From Burkholderiales bacterium (GTDB lineage Bacteria; Pseudomonadota; Gammaproteobacteria; Burkholderiales; SG8-39), in assembly GCA_041558415.1 (NCBI GenBank), contig JBFFEY010000007.1, positions 19,342-83,341 of the forward strand: a DNA stretch of 64,000 bases, in the 5' to 3' direction. Shown here piece after piece: positions 1 through 64,000 of the stretch. Numbering within the stretch: position 1 is the first letter of the stretch; each line of letters begins with the position of its first letter. Position numbers and translations under genes: made by a program. Below the pieces are notes generated by a model. It was not told the DNA's origin. It ran no database searches and was given only the letters and a program-made list of their open reading frames with translations.

Positions 1-68
1 GAGCTAGCCCCCACAAGCATGAGCGCGGAGGCGGCGATGCCGATAGCCGTTCGAAACCTGTGCACCAT
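1..68 (-). CDS. N-terminal fragment of a probable exported protein (runs off the left edge)
   Basis: ATG at 68 reads MVHRFRTAIGIAASALMLVGAS..., a basic N-region plus hydrophobic stretch like a signal peptide; preceded by a -10 and FNR-like box. Confidence 0.45.
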   Translation of the reverse strand, partial: MVHRFRTAIGIAASALMLVGAS

Positions 69-80
69 GTGCTCAAACCG

Positions 81-122
81 ATGCTACGGATCGCGCCCGG
101 GCGCGCAATTGATTTGCGTTAA
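81..122 (-). promoter_or_regulatory. FNR/CRP-family class II promoter: box TTAAC-GCAA-ATCAA (109-122) and -10 TAGCAT (81-86)
   Basis: One perfect half-site (TTGAT on the + strand); box centre 115.5 lies 41.5 bp from the start site (74) predicted from the -10. Confidence 0.5.
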
Positions 123-158
123 ACCCTCATAAACGGCGCGTCCGGCGCGGCAGCGCCC

Positions 159-605
159 TCAGCGCCCAGTGCTGCCGAAACCGCTGGCGCCGCGATCGGA
201 GGCCGCAAAAGCATCGACCACCTGCAACGCGACCTGCACCACCGGCACCACGACCAGCTGCGCGATGCGCTCGAGAGGTTCGATGGTGAACGCCGCGCGG
301 CCACGGTTCCAGGCGGAGACGAAGATCTGGCCCTGGTAGTCCGAGTCGATGAGCCCGACGAGGTTGCCGAGCACGATGCCGTGCTTCGCGCCCAGACCGG
401 AGCGCGGCAGCACCACCGCGGCGAGCGACGGATCGCCCAGATGGATCGCGATCCCCGAGGGCACCAGCTGGCTGTCCCCCGGCGCGAGCGTCAGCGGGGC
501 ATCGAGGCAGGCGCGCAGGTCGAGCCCCGCGGCGCCGGGCGAGGCGTAATGCGGCAACATGTCGCGGATGCGCGTGTCGAGGACGCGGACCTGCAGTGTC
601 CTCAC
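159..605 (-). CDS. dut: dUTP diphosphatase
   Basis: Motifs [37 protein letters not shown]; overlaps coaBC stop. Confidence 0.97.
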
Positions 606-1855
606 CGCGCCCTCGCCTTGCGGCGCTTGGCGGGGCGCGCCGCCCGCGACCTGCGGCGACGCCCGGCGCTCGCCAGCATCCCGGCCACGTGCAGCACGAG
701 CTTGCGCGCGAGCACCGGCTTCGCTGCGCGCCCGAGCGGGTGTGCGCCGCGCGCATCGTACAGAGTAAGGGCACTGTCTGCGGCGCCGAGCGCCTCCTGC
801 GCCAGGTTGGCCGCGATGAGCGGGATGCCCTTTTTTTCGCGCTTCGCTTTGGCATGCGCCGCGAGATTCTCGCTTTCCGCCGCAAAACCGACGCAGAAGG
901 GCGGCCGCGGCCGCGCCGCGACCCAGGCGAGGATATCCGGGTTCTCCTCCAGCTCGATGCGGCGCAGGGCGGCGGAACCCTTCTTGATCTTCTGCGCGGC
1001 CGGCTTCTTCACGCGGTAGTCGGCCACTGCGGCGACCGAAAAAAAGATGTCACAGGCGTCCACCACGCTTTTCACCGCCTCGAACATCTCGCGCGCCGTA
1101 CGCACGTTCACGCGCGCAACGCCGACCGGCGTCGGCAGCTGCACCGGACCGCTGACCAGCGTGACCTGCGCGCCAGCCTCGCGCGCCGCCTGCGCGATCG
1201 CATAGCCCATGCGGCCCGAGCTCAGGTTGGTCAGCACCCTGACCGGGTCGATCGGCTCCTCGGTCGGCCCCGCACTCACCAGCACGCGCTTGCCGGCGAG
1301 CAGCTTGGGCTGAAACGCCGCCTCGATTTCCTCGAGCAGCGCTTCCGGCTCGACCATCCGCCCCGGCCCGGTCTCGCCGCAGGCCTGGTCGCCCACGGCG
1401 GGCCCCACCACCAGGACGCCGTCACCACGCAGGGCGCGGACGTTGCGCTGCGTTGCCGGCTGCTCCCACATCTGCCGATTCATCGCCGGCGCAACCAGCA
1501 GCGGACACTCGCGCGCCAGCACCAGGCTCGAGAGCAGGTCGTCGGCGAGACCGAGTGCCGCCTTGGCGATGAAATCGGCGGTCGCCGGCGCGACCACGAT
1601 CAGCTCGCGATCGCGTGACAGCTCGATGTGCGCCATGTGATCGGGAACCGCGGGATCCCAAAGGTCGGTCCAGACCTTCTGCCCCGACAGCGCCTGCAGG
1701 GTCATCGGCGTGATGAAGCGCGTCGCCGCCTCGGTCATCACCACGCGCACGTCCATGCCGGCTCGCACCAGCAGGCGCGTGAGCGCCGCCGCCTTGTACG
1801 CGGCCACGCCGCCGGTGATGCCGAGCAGCACGCGCTTTGCCGGTGTCGCGCTCAT
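602..1855 (-). CDS. coaBC: Bifunctional phosphopantothenoylcysteine decarboxylase/synthase
   Basis: [44 protein letters not shown] motifs; dut-coaBC-radC synteny. Confidence 0.96.
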
Positions 1856-1953
1856 GTCATCCGCGGCGCGCCGGCAACGTTAGAACAGATGTCCGGCGGC
1901 GCATTAAGCGTTTGAACCATCGGAGAATTCTAGGGGAATTCGGGAGGCTGCGC

Positions 1954-2628
1954 ATGGCGATCCGGCACTGGCCCGAGGCCGAGCGGCCGCGCGAGCGGCT
2001 GCTCGCGCGGGGCGCGGCGTCGCTCAGCGATGCCGAGCTGCTTGCGGTGTGCCTGCGCAGCGGCGTCGCCGGGACAAGCGCGACCGAGCTCGCCCGCCAG
2101 CTGCTCGGGCAATTCGCAGGTCTGCGCGCGCTGCTGTCCGCCGACCCCTCCGCCCTGCGCAGGCACAGGGGGCTGGGCCCGGCGAAGGCTGCGCAGCTGG
2201 CCGCGGTCCTCGAGATCGCGCGACGCTGCCTGGCCGAAGAACTGGTCACCGGGCCGGTGCTCGGCGCCCCGGCCGCGGTGCGCGACTACCTGCGCCTGTC
2301 GCTCGGCGCCCGTCCGCATGAGGTCTTCGTCGCCCTGTTCCTCGACGCCCAGCACCGCGTGCTGCGCGTCGAGGAGTTGTTTCGCGGCACGCTCTCGCAG
2401 ACCAGCGTCTACCCGCGCGAAGTCGTCAAGGCCGCGCTCGCGGCGAACGCGGCGGCGGTGATCGTCGCGCACAACCACCCCTCGGGCATTGCCCAGCCGA
2501 GCCGCACCGACGAACTGCTGACGCGGCGGCTGAAGGACGCGCTGGCACTGGTCGACGTCAGGCTGCTCGACCATTTCGTGGTGGCCGCCAACCACGCCCT
2601 GTCCTTCGCCGAGCGTGGGCTGCTCTGA
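1954..2628 (+). CDS. radC: RadC/UPF0758 JAB-domain protein
   Basis: [16 protein letters not shown] start after GGGAGG; VYPREVVK and HNHPSG-x4-S-x2-D JAB motif. Confidence 0.93.
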
Positions 2629-2631
2629 AGC

Positions 2632-2661
2632 TTGAGCGGGCGCCTGAATTTCCCTTATAAT
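2632..2661 (+). promoter_or_regulatory. Sigma70 promoter of rpmB-rpmG
   Basis: TTGAGC-N18-TATAAT upstream of rpmB. Confidence 0.55.
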
Positions 2662-2707
2662 CCGGGCCTTTCCGCGCACCGCGGACCTACACGTTTCGGA
2701 GTATCCG

Positions 2708-2941
2708 ATGTCCAGAGAATGCCAGGTCACGGGCAAGAAGCCGATGGGAGGAAACAACGTTTCGCACGCGAATAACCGGACGCGTCGCGTGTTTCTGCCG
2801 AATTTGCACTACCGCCGTTTCTGGGTGGAGAGCGAGAATCGCTGGGTTCGCCTGCGCGTCTCGAGCGCGGGATTGCGGCGCATCGACAAGCTCGGCATCG
2901 AAGCCGTGCTGGCGGAAATCAAGGCGCGCAAGGCGGCCTGA
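2708..2941 (+). CDS. rpmB: 50S ribosomal protein L28
   Basis: [32 protein letters not shown] is typical L28. Confidence 0.97.
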
Positions 2942-2954
2942 GGGAGACATTCAC

Positions 2955-3110
2955 ATGCGAGACAAGATCAAGCTCGAATCGACGGCCGGCACCGGCCACT
3001 TCTACACAACGACGAAGAACAAGCGCACGACGCCGGACAAGCTCGAGATCAAGAAATACGATCCGAAGGCGCGCAAGCACGTCGTCTACAAGGAAACCAA
3101 GCTGAAGTAG
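2955..3110 (+). CDS. rpmG: 50S ribosomal protein L33 (51 aa, absent from ORF track)
   Basis: Translated by hand: [51 protein letters not shown]; directly follows rpmB. Confidence 0.97.
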
Positions 3111-3137
3111 CGCAGGCGCTTGACGGCGCCGCGCACC

Positions 3138-3171
3138 GAAAAAAAGCCCGCGCACGCGCGGGCTTTTTTTC
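3138..3171. terminator. Bidirectional intrinsic terminator
   Basis: A7-GCCCGCGC-AC-GCGCGGGC-T7 between convergent rpmG and desaturase. Confidence 0.9.
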
Positions 3172-3185
3172 GTCCGTGACGCCGC

Positions 3186-4355
3186 TCAGGCGTACGACCG
3201 CAGGCGCCGGGAAAAGTCGACCAGCGATGGAATGCCGCTCGTTTCGGCACGGTGGCACCAATCCTGCAACTGTCGGACCAGCTGCTCTTTCGACGCGTTC
3301 GAGCGCTCCCACAGGCCGACCAACTCCTGGCGCATCGCCAGCGCCGTTGCCAGCATGCGGGACTTCTTCAACGCGTCGCCGAGCCGCGCGCGCTCCGCTT
3401 CGGACAGCTGCTGCATCCTGAGCATTGCGTCGCGGAAGCGCTTCAGCGTCTGCGCTTCGCTCGACCAGTGGCCGAGCCTCTCGAGCTCCTGCGCGTAGAT
3501 GCGCTTCAGCGACTTTGCGTAGCGCGACAGCACGTCGTAGCGGTTGGTGATGACCGCCTGCAGCGTCTGCGCATCCGCGGTCGGCTTCGGTTCGGCAAAG
3601 CGCGGCGTCGGTGCCACTTTCTTCACCTTCGCCAGACCGAGGGCGGACAGGATCTGGATATAAAGCCAGCCGATGTCGAACTCGTACCACTTGTTCGACA
3701 GCTTCGCCGACGCGGCGAAGGCATGGTGGTTGTTGTGCAGTTCCTCGCCACCGATGAGGATGCCCCAGGGCACGATATTCTTGCTCGCGTCGGCGCAATC
3801 GTAATTGCGGTAGCCGAAATAGTGCCCGATGCCGTTAATCACACCCGCTGCCCAGAACGGGATCCAGACGATCTGGGTGAGCAAAATGAGCAGACCCGGA
3901 ACGATGCCAAACAGCATGATGTCGGTGACGCCCATGAGCGTGATGCCGAGAACCTGAAAGCGGGCGTAAAGGTTGCGCTCCAGCCAGTCGTCGGGCGTGC
4001 CATGGCCGTAGCGCTCCATGGTCTCGGCGTTATGCGATTCCTTGACGTAGAGGAAGACGCCACCCCAGAGCACGCGGTTGATGCCGACGATTTGCGGGCT
4101 GTGCGGGTCTTCCGGCGTTTCGCACTTGGCGTGGTGCTTGCGATGGATCGCGGCCCATTCCTTGGTCACCATGCCGGTGGTCAGCCAGAGCCAGAAGCGG
4201 AAGAAATGCGAGGCGATCGGATGCAGGTCCAGCGCACGGTGCGCCTGGCAGCGGTGCAGGTAGATCGTCACCGAGGCGATGGTCACGTGCGTCAGGCCGA
4301 GCGCGGCGAGCGCATAACCCCACCACGGCAGGTCAAAAACTCCGTAAAACAACAT
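3186..4355 (-). CDS. Acyl-CoA delta-9 fatty acid desaturase (DesA-like)
   Basis: His boxes HRCQAH, HRKHH, HNNHH; transmembrane segments. Confidence 0.92.
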   Translation of the reverse strand: MLFYGVFDLPWWGYALAALGLTHVTIASVTIYLHRCQAHRALDLHPIASHFFRFWLWLTTGMVTKEWAAIHRKHHAKCETPEDPHSPQIVGINRVLWGGVFLYVKESHNAETMERYGHGTPDDWLERNLYARFQVLGITLMGVTDIMLFGIVPGLLILLTQIVWIPFWAAGVINGIGHYFGYRNYDCADASKNIVPWGILIGGEELHNNHHAFAASAKLSNKWYEFDIGWLYIQILSALGLAKVKKVAPTPRFAEPKPTADAQTLQAVITNRYDVLSRYAKSLKRIYAQELERLGHWSSEAQTLKRFRDAMLRMQQLSEAERARLGDALKKSRMLATALAMRQELVGLWERSNASKEQLVRQLQDWCHRAETSGIPSLVDFSRRLRSYA

Positions 4356-4592
4356 GTTGGATGGATTCTCGCGAAGACAAAATTGCCCTGCATTCTACGC
4401 GAATCACCCTGCGCCGCGAACTCCTATTTGACACAGGGTTCGCCGCGCCCTTTTGTGCGCCCGCGCTAAGCCGTTCGTGGCAAAGGCTTTCTTGCACGGT
4501 CAAGCACCGGCCTCTGGGATAATGCGAACCGTTCCGCCAAGGACGCCGCAACCGGTCGCAGTCCGGCAGGACACATCGGCCACCCGCACGTC

Positions 4593-5357
4593 ATGATCGA
4601 ACTGCTGACTGACCCGCAGGCCTGGATCGCCTTCGCCACGCTCACCGCGCTCGAGCTGGTGCTGGGCATCGACAACATCATCTTCATCTCGATCCTGGTC
4701 GACAAGCTGCCGCGCGCGCAGCGCGAATTCGCGCGCCGCATAGGGCTGTTCGGCGCCATGTTCATGCGCATCGGCCTGCTGTTGGTGCTGGCATGGATCA
4801 TCGGCCTGACGGCCCCGTTGTTCAGCGTGCTGGGCGAGCAGATTTCCGGTCGCGACCTGATTCTCATCGGCGGCGGCCTGTTCCTGCTATGGAAAAGCGT
4901 CGGCGAAATCCACCAGCTGCTCGAAGGCGCCGAGGGCGAGCGTTCCGCCAAGGTGCGCGGCACCTTCGGCGCCGTCATCGCGCAGGTCATGGTGGTCGAC
5001 CTGGTGTTCTCGCTCGACTCGATCATCACGGCGGTCGGCATGGTGCGCGAGATCGAAATCATGGTCGCTGCGGTGGTCGCCTCGGTCGGCCTGATGATGG
5101 TGTTCGCGGGGCCGATCGGGCGCTTCGTCTCCGATCACCCGACGATCAAGATGCTGGCCCTCGCCTTCCTCGTCGTCGTCGGCGTGGTGCTGATCGCCCA
5201 GGGCTTCGATCATGACGTGCCGAAGGGCTACGTCTATTTCGCCATGGCGTTCTCGGTGACCGTCGAGATGCTCAACCTGCGCCTGCGCAAGCGCCGCGCG
5301 GTCGAGCCGGTACACCTGCACAAACCCTACACGGAGCCCAAGCGCGAACAGGAGTAG
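4593..5357 (+). CDS. TerC family integral membrane protein
   Basis: LELVLGIDNIIFISIL and DLVFSLDSIITAVG motifs. Confidence 0.92.
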   Translation: MIELLTDPQAWIAFATLTALELVLGIDNIIFISILVDKLPRAQREFARRIGLFGAMFMRIGLLLVLAWIIGLTAPLFSVLGEQISGRDLILIGGGLFLLWKSVGEIHQLLEGAEGERSAKVRGTFGAVIAQVMVVDLVFSLDSIITAVGMVREIEIMVAAVVASVGLMMVFAGPIGRFVSDHPTIKMLALAFLVVVGVVLIAQGFDHDVPKGYVYFAMAFSVTVEMLNLRLRKRRAVEPVHLHKPYTEPKREQE

Positions 5358-5368
5358 GCTGCGCGCCG

Positions 5369-6622
5369 CTAGCCGCGTTCGAACGCGGCAGCGAAGAAGC
5401 CGTCGGTGCCGTGCGCATGCGGCCACAGCCGCAGCTGCGCCCCGGTATCGAGCGCGACGCGCTGCGCGGCGAGCAGCTCACCGCAGTGCAGCGCACGAAA
5501 CCCGGCAACCTCCCGCTGGAAGCGCTCGACCACCGCCTCGTTCTCTTCGCCGAGGATGCTGCAGGTCGCGTAGACCAGCCGCCCGCCGGGCTTCACCAGC
5601 CGCGCCGCCGCCGCGAGGATGGCGCCCTGCTTCTGCGCCAGCTGCGCCACTGCGGCAGCGTCATGCCGCCACTTCAGGTCGGGATTGCGGCGCAGCGTGC
5701 CAAAGCCGCTGCAAGGCGCGTCCACCAGCACGCGATCCATCTTCCCCGCCAGCCGCTTGGCGCGCGCATCCGCGGCACCCGAAAGGGCGATGCTGTGCAC
5801 GTTCGAAACGCCGGCGCGCGCCGCTCGGGGCGCGAGCGCCATGAGGCGGCGCGCCGACACGTCCATCGCGTAGACGCGCCCCGTGCCGCGCATCAGCATC
5901 GCCAGCGCGAGTGTCTTGCCGCCGGCGCCGGCACAGTAGTCGGCGACCATCTCGCCGCGGCGCGGCGCGAGCAGGTAGGCGAGCAGCTGGCTGCCCTCGT
6001 CCTGCACTTCGATTGCGCCCTGCGCGAACAGCGCGTGGCGGTTGATCGCGGGCTTCTCCGCGAGGCGGATGCCGGCCGGCGAATACGGCGTCGCGCGCCC
6101 CTCGATGCCGTCCTGCGCGAGTCGGGCGAGGGCCGACGCGCGGTCGATCTTCGCCAGGTTCACGCGCAGATCGAGCGGCGCCGGATTGAGCAGGCCCTGC
6201 GCAATGCGCATCGCTTCCTCCTCGCCGGCCGCATCGGCGAGTCGCACCCAGAGCCAGTCGGGCAGGTCGGCACGCACCGCCGCCGGCAGCGGCGTCGCCT
6301 GCGCGCGTCGCGCGCGTTCCGCGACTCCGCGGTCCTCCGGCGAAAGCCGGTCGTCGAGCGCGCGCAGCGACAGGCCCTGGACGCGCAGCAGCGCGGCGAG
6401 CAACAGCGCCCGCGGCTGCGCGCTGCCCGCGACCGCCTCGAGCGAGCGCTTGCGGCGCAGCACGGCGAACGTGGTCTCCGCGATGAACGCGCGGTCGCGC
6501 TGGCCAAGCGTGCGGTGGCCGCGAAAGTAGCGCGACACCGCCTGATCGGCCGGCGTGGAGAACGTCAGCAGCTCGGCGAGCAGTGCTTCGGCATGGCGCA
6601 GCAGCGCAGCGTGCAGCTTCAC
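5369..6622 (-). CDS. RsmB/NOL1/NOP2 family RNA m5C methyltransferase
   Basis: VQDEGSQ, DYCAGAGGKT, DAPCSG, YATCS motifs. Confidence 0.93.
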   Translation of the reverse strand: MKLHAALLRHAEALLAELLTFSTPADQAVSRYFRGHRTLGQRDRAFIAETTFAVLRRKRSLEAVAGSAQPRALLLAALLRVQGLSLRALDDRLSPEDRGVAERARRAQATPLPAAVRADLPDWLWVRLADAAGEEEAMRIAQGLLNPAPLDLRVNLAKIDRASALARLAQDGIEGRATPYSPAGIRLAEKPAINRHALFAQGAIEVQDEGSQLLAYLLAPRRGEMVADYCAGAGGKTLALAMLMRGTGRVYAMDVSARRLMALAPRAARAGVSNVHSIALSGAADARAKRLAGKMDRVLVDAPCSGFGTLRRNPDLKWRHDAAAVAQLAQKQGAILAAAARLVKPGGRLVYATCSILGEENEAVVERFQREVAGFRALHCGELLAAQRVALDTGAQLRLWPHAHGTDGFFAAAFERG

Positions 6623-6670
6623 CTCGGCGGCTCGATCAGTCGCGTGCGAGGCGCAAACGCGCCGCGCGGC

Positions 6671-7765
6671 TCACCACTTGACCTTCATGCTGGCGAGCAC
6701 CTGCTCCGCCTCGCGGCCGCGCTTGTCGCGCAGCCGCAGGCGGGCCGGCAGATAGCCGAAGTCCGGTGCCAGCCAGAGCTGCACGATGACGCCGCGTCCC
6801 AGGTCGCTGCGCACGCGCACCGTCTCCATCGGTCCGAGCTCGGTTGTTACCGTCTCGCGTCCCACCACCTCGATGCGCGCCGTCTGCATGTGGCGTCCGT
6901 CGGTCACCTGCAGCGCAGGCGGCGCGCCACTCTCCATCAGGAACGCGATCTGGTGCAGCGCCGAAAGCTGGTCCTGCGCGCCGGCCTGCAGCGCAACCTC
7001 GCGCGAGCCCTTCTCGTCGGTCAGCGTTGCGCGCAGCGCCTGCCAGTCGAAGTGCGCCCGCTCCACGCGCTCGCGGCGGCCGCGACGCACCATGAAGGTC
7101 TCGGGCTGGAACCCGTCGGCGGTCTGGCGCCCTTCGCTGCGCTGCAGGTAACGGCCCTTGATGAAAAACGACGCGACGCCGATGGCATCGATCGCCGTGC
7201 GGATGCGGTAGCGTTCGCCGTCGCGCTCGAAGCGGTACACCAACCAGCCGAGCACCGTCCGGCCCTCGGCCTCGAGGACGCTGTACTCGAGCTCCAGTGC
7301 CTGCGGAAACATGCGCGCCACGGCCTGCGCCGCCGACGCCGCATTCGTCGCGGCGCCGGAGGAAGCAAGGTCATCACCGTCGGGTCCGGGCGGCACCGGC
7401 AGGTACTCCGCCTGGATGATTCGAGGCTGCGGCTGCGCAGGCGTTGCCGCAACCGGCGCCGTTTTCGCGCGCGCCTGGGTGATCTTCTTTTCGGCAGCGG
7501 CTTTTCGCCGTGGCGCGGCGGCCGCGTCGAAAACCTCGGGCGTCAGCGCAGCGGCTGCGTCTGCTGCCGGTTTCTGCGTCGCGGCCTCGGGCCTGAGGCT
7601 TGCGAAGCGCACGTCGACATGCGGCCAGTCCGCGCGCGGCAGTGGTTCAGCCTCCGGCAGCTCAATCACCGCCAGGATCCCGACGTGCGCGACCGCCGAC
7701 AGCATGCCGGCCCAGACGATGCGGCGCAGCAATGCGCGCCGCTCCACGCGTGCCCAGCGCATCAT
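6671..7765 (-). CDS. DUF3108-like membrane-anchored protein
   Basis: N-terminal TM, Ala/Pro linker, C-terminal domain with QDQLS and WLAPDFGYLP; purN-DUF3108-rsmB arrangement. Confidence 0.75.
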   Translation of the reverse strand: MMRWARVERRALLRRIVWAGMLSAVAHVGILAVIELPEAEPLPRADWPHVDVRFASLRPEAATQKPAADAAAALTPEVFDAAAAPRRKAAAEKKITQARAKTAPVAATPAQPQPRIIQAEYLPVPPGPDGDDLASSGAATNAASAAQAVARMFPQALELEYSVLEAEGRTVLGWLVYRFERDGERYRIRTAIDAIGVASFFIKGRYLQRSEGRQTADGFQPETFMVRRGRRERVERAHFDWQALRATLTDEKGSREVALQAGAQDQLSALHQIAFLMESGAPPALQVTDGRHMQTARIEVVGRETVTTELGPMETVRVRSDLGRGVIVQLWLAPDFGYLPARLRLRDKRGREAEQVLASMKVKW

Positions 7766-8391
7766 CGCTCCGGGTCGGGCGAGAACAGTACGCCGTCCGG
7801 CCGGTCGAGGTCGCGGCCGATCACGCGCTGGCCCTCCACGCGCAAGCGTCCCTCCAGAAACCAGCGCACCGCTGCCGGATAAATCGCGTGCTCGGCCTCG
7901 AGCACGCGCGCTGCGAGCGTTTCCTCGGTGTCATCGGCGAGAACCGGGACTGCAGCCTGTACGACCATCGGCCCGTGGTCGAGTTCCGCTGTAACAAAAT
8001 GTACACTGCAGCCGTGCAGCTTCACGCCCGCCTCCAGTGCACGCGCGTGCGTGTCGAGGCCGGGAAACGCCGGCAGCAGCGAGGGATGGATGTTCATCAC
8101 GCGCCCTTCGAAGCGCTGCACGAAAACCGGCGTCAGGATGCGCATGAATCCGGCGAGCGCAATCAGGTGCGGCTTGAAGCCTTGCGCTACATCGCCGAGC
8201 GCCTGGTCGAAGGCTTCGCGCGTCGCGAAGGCTCTGTGCTCGACGACGCGCGTCGCAACGCCACGCGCCGACGCGATCTCGAGCCCCTTGGCGTCGGCGC
8301 GATTGCTGATCACCGCGCTGACCGGCAGGCCCGCGTCGAGCAGCGCCTGCATGTTGCTGCCGCGGCCCGATATCAGGACGACCACCGACAT
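7762..8391 (-). CDS. purN: Phosphoribosylglycinamide formyltransferase
   Basis: ISGRGSNMQAL, LAGFMRIL, NIHPSLLPAFPG, GCSVHFV motifs. Confidence 0.97.
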   Translation of the reverse strand: MSVVVLISGRGSNMQALLDAGLPVSAVISNRADAKGLEIASARGVATRVVEHRAFATREAFDQALGDVAQGFKPHLIALAGFMRILTPVFVQRFEGRVMNIHPSLLPAFPGLDTHARALEAGVKLHGCSVHFVTAELDHGPMVVQAAVPVLADDTEETLAARVLEAEHAIYPAAVRWFLEGRLRVEGQRVIGRDLDRPDGVLFSPDPER

Positions 8392-8433
8392 GGCGAAGCG
8401 AAGTCTAGCAGCCCTCTCCGGCAGTTCCCTGCG

Positions 8434-9324
8434 TCAGTAGATTCGGCGCACCCGGAAGCCGTCGTCCTCGAGCAGCGCGAGCACGCCGCGGGCGCCCTGC
8501 AGGTGCAGCGCACCGAGCGCGACGAACGCGCGGCCCCGGCGCAACTCGCGCTGCATGCGGAACGCCATCACCACGCTGCGATCGAAGATAACGCGCTTGA
8601 CGAACACCGCGTCGTGGGCGGCGATCTGCGGATGACGCTGCACGAAGTCCTGGTGCACGCGCCAGATCGCGTCAAGGTCGCGCGCCAGGTAGGCCTCCAG
8701 CGTGCGCTTGCTCATCGACACCAGCTCATCGTGGTGGTCCAATGCGTGGCGCAGCAAAGCGATCTGTGACGCCAGCGGAAACTCGTCGAACGTGAAGATC
8801 TGCTCTTCGACACTTTCCATGGCCTGCAGCGCGAGGCGCCGCGCCCGCGCGCGCAGGTAGAGCTGCTCATCGAGCGTCGGCCCGGCACCCGGGCGAGCCC
8901 CGCGGGGGTTGCGCAGGTTGACGAGCACGCCCCAGGGCTTCAGCCGGCTGATGAAATCGCGCGGCAATCCGGCAGGCGCCAGACGCTCGAGGACGCGCCC
9001 GAAATCGCGCACGCCGATCATCGTCTCGAGCGACTGTCCCTCGGGCAGCAGCGCCGCCTCGAGGAAGCGCTGGCGCGTGTAGCCGTCCGCGGATAACTCC
9101 ACCATCAGGCTGCGCGCTGCATCGAAGGCCCGCGCAACCGGCGCCGGCAATGCGGCGAGGCGGGGATCGGCGACGTGAATGGTGCCGAAGAGATAATTCG
9201 CAGGCTGGTCGCGATAGTCGATGCGCCACAACAGGCCGTGCGAGAAACGCACCTCGCCGGCCGCGCGCGCCCACGCCGGCGTCAATAGCAGCGGCGCGAG
9301 CGCGAAGAAGGCGCGCCGCTTCAC
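8434..9324 (-). CDS. TraB/GumN family exported protein
   Basis: Signal peptide (MKRRAFF...), LLWRI, YLFGTIH, FVALGALHL motifs. Confidence 0.88.
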   Translation of the reverse strand: MKRRAFFALAPLLLTPAWARAAGEVRFSHGLLWRIDYRDQPANYLFGTIHVADPRLAALPAPVARAFDAARSLMVELSADGYTRQRFLEAALLPEGQSLETMIGVRDFGRVLERLAPAGLPRDFISRLKPWGVLVNLRNPRGARPGAGPTLDEQLYLRARARRLALQAMESVEEQIFTFDEFPLASQIALLRHALDHHDELVSMSKRTLEAYLARDLDAIWRVHQDFVQRHPQIAAHDAVFVKRVIFDRSVVMAFRMQRELRRGRAFVALGALHLQGARGVLALLEDDGFRVRRIY

Positions 9325-9367
9325 CGGAGACCCTCAGCGCCTGTGCGCCACATTCGGCAATTGCACG

Positions 9368-10066
9368 TCAGGGCAGGTCGAACAGCAGCGCTTCGGCCTG
9401 CGTGCCCTGCTCGAGCACGATCTCCGCCACGTCGGTCGCCTTCAACGCGTCACCGGTGCCGAGCGCCTGACCGTTGGCGCGCAGGCTGCCGCGCGCCACG
9501 TGCAGGTAGGCCCGCCGGCCCGGCGCGAGCGTGTGCGCGACGCGCTCCGCGCCGTCGAGCAGGGTGGCATAGACGTAGGCATCCTGGTGGATCGTGACCG
9601 AGCCGTCGCGCCCGTCGGGCGAGGCCACCAGGCGCAGCCGCCCGCGTTTCTCCGCCGGCGCGTAACGCTTTTGCTCGTAGCCCGGGTCGATGCCGCGCAG
9701 GCTCGGCTCGATCCAGATCTGCAGGAAGTGGGTCTCGCCCGCGGGTTCGTGGTTGAACTCGCTGTGCATCACGCCGCGCCCGGCGCTCATGCGCTGCACG
9801 TCGCCCGGCACGATGGCCGAGCCGTTGCCCATCGAATCCTTGTGCGCCAGCGCGCCCTCCAGCACGTAACTGATGATTTCCATGTCGCGGTGCCCGTGCG
9901 CGCCGAAGCCCATGCCGGGCTGGATGCGGTCCTCGTTGATCACACGCAGCGCACCGAAACCCATATGCTGCGGATCGTAGTAATCGGCGAAGGAAAAGCT
10001 GTGCCAGGAGTCGAGCCAGCCGTGGTTGGCGTGGCCGCGTTCGTTCGCTCTGCGAATCTCAAGCAT
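9368..10066 (-). CDS. Pirin family protein (YhhW-like)
   Basis: HSFSFADYYDP, HGHRDMEI, MSAGRGVMHSE motifs. Confidence 0.93.
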   Translation of the reverse strand: MLEIRRANERGHANHGWLDSWHSFSFADYYDPQHMGFGALRVINEDRIQPGMGFGAHGHRDMEIISYVLEGALAHKDSMGNGSAIVPGDVQRMSAGRGVMHSEFNHEPAGETHFLQIWIEPSLRGIDPGYEQKRYAPAEKRGRLRLVASPDGRDGSVTIHQDAYVYATLLDGAERVAHTLAPGRRAYLHVARGSLRANGQALGTGDALKATDVAEIVLEQGTQAEALLFDLP

Positions 10067-10085
10067 CTCGGCGCCTTCGACGACG

Positions 10086-10463
10086 TCAGGCCTGCGCGTC
10101 TGCGTCGCCGCGCGCGGCGATCTCCTTGTGCACTTCGGCCATGTCGAGCGCCTTGGCCTGCGTGATGACGCTCTCCAGCTCGGAGGCCGGCAGCGCGCCG
10201 GGCTGCTGGAACAGGATTACCTTCTCGCGGAACACCATCAGGGTCGGGATCGAGCGGATGTTGAACGCCGCGGCGATCTCCTGCTCCTCGTCCGTGTTCA
10301 GCTTGGCGAACACCACGTCACCGTGCGTCGCGGAGGCCTGCTCGTAGATCGGCGCGAACCCCTTGCACGGACCGCACCACGGCGCCCAGAAATCGACGAT
10401 CACCATCGTGTTGTCGCTGATCGTCGACTCGAAGTTTTCCTTGTTCAGCTCGACTGTCGCCAT
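10086..10463 (-). CDS. Thioredoxin
   Basis: DFWAPWCGPCK and SIPT; start at ATG 10463 after GGGG. Confidence 0.93.
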   Translation of the reverse strand: MATVELNKENFESTISDNTMVIVDFWAPWCGPCKGFAPIYEQASATHGDVVFAKLNTDEEQEIAAAFNIRSIPTLMVFREKVILFQQPGALPASELESVITQAKALDMAEVHKEIAARGDADAQA

Positions 10464-10528
10464 GGTCGCCCCCGATCGAGAAACTGGCACTATACGCGGC
10501 TTCGTCGCCGCTTTTCCCTGGAACTGAC

Positions 10529-11434
10529 GTGAATTACGTCGGACGCTTCGCACCCTCGCCCACCGGAGCGCTGCATTTCGGCTCGCTCGTCGCCGCGCTG
10601 GCGAGCTGGCTCGACGCGCGCGCCGCGGGGGGCAGCTGGCTCCTGCGCATGGAGGATCTCGACAAGCCGCGCGAGCAGCCGGGCGCGGCAGACGCGATCC
10701 TGCGCCAGCTCGAGGCGCTCGGCCTGGGCTGGGACGGCGCCGTGCTCTACCAGAGCAGGCGCGCGGCGCGCTACCGCGCCGCGCTCGAGCAGCTGGCGCG
10801 TGCCGGGCTGACCTATCCCTGCGGCTGCTCGCGGCGCGAGATCGCCGATTCCGCGCTCGGCATCGACGGCGCGCACATCTACCCCGGCACCTGCCGCAAC
10901 GGCCTGCCGCCCGGCAAGCCGGCGCGCGCCACGCGATTGCGCACGAGCGCCGAATCGATTCACTTCGTTGACCGCGTGCAGGGGGACTGTGTGCAGAACG
11001 TCGAGCGCGAAGTCGGTGACTTCGTCGTGCTGCGCGCCGACGCCCTGTTCGCCTATCAGCTTGCCGTCGTCGTCGACGACGCCGACCAGGGTGTCACCGA
11101 CGTGGTGCGCGGCGCCGACCTGCTCGACTCGACCGCGCGCCAGATCCTGCTGCAGCGCCGGCTCGGATTTTCCACGCCGCGCTACGCACACCTGCCGGTC
11201 GCGGTGAGCGCCGACGGCGACAAGCTCAGCAAGCAAACCGGCGCCGCGCCGGTCGACGCGGCGCACGGCGCCGTGGTGCTCGCGCGCGTGCTGCTGTTTC
11301 TCGGACATCCGCCGCCGGTCGACCTGCCGCCCGCCGAGCTGCTGACCTGGGCGCTCGCGCACTGGGACATGGCCCGCGTGCCGCGCGCGCGGGCGCTTAC
11401 GGCGCCGCAGGAAATCGAGCGACGCCGGGCATAG
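10529..11434 (+). CDS. gluQ: Glutamyl-queuosine tRNA(Asp) synthetase
   Basis: GRFAPSPTGALHFGS, CGCSR, YQLAVVVDD, KLSKQ; lacks the anticodon-binding domain. Confidence 0.93.
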   Translation: MNYVGRFAPSPTGALHFGSLVAALASWLDARAAGGSWLLRMEDLDKPREQPGAADAILRQLEALGLGWDGAVLYQSRRAARYRAALEQLARAGLTYPCGCSRREIADSALGIDGAHIYPGTCRNGLPPGKPARATRLRTSAESIHFVDRVQGDCVQNVEREVGDFVVLRADALFAYQLAVVVDDADQGVTDVVRGADLLDSTARQILLQRRLGFSTPRYAHLPVAVSADGDKLSKQTGAAPVDAAHGAVVLARVLLFLGHPPPVDLPPAELLTWALAHWDMARVPRARALTAPQEIERRRA

Positions 11435-11518
11435 CCGCCTTGCCCAGGCGCCGAGGCGGCGCGCCGACCGGGGCGCAGGCCGTTGAGCGGCCTGGTGCAT
11501 TGCAGCACCAGCTTACTT

Positions 11519-11552
11519 TTGCCTTGCTTATCGTAAGCTAGGCAACTAATAT
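11519..11552 (+). promoter_or_regulatory. MarR operator (inverted repeat) overlapping promoter of marR-family gene
   Basis: TTGCCT-T-GCTTA-TCG-TAAGC-T-AGGCAA (11519-11545); TTGCTT-N17-TAATAT, ATG follows after a 6-nt gap. Confidence 0.6.
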
Positions 11553-11558
11553 GGCGGC

Positions 11559-12038
11559 ATGTTCCGCGAGGACCTGTCGCGCAACTTCGGCTTCCTGCTG
11601 AACGACGTCGCCCGGCTGCTGCGCACCACCTACGACCGGCGCGTCAAGTCGCTCGGCCTGACGCGCTCGCAGTGGTGGGTGCTCACGCACCTGTTCCGCG
11701 CGCAGGGCGTCACGCAGTCCGAGCTGGCCGAAGTGCTGGAGATCGAGAAACCGACGCTCGGCCGCCTGCTCGACCGGTTGGAGGCCAAGGGCTGGATCCG
11801 GCGCGAGCACGACGCAAACGACCGCCGCGCCTGGCGCGTCTACCTCTCGGAGTCGGCCGAGCCAGCGATGAAGACCATGCGCGCGGTCGCGGCCGAGGTG
11901 CGGCGCGACGCGATGGCCGGGTTGTCGGCCGACGACCGCGAGCGATTCGTCGACCTGCTGATCGCCGTGAAGTCGAACCTGCAGCGTCCGGACGCCGGCG
12001 CGCGCAACGGCGCACGCAGCGGCACACGGGAGAGCTGA
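11559..12038 (+). CDS. MarR/SlyA family regulator
   Basis: GLTRSQW, TQSELAE, LDRLE..GWI.R, DRRA winged-helix pattern. Confidence 0.92.
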   Translation: MFREDLSRNFGFLLNDVARLLRTTYDRRVKSLGLTRSQWWVLTHLFRAQGVTQSELAEVLEIEKPTLGRLLDRLEAKGWIRREHDANDRRAWRVYLSESAEPAMKTMRAVAAEVRRDAMAGLSADDRERFVDLLIAVKSNLQRPDAGARNGARSGTRES

Positions 12039-12039
12039 C

Positions 12040-13173
12040 ATGGCGATGACCGCTGCCCTTGCGCGCCTGCGTCTGGTCTCCAGGCTCGTGTTGCTGATCG
12101 TCGTGCCGCTGGTCGTCGTCGCCATCGCCCTGGCCCTGTACGCGCGCGGCGGGCGGCACGTGGAAACCGACAACGCCTACGTCAAGGCGCACATCGTCGC
12201 CGTCAGCGCCGACGTCGCCGGCCCGGTGATCGAAGTCGGCGTGCTCGACCATGAGCGCGTCGAGGCCGGCCGGCTGCTGTTTCGCATCGACCCGGCGCCG
12301 TTCCAGGTCGAGGTCGAGCGCGCGGAGGCGCAGATGGCGGTGGTCAAGACCGAGATCGAGTCGCTGCGCGCCGAGTACCGCGTCGCCATGGCCGACGCCA
12401 AGGAGGCCGAGGCGCGCATCCGCTTCCTGCGCCGCCAGGTCGAGCGCCAGGCGCAGCTCAAGGCGCGCGGCATGACGCGCGAGGAGCAGTACGACGAGGC
12501 GCGGCTCAACCTGGAGACCGCGCGCCAGCGGCTCGATGCGATCAACGAGCGCGCCGCACGCATCGTGGCGAGCCTCGGCGGCGAGGTCGATCGCCCGCTC
12601 GAGCAGCACCCACGCTATCAGCAGGCGAAGGCGGCGCGTGACGCCGCGCAGCTCGACCTCGCGCGCACGCGCGTCGTTGCGCCCGCGCCCGGCGTCGTCA
12701 GCAACATGAAGCTGCAGCCCGGCGAGCACGTCGCCAAGGGCGTGCCGGTGTTCAGCCTGATCGAGAGCGGCCCCGTCTGGGTGGAGGCGAACTTCAAGGA
12801 AACGCAGCTCACGCACATGCGCGAGGGGCAGCGCGCGACGATCGTCGCCGACGCCTACCCGGACCACGAATGGCGCGCCACCGTGCGCACCATCTCGCCG
12901 GCGACCGGTGCCGAGTTCGCCGTGCTGCCGCCGCAGAACGCGACCGGCAACTGGGTAAAGATCGTGCAGCGCGTCCCGGTTCAGTTCGGCATCGAGCTGC
13001 GCGCCGGTGACCCGCCGCTGCGCGCAGGCATGACGGTCACGGTCAGCGTCGACACCGGCCGTTCCCGCGGTCTGCCCGATCTGGTGCGGCGCCTGCTCGG
13101 CAACGGCGCGGTGCCGGGCTTCGTGCGCGACTGGCTGCGCGGCCCGCGCAGCGCGCATCACGCCGCGCGCTGA
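12040..13173 (+). CDS. HlyD/EmrA family membrane fusion protein
   Basis: TDNAYV, ANFKETQL, PATGAEFAVLPPQNATGNWVKIVQRVPV signature. Confidence 0.93.
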   Translation: MAMTAALARLRLVSRLVLLIVVPLVVVAIALALYARGGRHVETDNAYVKAHIVAVSADVAGPVIEVGVLDHERVEAGRLLFRIDPAPFQVEVERAEAQMAVVKTEIESLRAEYRVAMADAKEAEARIRFLRRQVERQAQLKARGMTREEQYDEARLNLETARQRLDAINERAARIVASLGGEVDRPLEQHPRYQQAKAARDAAQLDLARTRVVAPAPGVVSNMKLQPGEHVAKGVPVFSLIESGPVWVEANFKETQLTHMREGQRATIVADAYPDHEWRATVRTISPATGAEFAVLPPQNATGNWVKIVQRVPVQFGIELRAGDPPLRAGMTVTVSVDTGRSRGLPDLVRRLLGNGAVPGFVRDWLRGPRSAHHAAR

Positions 13174-13283
13174 TCCGGCACGTCGCACGGCGACGGCGAA
13201 TTGCGCGTCGCCCCGGTGACCCGCGGCAGCGAGATCGGTGGCGCGGCCGATACAATGCCCGCAGGCAACCGCGAGGCAAGCCC

Positions 13284-14378
13284 GTGAAGATCACCCGCGT
13301 CGAAGCCGTTCCGCTCGCCATTCCCTTCAGCTACGGCGCCGAGGCGATGACGCTCGGCACGGGTGCCTGGAAGCAGCTCGATTTCTGTCTGGTGCGCGTC
13401 GACACCGATCAGGGCATCACCGGCTGGGGCGAGGCCTTCGCCTACACCTGCCGGCGCGCCACGGTCGCCGCCGTCAACGACATGATCGCGCCGCTGGCGC
13501 TCAACCACGATGCGCGCGACATCGCCGGCCTGACGGCGAAGATCCAGAAACAGCTGCACATCTTCGGACGTTACGGCATCACCGCGTTCGCGCTCTCCGG
13601 CCTGGACATCGCACTGTGGGACATTGCCGGCAAGGCCGCTGGACTGCCGCTGCACCGCCTGATCGGCGGCGCGGCACACAGCCGGCTGGATTGCTACGCC
13701 AGCCTGCTGCGCTACGCCGATCCGAAGCTCGTCGCCGAGTACAGCGCGCGCGCCCTGAGCGAGGGCTTCGCAGCGATCAAGCTGCACGAAATCAGTGACC
13801 CGGCGGTGGCCGCGGCGCGCCGCGCGCTCGGTGACGGCGTGCCGCTGCTCGTCGACGTCAACTGCGAATGGCGGCCCACGGAGGCGATCGAGATGGGGCG
13901 CCGCTTCCGCGCCCACGACCTCAGCTGGTTCGAGGAACCGGTGTTTCCGCCCGAGGACTTCCGCGCGCTGCGCGAGGTCGGCGCGGCCTGTGGCCTGCCG
14001 ATCGCCGCCGGCGAAAATGTCTGCTTCGCCACCCAGTTCCAGGCGCTGCTCGAGGCGCGCGCGGTGCAGGTCGCGCAACCCTCGGTGACCAAGGTCGGCG
14101 GCGTGAGCGAATTTCTCAAGGTGATGGCACTGGCGCAGACACTCAACGTGCGGCTCGCGCCGCACTCGCCGTATTTCGGGCCGGGTGCGCTGGCGACGCT
14201 GCAGCTGCTCGCGACGTACGGCGAACCGGCGTGGTTCGAGTATTTCTACCTCTGGCCCGAGGCCAAGCCTTACGCCGGTGCGCTCGACCCGGTGAACGGC
14301 GTGCTCGAAGTGCCGCAGGGCCCGGGGCTGGGGCTCGACCCGGACCCCGAGGTCGTTCGGCGCTACCGCGTCGACTGA
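13284..14378 (+). CDS. Mandelate racemase/muconate lactonizing enzyme family protein
   Basis: SGLDIALWDIAGK; metal ligands in LVDVN, WFEEP, AGEN. Confidence 0.9.
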   Translation: MKITRVEAVPLAIPFSYGAEAMTLGTGAWKQLDFCLVRVDTDQGITGWGEAFAYTCRRATVAAVNDMIAPLALNHDARDIAGLTAKIQKQLHIFGRYGITAFALSGLDIALWDIAGKAAGLPLHRLIGGAAHSRLDCYASLLRYADPKLVAEYSARALSEGFAAIKLHEISDPAVAAARRALGDGVPLLVDVNCEWRPTEAIEMGRRFRAHDLSWFEEPVFPPEDFRALREVGAACGLPIAAGENVCFATQFQALLEARAVQVAQPSVTKVGGVSEFLKVMALAQTLNVRLAPHSPYFGPGALATLQLLATYGEPAWFEYFYLWPEAKPYAGALDPVNGVLEVPQGPGLGLDPDPEVVRRYRVD

Positions 14379-14392
14379 GCGCCGGCAGGGCG

Positions 14393-15616
14393 TCAGGCGC
14401 TCACCGCGGCGCGAGGTCCGCGCATAGGCGGCAGGCGACTGACGAGCGCAAGCCCGGTGAGCGCCAGGCCGAGCAGCACGCCGAAGGCGATCCGGTAGCT
14501 GCCGGTCGCATCGAACACCGCGCCGGCCGCGAGCGGCCCGATTGCGCCGCCGATCGAGCCGCACATCAGCACGATACCGAACAGCGCGCCATGCGCACGC
14601 GTGCCGAAGAATTCAGCCACGGTGGGCGACATGACGGTGAAAAATCCGCCATGCGCCGCGCCGTACACGGCAGCGAAGGCGAACAGCATCCACGGCGTGC
14701 TGGCGATCTGCAGCCACAGCAGGCTGGCGATGAGCGCCACGTAGCAGCCCATCAGCGCGCGCCGTCCGCCGATGCGGTCGATCGCGGCGCCCACGGCGAG
14801 CCGACCGAGCACACTGACGCCTCCGATCGCGGAGATCACGCCGGCCGCCAGTGCGCGCGGTGCGCCGAGGTCGATGGCGTGCGGCACGATGTGGATCGTG
14901 ACGGTGATCAGGCAGGTAAAGACAAGAGCCTGCGAGCAGCACAGGACCCAGAACAGCGGCGAACGCGACGCGGCACCAAGATGCGGGTCGGACGGTGGCG
15001 GTCCGAGCGAACCAGAGCCTGCGGTCCCGGCAGCGCCATCGGCCTGCAGGCCCATGCTCTGGGGATCGGGGCGCATCACCTGCGCCGCCGCCGCGAGCAG
15101 CAGCAACGCCGTCGCACCGAACAACGTGCAGGCCGTGCGCCAGTCGAAAGCCACGACCAGCGCCGCGACCGCCAGCGGCACCAGCAGCTGTCCGCAGCCG
15201 GTGCCGACCTTGACCACCGCGGAAGCCATGCCGCGACGCCGCGTGAACCAGCGCGCGACAGTCGAGAGCGTGACGACGTCGTGCGTGCTCATTCCGATGC
15301 CCACCAGCAGGCCGTAAATGGCGAACAGCTGCCAGGGCGCCTGCAGCTGCGCGAACAGCAGGTAGCCGAGCCCGTAAAAGATCGCGGAGGCGGTCAGCAG
15401 CCAGCGCGGCCCGATCTTGTCGTTCAGCCGGCCGGCGGCCACCGCCATGAAGCCCATGACGAGCAGACTCACGGACGATGCGCCGGCGATCGTCGCGCGC
15501 GACCAGCCGAACTCGGCCTCCAGCTCCTTGAACAGGACGCCATAGGCGAAGTTGCCGCCGATCGTCACACCCTGGATCAGGAACGAGGCCGCGATGATGC
15601 GGTAGCCGTAGTACAC
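14393..15616 (-). CDS. MFS transporter (OFA/MCT-like)
   Basis: About 12 hydrophobic segments, GRLNDKIGPR and AIDRIGGR motif A. Confidence 0.88.
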   Translation of the reverse strand: MYYGYRIIAASFLIQGVTIGGNFAYGVLFKELEAEFGWSRATIAGASSVSLLVMGFMAVAAGRLNDKIGPRWLLTASAIFYGLGYLLFAQLQAPWQLFAIYGLLVGIGMSTHDVVTLSTVARWFTRRRGMASAVVKVGTGCGQLLVPLAVAALVVAFDWRTACTLFGATALLLLAAAAQVMRPDPQSMGLQADGAAGTAGSGSLGPPPSDPHLGAASRSPLFWVLCCSQALVFTCLITVTIHIVPHAIDLGAPRALAAGVISAIGGVSVLGRLAVGAAIDRIGGRRALMGCYVALIASLLWLQIASTPWMLFAFAAVYGAAHGGFFTVMSPTVAEFFGTRAHGALFGIVLMCGSIGGAIGPLAAGAVFDATGSYRIAFGVLLGLALTGLALVSRLPPMRGPRAAVSA

Positions 15617-15642
15617 GCCGCGCCTGCCGTCAGCCTGGAGGC

Positions 15643-16323
15643 TCAGGCCGTCTGCGCCACGAGCGCCCGTACCCGCCGCTCGAGCGCCTCGAGACGCCGA
15701 TCGTGGATGCCAAGCTCGCGCAGGTGGGCGGCCGTATCGAACAGGTAGTCCGCGCAGCAGCCGAGCGGTCCCGCGCCGGTGGCGAGGTACTGCGCGGTGG
15801 CGTCCTCGCCCAGCTCGCGCACGTAGCGCTCATGCGCGCGGTTCACCGCGAAGGCGACGGCGTGCTCGAGGCCGCGCGGCGTGCGCAGCGCGACCCACAC
15901 CGGGCGGTAGGCCATGGTGAGCATCTCGCGGCGCCACACCACGTCGAGCTCGGTGGCGGCATGCTTCGGATGCAGGCGGAAGCCGACACCCTGGCAGCTG
16001 CCGCCGTGCTCCAGCGAAAGCATCAGCCCGGGCTTCTCCGGGCTGCCGCGCCCAGCGCGCGCCCACAGGCAGAACTGGCGGTGGTAGCCGTGCACGCGCG
16101 CGGTGCGCCGCTCGGCGAAATGGAACGCCGGGTTCCACATCAACGAGCCGTAGCCGAACACCCAGATGCGTTCCGGGTGCGGCGCCCGCGCGATGACCTC
16201 ATGGATCTGTCGGTGGCGCTCCTCGGCCGTCATGAAGCGCGTGCCGGCGCCGAGCAGCGCGCGCGCCGAGTCGTGCAGCGCGCCGCTCAGGATGCTTTCG
16301 CGCGTCAGCTTGAGCGAGGTCAT
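15643..16323 (-). CDS. chaC: Glutathione-specific gamma-glutamylcyclotransferase (ChaC family)
   Basis: WVFGYGSLMW, GRGSPEKPGL, RREM motifs. Confidence 0.88.
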   Translation of the reverse strand: MTSLKLTRESILSGALHDSARALLGAGTRFMTAEERHRQIHEVIARAPHPERIWVFGYGSLMWNPAFHFAERRTARVHGYHRQFCLWARAGRGSPEKPGLMLSLEHGGSCQGVGFRLHPKHAATELDVVWRREMLTMAYRPVWVALRTPRGLEHAVAFAVNRAHERYVRELGEDATAQYLATGAGPLGCCADYLFDTAAHLRELGIHDRRLEALERRVRALVAQTA

Positions 16324-16349
16324 GACGGTGGGGATGCGCCCGCGTTCGC

Positions 16350-16706
16350 TCAGTCGTCCATCAGCTTGCGCAGCGTGTGGCGCCGGTTGCGCGTGTAGGG
16401 CCGCACCTCGCTCGGCCAGCGCCCGGCGTCGACCGCCTTGGCCCAGGCTTCGCTCGTCAGCACATCGGGACTCTCAAGCTCGTAGATCGCGCTGTACTTC
16501 GGCTCGCCTTCGGCGACGATGCTCTTCACCTCGCCGCCGATGAACATCTTCAGCGGCACGAGCACGTTGCGTGTCGCCGAGACCACGCCGGGCACCTTGG
16601 AAATGAGCGGGATGTGCTCGGTGTCGTAGACCTCGTTGAAGATCGCCTCCCGCTCGGGGTCGACGTCCATGCTCGCGATGAAGACGTACTTCGCTTTTCC
16701 GGCCAT
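16350..16706 (-). CDS. Conserved hypothetical dimeric alpha/beta barrel protein (EthD/DUF4286-like)
   Basis: FNEVYDTEHIP..VPGV and Y.AIYELESP pattern; RBS CAGGAG. Confidence 0.6.
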   Translation of the reverse strand: MAGKAKYVFIASMDVDPEREAIFNEVYDTEHIPLISKVPGVVSATRNVLVPLKMFIGGEVKSIVAEGEPKYSAIYELESPDVLTSEAWAKAVDAGRWPSEVRPYTRNRRHTLRKLMDD

Positions 16707-16794
16707 GCGCGCTCTCCTGTGCGTGTTCCGGCCGCGAGTCTACCGGTTGCCGCCCTCCGTTAGAATCGGCGCGTCGAAACCGGAGGAGCGTGCG

Positions 16795-17850
16795 ATGCGC
16801 GGCGTGGTGTTTCTCGGCGAGCGCGAGCTCGAGATTCGCGAATTCCCGGACCCGACGCCCGGGCCGGGCGAGGTGGTGCTCGAAATGAAGGCTTCGGGCA
16901 TGTGCGGCAGCGATCTGCATGCCTACCGCGCGGCGCGCAGCGGCGCGGGCATGGCCGGTGCGCTCGGCCTGGGCGGCAAGGGCGGCCCGGTGATCGCCGG
17001 CCACGAGCCCTGCGGCGTGGTCGCCGCGCGCGGCCCGGGCGTCACGGAAGCCGAGGCACCGATCGGTGCGCGCATGATGGACCACCATTACAGCGGCTGC
17101 GGCGTCTGCCCGCACTGCCGCGTCGGCTGGTCGCAGCTCTGCGGCAAGGGCATCACCGTCTACGGGGTAACGGGCCACGGCGGTCACGCGCAGTACCTCA
17201 AGGTGCCGGCGCGCACGCTGGTGCCGCTGCCCGAGGAACTTTCCTTTGAAGAGGGCGCGGCGGTGTCCTGCGGCACGGGTACGGCCTACGGCGCGCTGCG
17301 CCGCATGCAGACCTGCGGGCGTCACACGCTCGCCGTCTTCGGCCAGGGCCCGGTCGGCCTGTCGGCGGTACTGCTCGGCACGGCGATGGGCGCGCGCGTG
17401 ATCGCGATCGACATCGGCGAGGCGCGGCTCGCGCTGGCGAAGGACTTCGGCGCCGACGCGACGATCAACTCGAAGAACACCGATCCGGTGAAGGCGCTCA
17501 AGGACCTGACGCGCGGCGAAGGCGTCGACCTGGCGCTCGATTGCAGCGGCGCGGCGGAGGCGCGTGCGGCGACGGTGCGCAGCACGAAGACCTGGGGCAC
17601 GGCCTGCTTCGTCGGCGAAGGCGGCAACGTCACCCTGGAGGTGAGTCCGGACATGCTGCGTCGGCAAATCACCCTCATCGGCTCCTGGACCTTCTCCAGC
17701 GTCGGCCAGGGCGAGTGTGCGCGCTTCGTCGCCGACCGCAGGATCCCGCTCGCCAAGCTGATCACGCACCGCTTCAAGCTCGATCAGGCCGAGGAGGCCT
17801 ACCGGCTGTTCGACACCCAGACCACCGGCAAGGGCGTGTTCGTCTTCTAA
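16795..17850 (+). CDS. Zinc-dependent alcohol dehydrogenase (MDR family)
   Basis: CGSD, GHE, CGVCPHC..C structural Zn site, GQGPVG; RBS GGAGGAG before ATG 16795. Confidence 0.92.
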   Translation: MRGVVFLGERELEIREFPDPTPGPGEVVLEMKASGMCGSDLHAYRAARSGAGMAGALGLGGKGGPVIAGHEPCGVVAARGPGVTEAEAPIGARMMDHHYSGCGVCPHCRVGWSQLCGKGITVYGVTGHGGHAQYLKVPARTLVPLPEELSFEEGAAVSCGTGTAYGALRRMQTCGRHTLAVFGQGPVGLSAVLLGTAMGARVIAIDIGEARLALAKDFGADATINSKNTDPVKALKDLTRGEGVDLALDCSGAAEARAATVRSTKTWGTACFVGEGGNVTLEVSPDMLRRQITLIGSWTFSSVGQGECARFVADRRIPLAKLITHRFKLDQAEEAYRLFDTQTTGKGVFVF

Positions 17851-17870
17851 GCGAGCGCCCCGGGGGTCGC

Positions 17871-17912
17871 TTGATGTAGCTCAAGTGCCCCGGCAGAGCG
17901 CTCTGGCAGCGT
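17871..17912 (+). promoter_or_regulatory. FNR-type class II promoter: TTGAT-GTAG-CTCAA plus extended -10 TG-n-CAGCGT
   Basis: 9/10 match to TTGAT-N4-ATCAA; centre 17877.5 is -41.5 from the start site (17919) predicted from the -10; RBS GGGAGG then ATG 17937. Confidence 0.65.
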
Positions 17913-17936
17913 GGGCCCTCGGCACCGGGAGGGTTC

Positions 17937-19589
17937 ATGCTCGCAGGCTGCACGCCCTGGCCTGAAACGTTCGCCCGTCGTTACCGCGCGCGCGGCTACT
18001 GGGAAGGCATCACGATCCCAGGGGCACTTGCCGCCGCGGCGGCCGTGCGCCCCGACAAGATTGCGCTGGTGCACGGCGCCGAGCGCGTCAGCTACGCCCA
18101 GCTCATGGAACGCATCGAGCGCCTCGCCGCGCGCTTCGTGCACGCCGGGCTCAGGCCGCTCGACCGCGTGGTGCTGCAGCTGCCAAACGTTCCCGAGTTC
18201 GTCACCGCCTACTTCGCGCTGATCCGCGCCGGCGCCATCCCGGTCATGGCGCTGCGCGCGCACCGCCACACCGAGGTGAAGCATTTCATCACCTCGGCCG
18301 GCGCCGTGGGCTACGTCATCCCCGACCGTTTGCGCGAGTTCGACTACCGGGCCATGGCCGAGGAAATGCGCGGCGTCTGCCCGACCCTCAAGCAGGTGTT
18401 CGTCGCCGGCGAACCGCTCGCGGGACAGACGGCGCTCGGCGAACTGCTCGAGGCACCGATGGCCGCCGCCGATGCACGCGCAACGCTCGCCGCCGTCGAT
18501 CCCGACCCAGGCGAAGTGGCGCTGATGCTGCTCTCGGGCGGCACCACCTCGCTTTCCAAGCTGATCCCGCGCACGCACGACGACTATGTCTACAACGCCA
18601 AGCAGTGCGGGCGACTGGCCGCCTTCGACGAGGACACGGTGCTGATGCCAATCCTGCCGCTGGCGCACAACTACAACCTCGCCTCGCCCGGCATGATGGC
18701 GGCGCTCTACGCGGGCGGCACCGTGGTGCTGGCGCCGTCTGGCGACGCGGAGACCGTGTTTGCGCTCGTCGAGCGCGAGCGCGTCTCGGTCATTCCGGCC
18801 GCGGTGCCGCTCATCTCGGCCTGGCTCAACTCGCAGGTGCCCGAGCAGCACGACCTCTCCTCGCTGCGCGTGGTGCAGAACGGCGGCGCGCGCCTCGCGC
18901 CCGAGCTGCGCGCGCGGCTGCAAGAGCGCCTCGGCTGCCGCGCGCAGGAGATCTACGGTACGGCGGAAGGGCTCATCAGCATGGTGCGCCTCGACGCCGA
19001 CGAGGAAGCGGTGCTGGAGAGCTCCGGCCTGCCGATCTGCGACGACGACGAGATCCGCGTGCTCGGCGACGACGACCGCGAGCTGCCCGACGGCACGCCG
19101 GGCGAGCTCTGCGTGCGCGGGCCCTACACCATCTGCGGCTATTACAATGCGCCGGAAAAGAACCGCGAGGCGTTCACGCGCGACGGCTTCTACCGCATGG
19201 GCGACATCGTGCGCAAGCGCGGGCGGCAGCTCTACACCGAGGGCCGGCGCAAGGACATCATCAACCGCGGCGGCGAGAAGATCAGCTGCGACGAGGTCGA
19301 GAACTACATCTTCGGCCACCCGAAGGTGAAGTCCGTCACCCTGGTAGCGATGCCCGACGAGACTTTCGGCGAGAAGGCCTGCGCCTTCGTCATCCCGAAG
19401 CCGGGCGAGACGCTCGGTTTCGACGAACTGATCGGTTTTCTGCGAGCCAAGCGCATCGCCAGCTTCAAGCTGCCCGAGCGGCTGGAAATCGTAGAAGAAT
19501 TCCCCACCAGCCCGGTCGGCAAGATCCTCAAGCGCGAGCTGCGCGAGCGCATCGCCGCGCAGATCGAGAGGGAGAAAGGACGCGCATGA
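17937..19589 (+). CDS. DhbE/EntE-like aryl acid adenylating enzyme (hydroxybenzoate-AMP/CoA ligase)
   Basis: LSGGTTSLSKLIPRTHDDY, PLAHNYNLASPG, YGTAEG, RGPYTI, GFYRMGD, INRGGEKI, A10 Lys in VGKILK. Confidence 0.88.
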   Translation: MLAGCTPWPETFARRYRARGYWEGITIPGALAAAAAVRPDKIALVHGAERVSYAQLMERIERLAARFVHAGLRPLDRVVLQLPNVPEFVTAYFALIRAGAIPVMALRAHRHTEVKHFITSAGAVGYVIPDRLREFDYRAMAEEMRGVCPTLKQVFVAGEPLAGQTALGELLEAPMAAADARATLAAVDPDPGEVALMLLSGGTTSLSKLIPRTHDDYVYNAKQCGRLAAFDEDTVLMPILPLAHNYNLASPGMMAALYAGGTVVLAPSGDAETVFALVERERVSVIPAAVPLISAWLNSQVPEQHDLSSLRVVQNGGARLAPELRARLQERLGCRAQEIYGTAEGLISMVRLDADEEAVLESSGLPICDDDEIRVLGDDDRELPDGTPGELCVRGPYTICGYYNAPEKNREAFTRDGFYRMGDIVRKRGRQLYTEGRRKDIINRGGEKISCDEVENYIFGHPKVKSVTLVAMPDETFGEKACAFVIPKPGETLGFDELIGFLRAKRIASFKLPERLEIVEEFPTSPVGKILKRELRERIAAQIEREKGRA

Positions 19590-21559
19590 ACGCACGCCCC
19601 GGCGAGGCGAAACTGCCTCATCTGTTCAGGCCCGGCAAGCTCGGGCGCTATGCCACCCGGAACATGATCAAGTACGGCGCCTGCTGCGTGTCGAACTATA
19701 ACGATCGGGACGGCACCATCACGCCGCGGGAACTCGCGCGCACGCGGGTGATCGCCAACACCGGCTGCGGCATCATCACCAACCAGGGCGCCTACCCGGA
19801 TGCGAAGGGCGAGGGCAAGTCGTATTTCCGCATGGTCGCGCTCTACGACGACAGGTTCCTGCCGCAGTTCGAGACCATCGCCGGCTACATCCACGAGGCC
19901 GGCGCGGTGGCGATCCAGCAGATCCTGCACGCCGGGCGCTACGGCGGCATCGACCTCGGCTACTGCGTGCAGCCTTCGGTGGTGCCGCAGACGCTGCCGC
20001 ACTTCCGCCCGCCGCGCGAAATGTCGAAGGACGACATCCGGCGCTGCATCCGCGAGCATGTCGATGCCTCGAAGCGCGCCGTCAAGGCCGGCTTCGACGG
20101 CGTCGAGGTGACGAGCTTCATGGGCTACCTGCTCGCCTCGTTCAATTCCAGATTTACCAACCAGCGCACGGACGCGTACGGCGGCTCGCTCGAGAACCGC
20201 GGCCGCTTCATGCGCGAGCTGATCGACGCGGTGAAGCAGGCCCTGCCCGAGCACCCCTTCATCATCCGCTTGAACGGCGCCGAGCTGATGGACCAGTGGG
20301 GCGGCAACAGCGAGGACGAGTGCTTCGAGCTGATGCGGCAGGCCGCCGGCTGCGGCGTCGACATGATCAGCGTCACGGTCGGCTGGCAGGAGGCCCCCGA
20401 GTCGTCGATCGGCCGCGACGTCGCGCCCGGGTACTGGAACTACCTGGCTGCACGCGCCAAGCGCGAATGCCCGAACACCCCCATTGCCTTCGGCAACCGG
20501 CTGCCGGACCCGCGCATGGCGAACGAATGCCTGGCGAAGCGCGAGTTCGACTACTGGGAAGTGTGCCGGCCGATGCTCGCCGACCCCGAGCTGGTGCACA
20601 AGGCGGCGGAGGACCGCCTCGACGAGGTGCGCCGCTGCATCGGCTCGCTCAACTGCCTGTCGCGCGTGTTCCGCGACCTGCCCTACAGCTGCACCATGAA
20701 CCCGGCGCTCGGCCACGAGGTCGAGCCCGAGTACGCGGTCACGCCGGCGGCGGTAAAGAAGAAAATTATGGTGATCGGCGCGGGGCCCGCTGGCATGGAG
20801 TTCGCCATTACGGCGCGCCGGCGCGGGCACGACGTCACGGTCTACGACCGCGCCGACCGCATCGGCGGCAACCTGCTCGGCTATGCGAACTGGGACCTGG
20901 CGCGGCCGGACGACCTGCTCTCGGTGGTGCGGCACTACGAGGTGATGGCCACCAAGCTCGGCGTCGAGATGAAGCTCGGTACCGAGGCGAACGCGAAGCT
21001 CATGCGCTCGGTGCTTCATCAGTACGACGTCTGCGTGGTCGCCGCCGGCGCGCGCATCGACCTTGCCGCCTACGACGGCGTACCGGGCCGCGAACGCCTG
21101 GTCGACGCGCTCGAGGTCGCCGCAGGGCGGATCGAACCCGGCAAGCGCGTGGTAGTCGTCGGTGCCGGAAAGATCGGGCTGGTGGTCGCCGAGTTCCTGA
21201 AGAAGAACCGCAGCGAGGTGACGCTGGTCGAGGCGGACAAGCGCATCGCCGGGGACGTCATGCCGACCTTCAAGTGGCGCCACACGGCCTGGGTCGACGA
21301 GCTCGAGATCCCCGTGCTCACCTCGACGCGCCTCCTGCGCGTGACGGCCGATGCGGCGGTGGTCGTCGACGCGAAAGGCGTGGAAACTACCCTGCCTGCC
21401 GACACCGTGATCGCCGCCGCGCCACGCGTCGCCAACCAGACGCTGTTCGCCGAGTTCGAGTGGATGGTCGATGAGCTGCACGGTTGCGGCGACGCGCTGA
21501 TGCCGCGCGGCATGGATGCCGCGATCCACGAGGGCTACCGGCTCGGGGTGCGCATCTGA
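19586..21559 (+). CDS. OYE/FadH-family FMN-FeS-FAD oxidoreductase (657 aa)
   Basis: QILHAGRY, AGFDGVE, RTDAYGGSLENRGRF, Cys cluster, IGAGPAG and VGAGKIG dinucleotide folds; ATGA overlap with ligase. Confidence 0.9.
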   Translation: MNARPGEAKLPHLFRPGKLGRYATRNMIKYGACCVSNYNDRDGTITPRELARTRVIANTGCGIITNQGAYPDAKGEGKSYFRMVALYDDRFLPQFETIAGYIHEAGAVAIQQILHAGRYGGIDLGYCVQPSVVPQTLPHFRPPREMSKDDIRRCIREHVDASKRAVKAGFDGVEVTSFMGYLLASFNSRFTNQRTDAYGGSLENRGRFMRELIDAVKQALPEHPFIIRLNGAELMDQWGGNSEDECFELMRQAAGCGVDMISVTVGWQEAPESSIGRDVAPGYWNYLAARAKRECPNTPIAFGNRLPDPRMANECLAKREFDYWEVCRPMLADPELVHKAAEDRLDEVRRCIGSLNCLSRVFRDLPYSCTMNPALGHEVEPEYAVTPAAVKKKIMVIGAGPAGMEFAITARRRGHDVTVYDRADRIGGNLLGYANWDLARPDDLLSVVRHYEVMATKLGVEMKLGTEANAKLMRSVLHQYDVCVVAAGARIDLAAYDGVPGRERLVDALEVAAGRIEPGKRVVVVGAGKIGLVVAEFLKKNRSEVTLVEADKRIAGDVMPTFKWRHTAWVDELEIPVLTSTRLLRVTADAAVVVDAKGVETTLPADTVIAAAPRVANQTLFAEFEWMVDELHGCGDALMPRGMDAAIHEGYRLGVRI

Positions 21560-22005
21560 TGGCCGCGCTGCCGCAGATCGCCCTCGACTGGCAGCCGGTG
21601 CTCGATGCGCACGTCGGGCTGTTCGAGCCGCTCGCGCCCGGCGCGAGCGTCGCGCTCGTGCCGCGCTGGCGCAGCGATGCGCAAGGCCAGCGCCGCGCCA
21701 ACGTCATGCCGAAGACCCAGCCGGTGCCGATGCATCTCTGGCTGCGCGAACCTCAGGCGATGCGCGTGCGCGAGAGCATCTTCACCGGCCTCGCGTCGCT
21801 CGGGTCGGACCTGCTGTTCATCGCCGAGGACGGCGCCCTCGACGCCGCGCTCGCGCACGAACGGCCGCTTAGCGAGCTCAAGCGCCTGCTGCGCCGCAAC
21901 CGGATGCTCTTCATGGTGCTGCGCACGCGCGACGAGCTGCGCGAGCGCGGCTGGACCGAGTTTCTCGAGGCGCTCGGGCTGCCGTTCCTCGGCACCTGCC
22001 GTTGA
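21559..22005 (+). CDS. Hypothetical protein (148 aa) ending in LPFLGTCR
   Basis: TGATG overlap with the OYE stop; protein-like composition; no family recognised. Confidence 0.7.
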   Translation: MAALPQIALDWQPVLDAHVGLFEPLAPGASVALVPRWRSDAQGQRRANVMPKTQPVPMHLWLREPQAMRVRESIFTGLASLGSDLLFIAEDGALDAALAHERPLSELKRLLRRNRMLFMVLRTRDELRERGWTEFLEALGLPFLGTCR

Positions 22006-22011
22006 GGCGCG

Positions 22012-22209
22012 ATGATCTTCACCAACCCCGCGGGCGCACCCGAGCTGGCCTGCGAAGAATGCGGCTGCCGCTGGTTCGACCGCATGACCGACTGCTGCTA
22101 CGAGTGCGGCGCGCCGGTCAGCGCGGCGGCGATGGACGAGTATCAGCGCGCGCTGGCGGCATTTGCCGCGCGCCGCGAGTCGGATAGCCCCGACCCGGCT
22201 TTAGGCTGA
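22012..22209 (+). CDS. Small Cys-rich protein (rubredoxin/zinc-ribbon-like, 65 aa)
   Basis: CEECGC and CCYECG motifs; GAGG RBS; starts 6 nt after the previous stop. Confidence 0.72.
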   Translation: MIFTNPAGAPELACEECGCRWFDRMTDCCYECGAPVSAAAMDEYQRALAAFAARRESDSPDPALG

Positions 22210-22248
22210 CCCCTGACTAAAAAGCGCCGGACGATCTCACGCGCGACG

Positions 22249-22512
22249 CTACTTCAGAAAAGAAATCTCCGGCTTGCCGACCACGCCGGCCTCCTTCATG
22301 ACCTTGCGCAGGTTCGCACTGGACGTGAATGCCTTTGCCTTCGACAGGCTCGCAGCCTGGAACAGGATCAGCACGTCCTTCGGGTTCCTGACGCTCCGCA
22401 GCAGCGCTTTTTGCCTAAGCGCAGCTTTTCTGCGCGCAGGCGCGTGCCCGTCATAGGCACGCTTCCATTTGGCGAAGTCCTTGACCTTGTGACGAACGAG
22501 TAGGAATGCCAT
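22249..22512 (-). CDS. Small conserved alpha/beta barrel protein (cyclase/DUF3764-like)
   Basis: VRHKVKDFAKWK..YD and MKEAGVVGKP pattern; strong RBS AAGGAGG. Confidence 0.7.
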   Translation of the reverse strand: MAFLLVRHKVKDFAKWKRAYDGHAPARRKAALRQKALLRSVRNPKDVLILFQAASLSKAKAFTSSANLRKVMKEAGVVGKPEISFLK

Positions 22513-22600
22513 TGGGTCCTCCTTGTTGGCGTTGACCTGCGCGACCATCATAACGCCATGCGGCGCTGTGCAGGGCAGCCTCCGTGCTGAAGCGCCCCCC

Positions 22601-23491
22601 TCAGTCCGCCAACTTGCCGTCGGCTGTGAGCGGATACCAGCGTGGCGTCTCCCCCTGCGCGAACGCGACGATGTGATTCGGCGGTACCGCGCGCCACTTC
22701 GCGTCGCCGGTCAGGCGCTCCGAGGACACCACCACGGCCTCGCCCGTTTCTTCCGGATGGCGCGCGTGGAACTCCTGCGAGGTCGTCGCGTAGATGTGGT
22801 CGTGCAGGGTGTAGAGCGAATCGGGCGGCGCCGTGGGGTTGCTGGTAAAGCGCGACGCCGCGGCGTGCACGCCGTCCGACACGGCGACGTTTAGCGCGCT
22901 CGGCGCGCCCTCACCGTGCGCCTTGACCACGGCCAGCACGCGCGCGAGCGTCGCCGCGAGGCGCTCGGCAAGCCGGCGCACGCCGTCAACCTGTTCGCCG
23001 GGCGGCTCGCCGTGCTTGAGCAGCTCGTCGACGAAGATGGCGAACATGTGCTCGCTGTCGGTGTCGCCGCGAACGACGTTGTAGGCCTCGTCCGAAAGGT
23101 CGGCGAGCAGCTGCCGCCGCAGGCGCGGATAGGCGCCGATCGCGCCGTTGTGCATCAGCAGGTAGCGGCCGTGCTGGAAAGGATGGCAGTTCGCCTGGTG
23201 CACCGCGCTGCCCGCGGTCGCCGCGCGCACGTGCGCCAGCACGCAGGGGCTCGCCACCACGCGCGTGATGCTCTGCAGATTGCGGTTGTTCCACGCCGGC
23301 GAGATGGAATGGAACACCGCCGGCTCGTCCGACAGGCGCGGCGCGTACCAGCCGACGCCGAAGCCGTCACCGTTCAGCGGCTCGTCGCGCTCGGCGGCGT
23401 GAAAGCTCTGGTGGATCAGCGAGTGCGTCGGCTCGATCAACAGCGTGCTCAGCCGGATCGACGGGCCGAGGTAAAGGGTGAAGCGGCACAT
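22601..23491 (-). CDS. Class II glutamine amidotransferase (EgtC/DUG3-like Ntn hydrolase)
   Basis: Start MCRF exposes Cys2; NGDGFGVGWY, PAWN, AHVRAAT, NCHPF, HNG, GDTDSE, SSERL. Confidence 0.9.
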   Translation of the reverse strand: MCRFTLYLGPSIRLSTLLIEPTHSLIHQSFHAAERDEPLNGDGFGVGWYAPRLSDEPAVFHSISPAWNNRNLQSITRVVASPCVLAHVRAATAGSAVHQANCHPFQHGRYLLMHNGAIGAYPRLRRQLLADLSDEAYNVVRGDTDSEHMFAIFVDELLKHGEPPGEQVDGVRRLAERLAATLARVLAVVKAHGEGAPSALNVAVSDGVHAAASRFTSNPTAPPDSLYTLHDHIYATTSQEFHARHPEETGEAVVVSSERLTGDAKWRAVPPNHIVAFAQGETPRWYPLTADGKLAD

Positions 23492-23532
23492 GGCAGGCTC
23501 CGGTCGGTTGCGCCGCGCATCATACCGGCGCG

Positions 23533-23793
23533 CTAGCGCGGCGGGTGCAGGTCGCGCGGCCGGCGCGGCGGCCGGCACCAGACGCCCGAAAGGTCGGAAT
23601 CCAGCCACGACACGGCGATCGCCCAGACCCCGCCGACGAGCGCGGTGAAGCCGAACCAGAACGCGCGCTCGCGCAGCGCCTCGGCAATCGAGTCGTCGGC
23701 ACCGAACACAGCGTAGGCGCCGACGGCGAGGAAGCCGAGCCCGGTGAGCGTGCCAAGGATGCGGATCGCGAGCTGGTTCGTGTGCAGGCGCAT
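23533..23793 (-). CDS. Small two-TM hypothetical membrane protein
   Basis: Two hydrophobic helices; starts 4 nt after the EamA gene stop. Confidence 0.6.
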   Translation of the reverse strand: MRLHTNQLAIRILGTLTGLGFLAVGAYAVFGADDSIAEALRERAFWFGFTALVGGVWAIAVSWLDSDLSGVWCRPPRRPRDLHPPR

Positions 23794-23797
23794 CGGC

Positions 23798-24691
23798 TCA
23801 TTTTCGCGCCGGCAGCGCGACCGTGAGGAGCGAAGCGATCACCAGTGCGAAGGCGGCGTATTCCATCGGCGTGGGCCGCTCGCCGAGGAACAGGATGCCG
23901 CTCAGCACGCCGATCATCGGGGTGAGCAGCATGGCGAGGGAGAACACGGTCACCGAGAGGCTGGTCGCCAGCTTGATCCAAACCCAGTGCGCCCAGGCGA
24001 AGGCAATGAGCACGTTGTACGACACGCCGAACCAGGCCTTCGGGCTCACCTCGGCGAGCGCGGCGAGATCGTCGAGGATCAGCGCACCGACGAAGATCGG
24101 GATGCCGCCGAGCAGCATGATCCAGGCGGTGTAGACGCCGACCGGCATGGAGACCGGGTAGCGCTTCTGGAACACGGTGGCGAGCGCCCACATGATTGCC
24201 GCCAGCAGCACCAGCAGCGATCCAACCGGCGCGCTGCCGAGGTTGCGCACGCCCTCGCCGAGCAAGAGCACGAGCCCCGCCATGCCGAGCGCGAGGCCCG
24301 TCAGCCTGCGCCCGTTGAGGCGCTCGCCGAGCAGCCACACCGAAAGCGGGATCGCCCAGGCGGGCATGGTGTAGGCGAGGATCGCGGCGCGGCCGGACGG
24401 GATCATCGACACGCCGTAGGCGACGAGCAGGTTCCAGGCGGTGATTGCGGTGAGCGAGAGCCCGATCAGCCGCGGCCACTGGCCCTTCGGCACGGCGAGC
24501 GAGTGGCCGCCCGCCTTCATCACCCCGAACAGCACGGCCGAGCCGACGCCGAGGCACATCGAGCGGAAGGTGAACGGCGCGACCTCCGATAGCGCGAGCT
24601 TCATCGCCGTCCAGTTGAAGCCCCAGGCGAAGGTCAGCCCGGCGAGCACCCAACACAGGCGCGCCGGGATGTGGTCGGCCGAGGCGCTCAT
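23798..24691 (-). CDS. EamA/DMT family transporter
   Basis: WGFNW, SGRAAIL, LLGERL, FLGERP repeats; ATGA overlap with upstream gene. Confidence 0.9.
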   Translation of the reverse strand: MSASADHIPARLCWVLAGLTFAWGFNWTAMKLALSEVAPFTFRSMCLGVGSAVLFGVMKAGGHSLAVPKGQWPRLIGLSLTAITAWNLLVAYGVSMIPSGRAAILAYTMPAWAIPLSVWLLGERLNGRRLTGLALGMAGLVLLLGEGVRNLGSAPVGSLLVLLAAIMWALATVFQKRYPVSMPVGVYTAWIMLLGGIPIFVGALILDDLAALAEVSPKAWFGVSYNVLIAFAWAHWVWIKLATSLSVTVFSLAMLLTPMIGVLSGILFLGERPTPMEYAAFALVIASLLTVALPARK

Positions 24692-25734
24692 CGCGCCGCG
24701 AGCAGCGCGCGCAGATCCGCGGCGTGCTGCTCGGGGTAGAGCATGGCGAACTTCTCGCCGAGCAGCAGCTGCAGGTAGGCAGTGTCGGAGTTGTGCAGCT
24801 GCGGATGCAGGTAGAAGCGCGGCAGCAAGCGCGCGGTGAGCCGATGCCGACCCGAGCGCTCGCCTTCCGCGTCGGGCATGAGCGTCAGGTTGAAGCTCCA
24901 CATTCCCATCGCCGCGTAGGCGGCGAGCACGCGGCACAGGCTGCCTGCGAACGCCTCGAGCGCCGCGTCGTCGCAGGCACTGACCGTGGCGTAGTCGACG
25001 AACATGGCCTGCGCGTCGCCCAGCATGCCGCTCGGACCGAAGGGCACCCACCAGGCGATGCCGCCCGCCTCCTCCAGCCAGCGTTCGCCGCCGCGCTCGG
25101 CCTCGTGCAGCGCCACGGGGTAGGCCCGCCCATGGGCGGCGAGCCAGCGCGCCTCCGCCTCCAGCTCGCGCCGCAGCTGGTTGCCCGGCGTGTCGGTGAC
25201 GATCACCTGCATGTGCGGATGCACCTGCGATGCCCCCGAAGGCGGCATGTAGTTCCAGGTGACGATGCCGAAGGCCTCGCCTCCCTCGACGAGCGGCGCC
25301 GCGGTGACGATGAAATCGCGCGCCAGCTTCAACGCGTCGGCGACAATCGCCGGCGGCATGGCATCCATGGCGAGGAAATGCGCATGCGCCATCGACACGA
25401 TCGCCGACACGTCGTCGTAGGGGAACAGGTTCGGCACCAGCAGCGCCTCGCCGCGCCGCAGCCGTCCCTCGGGCAGCAGCTCGGCGGGATAGCGCGGCGT
25501 CACGCGCTCGACGCTGTCGGGGCAGAACGGGCAGTTGGCGCGCGTGCGCTCGGCGAGCACCGACAGGTCGGGCCGCTCGCGCTTCGGGAATGCAAAGTGG
25601 CAGATGCGCGACGAATCGCCGGTCAGCGGGTCGTAGCGCACCTCGCTCTCGATCTCGCTGAGCGCGAAGTCGCGCCGCGGATCATGGATGCGCGCGCGCT
25701 TGCGCGTCGCGCGGAATTCGAGCGGCGCGCTCAA
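24688..25734 (-). CDS. GalT/HIT-superfamily nucleotidyltransferase-like protein
   Basis: RYDPLTG, CPFCP, VPNLFPY, GASQVHPHMQ (HxHxQ); TTG start overlapping the previous TGA (TTGA). Confidence 0.8.
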   Translation of the reverse strand: MSAPLEFRATRKRARIHDPRRDFALSEIESEVRYDPLTGDSSRICHFAFPKRERPDLSVLAERTRANCPFCPDSVERVTPRYPAELLPEGRLRRGEALLVPNLFPYDDVSAIVSMAHAHFLAMDAMPPAIVADALKLARDFIVTAAPLVEGGEAFGIVTWNYMPPSGASQVHPHMQVIVTDTPGNQLRRELEAEARWLAAHGRAYPVALHEAERGGERWLEEAGGIAWWVPFGPSGMLGDAQAMFVDYATVSACDDAALEAFAGSLCRVLAAYAAMGMWSFNLTLMPDAEGERSGRHRLTARLLPRFYLHPQLHNSDTAYLQLLLGEKFAMLYPEQHAADLRALLAAR

Positions 25735-26936
25735 GCCGGCGGCCCCGACGCTTCCTCGCCCGGCAGCGCCTTGCCCGTGCGGTACACCGTCCCGGTGAGG
25801 CTCGCCACCAGCACGCCGTCCTCGCGCCGCACTTCCATGCGGTAGACGCCCAGCTTGCGGGTGCGCGACACCTCCTCGGCGCGCGCCGTCAGCCGTTCGC
25901 CGGATTGCACCGCCACCGAGAAGGTCATGTGCGAGTCGATCAGCGCCGCGACCGAGCCGTAGGAATTGCAGGCCAGGCCGAGCGCGGTGTCGGCGAGCGA
26001 AAAGATCGCTCCGCCGTGACAGCTGCCCCAGAAGTTGATGTGCTCCGGGCGCACGCGCATCGTCACGCTCGCCCTGCCCTCGCCCGCCTCGAGCAGCTCG
26101 AGCCCGAGGTGGCGCGCGAAGGCATCGCGTGCCATCAGCCGTTCGAGCAGCGCTGCCGCGTCCGATGCGGGCGGCGGGGTGCCCTGCGGCCGCGGCCTGC
26201 GGCCGCGCACTTCGAGCCAGTCGACGAGTGCCGCGACGCCTTCGCCCGTCGTCGCCACCGTTTTCAGCACTGGCGCCTGCGCCGCGGCGCCCTGGCGCAG
26301 CGCGAGCATCGCCAGCAGCTCGCGCTCGGTGCGCGCCGCGTCGGGAAGATCGGCCTTGTTGACGACGAACGCATCTGCGATCTCGAGGATGCCGGCCTTG
26401 ATCGCCTGCACGTCGTCGCCCAGGCCTGGCGGGCACACCACCAGGCGATGCGCGGCAACCTTCGCGATCTCGACCTCAGACTGGCCGGCGCCGACCGTCT
26501 CCACCAGCACGTCGTCGAAGCCGGCGCCGTCGAGCACGTCGACCACCTGCGCCGCGGTGCGCGACAGGCCGCCGAGATGGCCGCGCGCGGCGAGCGAGCG
26601 GATGAATACCGCCTCGTGGCCCTGCATCTCGCCCATGCGCACGCGGTCGCCGAGCACCGCACCGCCGGAGACCGGGCTCGACGGATCGACGGCGATCACC
26701 GCGACGCGCCGGCCGCGGCCGACCAGCTCCCGGACCATGGCGTTGACCAGCGTCGATTTGCCCGCCCCCGGCGGGCCGGTGATGCCGATGACCTGCGCGT
26801 GGCCGAGGTGTGCCGCGAGCGCGGCGCGGATGGAGGCCGCCTCGTGGGTCTGGTTCTCCACCGCGGTGATCGCGCGTGCCAGCGCGCGGCGGTCACCGCC
26901 GCGGATGCGTTCGGCCAGCGTGACGGGCGCGTTCAT
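25731..26936 (-). CDS. meaB: MeaB/ArgK-family GTPase fused to C-terminal PaaI-type hotdog thioesterase
   Basis: GITGPPGAGKST, AVDPSSP, LGDRVRM, ETVGAGQSE, VNKAD; then linker and SCHGGAIFSLAD hotdog motif in one frame. Confidence 0.88.
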   Translation of the reverse strand: MNAPVTLAERIRGGDRRALARAITAVENQTHEAASIRAALAAHLGHAQVIGITGPPGAGKSTLVNAMVRELVGRGRRVAVIAVDPSSPVSGGAVLGDRVRMGEMQGHEAVFIRSLAARGHLGGLSRTAAQVVDVLDGAGFDDVLVETVGAGQSEVEIAKVAAHRLVVCPPGLGDDVQAIKAGILEIADAFVVNKADLPDAARTERELLAMLALRQGAAAQAPVLKTVATTGEGVAALVDWLEVRGRRPRPQGTPPPASDAAALLERLMARDAFARHLGLELLEAGEGRASVTMRVRPEHINFWGSCHGGAIFSLADTALGLACNSYGSVAALIDSHMTFSVAVQSGERLTARAEEVSRTRKLGVYRMEVRREDGVLVASLTGTVYRTGKALPGEEASGPPA

Positions 26937-26946
26937 CGGGCGCGGG

Positions 26947-28629
26947 TCAGACGACCGCCAGCGGCTGGCCGAAGCCGAGCTCGCGGCGCAGACAGGCGCA
27001 GATCTCGCCGTGCGTGGCGCCGGCCTCGGCCGCGCCGACGACGCGCGCCATGACGTTTTCGCTGCCCTGCGCGGCGCGCGCCAGCGCATCGAGCGCCTGC
27101 TGCACCGCGCTGCCCGAGCGCCGCGCCTTGTATTCGGCGAGCCGCGCGACCTGCGCCGCAATGCGCTCGCGCTGCGGGTACTCGAGCACGGTGTAGGCGT
27201 CGGGATCCTCCTCGGCCTGGTAGGCGTTGACGCCGACCACAGTCTGCTCACCCGACTCGACGCGTTTCTGGAAGGCGAGCGCCGAATCGCCGATCATGCG
27301 CTGCACCAGACCCTGCTCGACCGCGCGGTACATGCCGCCGGCGGCGTCGATCTCCGCGATGATCGATTCGATTTTCTCCTGCATCTGGTCGGTGAGCGCC
27401 TCGAGGTAGTACGAGCCGCCGAGCGGATCGATCACCTCAGTGAGCTGCGCCTCCTCGCGCAGCACGTTCTGCGTCGCCACCGCGATGCGCGCCGCCTCCT
27501 CCGTCGGCACCGACAGCACCTCGTCGTAGCTGTCCGTATGCAGCGACTGCAGGCCACCGAAAATGCCGGCCATTGCCTGCACCGCGACGCGCGCGATGTT
27601 GTTGAGCGGCTGCTGCCGCGTGAGGTCGACGCCCGAGGTCTGGCCGTGGAACTTGAAGCGCCAGGCTTTCGGGTCCTTCGCGCCGAAGCGTTCGCGCGCG
27701 AGCTTGGCCCAGATGCGCCGCCCGGCACGGAACTTGGCAATCTCCTCGAAAAAGCTCACCGAGATGTCGAAGAAGAACGTGAAGCGCGGCAGGAAGGCGT
27801 CGGGCGCCATGCCGCGCGCGCGGCAGTCCTCCGCGTACTGAATCGCCGAGGCGAGCGTGAAGGCCATCGCCTCGGCGGGCGTCGCGCCCGCCTGCTGCAT
27901 GTGCTGGCCAACCACCGACAGCGGGTTCCAGCCGGGGACCTCGGCGTTGCAGAAGGCAATGTGGTCGACCAGCACGCGCCGCGCGCCCTGCAGCGCGAGG
28001 CGGAAGAACATGTGGTTGGCGACGAAATGCGAGATGCAGTCGGACTGGTTGGACGTGCCGGTGATGCTGCGCCAGGCGATCCCGCGGCGCCGCGCGACGG
28101 CGAGCAGCAGCGCGAGCAGCGTGAAGGGCGACGGGTCGTTCAGCGCGCAGGAAATGCGGTCGAGCGGCACGTCAGCGAGTGCGCGGTCCATGTCCTCTAC
28201 GCTGTTGACCACCGTGCCGCAGGTGCCGAGCAGTTCCTCCGGCACCTCGTCGGCGTCATAGCCGCGAAACACCGAGTTGCAGGGAATCAGCGAGACCGCG
28301 CTGGTGCCGTGCGCGAGCAATGTCTTGAGGCGCGCGTTGTAGTCCTCCGGCACGCCGAGACCGATCAGCTGGCGCTGCGTCCAGCTGCGCCCGCGGTGCA
28401 TCGAGGGATAGATGCCGCGCGTGTTCGGATACTCGCCCGGAAAACCGAGCGTCTCGAGATAGCGCGTGCCGCCCCAGTCCTGCGGCGTGTAGAGCGGCTT
28501 CACGGCGATGCCGGAGCGGTTCACCGCCGGCCGCGCGGCGCCGGGGCTGGCGTCGAACGCCGCCTGCCAGCGGCGCTCGGCCTGCTCGAGCTCGGTCGCG
28601 GCGAGCGGCTTGGCGACGGGTTTGTTCAT
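26947..28629 (-). CDS. B12-dependent acyl-CoA mutase large subunit, pivalyl-CoA mutase type
   Basis: [40 protein letters not shown]; specificity positions Leu88 (TQRQLIG) and Asn205 (HFVANH). Confidence 0.88.
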
Positions 28630-29051
28630 AGGGTTCCCTCCAGTTCGGCGCGGCGCGCACGCGTCAACGCGCGCACCGCGTCCGCGATCTCTTCCAGCGA
28701 CGCGCCGGGATGGAACACCCGGGCGACACCCGCCTCGACGAGCATGCGCTCGTCCTTGGGTGGGACGATGCCGCCGACGATCACGCGTACGTCGTCGAGT
28801 CCCGCCGCGCGCAGCGCATCCATCAGTTTCGGCACCAGCAGGTGATCGGTCGCCAGCGAGGACAGGCCGACGACGTCCGCGTCCTCCTCGGTGGCCAGCT
28901 TGACGACCGCGGCGATCTCCTGCCAGGGCGGCGTGTACACCACCTCCATGCCGGTGTCGCGCAGGTAGGCGGCGACGACGCGGCTGCCGCGGTCGTGGCC
29001 GTCAAAGCCGATTTTGGTGACGATGACCTTCGGTGGTCGCTGATCAGCCAT
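28626..29051 (-). CDS. B12-binding small subunit of acyl-CoA mutase
   Basis: DGHDRG (DxHxxG), GLSSL, VGGIVP, FHPG. Confidence 0.93.
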
Positions 29052-29667
29052 GCGGTCCTCCCGTTTGCGCGCCCGCCTCCTGCGGCGCGCGCAACAGACG
29101 CAGCATGCGTCGCGCGATGCTGCGCGGCGAATCCGGTCCGTCCTCGCGGTACCAGAAGCGCGTCCAGTTGAGCGCGCCGAGCAGCATCAGCCGCAACGTA
29201 CGCCGGTCGCTGCCCGGCGCGAGCGGCAACGCGTCCACCAGTTCGCGAAACACGGCTTCATACTCGGCGCGCAGGCGCTTGAGCTGCGCCGCGGCCGCGG
29301 GCACCTGCTCGGGCAGCACGCGGATCAGCACCTGCGCCGTGTCGGCGCGCTTGAGCACCGTCTCGAGGTGCGCCACGCAGGCCGCCTCGAGTCGCGCCCA
29401 GGGTTCGCGCTCGCGCGCCGCGGCAGCGCGCACCGCGGCGACGATCTCGCGCACCCCGGCCTCGTAGACCGCGACGAGCAGGTCTTCCTTGGCGGCGAAG
29501 TGGTAGTAGAGCGAGCCCGGCAGCATCGATGCGGCCTGTGCGATGTCGCGCATCGAGGTGGCGGCATAGCCGCGCTGAGCGAACAGACGCGCGGCGGCGG
29601 CGAGCACGACCGGCAGGCGGTTGTCCGCGCGCGGCGCGCGGGGCGCTCGAAGGTGACGGATGGGCAT
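29044..29667 (-). CDS. TetR/AcrR family regulator
   Basis: AARLFAQRGYAATSMRDIA..GSLYYHF HTH; first gene of the mutase operon. Confidence 0.93.
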   Translation of the reverse strand: MPIRHLRAPRAPRADNRLPVVLAAAARLFAQRGYAATSMRDIAQAASMLPGSLYYHFAAKEDLLVAVYEAGVREIVAAVRAAAAREREPWARLEAACVAHLETVLKRADTAQVLIRVLPEQVPAAAAQLKRLRAEYEAVFRELVDALPLAPGSDRRTLRLMLLGALNWTRFWYREDGPDSPRSIARRMLRLLRAPQEAGAQTGGPHG

Positions 29668-29680
29668 GCCAGGAGAAAAA

Positions 29681-29725
29681 CAAACGATCGTTTGCTTTAT
29701 AGCGTCTGGCGCTGTCAGGGGTCAA
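29681..29725 (-). promoter_or_regulatory. Mutase operon promoter with perfect 14-bp palindromic operator
   Basis: TTGACC-N18-TATAAA (29725-29696) followed by CAAACGATCGTTTG (29681-29694). Confidence 0.72.
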
Positions 29726-29785
29726 TCATCGGCGGCACTTCCAGCCACTTCCCACAGCAGAAACAAGGCCTTCCGAGAAATATTG

Positions 29786-29872
29786 TTGCGCTACATCAAT
29801 ACTTGATATTGCGGTGCACAAAGTTCTTGACTTGATTGTTATAACGCATATACTGGGCTCTGTTGCAGCGCA
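29786..29872 (+). promoter_or_regulatory. Phasin promoter with PhaR-type TGC-N3-GCA boxes
   Basis: TGCGGTGCA (29810-29818) and TGCAGCGCA (29864-29872) flank TTGACT-N16-TATACT; a third imperfect box near 29787. Confidence 0.6.
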
Positions 29873-29930
29873 CCATTTACCCGCGAATAAACGCACACCC
29901 CGACTGATCACCCCGAATAGGAGCACCACC

Positions 29931-30473
29931 ATGTACGTCACCCCCGAACAAATTCAAGCGGCCCAGAAGGCCAATGTCGAGACCCTACTCGCCGTCGCCA
30001 GCGCGCAGTTTGGCGCGATCGAGAAGCTCGCCAACCTGAACGCCAATGTAGTCAAGGCGGCCTTCGAAGAGAGCGTCGCCAACACCCGCGCGCTGATGGG
30101 CGCAAAGGACGTGCAGGAGTTCGTCAGCCTGCAGAACAGCTTCGCCCAGCCGGCGATGGAAAAGGCGATTGCCTGGTCGAAGAGCGTCTACGAGGTCGCG
30201 ACCTCGACCAACGCCGAGATGAGCAAGCTCGCCGAGAAGCGCAGCGCGGAGTGGAACGAGAACTTCGCCTCGTTCCTCGAGAAGGCCAGCAAGAACGCGC
30301 CGGCCGGCTCGGACGTCGCGGTGGCGGCGATGAAGCAGATGATAACGGCGGCCAACTCGGCCTACGACAACCTGACCAAGGTCACCAAACAGGCGACCGA
30401 GATGGCGGAAGCCAACGTCGCGGCCGCAACCGAGACGGTGAAGGGTTTCGCCAAGCCAAAAAAGGCCGCCTAA
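29931..30473 (+). CDS. phaP: Phasin (PHA granule-associated protein)
   Basis: TPEQI.AAQKANVETL, AKDVQE, KNAPAGSD..VAAMK..ANSAYD betaproteobacterial phasin pattern; RBS AGGAG. Confidence 0.92.
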   Translation: MYVTPEQIQAAQKANVETLLAVASAQFGAIEKLANLNANVVKAAFEESVANTRALMGAKDVQEFVSLQNSFAQPAMEKAIAWSKSVYEVATSTNAEMSKLAEKRSAEWNENFASFLEKASKNAPAGSDVAVAAMKQMITAANSAYDNLTKVTKQATEMAEANVAAATETVKGFAKPKKAA

Positions 30474-30614
30474 GTCGGGACGGAAGCGGACGCCGGCCTG
30501 CGGCCGGTGCCGCTCCGCCTGCGCGCGATCGACGCGGCGCCTCGCGGCGCCATCCATCGCGCGCATCCGCGAAGCAAGCGGCGACGAAAAAGAAGCAGCG
30601 GAAGTAACCCAACG

Positions 30615-30648
30615 AACGCCCCGCTTCGTGCGGGGCGTTTTCTTTTTC
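30615..30648 (+). terminator. Intrinsic terminator after phasin
   Basis: AACGCCCCGC-TTCGT-GCGGGGCGTT followed by a T-rich tract. Confidence 0.85.
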
Positions 30649-31399
30649 AGGCCTCGCGAAACGGAAAGCCGGCCGCCCGCACGGCGCCGCGCAGCTTCTC
30701 CAGCGCCGCAGGCACCTGCGCCGGCAGGCCGCGCACCCCGAGCTCGACGTGGCGCCGCTCGCCGTTGGCACCCATCGACGGCAGGCTGAAGACCTTGACC
30801 TCGGGGAATGCCGCGCCCACTTCTTCCATCGCACCGATCAGCTGGCTCTCGCCCGCCTCGAACACGAGAATCGAGCCCTCCTGCCAGCGATCGCGATCGA
30901 CGAGCCGGGCATAGTGGGTGTCGAGCACCCACTCGATCATCGGCCAGGCCATCTGCGGGAAGCCCGGCACGAAGTGGTGGTCGGCGATGGAGAAGCCGGG
31001 AATGCGGTTGACCGGGTTCGGAATGATGCGGGCGCCCTCGGGAAAGGTGCCCATGGCGAGACGGTTCGGCGTCACCTCGCCACCGAAGCGCGCGCGGATC
31101 TCGCGCTCGGCCTCGGGGTGCAGCGCCAGGCCTACGTCGAGCGCCTCGGCGGCGCAAGCTCGGGTGTGATCGTCCGGCGTCGCGCCGATGCCGCCGAAGC
31201 TGAAGACGATGTCGCCCGCCGCCAGGGTGCGCTTGAGCGCCGCGGTGAGCCGTGCCGGGTCGTCGCCGTGGTACTCGCAGAACGCGAGCCGCAGCCCGCG
31301 CCTGCCGAGCGCCTCGATGAGAAAGGGGAAATGCTTGTCGCTGCGCTTGCCGACGAGGATCTCGTCGCCGATCACCAGCGCGCCGATCGCCGCGCTCAT
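30647..31399 (-). CDS. CinA N-terminal/molybdopterin-binding domain protein
   Basis: IGDEILVGKR, FGGIGATPDDHT, VPGFP. Confidence 0.88.
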   Translation of the reverse strand: MSAAIGALVIGDEILVGKRSDKHFPFLIEALGRRGLRLAFCEYHGDDPARLTAALKRTLAAGDIVFSFGGIGATPDDHTRACAAEALDVGLALHPEAEREIRARFGGEVTPNRLAMGTFPEGARIIPNPVNRIPGFSIADHHFVPGFPQMAWPMIEWVLDTHYARLVDRDRWQEGSILVFEAGESQLIGAMEEVGAAFPEVKVFSLPSMGANGERRHVELGVRGLPAQVPAALEKLRGAVRAAGFPFREA

Positions 31400-32133
31400 C
31401 GCGGCAGCACCTTGCCCTCGAGCGGCGCGCCGCGCGCGCGCTGCAGCGCCTCGAGCAGGAAGTGGATGTACGCCAGGCCGAAGACCACGGGCGCAAACAG
31501 GCCAACGAACGGAATGTAGGCGACCAGCGCCAGGATCACGCCGAGCAGGTACATGGTGAAGCGCTGCTCGCCGAAGATGCGCCGCATCTCCGTTTCGGAG
31601 GCATGCTCGGCGAGCGCGTCATAGCGCAGCACGCGCTGGTTCACCCAGCCGAAGATGAGCAGCGGGATCGCCGGCCACAGCGGCGGAAAGAACCAGAACG
31701 GCAGCGACAGCAGAGCGAGACCGATCAGACCAAGCACTGCGACGATGCTGTTCACCACGCTGCCGGCGAAGGTCCCGCCGCGCCGCCGCTCGAGCGTCTG
31801 GAAGCGGCGCGCGGCGACGTGTTCGACCATCGAGGGCATGCCGAAGATGCCGAGAATCAGCAGCGCGGTGAACTGCACCAGCGGCACCAGCATGATCAGC
31901 ACCATCAGCTTGGCGGCGAACATCGCCACGTCGCTCGCATCCCATTCCACCCAGAACGTGGCGTAGGCGATCCCGCTGCGGATCTTCTCCGCGAGCCAGA
32001 CCACGAGCTGCGCCCACATGAAAAACGCCGCCACGCTCCAGAGGCCGATCGCCACCAGCACCGGCCAGACCATCAGCCAGAGCATGCGCGGGTGCAGCAG
32101 GTTGCGGAAGGCGAAGAGCAGTGAAGCGAACAT
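31396..32133 (-). CDS. EI24/CysZ-like membrane protein
   Basis: Multiple TM helices, YDALAEHA motif. Confidence 0.78.
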   Translation of the reverse strand: MFASLLFAFRNLLHPRMLWLMVWPVLVAIGLWSVAAFFMWAQLVVWLAEKIRSGIAYATFWVEWDASDVAMFAAKLMVLIMLVPLVQFTALLILGIFGMPSMVEHVAARRFQTLERRRGGTFAGSVVNSIVAVLGLIGLALLSLPFWFFPPLWPAIPLLIFGWVNQRVLRYDALAEHASETEMRRIFGEQRFTMYLLGVILALVAYIPFVGLFAPVVFGLAYIHFLLEALQRARGAPLEGKVLPR

Positions 32134-32158
32134 GCCGTCGAGAGGGAATGGAGCCGAT

Positions 32159-35100
32159 TCAGGCGTGGCGGATACTTTGCCACAACTTGCTGAGCCGCTT
32201 CACCGAGACCGGCACCGGCGTCTTCAGCGACTGGGCGAACAGCGCAACGCGCAGCTCCTCGAGCAGCCAGCCGAACTGCTCGAGCTCGGCGGTCACCGCA
32301 CCGAGCTTGGCACGCGCGGCCATTTCACGCTGCCAGCCGACCGCGAGCGGCGCGATCTCGGCGGCGAGCCGCGCGTCGCGCGCAGGATCCTCGCGCAACT
32401 TGTCGAGCCGCAGCGCGGCGGCCTTGAGGTAGCGCGGCAGGTGCTGCAGCCGCGTCCAGGGCGTCTGCGACACGAAGCGCGGATGCAGCAGGCGGGCGAA
32501 CTGCGCGCGCAGCTCGTCGGCGACGCGCGGGAAGGCCTTGGCCGTGGCGTTTAGGCGCTTTTGCAGCTGGGCGTGCTCGGCCAGGATCACGCCGACCGTG
32601 CGCAGCAGCTCCTGCGCGATCAGGTTGAAGCGGCTGCGCCCTTCCTCGACGCTGCGCTGGAATGCGGCCTGGGTGGTGGGCAAGGCCTCGGCGAGAAAGG
32701 TCCGCTCGAGCGCAGCGACGACGATCTCCTCCTTCAGCGCAACCTCCCCGGCGAGCTGCGCGAACTGCAGGTTGAGCGCGTTGTCGCGCGCGACCAGCTT
32801 CTCCAGGTCGCGCACGCGCTCGCGGAAGACGAGCGCCAGCAGCCGGCGCAGGCCGGCGCGATGCACCGCGCGCGCCTGCTCGGGCGAGTCGAACACCTGC
32901 AGTGCGACTGCGTCGCCGAGGTCGGCGAGCGCCGGGTAGCCGACCAGCGTCTGGCCGCCCTGGCGGATCTCCATGATCTCGGCGAGATCGCCGAAATCCC
33001 AGCGCGTGTGGCGCGCCGCCTCGGGCACGCTCGCCGAGTCGGCGAGCGCGGCGCGCGTCTGCGGTGCCCAGGCGCGCTTCAGCTCGGCGAGGTTGCGTCC
33101 CATGGCGAGCTGCCGGCCATGCTCGTCGACGACGCGAAAGTTCATGTGCAGATGCGGCGGCGCCGAGTCCGGGCGGAAGGCGTCGACCGGAACCTCGAGG
33201 TTGAGTTCGCCGCGGATCCAGCGCGCCAGCGCCGTGGCGAGCGGAGAATCCGCGGGGCGCGCCGCGGCGACGAAGCGCGCGGCGAAATCGTCGAGCGGCC
33301 CGAGGCGGTGGCGCAGGCGCTGCGGCACCGATTTTGCGTAGGCGCGCACCTTTTCCTTGAGCAGCCCCGGTACCAGCCACTCGCAGCGCGCCGCCGGCAG
33401 CTGGTTGAGCAGCGCCACCGGCACGGTCAGCGTGACGCCGTCGCGTGCCGCGCCCGGCTCGAAGTGGTACTCGAGCGCGAAGTCGTTCGGCCCGATGCGC
33501 AGCGTCGGCGGAAAGTTGTCGGTGGTGATGCCCGCCGCTTCGTGGCGCATGAGGTCCTCGCGCCGCAGGAATAACCGCTTCGGGTCCTCGCGCTCGACGG
33601 ACTTTCGCCAGCGCTCGAAGTCGGCGCCGTTATGCACGTCCTCGGGCAGGCGGGCGTCGTAGAAGGCGTAGATCAGCGCGTCGTCGACCAGAATGTCCGG
33701 CCGCCGCGACTTGTGCTCGAGGCGCTCGATCTCGGCGACCAGGCGCCGGTTGTGGGCGAAAAACGGCGCGCGGGTCTCGAAGTCGCCTTCGACCAGCGCC
33801 GCGCGGATGAAGATCTCGCGCGCGCCCGCCGGATCGAGCGGCGCGTAGGGCACCCTCCGGTTGGCATAGACCGGCAGCCCGTAGAGCGTGCCGCGCTCCA
33901 ACACCACCACCTGGGCGCGCTTCTTCTCCCAGTGCGGATGCTCGTGATGGCGCTTGAGCAGCTGCGCGCCGAGTTCCTCCAGCCAGCGCGGGTCGATGCC
34001 GGCGACGGTGCGTGCGTAGAGGCGCGTGGTCTCGACCAGCTCGGCGGCCATGATCCACTTGCCGGGCTTCCTGGTCGACGTGCCCGGATGCACCCAGAAC
34101 TTGATGCCACGCGCGCCCGTGTAGCCACCGCTCGCCTCGTCGCGCAGTCCGACGTTGCCGAGCAGCCCCGCGAGCAGCGCGCGGTGGATCGCCGCCGCGC
34201 CCTCGGCCTGCGCGGCGTCCACGCTGGAGGGCCGCCAGCCGAGCTCGGCGACCAGCGTGTGGAGCTGGCCGTGCAGGTCGCGCCATTCGCGCATGCGCGC
34301 GACCGAGAGGAAATTCTCGCGGCACAGCTGCGCCAGCTTGCGGTTCGACTTCTTGTGCTCGAGCGCCTCGGCGAAGAAATGCCACAGCCTGAGCATGGCG
34401 AGAAAGTCGGAGCGCTCGTCAGCGAAGCGCGCGTGCCGCTGGTCGGCGGCGCCGGCGCGCTCCTGCGGGCGCTCGCGCGGATCCTGCACCGAGAGCGCCG
34501 CCGCGATCACCAGCAGCTGCGCGAGGCAGCCCTCGGCGCGGCCGGCGATCAGCATGCGGCCGATGCGCGGGTCGAGCGGCAGCTTGGCGAGCGCGCGCCC
34601 CACCGCGGTGAGCGCCTTCGCCTCGTCCACCGCGCCGAGCTCGGCGAGCAGCGCGTAGCCGTCGGCGATCGCGCGCGGCGTCGGCGGATCGAGAAAGGGG
34701 AAGTCCTCGACGCCGCCGAGCCGCAGGCTCATCGCCCGCAGAATCACCGCGGCGAGCGAAGAGCGCAGCAGCTCGGGCTCGGTGTACGCCGGCCGCCGGT
34801 CGTGATCGGACTCGGCGTAGAGCCGGATGCAGATGCCGTCGGCGACCCGCCCGCAGCGCCCGGCGCGCTGGCGCGCCGCGGCCTGCGAAATCGTCTCGAC
34901 GCGCAGCATCTCGACCTTGTTGCGCAGGCTGTAGCGCTTGACGCGCGCCAGGCCGGTATCGACCACGTAGCGGATGCGCGGCACCGTGAGCGAGGTCTCG
35001 GCGACGTTGGTCGCCAGCACGATGCGCCGTGTCGCGCCGGGGCGGAATACGCGGTCCTGCTCGGCCGCCGACAGCCGCGCGTAGAGCGGCAGGATCTCGC

Positions 35101-35893
35101 TGCCCGGCGGATGGTGCTTGCGCAGCACCTCGGCCGCGTCGCGGATCTCGCGCTCGCCCGGCAGGAAAACGAGCACGTCGCCCGGGCCCTCGCGGCACAG
35201 CTCGGCGACCGCGTCGGCGAGCGCCTGCTCTTCCTCCTCGCGCGTGGTGTCCTCCGCGTCGCCCGCCACCGGCCGGTAGCGAATCTCCACCGGGTAGAGC
35301 CGCCCGGAGACTTCGATTACCGGGGCGCCGTCGAAATGGCGCGAGAACCGCTCGGCGTCGATCGTCGCCGAGGTGATCACCAGCCGCAGGTCGGCGCGCC
35401 GCGACTGCAGCCGCTTGAGATAGCCGAGCAGGAAATCGATGTTGAGGCTGCGCTCGTGCGCCTCGTCTAGGATGATCGCCTCGTACTGCGACAGCGTCGG
35501 GTCGCTCTGGGTCTCGGCGAGCAGGATGCCGTCGGTCATCAGCTTGACGAGCGAATCCGGCCGCACGCGGTCCTGGAAGCGCACCTTGTAGCCGACCGCG
35601 CCGCCGGGCTCGGCGCGCAGCTCCTCGGCCAGGCGCGCGGCCACTGAGCGGGCGGCGATGCGCCGCGGCTGGGTGTGGCCGATCAGGCCGCGCGCACCGC
35701 AGCCCATGTCGAGCAGGATTTTCGGTAGCTGCGTGGTCTTGCCCGAACCGGTCTCGCCGCAGACGATCACCACGGGATGGCGTTCGATGGCGGCACGGAT
35801 CTCCGCGCGCTTCGCGTTGACCGGCAGCGCGGGATCGAAGGCGATGGGCGAAAGCCGGGCGATGCGCGCGGCGCGCTGGACTTCGGAACTCAA
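32159..35893 (-). CDS. hrpA: ATP-dependent RNA helicase HrpA
   Basis: GETGSGKTTQLPK, DEAHERS, SAT, QRAGRCGR, C-terminal WLLEELRV.LFAQ. Confidence 0.96.
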   Translation of the reverse strand: MSSEVQRAARIARLSPIAFDPALPVNAKRAEIRAAIERHPVVIVCGETGSGKTTQLPKILLDMGCGARGLIGHTQPRRIAARSVAARLAEELRAEPGGAVGYKVRFQDRVRPDSLVKLMTDGILLAETQSDPTLSQYEAIILDEAHERSLNIDFLLGYLKRLQSRRADLRLVITSATIDAERFSRHFDGAPVIEVSGRLYPVEIRYRPVAGDAEDTTREEEEQALADAVAELCREGPGDVLVFLPGEREIRDAAEVLRKHHPPGSEILPLYARLSAAEQDRVFRPGATRRIVLATNVAETSLTVPRIRYVVDTGLARVKRYSLRNKVEMLRVETISQAAARQRAGRCGRVADGICIRLYAESDHDRRPAYTEPELLRSSLAAVILRAMSLRLGGVEDFPFLDPPTPRAIADGYALLAELGAVDEAKALTAVGRALAKLPLDPRIGRMLIAGRAEGCLAQLLVIAAALSVQDPRERPQERAGAADQRHARFADERSDFLAMLRLWHFFAEALEHKKSNRKLAQLCRENFLSVARMREWRDLHGQLHTLVAELGWRPSSVDAAQAEGAAAIHRALLAGLLGNVGLRDEASGGYTGARGIKFWVHPGTSTRKPGKWIMAAELVETTRLYARTVAGIDPRWLEELGAQLLKRHHEHPHWEKKRAQVVVLERGTLYGLPVYANRRVPYAPLDPAGAREIFIRAALVEGDFETRAPFFAHNRRLVAEIERLEHKSRRPDILVDDALIYAFYDARLPEDVHNGADFERWRKSVEREDPKRLFLRREDLMRHEAAGITTDNFPPTLRIGPNDFALEYHFEPGAARDGVTLTVPVALLNQLPAARCEWLVPGLLKEKVRAYAKSVPQRLRHRLGPLDDFAARFVAAARPADSPLATALARWIRGELNLEVPVDAFRPDSAPPHLHMNFRVVDEHGRQLAMGRNLAELKRAWAPQTRAALADSASVPEAARHTRWDFGDLAEIMEIRQGGQTLVGYPALADLGDAVALQVFDSPEQARAVHRAGLRRLLALVFRERVRDLEKLVARDNALNLQFAQLAGEVALKEEIVVAALERTFLAEALPTTQAAFQRSVEEGRSRFNLIAQELLRTVGVILAEHAQLQKRLNATAKAFPRVADELRAQFARLLHPRFVSQTPWTRLQHLPRYLKAAALRLDKLREDPARDARLAAEIAPLAVGWQREMAARAKLGAVTAELEQFGWLLEELRVALFAQSLKTPVPVSVKRLSKLWQSIRHA

Positions 35894-35953
35894 GGCACGC
35901 CGATTCTATCGGCTCGCCGCAGGCTGCGCCGCCGTCCGCGGGTAGCATAGGGC

Positions 35954-36520
35954 ATGGTGCGCAAATGGCTGCACAAACGACTGCCGAAGCCCGAGGACGT
36001 TCAGGCGAAGCCCTCGCTGCGCTGGCTGGGGCCGCTCTTGCGGCGCCCTTGGCTGTGGCAGCTGACGCGCCGCCGCGTTGCGCTGGGCGCCGCGATCGGC
36101 GTGTTCTTCGGCTTTCTCGTCCCGGTGCTGCAGATCGCGCTGTCCGCCGTGTTCGCGGTGCTGCTGCGCGCCAACCTGCCGGTCGCCGCGGTGAGCACGC
36201 TGGTGTCCAACCCGTTCACCTATGCGCCGATCTTCGTGTTCGCCTACCGCACCGGTTCGGCGATCCTCGGCGAACGCGTCGACGAGGCGCAGCTCGCCGC
36301 GCTCGAAGAGGAGGTCGAGGGCGAGGAGGCCAAACCGGCGAGCTGGGCCGACCGCGCCGCGGCGATCGGCAAGCCGTTTTTCCTCGGCCTGTTCATCTTC
36401 GCCACGGTCGGCGCGCTTGCGACCTGGCTGCTGGTCAACCTGCTGTGGATGATTGCGGTACGCTTGCAGCGCCGCGGCCGGCGCGCGAACAGCCGACGAC
36501 AGGGCGCGCCCCCGGAATGA
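35954..36520 (+). CDS. DUF2062 family membrane protein
   Basis: LWQLTRRRVALG, RANLP, SNPFT motifs. Confidence 0.85.
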   Translation: MVRKWLHKRLPKPEDVQAKPSLRWLGPLLRRPWLWQLTRRRVALGAAIGVFFGFLVPVLQIALSAVFAVLLRANLPVAAVSTLVSNPFTYAPIFVFAYRTGSAILGERVDEAQLAALEEEVEGEEAKPASWADRAAAIGKPFFLGLFIFATVGALATWLLVNLLWMIAVRLQRRGRRANSRRQGAPPE

Positions 36521-37018
36521 AGCCGATGACGACAAACTTTCTACGCGCTGCCCTGGTCGCCCTGGTGCTTTGCCTGGTGTCGCTGCAAGGCCTCGCACAG
36601 GCCATCGTCGCAAACGTCGCGCGCGCTGCGGGCGCGCGATCCGGTGTACCTCGGCGACGACGCGAGCGGCGGCCAGGACGTCGGCGGCACCACCGCCGTA
36701 CCCTGCTTGCGCTGGCTGATCGACCAGCGCTTCGGCCTCGACGTCAACGCCGTCGAGGGCTTACTCGACGCGACGTGGAGCCGCATCGAGCCGACGGGCA
36801 CGCCGGGCTCGCCGCGGATCCTCGCCTTGAGCTACGACGCCACGCGCAAGTTCGCCGGCGCGACGCAGCCCGACGACAAGGACGAGTGGGAGTGGACGCT
36901 CGGGCTGCGCTTCTTCGCCAAGCGCAACATCACGCTCAGCGCCGAGTACCTGCGGACCGAGGGGCGCGACCAGTTCGACAACGAGGCCTGGAACCTGCTC
37001 GCGCGCTTCGAGTTCTGA
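36517..37018 (+). pseudogene. Apparently frameshifted outer-membrane beta-strand protein
   Basis: Signal peptide MKPMTTNFLRAALV...LAQA in one frame; amphipathic beta-strands ending WNLLARFEF in the +1 frame; switch near 36600. Confidence 0.5.
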
Positions 37019-37030
37019 GCGGCGCGGGCG

Positions 37031-37618
37031 TCAGTCGTTACCGAGCATGCGCTCGACGTAGCGCGCGATCAAATCCACCTCGAGATTGACCTTCGCGCCT
37101 GGCGCGAGGCGCGTAAGCGTCGTCACCGCGAGCGTGTGCGGGATGAGGTTGACCTCGAAGACGTCGTCCTCGACACGGTTCACCGTGAGGCTCACGCCGT
37201 CGACGGTGATCGAACCCTTGCGCGCGACGTAGCGCGCAAGATCCTTCGGCACGCGCAGCCGCAGGCGCTTGGATTCGCCCGCCGGCTCGAAGGCGACGAC
37301 CTCGCCCAGGCCGTCGACGTGCCCGGTGACCAGGTGCCCGCCCAGCTTGTCGCCCAGCGCGAGCGACTTCTCCAGATTGACCGGCCCCGGCGCATCCAGC
37401 CCGACGGTGCAGGCGAGCGTCTCGCGGGAGACGTCGAAGGCAAGGCGCGCGCCGTCGATCGCCACCACCGTGAGGCAGGCGCCCTGCACGCAGATCGAAT
37501 CGCCGAGCGCAATGCCGCTACGTTCTAGGGTCCCCGTATCGACGCTCAGGCGTACGCCCTGCGCGAGCGGCGTCAGCGACTCGATGCGTCCCACCGCCTG
37601 AACGATTCCCGTGAACAT
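37031..37618 (-). CDS. ribE: Riboflavin synthase (alpha chain; ribC in E. coli naming)
   Basis: MFTGIV, GDSI, GGHLVTGHVDG, KGSITVDGVSLTVN, IPHT. Confidence 0.96.
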   Translation of the reverse strand: MFTGIVQAVGRIESLTPLAQGVRLSVDTGTLERSGIALGDSICVQGACLTVVAIDGARLAFDVSRETLACTVGLDAPGPVNLEKSLALGDKLGGHLVTGHVDGLGEVVAFEPAGESKRLRLRVPKDLARYVARKGSITVDGVSLTVNRVEDDVFEVNLIPHTLAVTTLTRLAPGAKVNLEVDLIARYVERMLGND

Positions 37619-38709
37619 CAGCGCCTCGCGATCACGCGCAGATCGTCGCCCAAGCGCTCGACCGCGTGCAAGCGCAGCCTGAGGCGCGCGTCGAGCGCAG
37701 CCGGCGCCGGCAGGTTGACCATGCCCTGCGCACCATCGCCGAGCAGGCTCGGGTTGAGGTAGCAGAGGAACTCGTCGACGCAGCCCTCGCGCACGAGCGA
37801 GCCGTTCAGCTTGAAGCCGCCTTCAACGTGCAGCTCGTTGACGCCGCGTTTTGCCAGCACCTCAAGCATCGGCGGCAGGTCGACCTTGCCCGCGGCGTTT
37901 GGCAGCACCACCACTTCCGCGCCCTGCGCCTCGAGCGCGCGCCGGCGCTGGGCGTCGTCTTCGCCGCACATGAGCAGCACATTGCCGCCTTGCAGGATGC
38001 GCGCCGCGGGTGGCGTCTCGAGGCGGCTGTCGACCACCACGCGCAGCGGCTGGCGCGGCGTATCGACGCCGCGCACGGTGAGCCGCGGATCGTCCGCCTT
38101 CACCGTGCCGATGCCGGTGAGCAGCGCGCAGGCGCGCGCGCGCCAGCGGTGGCCGTCGAGCCGCGCCGCTTCGCCGGTGATCCACTGCGAGCGGCCGTCG
38201 GCGAGCGCGCTGCGCCCGTCGAGCGTGGCGGCGATCTTCATGCGTACCCAGGGCCGGCCGCGCGTCATGCGCGCAACGAAGCCGATGTTGAGCTCGCGCG
38301 CTTCGTCCTCCAGCAGGCCATGCGCCACCGCGACGCCCGACGCGGCCAGCCGATCGGCGCCGTGCGCCGCCGCCGGGTTCGGATCACGCATGGCACAGAC
38401 CACGCGCGTCACGCCCGCCGCCACCAGCGCCTCCGCACAGGGCGGCGTGCGGCCGTGGTGATTGCAGGGCTCGAGCGTGAGGTAGGCGGTGGCACCGCGC
38501 GCTGCCTTGCCCGCGTGCTCGAGGGCGTTCACTTCGGCATGGGCGAGACCGGCGCGCGCGTGCCAGCCTTCGCCGACCACGCGTTCGCCCTGCGCGATGA
38601 CGCAGCCGACGCGCGGGTTGGGCGTCGCGCTATACAGGCCGCGCGCGGCGAGCGCCAGCGCCCGCGCCATCATCGCGCGGTCCAGTTCGCTGAATTCGCG
38701 TTGCGCCAA
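37618..38709 (-). CDS. ribD: Riboflavin biosynthesis deaminase/reductase
   Basis: PNPRVGC, HAE, TLEPCNHHGRTPPC, SQWIT, VEGG. Confidence 0.96.
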   Translation of the reverse strand: MAQREFSELDRAMMARALALAARGLYSATPNPRVGCVIAQGERVVGEGWHARAGLAHAEVNALEHAGKAARGATAYLTLEPCNHHGRTPPCAEALVAAGVTRVVCAMRDPNPAAAHGADRLAASGVAVAHGLLEDEARELNIGFVARMTRGRPWVRMKIAATLDGRSALADGRSQWITGEAARLDGHRWRARACALLTGIGTVKADDPRLTVRGVDTPRQPLRVVVDSRLETPPAARILQGGNVLLMCGEDDAQRRRALEAQGAEVVVLPNAAGKVDLPPMLEVLAKRGVNELHVEGGFKLNGSLVREGCVDEFLCYLNPSLLGDGAQGMVNLPAPAALDARLRLRLHAVERLGDDLRVIARR

Positions 38710-38729
38710 GCACGTCTCCGTTCAGCGCG

Positions 38730-39203
38730 CTAGCTGCCCCGGCGGCGCTTCCTCGGGCTCTTGATGGCCTGCACCGCCTCGCGGAAATCGTCCGGCGTCT
38801 CGAAGCTGCGGTACACCGAGGCAAAGCGGATGTAGGCGATCTTGTCGAGCTTGGCAAGCTCGCGCATCACCAGGTCGCCGACCCGCCCGGTCGGCACCTC
38901 GCGCTCGCCCAGCGCGCGCAGGCGCTCCTCGATGCGGTCGACCGCGGCGTCGACCGCCTCGGTCGCCACCGAACGCTTGCGCAGCGCGAGCATCATGCTG
39001 CCGACCAGCTTGTCGCGGTCGAAATCGGTGCGCGTACCGTCCTTCTTGACGAGACGCGGCATGCGCAGCTCGACGCGCTCGTAGGTGGTGAAACGCTTGT
39101 CGCATTTCGGACAGCGCCGCCGCCGCCGAATGACGTTCGCCTCCGGATTCGAGCGCGTGTCGACGACCTGGGTGTCGTCGCTGCTGCAGAAGGGGCAGCG
39201 CAT
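38730..39203 (-). CDS. nrdR: Transcriptional repressor NrdR
   Basis: [30 protein letters not shown]. Confidence 0.97.
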
Positions 39204-39212
39204 GGCCGCGCC

Positions 39213-40472
39213 TCAGGCTTCGACCGGCACGGGCGCGTAGACCGGGAAGCTGCGGCACAGCGCTTCGGCTTCCCCCTGCACGCGGCGCAGCGTCGCTTCG
39301 TCCGAGGGCTTGTCGAGGACGTCGGCGATCAGGTTGGCGAGGATCTCGGCTTCCGGCACACGAAAGCCGCGCGTGGTCATCGCCGGCGTGCCGATGCGGA
39401 TGCCGCTGGTCACCGTGGGGCGCTCGGGATCGTTCGGCACCGAATTCTTGTTGACGGTGATGTGCGCGCGTCCGAGAACGTCTTCCGCGTCTCGCCCGGT
39501 GATGCCCTTGCGCCGCAGGTCGACGAGGAACATATGGCAGTCGGTGCGCTCCGAGACGATACGCAGCCCGCGCGCGGCGAGCACGCGCGCCATGGCGCGC
39601 GCATTGTCGAGCGTCTGCTGCTGGTAGGTACGGAACTCCGGCCGCATCGCCTCGCCGAAGGCGACCGCCTTCGCCGCGATGACGTGCATCAGCGGGCCGC
39701 CCTGCAGGCCCGGAAAGACCGCCGAGTTCAGTGCCCGCTCGTACTCGGCGTCGGCGAGGATCATGCCGCCGCGCGGCCCGCGCAGCGTCTTGTGCGTGGT
39801 CGTGGTCACCACGTCGGCGATGTGGAGCGGGCTCGGATAGAGCCCCGCGGCGACGAGCCCGGCGTAGTGCGCGATGTCTGCCACCAGGACCGCGTTCACC
39901 GCATCGGCGATGTGGCGCAGGTGCTGCCAGTCGATCGCGAGCGAGTAGGCGGAGGCGCCGGCGACGATAAGGCGCGGATTGTGCTCGCGCGCCAGGCGCT
40001 CGGCTTCCGCGTAATCGAGCACCTCGTTCGCGTCGAGACCGTAGGACAGCGCGCGGTAGAGCTTGCCGCTCGAGCTCACCGCCGCGCCGTGCGTCAGGTG
40101 CCCGCCGTGCGCGAGCGACATGCCGAGCAGGGTGTCGCCCGGCTTGAGAAACGCCAGATAGGCCGCCTGGTTGGCCTGCGAGCCGGAGTGCGGCTGCACG
40201 TTGACGTACTCGGCGCCGAACAGCCGTTTGGCGCGCTCGATGGCGAGGTGCTCGGCGATGTCGACGAACCCGCAGCCGCCGTAGTAGCGCTTGCCCGGAT
40301 AGCCCTCGGCGTACTTGTTGGTGAGCTGCGAGCCCTGCGCTTCGAGTACCGCCGGGCTGACGTAGTTCTCGGAAGCGATCAGCTCGATATGGTCTTCCTG
40401 GCGCTGATGCTCGAGGCAGATTGCATTCCAGAGTTCAGGGTCTGACTGCGCGAGAGGGGCGTTGGAGAACAT
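39213..40472 (-). CDS. glyA: Serine hydroxymethyltransferase
   Basis: [36 protein letters not shown]. Confidence 0.97.
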
Positions 40473-40533
40473 GGCGTACCGCGGAGGGAAAGCCGGATTT
40501 TACAGGACCCCCTCCGGCGCTCCGCGCAGCGCA

Positions 40534-41139
40534 TCACACGCGCGGCGGCGGCGCGACGTCGGCCGGGGTGTCGATGTCGCGGATCGCGCCCGGGTCGCCG
40601 ACCGGCAGCTTGACCAGCTCGGCGGCGTGCGCCGCGAGCAGGCTGCGCGCGCCTTCGTCACCGCTGAGCGCCTCGAGCTCGGCGCGAAAGCGCCCGGCAA
40701 TGCCCACCGGGTGCCCGCGTCGCGTGCGGAAGTACGGCGCCGCGAGCGCTGCGCCGCCGGACAGCGCGTCGCGCACCGCGGCGATGGTGCTCGGTCGCAC
40801 GAACGGCATGTCGGCGAGCCCCACCAGGTAGCCATCGACGTCGCCCGCGGCGCGCGCACCGCAGGCGAGGCTCGCACCCATGCCCTGGTCCGCATCCGCG
40901 CAGACCACCACTTCGCAGCCCTCCGCGGCGAGCGCCCGCGCCGTGGCCTCGGAACCGGGACGCACCACCGCGACGATGCGGTCGAGCTCGGCTTTCAGGT
41001 GGCGCGCCGCCTGCACCGCCACCGCGACGCCGTGCGGCAGCGCATGCGCCAGCTTGTCGGCGCCGAAGCGCCGGCTGGCGCCGGCGGCGAGCAGCAGGCC
41101 GACGATTCGGGGCCGCGGCGCCGGCGTCGCGGCGCTCAA
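40534..41139 (-). CDS. Molybdenum cofactor cytidylyltransferase (MocA-like)
   Basis: LLAAGASRRFG..KL, GMGASL, LADMP, GHPV, GDEGAR, DIDTP. Confidence 0.87.
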   Translation of the reverse strand: MSAATPAPRPRIVGLLLAAGASRRFGADKLAHALPHGVAVAVQAARHLKAELDRIVAVVRPGSEATARALAAEGCEVVVCADADQGMGASLACGARAAGDVDGYLVGLADMPFVRPSTIAAVRDALSGGAALAAPYFRTRRGHPVGIAGRFRAELEALSGDEGARSLLAAHAAELVKLPVGDPGAIRDIDTPADVAPPPRV

Positions 41140-41149
41140 GCTGCCGCTC

Positions 41150-42172
41150 TCAGGCGCGCTGCGCGGCCGGCGCGGTTTCGCAGGCCGATGGCGCGAAGCG
41201 GCTCTTTTCCTTGGCCGACCAGTCGGGCGTCTCCACGCCGTGCCGCGCCGCGGTCATCTCCGCAAGGATCGCCACCGCGATCTCGGGCGGCGTCTTGGAG
41301 CCGATGTACAGCCCCACCGGGCCGTGCAGGCGGGCGATCTCGGCCTCCGACAGGTCGAACTCGGCGAGGCGCGTGCGCCGCGCGTCGTTGTTCTTCTTCG
41401 AGCCGATCGCACCGACGTAGAAGGCGGGCGACTTCAGCGCCTCGAGCAGCGCGAGGTCGTCGATCTTCGGGTCGTGGGTCAGCGCCACCACCGCGGTATG
41501 CGCATCGACGTTCATCGTGCCGAGCACGTCGTCCGGCATGCCGCGATCGAGCGGCACGCCCTCCATCGTCCAGCCGGCCGCGTATTCCTCGCGCGGATCG
41601 ATGACCACGACGTGGTAGTCGAGCATCTTTGCCATTGCCGCGAGATAGTGCGTGAGCTGCCCGGCGCCGATCAGGAACAGGCGCCAGCGCGGGCCGTGCA
41701 CCGTGTAGAGCACGGCGCCGTCGAACTCGACCACGTCCTGCCACTTGCCGGGCTCGAGCGTCGCTTCGCCGCTCGCCATGTCGAGCCGGCGGCGCACCAG
41801 CTGCTGCTTGCCGATGGTCTCGAGCAGCTCGCCCAGCCGGCTGCGCTCGGTGACCGGCTCGAGCACCACCTGCAGCGTGCCGCCGCAGGGCAGCCCCCAG
41901 CGCGTCGCTTCCTCGTTGGTCACGCCGTAGGTGATGAGCTGCGGGCGCTCGGCGGCCACCGCCCTGGCGCGCACCTTCTCGATCAGGTCGTCCTCGACGC
42001 AGCCGCCCGACACCGAGCCGATCACCAGGCCGTCGTCGCGGATCACGACCATCGCGCCCACCGGCCGCGGCGCCGAACCCCAGGTCTTGACGATGGTGCC
42101 GAGCGTCGCGCCCCGGCCCTCTTTGCGCCACGCCTCCGCGCTGCGCAGTACTTCGATATCGACGCTGTCCAT
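41150..42172 (-). CDS. XdhC/CoxI family Moco insertion chaperone
   Basis: WGSAPRPVG, GSVSGGCVE, GLPCGG, THDPKIDD, PVGL.IGSKTPPEIA. Confidence 0.93.
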   Translation of the reverse strand: MDSVDIEVLRSAEAWRKEGRGATLGTIVKTWGSAPRPVGAMVVIRDDGLVIGSVSGGCVEDDLIEKVRARAVAAERPQLITYGVTNEEATRWGLPCGGTLQVVLEPVTERSRLGELLETIGKQQLVRRRLDMASGEATLEPGKWQDVVEFDGAVLYTVHGPRWRLFLIGAGQLTHYLAAMAKMLDYHVVVIDPREEYAAGWTMEGVPLDRGMPDDVLGTMNVDAHTAVVALTHDPKIDDLALLEALKSPAFYVGAIGSKKNNDARRTRLAEFDLSEAEIARLHGPVGLYIGSKTPPEIAVAILAEMTAARHGVETPDWSAKEKSRFAPSACETAPAAQRA

Positions 42173-42534
42173 GGTTCGCCTCGCTTGCTGCGTTCCGATA
42201 AGGGGAAGTTTACGCCCCTCGTAATACTTGGGATGTTGGCACGGGTTTCAAGGCGCCTTGGCCGTTATCGCGTTATCCGGGGTCAAGCCGACGGGGGGCG
42301 CCGGGCGCGAAACAGGGGCGGTTTGCGCGCCGCAGCATGCGCGCACCGCGTTGCCCGCCCGGCGCCCCTTCGCTACGATACTCGCCCGGGCGTTCAATCG
42401 CTCGCCACGTCCGCGCAGCAGCCGTGCTGCACGCCACCGCGCGGGTGCCGGCGCGTCACGTTCGAGACAGCAAGCGACCCGAGTGTGCGCCGCATGGCGC
42501 GCACGAACCCGCATTCTGTGGAGGAGGAGGAGAA

Positions 42535-43014
42535 ATGTCAGTCAAGGTTTCCATGAAAGTGAACGGCAAGGCCGTTTCCGGAGAGATCGAGGAACGCACC
42601 TTGCTGGTCACGTTCATTCGCGAGCACTTGCGCATGACCGGCACCCACGTCGGCTGTGACACCGCGCAGTGCGGCGCCTGCACCGTCGCGATGAACGGCG
42701 CCGTGGTGAAGTCCTGCTCGATGCTCGCCATGCAGGCCGAGGGCACCGACATCACCACCATCGAAGGCGTCGCCGCGGCCGACGGCACGCTGCACCCCAT
42801 GCAGGCGGCGTTCAAGGAGCACCACGGCCTGCAGTGCGGCTTCTGCACGCCGGGCATGGTGATGAATGCGATCGATTTCGCCAAGAAGCATCCGGGCGCC
42901 GGCGAGCAGGAAGTGCGCGAGGCGCTCGAAGGCAACCTGTGCCGCTGCACGGGCTACCACAACATCGTCAAGGCGATCATGGCCGGCTCCAAGGCCATGG
43001 CCGGCGCAAAGTGA
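42535..43014 (+). CDS. coxS: Molybdenum hydroxylase 2Fe-2S subunit (form II CoxS-like)
   Basis: [28 protein letters not shown]. Confidence 0.92.
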
Positions 43015-43024
43015 GGAGGCCATC

Positions 43025-45376
43025 ATGAGCGCATCTCTCATCGGCGCGCGCGTAGAGCGCAAAGAGGATTACCGCTTCCTAACCGGCGCTGGCAAATACG
43101 TCGACGACTTAATTCGTCCTGGCCAAGTCCATGCGCACTTCGTGCGTTCGCCGCACGCGCACGCCAAAGTCAAGTCTATCGATCCCAAGAACGCCCTGAA
43201 GTCGCCGGGCGTCGTCGCCATTTTCGTTGGCGACGATTTGGCCGCTGATGGCGTCGGCACAGTGCCGTGCGGCTTTGCGCCTGACGGTGGGCCTATTAAG
43301 GAACCGCCGCGTCCGGCTCTTGCTCAGGGCAAAGTGCGGTTTGTCGGGGACCTCGTCGCAATCGTCATCGCCGAGTCCCTGGACCAGGCGAAGGATGCCG
43401 CGGAAAAGCTGGTGGTCGACTATGAGGTCCTACCCGTCGCGGTGACCATGGAGGAAGCGGTCCGTAAGGGTGCTGCGCAGCTGTTCGATGACGTCCCGAA
43501 TAATGTCTGCTTCGACTGGGGCATCGGTGACAAGGCCGCGACGGATGAGGCATTCAAGAAAGCTGCCCACGTCGTCAAGCTCGATCTCGTCAACAATCGG
43601 AAGATCCCGAACGCGATCGAGCCGCGCGCCGTGGTCAGCGAGCATGACGCCGGGACCGGGGCATACACCGTCTACACCACGACGCAGAATCCTCACGTCA
43701 TCCGGCTGCTCATGGGCGCATTCGTTCTCAAGATCCCAGAGCACAAGCTGCGCGTAGTATCGCCCGACGTGGGCGGCGGATTCGGGTCGAAGATTCCGCA
43801 CTACCCGGAGGAGGTAGTCGTCACCTGGGCCTCGAAGAAAGTCGGAAGGCCAGTCAAGTGGACCGCGGAACGTTCCGAGTCGTTCCTGTCCGACACGCAC
43901 GGAAGGGACCACGTTACGCACGCGGAACTCGCACTCGATGCGAACGGGAAGTTTCTCGGATTGCGAGTCGATACGATGGCCAACCTGGGCGCATATCTAT
44001 CCACGTTCGGCCCGTTGATCCCGACGTACTTGTACGGCCCCGTCATGGCCGGTCAGTATGCGACCCCTGCGGTGCGCGTCGATGTGAAGGCAGTTTTCAC
44101 GAACACCGCGCCGGTCGACGCCGAGCGCGGGGCAGGCCGCCCGGAAGCCACCTACCTCGTCGAACGCATTGTAAGCAAGGCTGCGCGGCAGCTCGGAATC
44201 GATTCCATCGAATTGCGGCGTCGCAACCTGATCCCGCCGGATGCCTTCCCGTATCAAACGCCCGTGGTGGTCCAGTACGACAGCGGCAACTATGCAGCCG
44301 TTCTGGACGCGGCGCTGAAGCTCGCGGATCACTCCGGATATGCCAAGCGCCGCAAGGACGCCGAAGCTCGCGGCAAGTTGTACGGCATCGGGATAGCCGC
44401 CTACATCGAGGCCTGCGGGCTCGCGCCCTCAAACGTCGCGGGGCTGATCGGCGCTCGTGCGGGATTGTTCGAGGCTGCCGAAGTTCGCATGCACCCGACG
44501 GGGACGGCCACCGTGTTTACCGGATCTCATGCGCACGGCCAGGGTCACGAGACGACATTTGCGCAAATCGTGGCGGGCAAGCTTGGGATTCCGGTCGAGA
44601 ACGTCGAAGTCGTGCACGGCGACACGGACCGGGTGCCGTTCGGCATGGGAACGTACGGCTCGCGTTCCCTGGCAGTCGGCGGATCGGCGATTGCCAAGGC
44701 GGTGGACAAGATCATTGAGAAGGGCAAAAAGATCGCGGCCCACGCGCTCGAGGCGGCGGAAGCGGATATCGAATTTGTTGACGGGACATTCAAGGTCAAG
44801 GGAACGGACAAGAAAGTGGGTATCGGGGACGTCACATTGTCTGCCTATGTGCCGCACAAGTACCCGCTCGACAAACTCGAGCCTGGACTCGACGAGAGTG
44901 CCTTCTACGACCCCCTGAACTTCACGTTCCCGGCCGGCTGCCATATCTGCGAGGTGGAGGTCGATCCCGAAACCGGCGCGATCAAGGTCGCCAAGTGGAC
45001 CGCTGTAGACGACTTCGGAAAAGTGATCAATCCGATGATTGTGGAGGGGCAGGTGCATGGTGGCGTTGCCCACGGAGTCGGACAGGCGATGCTGGAAGCC
45101 TGCGTGTACGACAAATCCGGGCAACTCCTCACGGGATCGATGGCCGATTACGCGTTGCCCCGGGCGTCGGATCTTCCCAGCATCGAATTGGGCCTAACCG
45201 AAACCCCCTGCCCGCACAATCCGCTCGGCGTAAAAGGCTGCGGCGAGGCCGGTGCCATCGCCGCACCCCCGGCATTCATCAATGCGGTGACCGACGCGCT
45301 CGGCGTTGAACACATCGAAATGCCCGCGACGCCTGAGAACGTCTGGCGGACGCTGGCAGCCAAGAAAGCAGCCTAG
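43025..45376 (+). CDS. coxL: Molybdenum hydroxylase large subunit (form II CoxL-like), variant motif AERGAGR
   Basis: [29 protein letters not shown]; S-L-M order. Confidence 0.88.
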
Positions 45377-45394
45377 AAGGAACGGGAGAACATC

Positions 45395-46192
45395 ATGCAC
45401 GCATTCAAGTATCACCGCCCCGGCAGCGTGAAGGACGCCGCCGCGCTGGTCGCCAAGAACGCCGACGCCAAGCTGCTCGCCGGCGGCCAGACGCTGGTGC
45501 AGACGATGAAGATGCGCCTCGCCTCACCCACCGACGTCGTCGATCTCGGCACGATCAAGGAGCTCGCCGGCATCAAGGTCTCGGGCAGCACGGTCGAGAT
45601 CGGGGCCATGACGCGCCACGCCGCCGTCGCCGGATCGGCCGAGGTGAAGAAGGCGATCCCGGCGCTCGCCGCACTGGCCGGCATGATCGGCGACCGCCAG
45701 GTGCGCGCCATGGGCACCATTGGCGGCTCGGTCGCGAACAGCGACCCCGCGGCGGACTATCCGGCCGCCGTTCTCGGGCTGGGCGCGACGGTCAACACCA
45801 GCAAGCGCAAGATCGAAGCCGACAAGTTCTTCACCGGCATGTTCGAGACGGCGCTCGAGCCGGGCGAGATCATCACCTCGATTTCGTTTCCAGCACCCAA
45901 GCGCGCGGCCTACATGAAGTTCAAGAACCCGGCCTCACGCTACGCGATCGTCGGCGTGTTCGTCGCGGAGACCGCCAGCGGCGTGCGCGTCGCCGTCACC
46001 GGCGCGGGGCCCAACGCGTTCCGCGTGCCGGAGATGGAGAAGGCGCTCGGCGCGAAGTTCGCGCCGGAGTCGGTGGCGAACGTCAAAGTGAAGGCCGACA
46101 GCCTGAACTCCGACCTGCACGCGAGCGCCGAGTATCGCGCGCATCTGATCACGGTGATGGCGAAGCGCGCCGTGGAAGCCGCGATGAAGTAG
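45395..46192 (+). CDS. coxM: Molybdenum hydroxylase FAD subunit (form II CoxM-like)
   Basis: LAGGQTL, GTIGGSVAN.DPAAD.P, SDLHASAEYR. Confidence 0.92.
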   Translation: MHAFKYHRPGSVKDAAALVAKNADAKLLAGGQTLVQTMKMRLASPTDVVDLGTIKELAGIKVSGSTVEIGAMTRHAAVAGSAEVKKAIPALAALAGMIGDRQVRAMGTIGGSVANSDPAADYPAAVLGLGATVNTSKRKIEADKFFTGMFETALEPGEIITSISFPAPKRAAYMKFKNPASRYAIVGVFVAETASGVRVAVTGAGPNAFRVPEMEKALGAKFAPESVANVKVKADSLNSDLHASAEYRAHLITVMAKRAVEAAMK

Positions 46193-46215
46193 CCGCCGCG
46201 CGCGACTTTCGGCCA

Positions 46216-46248
46216 AGACGGCCCGCCTCGGCGGGCCGTTTTCTTTTC
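46216..46248 (+). terminator. Intrinsic terminator after coxM
   Basis: ACGGCCCGC-CTCG-GCGGGCCGT followed by TTTCTTTT. Confidence 0.85.
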
Positions 46249-46324
46249 CGCGCGCGGCGTTACGCGGTAACGTAGACCACCCGGTAACCGCCGGCCGGGC
46301 ACAACCCCCGGCCGTACGAAGGAG

Positions 46325-47539
46325 GTGGCTTTCTTGGCGCAGCCCGAGGTCGCCCTGTTCCTGCTGCTCGCGGCGATCGTCATCGCGATCGTCGTCGCCG
46401 GCCTGATCATTTTCGTCCTGCGCCGCATCCCGGCCTACCGCCGCGCGCGCGACGAGGGCCTGACCAAGGCGGCGGACGGCGAGCGCATCAAGGCCGAGTA
46501 CGCGCAGGCCGGGCTGCGCCTGAAGTCGTCGTTCTTTTCCGGCCTCAGCGCGAGCGGGACCCTGTCCGGCATGACCTTCACGCAGCGCATCGTGCCGGGC
46601 AACAAGAACAGTCCGCCGCGCGTCGAGTTGTCGACGCCAAGCAGCCTGCGCGGCGAGTTCGCGGTGCGCCGCGAAGGCGGCAGCGAGGGCTTTTTCAAGG
46701 CGATCGGCTTCGCCGGCGAGGCGCAGACCGGCGATGCGGCGTTCGACCGCGGGTTCTATCTCGCCGGCGTGTCGCGCGACTACGTGCAGGCGCTGTTTAG
46801 CGACGCCGAGAACCGCGACGCCGTGCGCGCCCTGTTCGCGCTCGGCTTCGACAGCGTCGAGCTGCACGAGGGGCGGCTCACCGCGGCACGCAGGGCACAG
46901 ACCCAGCTGCTCGAGCTGAGCGTGGTGCGCAGCGCGCTGGAGCAGCTCGCCGCGCTGCGCACCACGGCGAGCGCAATGCAGGTCGCGATGCAGGGTCTCG
47001 GCGGCCTGCGCACGCGCCACATCAATACCGTCTGCACGGCGGTCTTGGGCATCGCGATCACCGCTTTCATGGCCACGCTGCAGTTTCTCGAGCCGATGGT
47101 CGACGGCCAGCTTGCCATGTTCCTCGACAGCTGGCGCGCGGCGCTGATCGCCTACGGCGCGCTGGTCGCCGTCTCGTTGCTGCTGCTGCGCGGCCGCGCC
47201 AACGCGCCGCGCGAGTTTCTCGTGATCGCCCTGATGGGCCTGCCGTCGGTCTGGGTCGGCGGCGTGAGCGCGGCGACGCTGGTGAACCAGTATCTCGATG
47301 CCAGCCCGCCACAGACGGTGAGCGTGATGCTCGTGCACCACTATGCGACGCGCGGCAAGGACCCCTCGTACCACCTCGTGTTCTGGCCCTGGGGCAAGCG
47401 CCGCAACAACGTCGACCTCGCCGTGCCGCTCGAGATCTACCGCAAGGCGGCGCCGAACCAGATGTGGGTGCTGGAGACGCGCGCCGGGCGCTTCGGCTAC
47501 GAGTGGGTCGACACGCTCGCGCCGCAGACGAAGCGCTGA
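46325..47539 (+). CDS. Hypothetical membrane protein
   Basis: N-terminal TM, soluble domain, three further TM helices, C-terminal beta-rich domain; exact start uncertain. Confidence 0.7.
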   Translation: MAFLAQPEVALFLLLAAIVIAIVVAGLIIFVLRRIPAYRRARDEGLTKAADGERIKAEYAQAGLRLKSSFFSGLSASGTLSGMTFTQRIVPGNKNSPPRVELSTPSSLRGEFAVRREGGSEGFFKAIGFAGEAQTGDAAFDRGFYLAGVSRDYVQALFSDAENRDAVRALFALGFDSVELHEGRLTAARRAQTQLLELSVVRSALEQLAALRTTASAMQVAMQGLGGLRTRHINTVCTAVLGIAITAFMATLQFLEPMVDGQLAMFLDSWRAALIAYGALVAVSLLLLRGRANAPREFLVIALMGLPSVWVGGVSAATLVNQYLDASPPQTVSVMLVHHYATRGKDPSYHLVFWPWGKRRNNVDLAVPLEIYRKAAPNQMWVLETRAGRFGYEWVDTLAPQTKR

Positions 47540-47581
47540 CGGACCCCCTGGCCGCTTTGTGCGATCCTGCACCCCGTCGCC

Positions 47582-48706
47582 ATGCAGACGCCCTCCAGCT
47601 CGCTGACGTCGCAAGCCCTGGCCGACGGCCTCGAGGCCGCGCGCGCGCGGCTTGACGCACTCGCCGACACGCTGCCCGCAGACAGCTGGATCGGGCCGTA
47701 CGCGCAGCCGCTCAACCCGCCGCTGTGGGAGTACGGCCACGTCGTCTGGTTCCAGGAACACTGGTGCCTGCGGCAGAAACCGGGCCGTGCGCCGGACGAA
47801 TCGCCGCTCACCGCACCGCTCGCGCCCTCGGGCATGGACTGGGCGGACTGGCGCTACAACTCCTCGCGCATCCCGCACACCGCGCGCTGGCAGCTGCCGC
47901 TGCCGACGCCGGCCGAAACCCGTGCCTGGGGGCGCGAGGTGCTCGAGGCGGTGCAGGCCAAGCTGGCGCGCGGGGATTTCGACGCCGCCTTCCCCTACTT
48001 CTGCGAGCTCTCGCTGCACCACGAGAACATGCACATCGAGGCCTGGTGGATGATGTGGCAGAGCCGCGGCCTGCGGCCACCGCAGCAGCCGGCGCTGCCG
48101 CAGCTCGCTGACACGCGGCCACTGTCCTTCGCGGCGGGGCGCACGGTACTCGGCAGCGCACAGGACTCGGGATTCGTCTTCGATAACGAAAAGTGGGCGC
48201 ATGAAGTCGATGTCGGCGCTTTCGAGATCGACGCACGCCCGGTAACCAACGCCGAATACGCTCGCCATGTCGAGGCCGGCGCCACGCCGCCGGCGCACTG
48301 GCGCCGCAGCGGCCACGGCTGGGAGGTGAAGCGCTTCGATCAGTGGATTCCGCTGCCGCCCGACGAGCCGGCGATCCACCTCAGCCGGCCCGAGGCCGAG
48401 GCTTACGCCGCGGCAACGGGACGCCGCCTGCCGAGCGCCGCGGAATGGCTGCGCGCGAGCGGCGATCCGGGCTTCGTCGCCGGCCGCTGCTGGGAATGGA
48501 CTGCCGACGTCTTCGCGCCGTACGCCGGTTTTTCGCCGGATCCCTACGCCGACTATTCGCAGCCCTGGTTCGACGGCAAGCATGTCGAGGTGCGCGGCGG
48601 CAGCTGGGTCACCGACGCGCGCCTCGCGCGTCCGACGTTCCGCAACTTCTACACGCCCGAGCGGCGCGACGCGTTCATCGGGTTTCGTACCGCGCGCAGC
48701 CGCTAG
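47582..48706 (+). CDS. EgtB/SenA-like non-heme iron enzyme (DinB-like + FGE-sulfatase domains)
   Basis: LNPPLWEYGHVVWFQE, HENMHIE (HxxxHxE), FVFDNEKWAH, RLPSAAEW, CWEWT, FRNFY..RRD.FIGFRT. Confidence 0.82.
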   Translation: MQTPSSSLTSQALADGLEAARARLDALADTLPADSWIGPYAQPLNPPLWEYGHVVWFQEHWCLRQKPGRAPDESPLTAPLAPSGMDWADWRYNSSRIPHTARWQLPLPTPAETRAWGREVLEAVQAKLARGDFDAAFPYFCELSLHHENMHIEAWWMMWQSRGLRPPQQPALPQLADTRPLSFAAGRTVLGSAQDSGFVFDNEKWAHEVDVGAFEIDARPVTNAEYARHVEAGATPPAHWRRSGHGWEVKRFDQWIPLPPDEPAIHLSRPEAEAYAAATGRRLPSAAEWLRASGDPGFVAGRCWEWTADVFAPYAGFSPDPYADYSQPWFDGKHVEVRGGSWVTDARLARPTFRNFYTPERRDAFIGFRTARSR

Positions 48707-48755
48707 GCCGCGCCGGCCGACTTTCCGGCCTACGATGCCTGAGCGAGGCCGAATC

Positions 48756-49852
48756 TCAGCGCTTGTAGCGCTTCGGCACGAACGGCAGCCGCGCCCGCGC
48801 CACCGGGTGGCGCTTGCCGCGCACCACGGCGTAGAGCGCCGCCTCGGCGGCGAGCGCGGCGTCGAGGCGTGCGAGCATCACCGGCTTGCCGAGCGAGGGC
48901 GACACCGTGCCGCTGGTCACCGTGCCGCGCACGCTGCCTTCGGCGTCGACGATTTGCGCGCCGCTACGCACCGGCACCGGCTCGACGCCGATCAAACCGA
49001 CGAGCCTGCGCGCGCAACCGGCATCGCGCTCGCGCAAAGTGATCTCGGCGCCCGGAAAGCCGCCCGCCTTGGCACCCCCCGCGCGGCGCGTGCGGGCAAT
49101 CGCCCAGCCGAGCGCGGCGCTGCAGACCGTGGTCTCACTGTCCATGTCCTGGCCGTAGAGATGCAGCCCGGCTTCCAGCCGCAGCGTATCGCGCGCCGCG
49201 AGCCCCACCGGCTGCACCGCCGGGTTCTCGAGCAATCGCCGGGCAATGCGCTCCGCGGATTCGCTCGGGACTGAAATCTCGTAGCCGTCCTCTCCGGTGT
49301 AGCCCGAGCGCGAAACGAGGCAGCGCGCGCCTTCGATCTCGATCGATTCGACCTGCATGAACTTCAGCGTGGCCGCGCGCGGCGCAAGCGCGCCGAGCGC
49401 CGCCTCTGCCGCCGGCCCCTGCAGCGCGATGAGCGCGGCGTCGCGCCAGGCGAATTCCAGCGCGGGACAGCGCGCGCGCAGCTGCGCGAGGTCCTTGTCG
49501 CGGCAGGCCGCGTTGACCACCAGCGCCACCTCGCCCTCGAGGCGCGTCACCATGAGATCGTCCTCGATGCCGCCGGCGTCGTTCAGCAGCAGCGAATAGC
49601 GCTGCTGACCCGACGGCCAGCCGTCGAAATCGAGCGGCAGCGCCGCCTCCAGCGCCGCCTCCAGCCCGGCGCCGCGCACGCGCAGCTGGCCCATGTGCGA
49701 GACGTCGAACAGGCCGGCCTGCGCCCGCGTCCACAGGTGCTCGGTCTTGAGGCCGTCCGCGTACTGCAGCGGCATCTCGTGACCGGCGAACGGCGTGAAG
49801 CGCGCGCCGAGCGCCGCGTGCAGCGCGTAGAGCGGCGTGCGCGCCAGCGGCG

Positions 49853-49856
<4 letters not shown>
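48756..49856 (-). CDS. gcvT: Glycine cleavage system T protein
   Basis: RTPLY..H, GLFDVSHMGQ, SRSGYTGEDG, ARDTLRLEAG; GTG start overlapping gcvP stop. Confidence 0.94.
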
Positions 49857-52726
<2,870 letters not shown>

Positions 52727-52739
52727 GCGACCCCCCCGG

Positions 52740-53123
52740 CTAGACGCCGGCCGAGGCGCGGTAGGCCTCGGCATCGAGCAGCGCATCGGCCGCGCCCGCA
52801 TCGGCGGGCTTCAAGCGGAACAGCCAGCCCTTGTCGTAGGGCCCCTCGTTCACCGTCTGCGGCTGGTCGCCGAGCGCGCCGTTCACCTCGACCACCTCAC
52901 CCGCCACCGGCGCGTAGACGTCGGAGGCGGCCTTGGTCGACTCCACCACGGCGCAGGCTTCGCCCGCATCGAGCTTGCGGCCGACCTCGGGCAGCTCGAC
53001 GTAGACCAGCTCGCCGAGCTGATCGGTGGCCACCGCCGTAATGCCGATCGTGAGCGTGCCGTCCGGCGCGCGCGCGATCCACTCGTGCGACGCGGTGTAT
53101 TTCAGCGGTTGCGGAATCTCCAT
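52740..53123 (-). CDS. gcvH: Glycine cleavage system H protein
   Basis: YTASHEW, VESTKAASD lipoyl-Lys motif, PY.KGW. Confidence 0.96.
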   Translation of the reverse strand: MEIPQPLKYTASHEWIARAPDGTLTIGITAVATDQLGELVYVELPEVGRKLDAGEACAVVESTKAASDVYAPVAGEVVEVNGALGDQPQTVNEGPYDKGWLFRLKPADAGAADALLDAEAYRASAGV

Positions 53124-53208
53124 GACGCTCCCTCGCTCCTGTCGATCCTGCGGAAGACCGGTGCGCGCGGGCGCGGCGAGCGCACGCGAGACGCGCCGGT
53201 CCCTCGTG

Positions 53209-53407
53209 CCCCCCTCTGTCCGTTTGCCTGAGAAATTGGCGCGCCGCGGATTCGCCCGCCTGCGCGCTTGTACCTTCGGCGAGGCGCCGCGCCTGCGGCG
53301 CCTGCGCCTTCTCTCCAGAGTGTCCTGCCGCGCGGGTCCTTTTGCCTGAGAGTTTGCGGGGCGCTTACTCCTTCGGCGCCGGCCTGGCCGGTCTCTCCCG
53401 CGCGCGG
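53209..53407 (-). ncRNA. Tandem glycine riboswitch
   Basis: Two aptamers each with GGAGAG...CCGAAGG...CTCAGGCAAA..GGAC (about 53328-53407 and 53212-53320) upstream of gcvH. Confidence 0.93.
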
Positions 53408-53422
53408 CCCATGGACGCAGCC

Positions 53423-53451
53423 AGACTAGTCGCCCGCTCCGGCGCTGTCAA
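53423..53451 (-). promoter_or_regulatory. Sigma70 promoter of riboswitch-gcvHPT
   Basis: TTGACA-N17-TAGTCT just upstream of the first aptamer. Confidence 0.7.
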
Positions 53452-53526
53452 ACGCACCGACGTTTTCTGCGAAAATCGAGGCTTCCCGCAACAGCTCCAC
53501 GTCCACCCGGAACCGCGATCCGTCTC

Positions 53527-54438
53527 ATGCCCAAGTCCCCCCCCGATTCCATCGACGCCACCCAGGCCCTGCTCGCGCAAGCCGACTACGTCGCCGAGCG
53601 CAGCCTCGCCACCGCGCTCTACCTCTCGCTCGCGATGAAGCGCCCGCTCTTCCTCGAAGGCGAGGCCGGCGTCGGCAAGACCGAGATCGCCAAGGTGGTC
53701 GCCAAGGTGCTCGACCGCGAGCTGCTGCGCCTGCAGTGTTACGAAGGCCTCGACATCGCGCAGGCGGCGTATGAGTGGAACTACTCGCGCCAGATGATCG
53801 AGATCCGCATGGCCGAGGCCGAGGGCGTGAAGTCGCGCGAGGGCCTCTCGCAGGACATCTTTTCCGAGCGCTTCCTGGTGCGCCGGCCGCTCCTGCGCGC
53901 GCTCGAGGGCATCGGCGCGCCGCCGGTGCTGCTGATCGACGAGCTCGACCGTACCGACGAGCCGTTCGAGGCCTATCTGCTCGAGGTGCTCTCAGACTGG
54001 CAGATCACGATTCCGGAACTCGGCACCATCCGCGCCGACGAGCCGCCGATCGTGGTGATCACCTCCAACCGCACGCGCGAGATTCACGACGCGGTGAAGC
54101 GCCGCTGTTTCTATCACTGGGTCGATTACCCGGACGCGGTGCGCGAGCTGGAGATCCTCAGGCGCAAGGCGCCCAAGGCGGCGGACAGCCTGTCGAAGGA
54201 GGTGGTCGGCTTCGTGCAGCGCCTGCGCGGCATGGATCTGTTCAAGCTGCCCGGCGTGGCCGAAACGATCGACTGGGCGAATTGCCTGGTGGCGCTCGAC
54301 CGCGTGGCACTCGACCCGGAAACCGTGAACAACACGCTGGGCGTTCTGCTCAAGTACCAGGACGACATCGAAAAAGTGGCTGGCGAAGAGGCGGCGCGCC
54401 TCGTCAACGAGGCGAAGAGCGCCGCGGCCGCGGCCTGA
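53527..54438 (+). CDS. coxD: MoxR-family AAA+ ATPase (CoxD-like)
   Basis: LEGEAGVGKT, LQCYEG, LLIDELDR, TSNRTRE. Confidence 0.9.
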   Translation: MPKSPPDSIDATQALLAQADYVAERSLATALYLSLAMKRPLFLEGEAGVGKTEIAKVVAKVLDRELLRLQCYEGLDIAQAAYEWNYSRQMIEIRMAEAEGVKSREGLSQDIFSERFLVRRPLLRALEGIGAPPVLLIDELDRTDEPFEAYLLEVLSDWQITIPELGTIRADEPPIVVITSNRTREIHDAVKRRCFYHWVDYPDAVRELEILRRKAPKAADSLSKEVVGFVQRLRGMDLFKLPGVAETIDWANCLVALDRVALDPETVNNTLGVLLKYQDDIEKVAGEEAARLVNEAKSAAAAA

Positions 54439-54445
54439 GGCGCGC

Positions 54446-55732
54446 GTGGAGACGCCGGCCTTCCTGCGGCGGCTGTTCGGTCGCGACGAACGCGGCAGCG
54501 CGAGTGTCGCGCTGACGCTGTGCCGCGCACTGCTCTCGGAGCGCGGCGAGGCCTCGGGCGCGACGCTGGCGCGCGAGGCGGTGCGCGCCATCGAGGCGCT
54601 CGACGACGCGCAGCGCGCGCGCTTCTTCGACGCGCTGGCAAGCGAGTTCTCGCCCTCCCCGACGGCGGTGGCGCGCGCGGCGCAGGCCTACCAAGCCGAG
54701 CCCGGACCGCGCACGCTGGCGCGGCTGCAGCGCATCGTCGAGCCGGTGCGCCAGGAACTGTTCCGTCGCCTCAACATGGCGCCGGGCGGCACCGCGGCGC
54801 TGGTCGCAATGCGCACGCGGCTGCTCGAAAACCTCGGTGCGCATCCGCAGTGGCGCGCGGTCGACGACGACCTGCTGCACCTGTTCCGCAGCTGGTTCAA
54901 CCGCGGCTTCCTGCGGCTCGAGCGCATCGACTGGCGCACGCCGGCGAACGTCCTCGAGAAGCTGATCGAGTACGAGGCGGTGCATGCGCTCCGCGGCTGG
55001 GACGACCTGCGGCGGCGCCTGCAGGCCGACCGGCGCTGCTTCGCCTTCTTCCACCCCGCGCTGCCGGAGGAACCGCTGATCTTCATCGAGGTCGCGCTGA
55101 CCCGCGCGCTGCCGGCGGACATCGAGCCGCTGCTCGCGCTCGCGGCACCGGTGGAGAACCCGGAGCTCGCCACGCACGCGATCTTCTATTCGATCACCAA
55201 CTGCCAGGACGGGCTGCGCGGCATCTCGTTCGGCTATTTCCTCATCAAGCAGGTCGCCGAGGACCTGCGCGCGCAGCTGCCCAAGTTGAAGACCTTCGCC
55301 ACGCTGTCCCCCGTGCCCGGCTTCGCCGCCTGGCTGAGCGGGCTGCGCAAGCGCGGCGCGCTCGAGCTGCCCGAGCTCGTTGCGCCCGACTGGCCACAGC
55401 GCGGCGATGAGGAGGCGCTGACCAAGCCGCTGTCGCAGGCCTGCGCCTACTACCTGCTGCACGCGCGTCGCGGCGAGGAACCGCTCGACCCGGTGGCGCG
55501 CTTTCACCTTGGCAACGGCGCCATACTCGAGCGCGTCAACGTGCTCGCCGACCGCTCGAAGGCGGGCCTGGGTCGCAGCGCGGGCATGATGGTGAATTAC
55601 GTCTACCGTCTGGAAGACGTGGAGAAGAACCACGAAGCCTACGTCAAGGCGCATCGCGTGATCGCCTCGCGCGCCGTGGAGAAGCTGGCGCGCGAATGCC
55701 CCCTGGCGCCGAGCGAGGCGGGCGCCCGCTGA
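54446..55732 (+). CDS. Malonyl-CoA decarboxylase
   Basis: SWFNRGFL, YEAVH, FYSI.NCQ.GLRGISFG, TLSPVPGF, DPVARFHLGNGA, GMMVNY. Confidence 0.92.
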   Translation: METPAFLRRLFGRDERGSASVALTLCRALLSERGEASGATLAREAVRAIEALDDAQRARFFDALASEFSPSPTAVARAAQAYQAEPGPRTLARLQRIVEPVRQELFRRLNMAPGGTAALVAMRTRLLENLGAHPQWRAVDDDLLHLFRSWFNRGFLRLERIDWRTPANVLEKLIEYEAVHALRGWDDLRRRLQADRRCFAFFHPALPEEPLIFIEVALTRALPADIEPLLALAAPVENPELATHAIFYSITNCQDGLRGISFGYFLIKQVAEDLRAQLPKLKTFATLSPVPGFAAWLSGLRKRGALELPELVAPDWPQRGDEEALTKPLSQACAYYLLHARRGEEPLDPVARFHLGNGAILERVNVLADRSKAGLGRSAGMMVNYVYRLEDVEKNHEAYVKAHRVIASRAVEKLARECPLAPSEAGAR

Positions 55733-56946
55733 TGTTCCCGGCGCTCGATCCCGCCGGCCCGGGCGGCCGGCTCGCCGAAAACGTCATGCACTTCGCGCGG
55801 CTGCTGCGCGCAGCCGGCATGCGCGTGGGACCGGACCGCGTAATCGACTGCGTGCGCGCGCTCGAGATCGCCGGCAGCGAGCGGCGCGAGGACTGGTACT
55901 GGACAATGTCCGCGGTGCTGCTGTCGCGCGAGGAGCAGCGCCCGATCTTCGATCAGGCCTTCCGCCTGTTCTGGCGCGATCCCAAGCTGGTCGAGAAGAT
56001 GATGCAGCTGCTGCTGCCCAAGGTCTACGGCCGCAGCGCCAAGCCCGAGGACCAGCAGAGCCAGCGCCTGACCGACGCCCTGTTCAATCAGAAGCAGCAG
56101 GAGGCGCGCAGCCAAGAGGAGCAGAAAATCGAGCTCGATGCGCGCCTCACGTTCTCGACGCGCGAGGTGCTGCAGCGCATGGACTTCGACACCATGTCGG
56201 CGGCCGAGCTCGCCGAGGCGAAGAAGGCCATCGCCGAGCTGCGCCTGCCGCTGCCGATGATCCGCACCCGCCGCTACGCGGCGCATCCGCGCGGCCGGCG
56301 CATCGACCTGCGTGCGACGCTGCGCGCCACGCTGCGCGGGGGCGGCGATGTCATTCCGCTGGTACGTGCCGCGCCGCGCGAGCTGCACCCCCCGCTCGTC
56401 GTGCTGTGCGACATCTCCGGCTCGATGAACCCCTACGCGCGGATGTTCCTGCACTTCTTGCATGCCATCACCAACGATCGCGACCGCGTCAGCGTGTTCG
56501 TGTTCGGCACCCGCCTCACCAACATCACGCGCCAGCTGCGCCATCGCGACGTCGACGTCGCCATGGCGCGCGTGGCCGACGCGATCAAGGACTGGTCCGG
56601 CGGCACGCGCATCGGCGCCTGCCTGCGCGAGTTCAACTGGCGTTGGTCGCGTCGCGTGCTGGGGCAGAACGCCTGCGTGCTGCTGGTCTCGGACGGCCTC
56701 GATCGCGAGGCCGGCGAGGGCCTGGGAGAGGAAGTGGATCGCCTGGCGAAATCCTGCCGCTACCTGGTGTGGCTCAATCCGCTGCTGCGCTACGAGAAGT
56801 TCGAGGCCCGCCCGGCCGGCGTGCGCGCCATCCTGCCGCACGTCGACCTGTTTCTCCCGGTGCATAATCTGAAGAGCCTGATCGAGCTGGCCCACACCCT
56901 GTCGGGCCCGATGCTGAGAAAGCAGGAGCAACGCGCATGGAAATGA
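55732..56946 (+). CDS. coxE: VWA domain protein (CoxE-like)
   Basis: DISGSM MIDAS, FGTRLT, WSGGTRIG, SDGLD, WLNPL; TGATG overlap. Confidence 0.9.
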   Translation: MFPALDPAGPGGRLAENVMHFARLLRAAGMRVGPDRVIDCVRALEIAGSERREDWYWTMSAVLLSREEQRPIFDQAFRLFWRDPKLVEKMMQLLLPKVYGRSAKPEDQQSQRLTDALFNQKQQEARSQEEQKIELDARLTFSTREVLQRMDFDTMSAAELAEAKKAIAELRLPLPMIRTRRYAAHPRGRRIDLRATLRATLRGGGDVIPLVRAAPRELHPPLVVLCDISGSMNPYARMFLHFLHAITNDRDRVSVFVFGTRLTNITRQLRHRDVDVAMARVADAIKDWSGGTRIGACLREFNWRWSRRVLGQNACVLLVSDGLDREAGEGLGEEVDRLAKSCRYLVWLNPLLRYEKFEARPAGVRAILPHVDLFLPVHNLKSLIELAHTLSGPMLRKQEQRAWK

Positions 56947-57557
56947 ACGGCGAGCAGCGCATTCCCGCCACCCAGCAGCAGACCTGGGAGGCGCTGAACG
57001 ACCCCGAGGTGCTCAAGGCCTGCGTGCCGGGCTGCGAGTCGATCGAAAAGCTGTCGGACACCGAATTCCAGGTGCTGATGATGGCGCGCGTCGGCCCGGT
57101 GAGCGCCAAGTTCAAGGGCAAGCTGACGCTCTCGGATCTCGAGCCGCCGAAGGCCTACGCGATCGCCTTCGAGGGCCAGGGCGGTGTGGCCGGCTTCGGC
57201 AAGGGCGGCGCCAAGGTGCGCCTCGAAGCCGAGGGCGACGAGACCGTGCTGCGCTACGACGTCAAGGCGAGCGTCGGCGGCAAGCTCGCCCAGATCGGCT
57301 CGCGCCTGGTCGATGCCGCGGCAAAGAAGATCGCGAACGAGTTTTTCACCGCGTTCAACGCGCACATGGCCGCACAGGGCGGCGGCGCGCAGGGGCACGG
57401 CGGCGGCGGCGAAACGCACGCGGCGGGTGAAGCACACCACCCCGAACCCGTGCCGCGCGACCGGGACCTGCCGAGCATCAGCGACTCGAGCGCCGCGTTC
57501 TTCGCGGCCGGCGCCCTCGTCGTGTTCGCCGTCACGATGGCGACGCTGTTCGGCTGA
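56937..57557 (+). CDS. coxG: CoxG/SRPBCC family protein with C-terminal TM anchor
   Basis: W..LNDPEVL..CVPGCE, VGGKLAQIGSRLVD; Gly/His linker then hydrophobic tail. Confidence 0.9.
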   Translation: MEMNGEQRIPATQQQTWEALNDPEVLKACVPGCESIEKLSDTEFQVLMMARVGPVSAKFKGKLTLSDLEPPKAYAIAFEGQGGVAGFGKGGAKVRLEAEGDETVLRYDVKASVGGKLAQIGSRLVDAAAKKIANEFFTAFNAHMAAQGGGAQGHGGGGETHAAGEAHHPEPVPRDRDLPSISDSSAAFFAAGALVVFAVTMATLFG

Positions 57558-58267
57558 TGGCCGAGCTGCTGTACCGCGACGACCCTTACCTGAAGCACTG
57601 CGAAGCGACGATCGTCTCGGCGCAGGACGGCGCGCTCGAGCTCGACCGTACGGTGTTCTATCCCATGGGCGGCGGCCAGCCGGGCGACCGCGGTCAGCTG
57701 CGGCTCGCCGACGGCCGTGTCGTGCAGATCGTCGACACGCGGCGTGGCGATGCCCCCGACCAGGTGCTGCACCTGCTGGCGCCGGGCGAGGCGCCGCCGG
57801 CGCCGGGCACGCCGCTGCGCGCCGAGCTCGACTGGACGCGGCGCCATCGCCACATGCGTTTTCACACCGCGCTGCATCTGCTGTGCGCCGTGGTACGCGC
57901 GCCGGTGACCGGCGGCCGCATCGCCGAGGACAAGGCGCACCTCGACTTCGACGTCGACATGGAGAAGCTCGTCAAGGCCGAGATCGAGGCCGGCCTGAAC
58001 GCGCTCGTGCAGGCGGGGCATCGCACGCGCTCGCGGTGGGTGAGCGACGCCGAGCTGGACGCACGACCCGAGCTCGTCAAGACCATGTCGGTGGCGCCGC
58101 CGCGCGGCGAAGGGCGCGTACGGCTGCTCGAGATTCCCGGCGTCGACCTGCAGGCCTGCGGCGGCACGCACGTCGCCGATACGCGAGAGATCGGCGCCCT
58201 GGCCGTCGCCCGCATCCGCTCCGAGGGTCGACGCAACCGCCGCGTCACCCTCGCCTTTGGGGAATAA
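57557..58267 (+). CDS. Alanyl-tRNA editing protein (AlaX-M type)
   Basis: TVFYPMGGGQPGD, HTALH, CGGTH. Confidence 0.92.
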   Translation: MAELLYRDDPYLKHCEATIVSAQDGALELDRTVFYPMGGGQPGDRGQLRLADGRVVQIVDTRRGDAPDQVLHLLAPGEAPPAPGTPLRAELDWTRRHRHMRFHTALHLLCAVVRAPVTGGRIAEDKAHLDFDVDMEKLVKAEIEAGLNALVQAGHRTRSRWVSDAELDARPELVKTMSVAPPRGEGRVRLLEIPGVDLQACGGTHVADTREIGALAVARIRSEGRRNRRVTLAFGE

Positions 58268-58418
58268 GTCACAGCCGGGCATGCCGACCGTCGGGCGGCG
58301 CGCGCCGCTTGTCCCGCGGTCCCGCCAAGCGGTCGTTTTTCCTCCCTGACCTTCTTTGACGCCCTCTAGCATGGGGTATCCTGTCAACAAGAGCGTTCAT
58401 GCGATGGGGGCCTTACCA

Positions 58419-59036
58419 ATGGCGGAGGCCGTGATGCAGCAGGAAATTCGGGCCGAGCGTCAACTCGCCGTAATTCTGTTCGCGCAGCTGCGCAACTTCG
58501 AGCAGATTGCCGACATGCTCGAACCCGACGTCGTCATGAGCTTGGTGAACGAGTATCTGGCGCTGCTCGGCGAGACCGCGGCACAGGCGAGCGGCGAGAC
58601 GCTCGGCGTGAAGAACGACACGGTGCTGATCGCGTTTCGTGGTGCGCCGGCCATGCAGACTGCGCAGAGGGCGGCACAGACCGCGCTCTCGCTGCAGGTC
58701 GCGCTCACCGGCCTCGCTGAGCGCTGGAAGAACGATTACGGCGTACAGACCGCCACCGCGATGGGCCTGCACCTGGGCGAGGCGGTGTTCGGCGAAAGCG
58801 GCGCCGGGGGTGGCACGCGCCTGCTCGGCGCCTTCGGCGACACGGTGAGCATCGCCGAACGGCTCGCACGGCGCTCACGCGCCGGCGAATTCGTGCTGTC
58901 GGATGCGGTGATGGCCGCGCTGTCGGTCTCGAATCTGCCGCTCAACGCGACACCGCTGCCGGCCATCGAGATGCCACGCCGCCAGCCGGTGCGCATCTTC
59001 GGCGTGCTGCTCGATAACCGCCTCGACTTTACGTAA
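58419..59036 (+). CDS. Stand-alone class III adenylate/guanylate cyclase-fold protein with degenerate catalytic residues
   Basis: ILFAQLRNF, MGLHLGEA, FGDTVSIAERL; start at 58419 or 58434. Confidence 0.78.
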   Translation: MAEAVMQQEIRAERQLAVILFAQLRNFEQIADMLEPDVVMSLVNEYLALLGETAAQASGETLGVKNDTVLIAFRGAPAMQTAQRAAQTALSLQVALTGLAERWKNDYGVQTATAMGLHLGEAVFGESGAGGGTRLLGAFGDTVSIAERLARRSRAGEFVLSDAVMAALSVSNLPLNATPLPAIEMPRRQPVRIFGVLLDNRLDFT

Positions 59037-59045
59037 GAGGCGAGC

Positions 59046-60413
59046 TCAAGCGCCGGCGATCGTCATCCGGTCGACGAGGATCGAGCCCGAGCGCCGCGTG
59101 CCGCGCACCACGGTGTCGCCGCCCACCGCAACGATGCCGCGGAACATGTCGCGCAGGTTGCCGGCGATGGTGATCTCCTCGACCGGATAGCGGATCCGGC
59201 CGCCCTCGACCCAGTAGCCCGCCGCCCCGCGCGAGTAGTCGCCGGTCACCAGGTTGACGCCGTGACCGAGCAGTTCGGTCACCAGCAGACCGCGGTCGAG
59301 CGCCGCCAGCATGTCGACGAAATCAGGGGCAGGCGAGGTCTCGCCCATGCGGATCTCGAGATTGTGGTTGCCACCCGCGCTGCCGGTGCTGCTCAGGCCG
59401 AGCTTGCGCGCCGAATAGCAGCCGAGGAAATAGCCCTGCAGAACGCCGTCGCGCACCACTTCGCGGGTGCGCGTCGCGACGCCTTCGTCGTCGAACGGCG
59501 TGCTGGCGAGCCCCTGCGGCTCGTGCGGCCGCTCCTCGATGGTGACGCCAGGCGCGAAGATGCGCTGGCCCAGGCTGTCGACGAGGAAAGAGGCCTTGCG
59601 GTAAAGGCTGCCGCCGCTCGCCGCCGAGACAAAGCCGCCGAGCAGCTGTGTGGCGACCGGCGCCTCGAACAGCACCGGCGCCTGGCAGGTCGCGATCTTG
59701 CGCGCGCCGAGCCGCGCCAGCGCGCGTTCGCCGGCGTAGCGGCCCAGCGCTTCGGCGTCGGCCAACCGCTCGGGCACGCGATTCGTGCTCATCCAGTCGT
59801 CGCGCTGCATCAGGCCGCGGTGCTCGGCGATGACCGAGCACCACAGGGTGTGACGCGAGCTGGGAAAGCCGGCGGCAAAGCCCAGGCTGTTGGCGAACAG
59901 GAACTGCGCGTCGTGCGTCGAGACCGTGGCGCCCTCGGATTTCCTCAGCTTGCGCGACAGCGCCAACGCCGCCTGCTCGCAGCGCCGCGCGATCTCGATC
60001 GCCTGTGCCGCGTCCAGCCGCCAGGGATGGTGCAGATCGAGGTCCGGAAAAGCACGCGCCAGCAGCTCGGGTTCCGGCAGTCCGGCGCAATCGTCTTCTG
60101 CGGTGCGCTGCGCGATCGCCACGGCAGCCTCCACGGTGCGCGCGATCGCGGCCGGCGAGAAATCGGACGTGCTCGCATGGCCGCGCCGCACCCGCGGCTG
60201 CTCGCCGAAATACACGCTCACGCCGAGCCCCTTGTCCCGCGTGTGCTCGATCGTGTCGACCTCGCCCATGCGCACGGTCACCGACAGTCCGTGCGCTTCC
60301 GAGATGTCGCATTCGCAGCCCGATGCGCCGAGCCGTTTCGCCTGCGCGAGCACGTCCATGGCGCGGCTGCGCAGCTGTTCCTGCGTGTAGCTGAACTGCG
60401 GAGCTTTCGACAT
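59046..60413 (-). CDS. pmbA: Metalloprotease PmbA (TldE)
   Basis: STSDFS, SGGSLYRKASF, FDDEG, GVNLVTGDYSRG, EEITIAGNL; divergent yjgA. Confidence 0.94.
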   Translation of the reverse strand: MSKAPQFSYTQEQLRSRAMDVLAQAKRLGASGCECDISEAHGLSVTVRMGEVDTIEHTRDKGLGVSVYFGEQPRVRRGHASTSDFSPAAIARTVEAAVAIAQRTAEDDCAGLPEPELLARAFPDLDLHHPWRLDAAQAIEIARRCEQAALALSRKLRKSEGATVSTHDAQFLFANSLGFAAGFPSSRHTLWCSVIAEHRGLMQRDDWMSTNRVPERLADAEALGRYAGERALARLGARKIATCQAPVLFEAPVATQLLGGFVSAASGGSLYRKASFLVDSLGQRIFAPGVTIEERPHEPQGLASTPFDDEGVATRTREVVRDGVLQGYFLGCYSARKLGLSSTGSAGGNHNLEIRMGETSPAPDFVDMLAALDRGLLVTELLGHGVNLVTGDYSRGAAGYWVEGGRIRYPVEEITIAGNLRDMFRGIVAVGGDTVVRGTRRSGSILVDRMTIAGA

Positions 60414-60435
60414 GGCGCGCTATGATAACAGCGCG

Positions 60436-60918
60436 ATGCAGGACGAAATCGTCAGCAAGACGCAGCAGAAGCGGGCGATGCACGAACTGCAGACGCTCGG
60501 CGTCGCGCTGGTCGAACTTTCCGACGCGCAGCTCGCATCGCTGAAGCTGCCCGAAGCGCTCGCCACCGCGGTCACCGCAGCGCGCGGCATGAAGCAGCAC
60601 GGCGCCAGGCGGCGCCAGCTGCAGCTGATCGGCAAGCTGATGCGCGGCGTCGATCCGGAGCCGATCCGCGAGCAGCTCGCGGCGCTGCGCGGACAGTCGG
60701 CGCAGGCGGCCGCGCATCAGCGCCGCCTCGAAGACTGGCGCACACGGCTGCTGGAGGACGACGACGCGCTGACCGCATTCGCGCAGGAACACCCCGGCGC
60801 CGACCTTCAGGCACTGCGCACGGCGATCCGCAACGCGCGCAAGGAGCAGGCGGGCGCGAAACCGCCGCGCGCCTTCCGCGAGCTGTTTCGCCTGCTGCGC
60901 GCGGCGACCTCGGCCTAG
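60436..60918 (+). CDS. yjgA: Ribosome-associated protein YjgA (DUF615)
   Basis: SKTQ.KR.M..LQ.LG, RRQLQLIGKLMR, IRNARKE, RELF. Confidence 0.92.
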   Translation: MQDEIVSKTQQKRAMHELQTLGVALVELSDAQLASLKLPEALATAVTAARGMKQHGARRRQLQLIGKLMRGVDPEPIREQLAALRGQSAQAAAHQRRLEDWRTRLLEDDDALTAFAQEHPGADLQALRTAIRNARKEQAGAKPPRAFRELFRLLRAATSA

Positions 60919-60919
60919 A

Positions 60920-62122
60920 TCAGCTCACGGCACGGATGCGGCCGGCCCAGGCAACCGCCATCAGGGTAAAGACGACGGCGAGCGCGCCGACCCAGCCGTA
61001 GCGCGTCAGCTCGCCGCCGGGACCGTGGCCGATAATCACGCCGGCGCTGAGCGCGGCGCAGCCGGCCGTCGCCTGCTGCACCGCGCCCGACAGACTGAGA
61101 AAGCTGCCGCGCAGGCCGGGCGCGGCCGCCGCGTTGACCATCGCCATGGTCGGCACCAGCCGACCGGAGATCAGGCTCATGAAGAGCATGCCGACCAGAA
61201 TCGCCGTCCACAGGGGCACCGGCGGCAGCTGCGTCATGGCGACGATCGGCAACAAGGAAGCGAGCGCGACGCCGCGGTACACGCGCAGCTTGCCGCGCAG
61301 GTCGACCTGCCGGCCGAGCCAGCACGAGGTGAAGAACGTGGTCACGCCGCCAACCAGGTACATCAGCGGGATCTGCGTTTCGACGATGCCGACGTTGCGC
61401 ACCATGTAGGGCGCGATGTAGGGCACGATGGAAAAGCTCGCAAAGGTGGTCAGCGCCACGAGAAGGAAGGCGCGCCGGTGGTTGCCCTCGGCGAGCACGC
61501 GCCCATAGGTCGCGAAGATGCGCTCCGCGCGCCGCGCCTCGAGGTGCGCGTGCACCGGGGGCAGCAGGCGTGCGGCGAGCGCGGCGAGCGCCAGCGCGGC
61601 GAGCGCGAGCAGCGCGAACGGCAGCCGCCAGCTCGCGGCGCTCGCCAGCAGCAGACCGATCGGCACGCCCACCACCGACGCCACCGCGAAGGCCGACATG
61701 ATGATGCCGGTGGCCCGCCCGCGCCGCGCGTCGGGAACCATGTCGCCGAGGAAGGCGTGCACCTGCATCCCCAGCACGCCGCCGAACGCGCCGGCGCCGG
61801 CATGCGCAGCGATGAGCGCGGCGAAGCTCGGCGCCGCGGCAGTCGCGGCGAGCGCGACGACGAAGCCGACGAGCAGTCCGAGCAGCAGCGTGCGGCGGTC
61901 AAACCGGTCGGCGAATGCGCTGGCGGCCACGCCTGACGCTGCCGCGGCGAACATATACACTGAAACCAGAATCCCGAAATCGCGCGGCGTCAGGGCGAAC
62001 AGGCGCATGAGCTGGGGGCCGAGCGGCATCATCAGCACGAAATCGAGGATGTGCATGAACTGGATGCCCGCCAGCACCCAAACCACCTGCCGCTCGCGAT
62101 CGGCGCTGAGCGGCGTCGTCAT
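60920..62122 (-). CDS. MFS transporter
   Basis: QFMHILDFVLMMPLGP, ADRFDRR, about 12 TM. Confidence 0.9.
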   Translation of the reverse strand: MTTPLSADRERQVVWVLAGIQFMHILDFVLMMPLGPQLMRLFALTPRDFGILVSVYMFAAAASGVAASAFADRFDRRTLLLGLLVGFVVALAATAAAPSFAALIAAHAGAGAFGGVLGMQVHAFLGDMVPDARRGRATGIIMSAFAVASVVGVPIGLLLASAASWRLPFALLALAALALAALAARLLPPVHAHLEARRAERIFATYGRVLAEGNHRRAFLLVALTTFASFSIVPYIAPYMVRNVGIVETQIPLMYLVGGVTTFFTSCWLGRQVDLRGKLRVYRGVALASLLPIVAMTQLPPVPLWTAILVGMLFMSLISGRLVPTMAMVNAAAAPGLRGSFLSLSGAVQQATAGCAALSAGVIIGHGPGGELTRYGWVGALAVVFTLMAVAWAGRIRAVS

Positions 62123-62146
62123 TTGAAAGTCGTGCAAGGAGCCGTC

Positions 62147-62599
62147 ATGCTGCGTCTCGAACCGATGTTTCGCGCCACCATCACGCTTGCGCCGCCGCAG
62201 GAGCTCGGCGATGCGCCGCTGGGGCGACGGCGCATCATACCGATCACCGGCGGGACCATAGAGGGCGCGCGCCTCAAGGGGCGCGTGCTGCCGGGGGGTG
62301 CCGACTGGCAGCTAGTGCGCTCGGACGGCGTCGCCGACCTGGACGCCCGCTACACGGTGCAGGCCGACGACGGCGCGCTGATCTACGTGCGCAACCGGGG
62401 CCTGCGTCACGGTTCGCCCGAGGTGCTGGCGCAGCTCGCACGCGGCGAGGACGTCGATCCGGCCAAGTACTACATGCGCACCCAGCCCTGGTTCGAGACT
62501 GGCGATGCGCGCTACGCCTGGCTCAACCGCACGATCTGCGTCGGCACCGGCGCGCGGCGCCGCGATTGCGTCGAGCTGGAATTCTTCGAGGTGCTGTGA
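62147..62599 (+). CDS. DUF3237 (UPF0311) family protein
   Basis: GRRRIIPITGG, PGGADWQ, LDARY, FETG..Y.WLN. Confidence 0.9.
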   Translation: MLRLEPMFRATITLAPPQELGDAPLGRRRIIPITGGTIEGARLKGRVLPGGADWQLVRSDGVADLDARYTVQADDGALIYVRNRGLRHGSPEVLAQLARGEDVDPAKYYMRTQPWFETGDARYAWLNRTICVGTGARRRDCVELEFFEVL

Positions 62600-63204
62600 T
62601 GGCGGCGAACGACGAACTGCTGGTGGTCGGTCTGGTCTCGGTGAGCGACCGCGCCTCGAAAGGCGAATACAAGGACGAAGGCATCCCGGCGCTGAAGGAC
62701 TGGCTCGCGAGCGCCATTGCCGCGCCCGCCTGGCGCGACGAGACCCGGCTCATCGCCGACGAGCAGCCGCTGATCGAGGCGACGCTGAAGGAGTTGGTGG
62801 ATGCCTGCGGCTGCCATCTGGTGCTCACCACCGGCGGCACCGGGCCCGCGCCGCGCGACGTCACCCCGGAGGCGACGCTCGCGGTGGCCGACAAGCTCAT
62901 GCCCGGTTTCGGCGAGCAGATGCGACAGATCAGCCTGCAGTTCGTGCCGACGGCGATCCTGTCGCGCCAGGTCGCCGTCATCAGGGGGCGCGCGCTGATC
63001 ATCAACCTGCCGGGCCAGCCGAAATCGATCCGCGAGACCCTCGAGGGCCTGAAGGACGCCGGCGGCAAGCCGCTGGTGCACGGCATCTTCGCCGCCGTGC
63101 CCTACTGCATCGACCTCATTGGCGGACCCTACGTCGAGACGCACGAGGCGGTGGTGAAAAGCTTCCGGCCGAAGTCCGCGCTGCGCCCGAGGCCCGCGCG
63201 CTGA
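62599..63204 (+). CDS. mog: Molybdopterin adenylyltransferase
   Basis: SDRAS.G.Y.D, TTGGTGPAPRDVTPEAT, LSRQ, NLPGQPKSI, VPYCIDL. Confidence 0.95.
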   Translation: MAANDELLVVGLVSVSDRASKGEYKDEGIPALKDWLASAIAAPAWRDETRLIADEQPLIEATLKELVDACGCHLVLTTGGTGPAPRDVTPEATLAVADKLMPGFGEQMRQISLQFVPTAILSRQVAVIRGRALIINLPGQPKSIRETLEGLKDAGGKPLVHGIFAAVPYCIDLIGGPYVETHEAVVKSFRPKSALRPRPAR

Positions 63205-63277
63205 GGCGCGCAGCGCGGCCCGCGCCGATCTGTTTTAACATTGCGGGCGCCGTTGAGATTGCGCAGCGGGGACATCG

Positions 63278-64000
63278 ATGATCCTGAACCCAGGCGAACA
63301 GCAGTACCTCGATCTGCTCGACCACGTGCTCGAGCATGGCGCCGAAAAGAGCGACCGCACCGGTACCGGCACCCGCTCGGTGTTCGGCTGGCAGATGCGC
63401 TTTGCGCTCGGCGCGTCGTTTCCGTTGCTGACCACCAAGAAGCTGCATCTCAAGTCGATCATCGTCGAGCTGCTCTGGTTTCTGCGCGGCGATACCAACG
63501 TGCGCTGGCTGCAGGAGCGCGGCGTGACGATCTGGGACGAATGGGCCGACGCCCGAGGCGAGCTGGGTCCGGTGTACGGCTACCAGTGGCGGCACTGGCG
63601 CACGCCCGACGGCCGCGAGATCGACCAGATCGCGCAGCTGCTGGAGTCGATCCGCCGCAACCCGGACTCGCGCCGCCACATCGTCAGCGCCTGGAACCCC
63701 GCCGATGTCGAGCGCATGGCGCTGCCGCCCTGTCACGCGTTGTTCCAGTTCTACGTCGCCGACGGGCAGCTGTCGTGCCAGCTCTACCAGAGGAGCGCCG
63801 ATCTCTTTCTCGGCGTGCCGTTCAACATCGCCTCCTACGCGCTGCTCACGCTGATGGTGGCGCAGGTCACCGGGCTCGCCCCGGGGACCTTCGTGCACAC
63901 ACTGGGCGATGCCCACCTCTACCGCAACCACTTCGAACAGGCGCGCACCCAGCTGGCGCGCGCACCGCGCGCCTTCCCGCGCATGCGGCTGAACCCCGAG
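63278..64000 (+). CDS. thyA: Thymidylate synthase (truncated by window end; not in ORF track)
   Basis: Translated by hand: [55 protein letters not shown]. Confidence 0.96.

Follow-up and report, generated by a model that had tools for sequence, protein, structure and literature searches.

A putative low-oxygen operon combining an NCR/FadH-type flavoenzyme, two small conserved proteins and an aryl-acid ligase in a betaproteobacterium

Described relatives of the flavoenzyme and the ligase

Thiele et al., in 2008, are said to have purified an aromatising cyclohexa-1,5-diene-1-carbonyl-CoA oxidase from Thauera aromatica strain K172. This FMN/FAD/Fe-S enzyme of the OYE family is reportedly about the size of the OYE encoded in our window (i.e., the whole 64-kb stretch of DNA analysed here), is described as a monomer without small subunits or partner proteins, and is said to convert cyclohexa-1,5-diene-1-carbonyl-CoA to benzoyl-CoA with O2. 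We know of no ligase from that work, nor of p148 or p65, the two small proteins that accompany the OYE in the window. Strain K172 encodes a homologue, AVR89458.1, with 75.7% identity to the OYE and the same CIGSLNC motif; it is a candidate for the purified oxidase, although a genome holds several FadH-like paralogues. Similar identity (75–76%) and the same motif are seen with proteins of T. aromatica and Aromatoleum aromaticum EbN1. The original prediction had called the system undescribed, which for the OYE is doubtful because of the 76%-identical protein of T. aromatica K172.

The closest solved relative of the OYE is 2-naphthoyl-CoA reductase (NCR; PDB 6qkg), one of the type III aryl-CoA reductases, which use a low-potential donor and no ATP (397.7 bits, E 1e-117, vs. 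243.5 bits for FadH). The three-domain order is the same, OYE residues 12–657 are aligned, and the domains Oxidored_FMN (PF00724; 165.4 bits, cut-off 27) and Pyr_redox_2 (PF07992; 89.3 bits, cut-off 26.1) are recognised. According to PMC6502838, Tyr197 of NCR is the proton donor, Tyr82 is an active-site residue, and His284 and Tyr320 are in contact with the cysteamine part of CoA and the carbonyl of the thioester. Both Tyr197 and Tyr82 are Tyr in the OYE, whereas His284 is replaced by Gln268 and Tyr320 by Asn304. The cluster motif of the OYE, C351-x2-S354-x2-C357-x11-C369, is one residue shorter than that of NCR and has Ser where the alignment places the second Cys of both NCR and FadH, hence departing from the four-Cys motif C-x2-C-x2/3-C-x11/12-C of FadH/NCR-type enzymes. 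CIGSLNC...C is invariant in 14/14 orthologues (mean column identity 86%) and also present in the Thauera and EbN1 proteins; with this three-Cys motif, C-x2-S-x2-C-x11-C, the earlier label of an atypical flavo-FeS enzyme holds. The clade-invariant loop 131–142 falls at gaps in the alignments with NCR and FadH. The GxGxxG of the second Rossmann fold is whole in the OYE of the window, broken in some orthologues, and GGNEIS in NCR. Finally, the OYE has two dedicated small proteins, while the type III reductases characterised so far, NCR and 2-phenanthroyl-CoA reductase among them, are described as monomers in PMC12093976 and PMC6502838.

FadH shares with the OYE the domain architecture, the acyl-CoA substrate class and Asn at the position of NCR Tyr320; however, its alignment stops at residue 540, it has the full four-Cys motif, and its gene context and regulation are unlike those of the OYE. 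The OYE also matches the C-terminal half of the salicylyl-CoA 5-hydroxylase/2-aminobenzoyl-CoA monooxygenase-reductase family (NF006101, 126.9 bits), where an OYE domain acts on an ortho-substituted benzoyl-CoA from a dedicated ligase. The NF006101 enzyme is a fusion protein that works aerobically and needs oxygen, whereas the operon in the window has no monooxygenase; a separate fused copy of the NF006101 type is encoded on another contig of the same genome (C47).

The ligase consists of AMP-binding and AMP-binding_C domains (Pfam, NCBIfam) and aligns over its full length with DhbE/EntE and salicylate-AMP ligases (1md9, 6e8o, 5wm2, 7tyb; E 1e-135 to 1e-162), the best solved relatives being the salicylate-AMP ligase 5wm2 (E 4.8e-162), then DhbE (1md9). 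Its HNY...SPG motif bears Ser at the position of DhbE Ser240, as in the two 2,3-dihydroxybenzoate enzymes, while salicylate enzymes have Cys; the pocket stretch reads YGTAEGLISM vs. (F/L)GMAEGL(V/L/I)(N/C)Y in the four solved enzymes. Unlike DhbE/EntE, the ligase does not reach either equivalog cut-off (TIGR02275, DhbE, its best family, 560.6 bits vs. 723.55; NF008192, 499.7 bits vs. 783), lacks a carrier protein or NRPS partner, and shares an FNR-type operon with an enzyme acting on CoA thioesters. Domain searches of the operon and its flanks turned up neither a carrier protein nor an isochorismatase or NRPS, and the NRPS condensation domain PF00668 has no match in the 96%-complete genome, confirming the earlier statements that the operon lacks these partners and that a siderophore role is unlikely; the two isochorismatase-family matches fall within reading frames of 200 and 217 aa, each on a contig other than that of the operon.

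Gene layout and probable FNR-type control

The four genes (Table 1) are as tightly coupled as originally claimed, according to the ORF list, the translations and the raw sequence: ligase and OYE overlap by ATGA at 19586–19589, OYE and p148 are joined by TGATG at 21557–21561, and p148 and p65 are separated by a 6-nt gap at 22006–22011. RNA-library contigs from three studies map onto all four genes, a weak sign of expression, as these contigs extend over the flanks too and may stem from DNA, and transcript starts and levels are not readable from them. The host is a sediment bacterium able to degrade aromatic rings without oxygen.

Table 1. Features of the operon and its surroundings (positions in the window)
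Feature	Position	Strand	Remarks
FNR/FixK-type box TTGATGTAGCTCAA	17871–17884	+	Near-palindrome, core TTGA-N6-TCAA intact, 5' of the four genes
Candidate extended -10 TGGCAGCGT	17904–17912	+	Starts 19 nt past the box; inferred rather than mapped
Aryl-acid adenylating ligase	17937–19589	+	550 aa; ORF list, translations, raw sequence
OYE/FadH/NCR-type flavoenzyme	19586–21559	+	657 aa, three-domain; ORF list, translations, raw sequence
p148	21559–22005	+	148 aa; ORF list, translations, raw sequence
p65	22012–22209	+	65 aa; ORF list, translations, raw sequence
Two terminator-like hairpins	22404–22422, 22442–22462	+	3' of p65; consensus matches only

The box agrees with the FNR consensus (TTGAT-N4-ATCAA) at 9/10 bases and is the sole match with at most one mismatch in the window. 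Since 0.26 such boxes are expected by chance and at least one occurred in 23/100 shuffles, the box of the window alone is not significant. Among related genome loci, a box with at most two mismatches is seen 5' of the first operon gene, whichever gene is first, in 16/16 (one mismatch in 12 loci, two in 4), at a background of 0.051 TTGA-N6-TCAA per kb across 661 kb of loci; this supports its interpretation as an FNR/FixK-type site under selection. The box is a feature of the lineage of the window only: in other lineages, none of the 13 OYE loci has a box inside 150 bp.

With the box centre at 17877.5, the predicted start site at 17919 is 41.5 nt away, hence the earlier figure of -41.5 is arithmetically correct. 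The CAGCGT hexamer of the candidate extended -10 lies 22 nt past the box, and the block CTCTGGCAGC(G/T)T is retained in the window and in all 8 ligase-first loci; in OYE-first loci TAGGAT, TAGCAT or TACCAT is located 22–23 nt past the box. The spacing between the box and a -10-like hexamer is thus 22–23 nt across 16/16 loci, as in a class II FNR-dependent promoter. A consensus promoter scan of 16300–22700 gave zero sigma-70-like sites, as expected for an activator-dependent promoter.

The genome contains 22 exact TTGAT-N4-[ACG]TCAA boxes. Intergenic ones sit 5' of ccoN (801.7 bits vs. cut-off 583), of a Crp/Fnr regulator gene, and of a 2-oxoacid:acceptor oxidoreductase gene divergent from an Oah paralogue; a bona fide FNR is also encoded (234.4 bits vs. 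cut-off 228). These matches support placing the operon box in a regulon with ccoN and the Crp/Fnr regulator. The FNR box of the original prediction is therefore borne out by the 16 related loci, the regulon boxes and the encoded FNR. The operon is apparently switched on by low oxygen; we infer that it is induced under anoxic conditions.

A conserved three-protein core and its predicted contacts

OYE, p148 and p65 form the unit that is kept by selection, to which the ligase has been added in a lineage-specific manner. The three occur together in 16/16 genome loci, p65 being lost to the contig end in 2. Among 317 genomes of the family, an OYE orthologue is present in 43, p148 in 48, and both in 42, on one contig in every one of the 42. 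p65 directly follows p148 in 14/16 genome loci and 77/80 metagenome loci, and each of the five loci without it is truncated by a contig end. The DhbE-like ligase adjoins this module in 12/16 genome loci vs. 2/80 metagenome loci. Hence, co-conservation of all four genes stands within the lineage of the window, and the small proteins do stay beside the OYE in genome loci, but rarely beside the ligase in the metagenome loci.

The OYE remains 72–94% identical across loci, with or without the ligase. As the ligase rarely adjoins the module while the OYE changes so little, the product of the ligase is unlikely to be the OYE substrate, which is more likely a central intermediate of the benzoyl-CoA pathway. 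The original idea of ligase and OYE acting in turn on a 2-hydroxy-aromatic thioester thus fares poorly, given the 2/80 metagenome loci.

The metagenome loci also include 11, each with 2.5 kb or more of upstream sequence, where p148 and p65 have no OYE nearby; their neighbours there are genes for a thioesterase, a LuxR-type protein, an SDR, an acyl-CoA dehydrogenase or a molybdenum hydroxylase. Aromatoleum-type p148 is most like the p148 of this OYE-less group. Because of these loci and this likeness, the pair cannot be called an accessory of the OYE in a strict sense. Paralogues of p148 are often found in tandem.

p148 (a family of 112 clusters at E <= 0.001) has no Pfam or NCBIfam match at E <= 0.1, and a PDB profile search was empty at E <= 10. 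Its AF2 model (pLDDT 87.5) resembles SCP2 (e.g., 1wfr, 1ikt), all of the top 7 Foldseek matches in the PDB being SCP2 (probability 0.84–1.0), although the similarity is modest (best match E 1.1e-4, TM 0.43, rmsd 10.8; TM range 0.33–0.43 with high rmsd) and Pfam SCP2 (PF02036) shows no sequence match. The nearest named Atlas cluster is also SCP2 (score 0.83, a lead only). Unlike SCP2, p148 has a family-specific C-terminus ending in GxCR, near-invariant as LGLPFLG(T/A)CR in the family alignments, and is a predicted enzyme binder rather than a stand-alone protein.

Complex prediction for p148 and the OYE gave an ipSAE of 0.64 (runs 0.64, 0.67 and 0.45) vs. 0.02 for the best of 3 controls; the level of 0.64 is reached by 58/80 solved complexes and 2/110 mismatched pairs, a benchmark that is only rough here, since own alignments were used and the 4Fe-4S cluster was included in the modelling. 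Contacts shared by the runs amount to 51% or more, and the pLDDT of the partner is at least 84. Confident contacts join OYE 131–142 and 563–572 with p148 117–124 and 140–143. By alignment, OYE 563–572 corresponds to NCR 575–584, inside helix 572–585, which lines the CoA cavity according to PMC6502838. p148 is thus predicted to bind where acyl-CoA enters the OYE.

Five cysteines are invariant in p65 (C14, C17, C19, C29, C32), whose N-terminal half resembles a zinc ribbon and is followed by a C-terminal helix (AF2 pLDDT 87.4). It has no match in Pfam or NCBIfam, rubredoxins and ferredoxins included, and none in the PDB by Foldseek at E <= 0.001; the weak matches are to small zinc-finger and zinc-ribbon proteins. 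Neither the family searches nor the fold comparison point to a rubredoxin/ferredoxin-type electron carrier. Of the accessory or electron-transfer roles first proposed for the small proteins, binding to the OYE is thus predicted for p148, while electron transfer by p65 finds no support in its zinc-ribbon-like structure.

Probable substrate and alternative readings

Gene neighbourhoods tie the module to anaerobic aromatic metabolism. L088, L107 and L125 share the gene order Dch-like, Had (544 bits, cut-off 338.65), Oah (612.7 bits, cut-off 464.45), OYE, p148 and p65, followed by acyl-CoA dehydrogenases in all three and an SDR in L107; genes of the benzoate-CoA ligase family and RidA genes likewise adjoin the OYE in relatives. 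In the genome of the window, two BcrAD and two HGD-D genes adjoin Dch-like and Oah genes (C63:10696–17158). Judged by sequence, this is a full class I benzoyl-CoA reductase-like set; such genes were to be looked for in the genome, and their presence, together with the dch-had-oah context, supports the metabolic link originally drawn.

The reading we favour, with about an even chance of being right, is a low-oxygen (FNR/FixK-type) operon of a facultatively anaerobic, benzoyl-CoA-degrading betaproteobacterium, with a three-protein core, a dienoyl-CoA substrate and a recruited ligase. The core would consist of the highly conserved NCR/FadH-type flavoenzyme with its unusual three-Cys iron-sulfur site; of SCP2-like p148, sitting on the mouth of the acyl-CoA cavity and touching the clade-invariant OYE loop with its invariant C-terminal motif; and of the five-Cys zinc-ribbon p65, always translated directly after p148. 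The most likely substrate would be cyclohexa-1,5-diene-1-carbonyl-CoA, as for the aromatising dienoyl-CoA oxidase of T. aromatica. Electrons might pass from the dienoyl-CoA to FMN, the cluster, FAD and an acceptor, while p148 and p65 may gate or modulate substrate access. Substrate, reaction direction, role of p65 and identity with the purified Thauera enzyme are all presumptive. Counted against this reading are the 13 box-less OYE loci, the 11 loci where p148 and p65 have no OYE nearby, the modest SCP2 similarity of p148, the reportedly monomeric state of the Thauera oxidase, the replacement of NCR His284/Tyr320, and the GxGxxG broken in some orthologues.

It is conceivable, although unlikely, that the three proteins form a type III-like reductase which, independently of ATP, dearomatises the ligase product, an ortho-substituted benzoyl-CoA (salicylyl-, 2,3-dihydroxybenzoyl- or 2-aminobenzoyl-CoA). 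Hydride transfer from FMN and tautomerisation would then yield a 6-oxo (or 6-imino) cyclohexene-carbonyl-CoA, entering Oah directly. The frequent adjacency of ligase and OYE in genome loci (12/16), their translational coupling in the window, and the activation of ortho-hydroxy aryl acids by the ligase family fit this, as do the aryl-CoA reductase as nearest solved relative, the retained proton-donor Tyr, and a second Rossmann motif which, in some orthologues as well as in NCR, has degenerated. RidA-family genes beside p148, in L124 (Pfam) and in L101, L110, L118, L119 and L125 (clustering), would fit enamine/imine hydrolysis, and in L124 a stand-alone monooxygenase, matching salicylyl-CoA 5-hydroxylase over the N-terminal half of the latter, lies between ligase and OYE. 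However, the rarity of the ligase in metagenome loci combined with steady OYE identity (72–85%) points to one common, ligase-independent substrate; NCR His284 and Tyr320 are replaced; and a class I reductase set is already encoded in the genome. Class I benzoyl-CoA reductases accept ortho-substituted analogues.

A little less likely still, p148 and p65 would be an independent pair travelling with CoA-thioester catabolism genes, e.g., a sensor or chaperone that binds acyl-CoA or lipids and carries a thiol/zinc switch, and the OYE would work alone, as the NCR/FadH-type enzymes characterised to date are known to do. The 11 long-flank loci with no nearby OYE, the tandem p148 paralogues, and the monomeric state of characterised type III reductases noted above speak for it. 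Against it stand the shared contig in 42/42 family genomes, the complex score of 0.64 vs. 0.02, and predicted contact surfaces that are the most conserved parts of both OYE and p148.

We consider it improbable that the OYE is an ordinary fatty-acid 2,4-dienoyl-CoA reductase next to a fatty or aryl acid CoA ligase, its aromatic association being coincidental. Homologues are annotated "2,4-dienoyl-CoA reductase (NADPH2)" at source, and fold, domain order and the Asn at the NCR Tyr320 position are as in FadH; however, FadH scores far below NCR (244 vs. 398 bits), the cluster motif is unlike either, relatives place the OYE beside dch-had-oah, benzoate-CoA ligase family and RidA genes, the operon has dedicated partner proteins and FNR-type control, and two further long FadH-like genes bring those of the genome to three. 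That the ligase starts an aryl-capped siderophore or amide tailored by the remaining genes, as DhbE being its top-scoring family and the Ser240 equivalent might suggest, is scarcely credible with a score under the DhbE cut-off, an operon lacking aryl carrier protein, isochorismatase fusion and NRPS, no condensation domain in the genome, and both isochorismatase-family frames on other contigs.

Returning to the favoured reading of a dienoyl-CoA-acting core under low-oxygen control, the DhbE-like ligase would have been recruited, in the lineage of the window, into the transcription unit of this module and may supply an ortho-hydroxylated aromatic acid, of the 2,3-dihydroxybenzoate type by its Ser240 equivalent, as a thioester to the pathway. 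Should the trio instead be a dearomatising reductase of the ligase product, the orphan reductive steps reportedly measured in denitrifiers in the 1990s would be identified.

Operon genes and their genomic setting

All four tightly coupled genes of the original prediction, encoding a ligase, an OYE-type flavoenzyme of the FadH/NCR type, and two small proteins (p148 and p65), are found on the forward strand at the positions and with the overlaps and gap claimed for them. The next gene downstream, in convergent orientation, encodes a class II glutamine amidotransferase. The window lies within contig C7 of the host genome (3.54 Mb, 113 contigs, 96% complete, 69.5% G+C), whose nearest named relatives, by a search of a one-genome-per-species collection, are uncultured betaproteobacterial MAGs.

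Features of the operon region and of a molybdenum enzyme locus in the window
Feature	Position	Strand	Remark
FNR/FixK-type box TTGATGTAGCTCAA	17871-17884		5' of the ligase gene
Ligase, 550 aa	17937-19589	+	ORF and translation
OYE-type flavoenzyme, 657 aa	19586-21559	+	ATGA overlap with the ligase gene
p148, 148 aa	21559-22005	+	TGATG overlap with the flavoenzyme gene
p65, 65 aa	22012-22209	+	6-nt gap after p148
Two terminator-like hairpins	within 22404-22462		3' of p65; scan match
XdhC-like piece beside the molybdenum enzyme	41852-42244		
Molybdenum enzyme, [2Fe-2S] subunit	about 42535-42978		
Molybdenum enzyme, large subunit	about 43040-45355		
Molybdenum enzyme, FAD subunit	about 45407-46168		

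Seventeen related loci were taken from the one-genome-per-species collection, and 16 of them contain the operon. The flavoenzyme, p148, and p65 (the trio) occur together in 16/16, with two loci ending 12 nt past p148, while the ligase is adjacent to the trio in 12/16; hence, the expected co-conservation of four genes holds in full for the trio and in part for the ligase. Among 317 genomes of the window's family, which are related and do not provide independent samples, p148 is found in 48 and a flavoenzyme orthologue (E ≤ 1e-150, 72–100% identity) in 43; both are present in 42, on the same contig every time; p148 occurs without the flavoenzyme in six, two of these matches being fragments; and the flavoenzyme occurs without p148 in one genome, 59% complete. 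At locus L018 (5998-7980) the flavoenzyme is matched in overlapping pieces with 48–78% identity, next to intact p148 and p65, which suggests a frameshifted or decayed copy in this MAG. Locus L025 (8001-8236) is a remnant, in which a TfoX-like ORF is followed by a p148 stub of 22 C-terminal codons and by p65, which is intact. Ligase and flavoenzyme are both missing there, and the locus retains the gene for an AHSA1-GST fusion that lies upstream of the ligase in L013 and L015.

The best family match of the ligase is DhbE, with a score below the cut-off; among solved structures it is closest to one salicylate-AMP ligase and two 2,3-dihydroxybenzoate-AMP ligases. The residue equivalent to DhbE Ser240, which is Ser in the two dihydroxybenzoate enzymes and Cys in the two salicylate enzymes, is Ser in the window's ligase; its pocket stretch YGTAEGLISM is unlike all four solved enzymes. 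A siderophore role, considered unlikely from the outset, is still so, since a search of the 96%-complete genome for NRPS condensation domains was negative.

Aromatic degradation by the anaerobic benzoyl-CoA pathway is textbook knowledge, and genes of this pathway recur next to the trio. In loci L088, L107, and L125 the order is GltD-like Fe-S flavoprotein, Dch-like hydratase, Had, Oah, flavoenzyme, p148 (1–2 copies), and p65, followed by acyl-CoA dehydrogenases, with an SDR before the latter in L107. Here, Had scores 544.2 bits (cut-off 338.65) and Oah 612.7 (cut-off 464.45). The order in L124 is DhbE-like ligase, monooxygenase, flavoenzyme, benzoate-CoA ligase family protein, RidA, two p148 copies, and p65; the monooxygenase matches the N-terminal half of the salicylyl-CoA 5-hydroxylase model. 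The check for benzoyl-CoA reductase genes proposed earlier was positive: on contig C63 of the host genome two BcrAD-type and two HGD-D-type genes adjoin a Dch-like gene and an above-cut-off Oah, by homology a class I benzoyl-CoA reductase-like set. Contig C47 (4835-8665) carries a fused monooxygenase and OYE gene, of the salicylyl-CoA 5-hydroxylase / 2-aminobenzoyl-CoA monooxygenase-reductase type, beside a gene of the benzoate-CoA ligase family; for ortho-substituted benzoates, it would give the host an aerobic counterpart.

As the flavoenzyme remains nearly unchanged while the ligase comes and goes, and the benzoyl-CoA gene setting recurs, we think that the flavoenzyme would act on a central cyclic CoA thioester, most likely 1,5-dienoyl-CoA. 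The alternative, a dearomatising reductase for the ortho-substituted aryl-CoA of the ligase, agrees with the solved relatives of the ligase and fits poorly with loci where the trio occurs without it; we regard this as unlikely.

In a profile search of 1.84 billion representatives, the p148 family comprises 112 clusters at E ≤ 0.001, or 64 with the threshold set to E ≤ 1e-10. Members of full length stand alone and measure about 125–177 aa, shorter matches being fragments; members are seen in Chloroflexota and Thermofilum MAGs and also in Aromatoleum sp., all named 'hypothetical protein' in the source records. Metagenomes were scanned with 10 query sequences for one distant p148 subfamily, and the best 80 of 234 confirmed loci were considered. 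Among these 80, p65 directly follows p148 in 77, the remaining three ending within 19 nt, and a flavoenzyme with >65% identity is present in 39. The upstream flank is shorter than 2.5 kb in 30 of the 41 loci without the flavoenzyme; the other 11 lack it despite 2.5–7 kb of upstream flank. Some of these 11 have thioesterase and LuxR-type neighbours; in others, p148 is present in tandem with SDR and acyl-CoA dehydrogenase genes behind it, in divergent orientation to genes for a MeaB-XdhC fusion and a xanthine-dehydrogenase-family molybdenum enzyme. Such loci favour p148 and p65 as a pair independent of the flavoenzyme; set against the shared contig in all 42 family genomes and the complex predicted below, this reading is quite improbable.

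Tandem p148 paralogues (~30% identical) lie just upstream of the p65-preceding p148 in L021 (5924-6397) and L022 (7487-7963), and tandem copies also occur in about 15 metagenome loci (e.g., L091, L102, L107, L124). MeaB homologues flank p148-p65 in several metagenome loci. In the window, at 25731-28629, a MeaB-like GTPase ORF is found beside a methylmalonyl-CoA-mutase-like ORF (26947-28629); the MeaB-like ORF shares 60% identity, in its GTPase part, with the MeaB half of the L109 MeaB-XdhC fusion, and it carries an additional C-terminal extension. A xanthine-dehydrogenase-family molybdenum enzyme is encoded ~20 kb downstream of the operon (41852-46192), its small and large subunits being ~65% identical to the enzyme adjoining p148-p65 in L109-type loci.

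Flavoenzyme and its predicted partner

The flavoenzyme has Oxidored_FMN and Pyr_redox_2 domains (Pfam) and reaches no equivalog cut-off in NCBIfam. Its best solved relative is 2-naphthoyl-CoA reductase, NCR (397.7 bits), other pairwise scores being 365.7 for mycofactocin OYE_2, 295.3 for BaiCD, 283.1 for BilR, and 243.5 for E. coli FadH. Similar to NCR, it retains Tyr197 and Tyr82; unlike NCR, it has Gln in place of His284 and Asn in place of Tyr320. The cluster motif, aligned to NCR, is C-x2-S-x2-C-x11-C, and CIGSLNC...C is invariant in 14/14 full-length orthologues (mean column identity 86%). The second Rossmann motif GxGxxG is intact in the window's protein and broken in several orthologues, hence, the use of NAD(P)H is uncertain. 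An ordinary FadH, with which the enzyme shares its general type, is very unlikely given the ranking of scores and the altered cluster motif.

Homologues at E ≤ 1e-100 number 929, and the top 120 share 74–92% identity with the flavoenzyme; among these 120 are proteins from Thauera aromatica, from Aromatoleum species, and from A. aromaticum EbN1 (annotated 'NADH oxidase NOXB-2'). The Thauera cluster takes in strain K172 (AVR89458.1) and T. chlorobenzoica. The Thauera and Aromatoleum homologues are 75–76% identical to the window's flavoenzyme and have the same cluster motif. The aromatising cyclohexa-1,5-diene-1-carbonyl-CoA oxidase of Thauera, which we take to be a member of this family, was reportedly purified from K172 as an FMN/FAD/Fe-S enzyme; that the clade is this oxidase is only a lead. 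No partner proteins were found in the main text of openly readable articles on the Thauera oxidase, NoxB of EbN1, or SCP2 with OYE or benzoyl-CoA, and, to our knowledge, the characterised OYE-type aryl- and dienoyl-CoA enzymes are all described as single polypeptides.

p148 has no family match in Pfam or NCBIfam and no sequence match in the PDB. Its AF2 model (pLDDT 87.5) retrieves SCP2 folds as the top seven in the PDB, with modest TM values of 0.33–0.43, and SCP2 is also its nearest named Atlas cluster, at lead level only. All close family members share the C-terminus LGLPFLG(T/A)CR, and its penultimate Cys is retained in >90% of distant members. p65 has five invariant Cys residues (C14, C17, C19, C29, C32) and a confident model with short strands about Cys knuckles and a long C-terminal helix; against PDB folds nothing significant was found, the weak matches being small zinc fingers. 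A rubredoxin or ferredoxin assignment was rejected, as p65 has no family match and no significant fold match; the nearest named Atlas cluster, NinF (0.90), is at chance level.

The complex of the flavoenzyme with p148, p65, and a 4Fe-4S cluster was predicted in one controlled run set. The flavoenzyme–p148 score is 0.64 (runs 0.64, 0.67, 0.45), versus 0.02 for the best of three controls, and is lost on replacing p148; the mark of 0.64 is attained by 58/80 solved complexes and 2/110 mismatched pairs, counts that apply only roughly, since own alignments were used and a ligand was included. The runs share at least 51% of contacts, with partner pLDDT of at least 84. The model thus supports binding of p148 to the flavoenzyme.

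Confident contacts involve residues 117-124 and 140-143 of p148 and three parts of the flavoenzyme: loop 131-142, invariant in the clade and gapped in alignments to NCR and FadH; residues 190, 193, 237-239, and 270-271 at the barrel mouth; and residues 563-572, aligned to NCR 575-584. NCR helix 572-585 lines the CoA cavity, according to PMC6502838. As the last contact falls in the equivalent of this helix and the invariant loop is also contacted, the most conserved surfaces of the flavoenzyme and p148 would, in the model, meet at the substrate entrance. With regard to a cluster ligand supplied in trans (p148 Cys147 or p65 Cys19), the confident contacts are at flavoenzyme residues 125-271 and 553-572 and not at linker 351-369; Cys147 is outside the confident contact list, residues unlisted there being uncertain, and p65 residues are absent from it, which carries no verdict on p65 binding.

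Putative regulation and environmental occurrence

The box TTGATGTAGCTCAA is the sole TTGAT-N4-ATCAA match with at most one mismatch in the window. The chance expectation is 0.26 per window, with at least one match in 23/100 shuffles, so the weight of the box rests on comparison between loci. A box with at most two mismatches precedes the first gene in 16/16 operon loci (eight ligase-first, four with a divergent ligase/flavoenzyme spacer, four flavoenzyme-first without ligase), the background of the core TTGA-N6-TCAA being 0.051 per kb in 661 kb of loci. In the related loci a −10-like block follows 22–23 nt past the box: CAGCGT or CAGCTT inside the conserved CTCTGGCAGC(G/T)T in ligase-first loci, and TAGGAT, TAGCAT, or TACCAT in the others. 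Class II FNR promoters have this spacing, and the FNR box originally proposed before the operon is thus borne out by comparison.

The Zn-dehydrogenase gene upstream (about 16801-17850) was rejected as Had (79.7 bits vs. the TIGR03201 cut-off of 338.65) and as part of the operon, being a neighbour that ends 5' of the box and is kept only in the four closest loci; since it ends at 17850, the 86-nt spacer holding the box is the sole room for a promoter. A simple sigma-70 scan of the operon region gave no site, and a sigma-54 reading of TGGCAG at 17904 was rejected, as the aligned loci have no GC element at the proper spacing.

The host genome has 22 exact TTGAT-N4-[ACG]TCAA boxes. Intergenic ones precede ccoN of the cbb3 oxidase, a Crp/Fnr-family regulator gene, a hemerythrin/RIC-like gene, CBS-domain protein genes, and a 2-oxoacid:acceptor oxidoreductase alpha subunit gene divergent from an Oah paralogue; contig C8 encodes a protein whose score exceeds the NCBIfam cut-off for FNR. 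The oxidoreductase box, TTGATCTGCCTCAA at 46273 of contig C21 (region 44470-46993), separates the alpha gene from a second, contig-truncated Oah-like gene and suggests that the benzoyl-CoA pathway of the host may itself be under FNR-type control.

None of 13 flavoenzyme loci from other lineages has a box within 150 bp; hence, the box is specific to the window's lineage. The palindrome TGTATACAGTAT is found in 4 of these 13; in L088, L125, L119, and L124 the palindrome-like TGTATACAGTAT(A/C)C follows a TTGAC −35-like element, at most 80 nt upstream of the flavoenzyme start. In lineages without the FNR box, another regulator, perhaps a substrate-specific one, may use this element as its operator.

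Near-identical window DNA is present in 20 of the 24 runs listed (14 DNA runs and six RNA libraries), belonging to 13 studies that sampled sediment, soil, freshwater, and seawater, and region 17700-22300 is nearly verbatim in the 14 DNA runs (share 0.93–0.97). The host or a very close strain is therefore widespread and, given the RNA-library contigs of three studies as well, may be environmentally common. Contigs of four RNA runs from these three studies lie on all four operon genes, bridge each gene junction (18966-20408, 21362-21800, 21678-22091), and cover the operon flanks too; they prove neither a single transcript nor transcription. Three of the four RNA runs show low depth at 17782-18028, contig depth being unsuited to ranking genes.

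Proposed mechanism and significance

Under the preferred reading, with a cyclic dienoyl-CoA as substrate, p148, together with p65, would be a partner at the substrate entrance of the flavoenzyme, and the window's lineage would have added a 2,3-dihydroxybenzoate-type ligase and FNR-type control to this module.

A more far-reaching version, which we consider doubtful, is that the trio forms an enzyme complex of a new kind within anaerobic aromatic metabolism. A type III-like flavoenzyme, its iron-sulfur site depleted of one Cys ligand, would be capped at the acyl-CoA entrance by an SCP2-like subunit with a Cys-Arg tail, paired with a five-Cys zinc-ribbon protein. The cap could be a thiol/zinc redox gate that admits dienoyl-CoA only upon oxygen intrusion, or the specificity subunit of an ATP-independent reductase for ortho-substituted benzoyl-CoA (salicylyl- or 2-aminobenzoyl-CoA), an enzyme that has long been sought. 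Due to the homologues in Thauera aromatica and Aromatoleum aromaticum, this idea is directly testable in model strains.

The analysis reveals a tightly conserved OYE-type clade with an altered cluster site, which has members in Thauera and Aromatoleum and travels with two small proteins outside any named family. The prediction, against controls, of p148 over the substrate entrance provides a concrete hypothesis on gating, specificity, or oxygen response. One sediment lineage, as its upstream regions suggest, would have put this module and an ortho-hydroxy aryl-acid ligase under FNR-type control.
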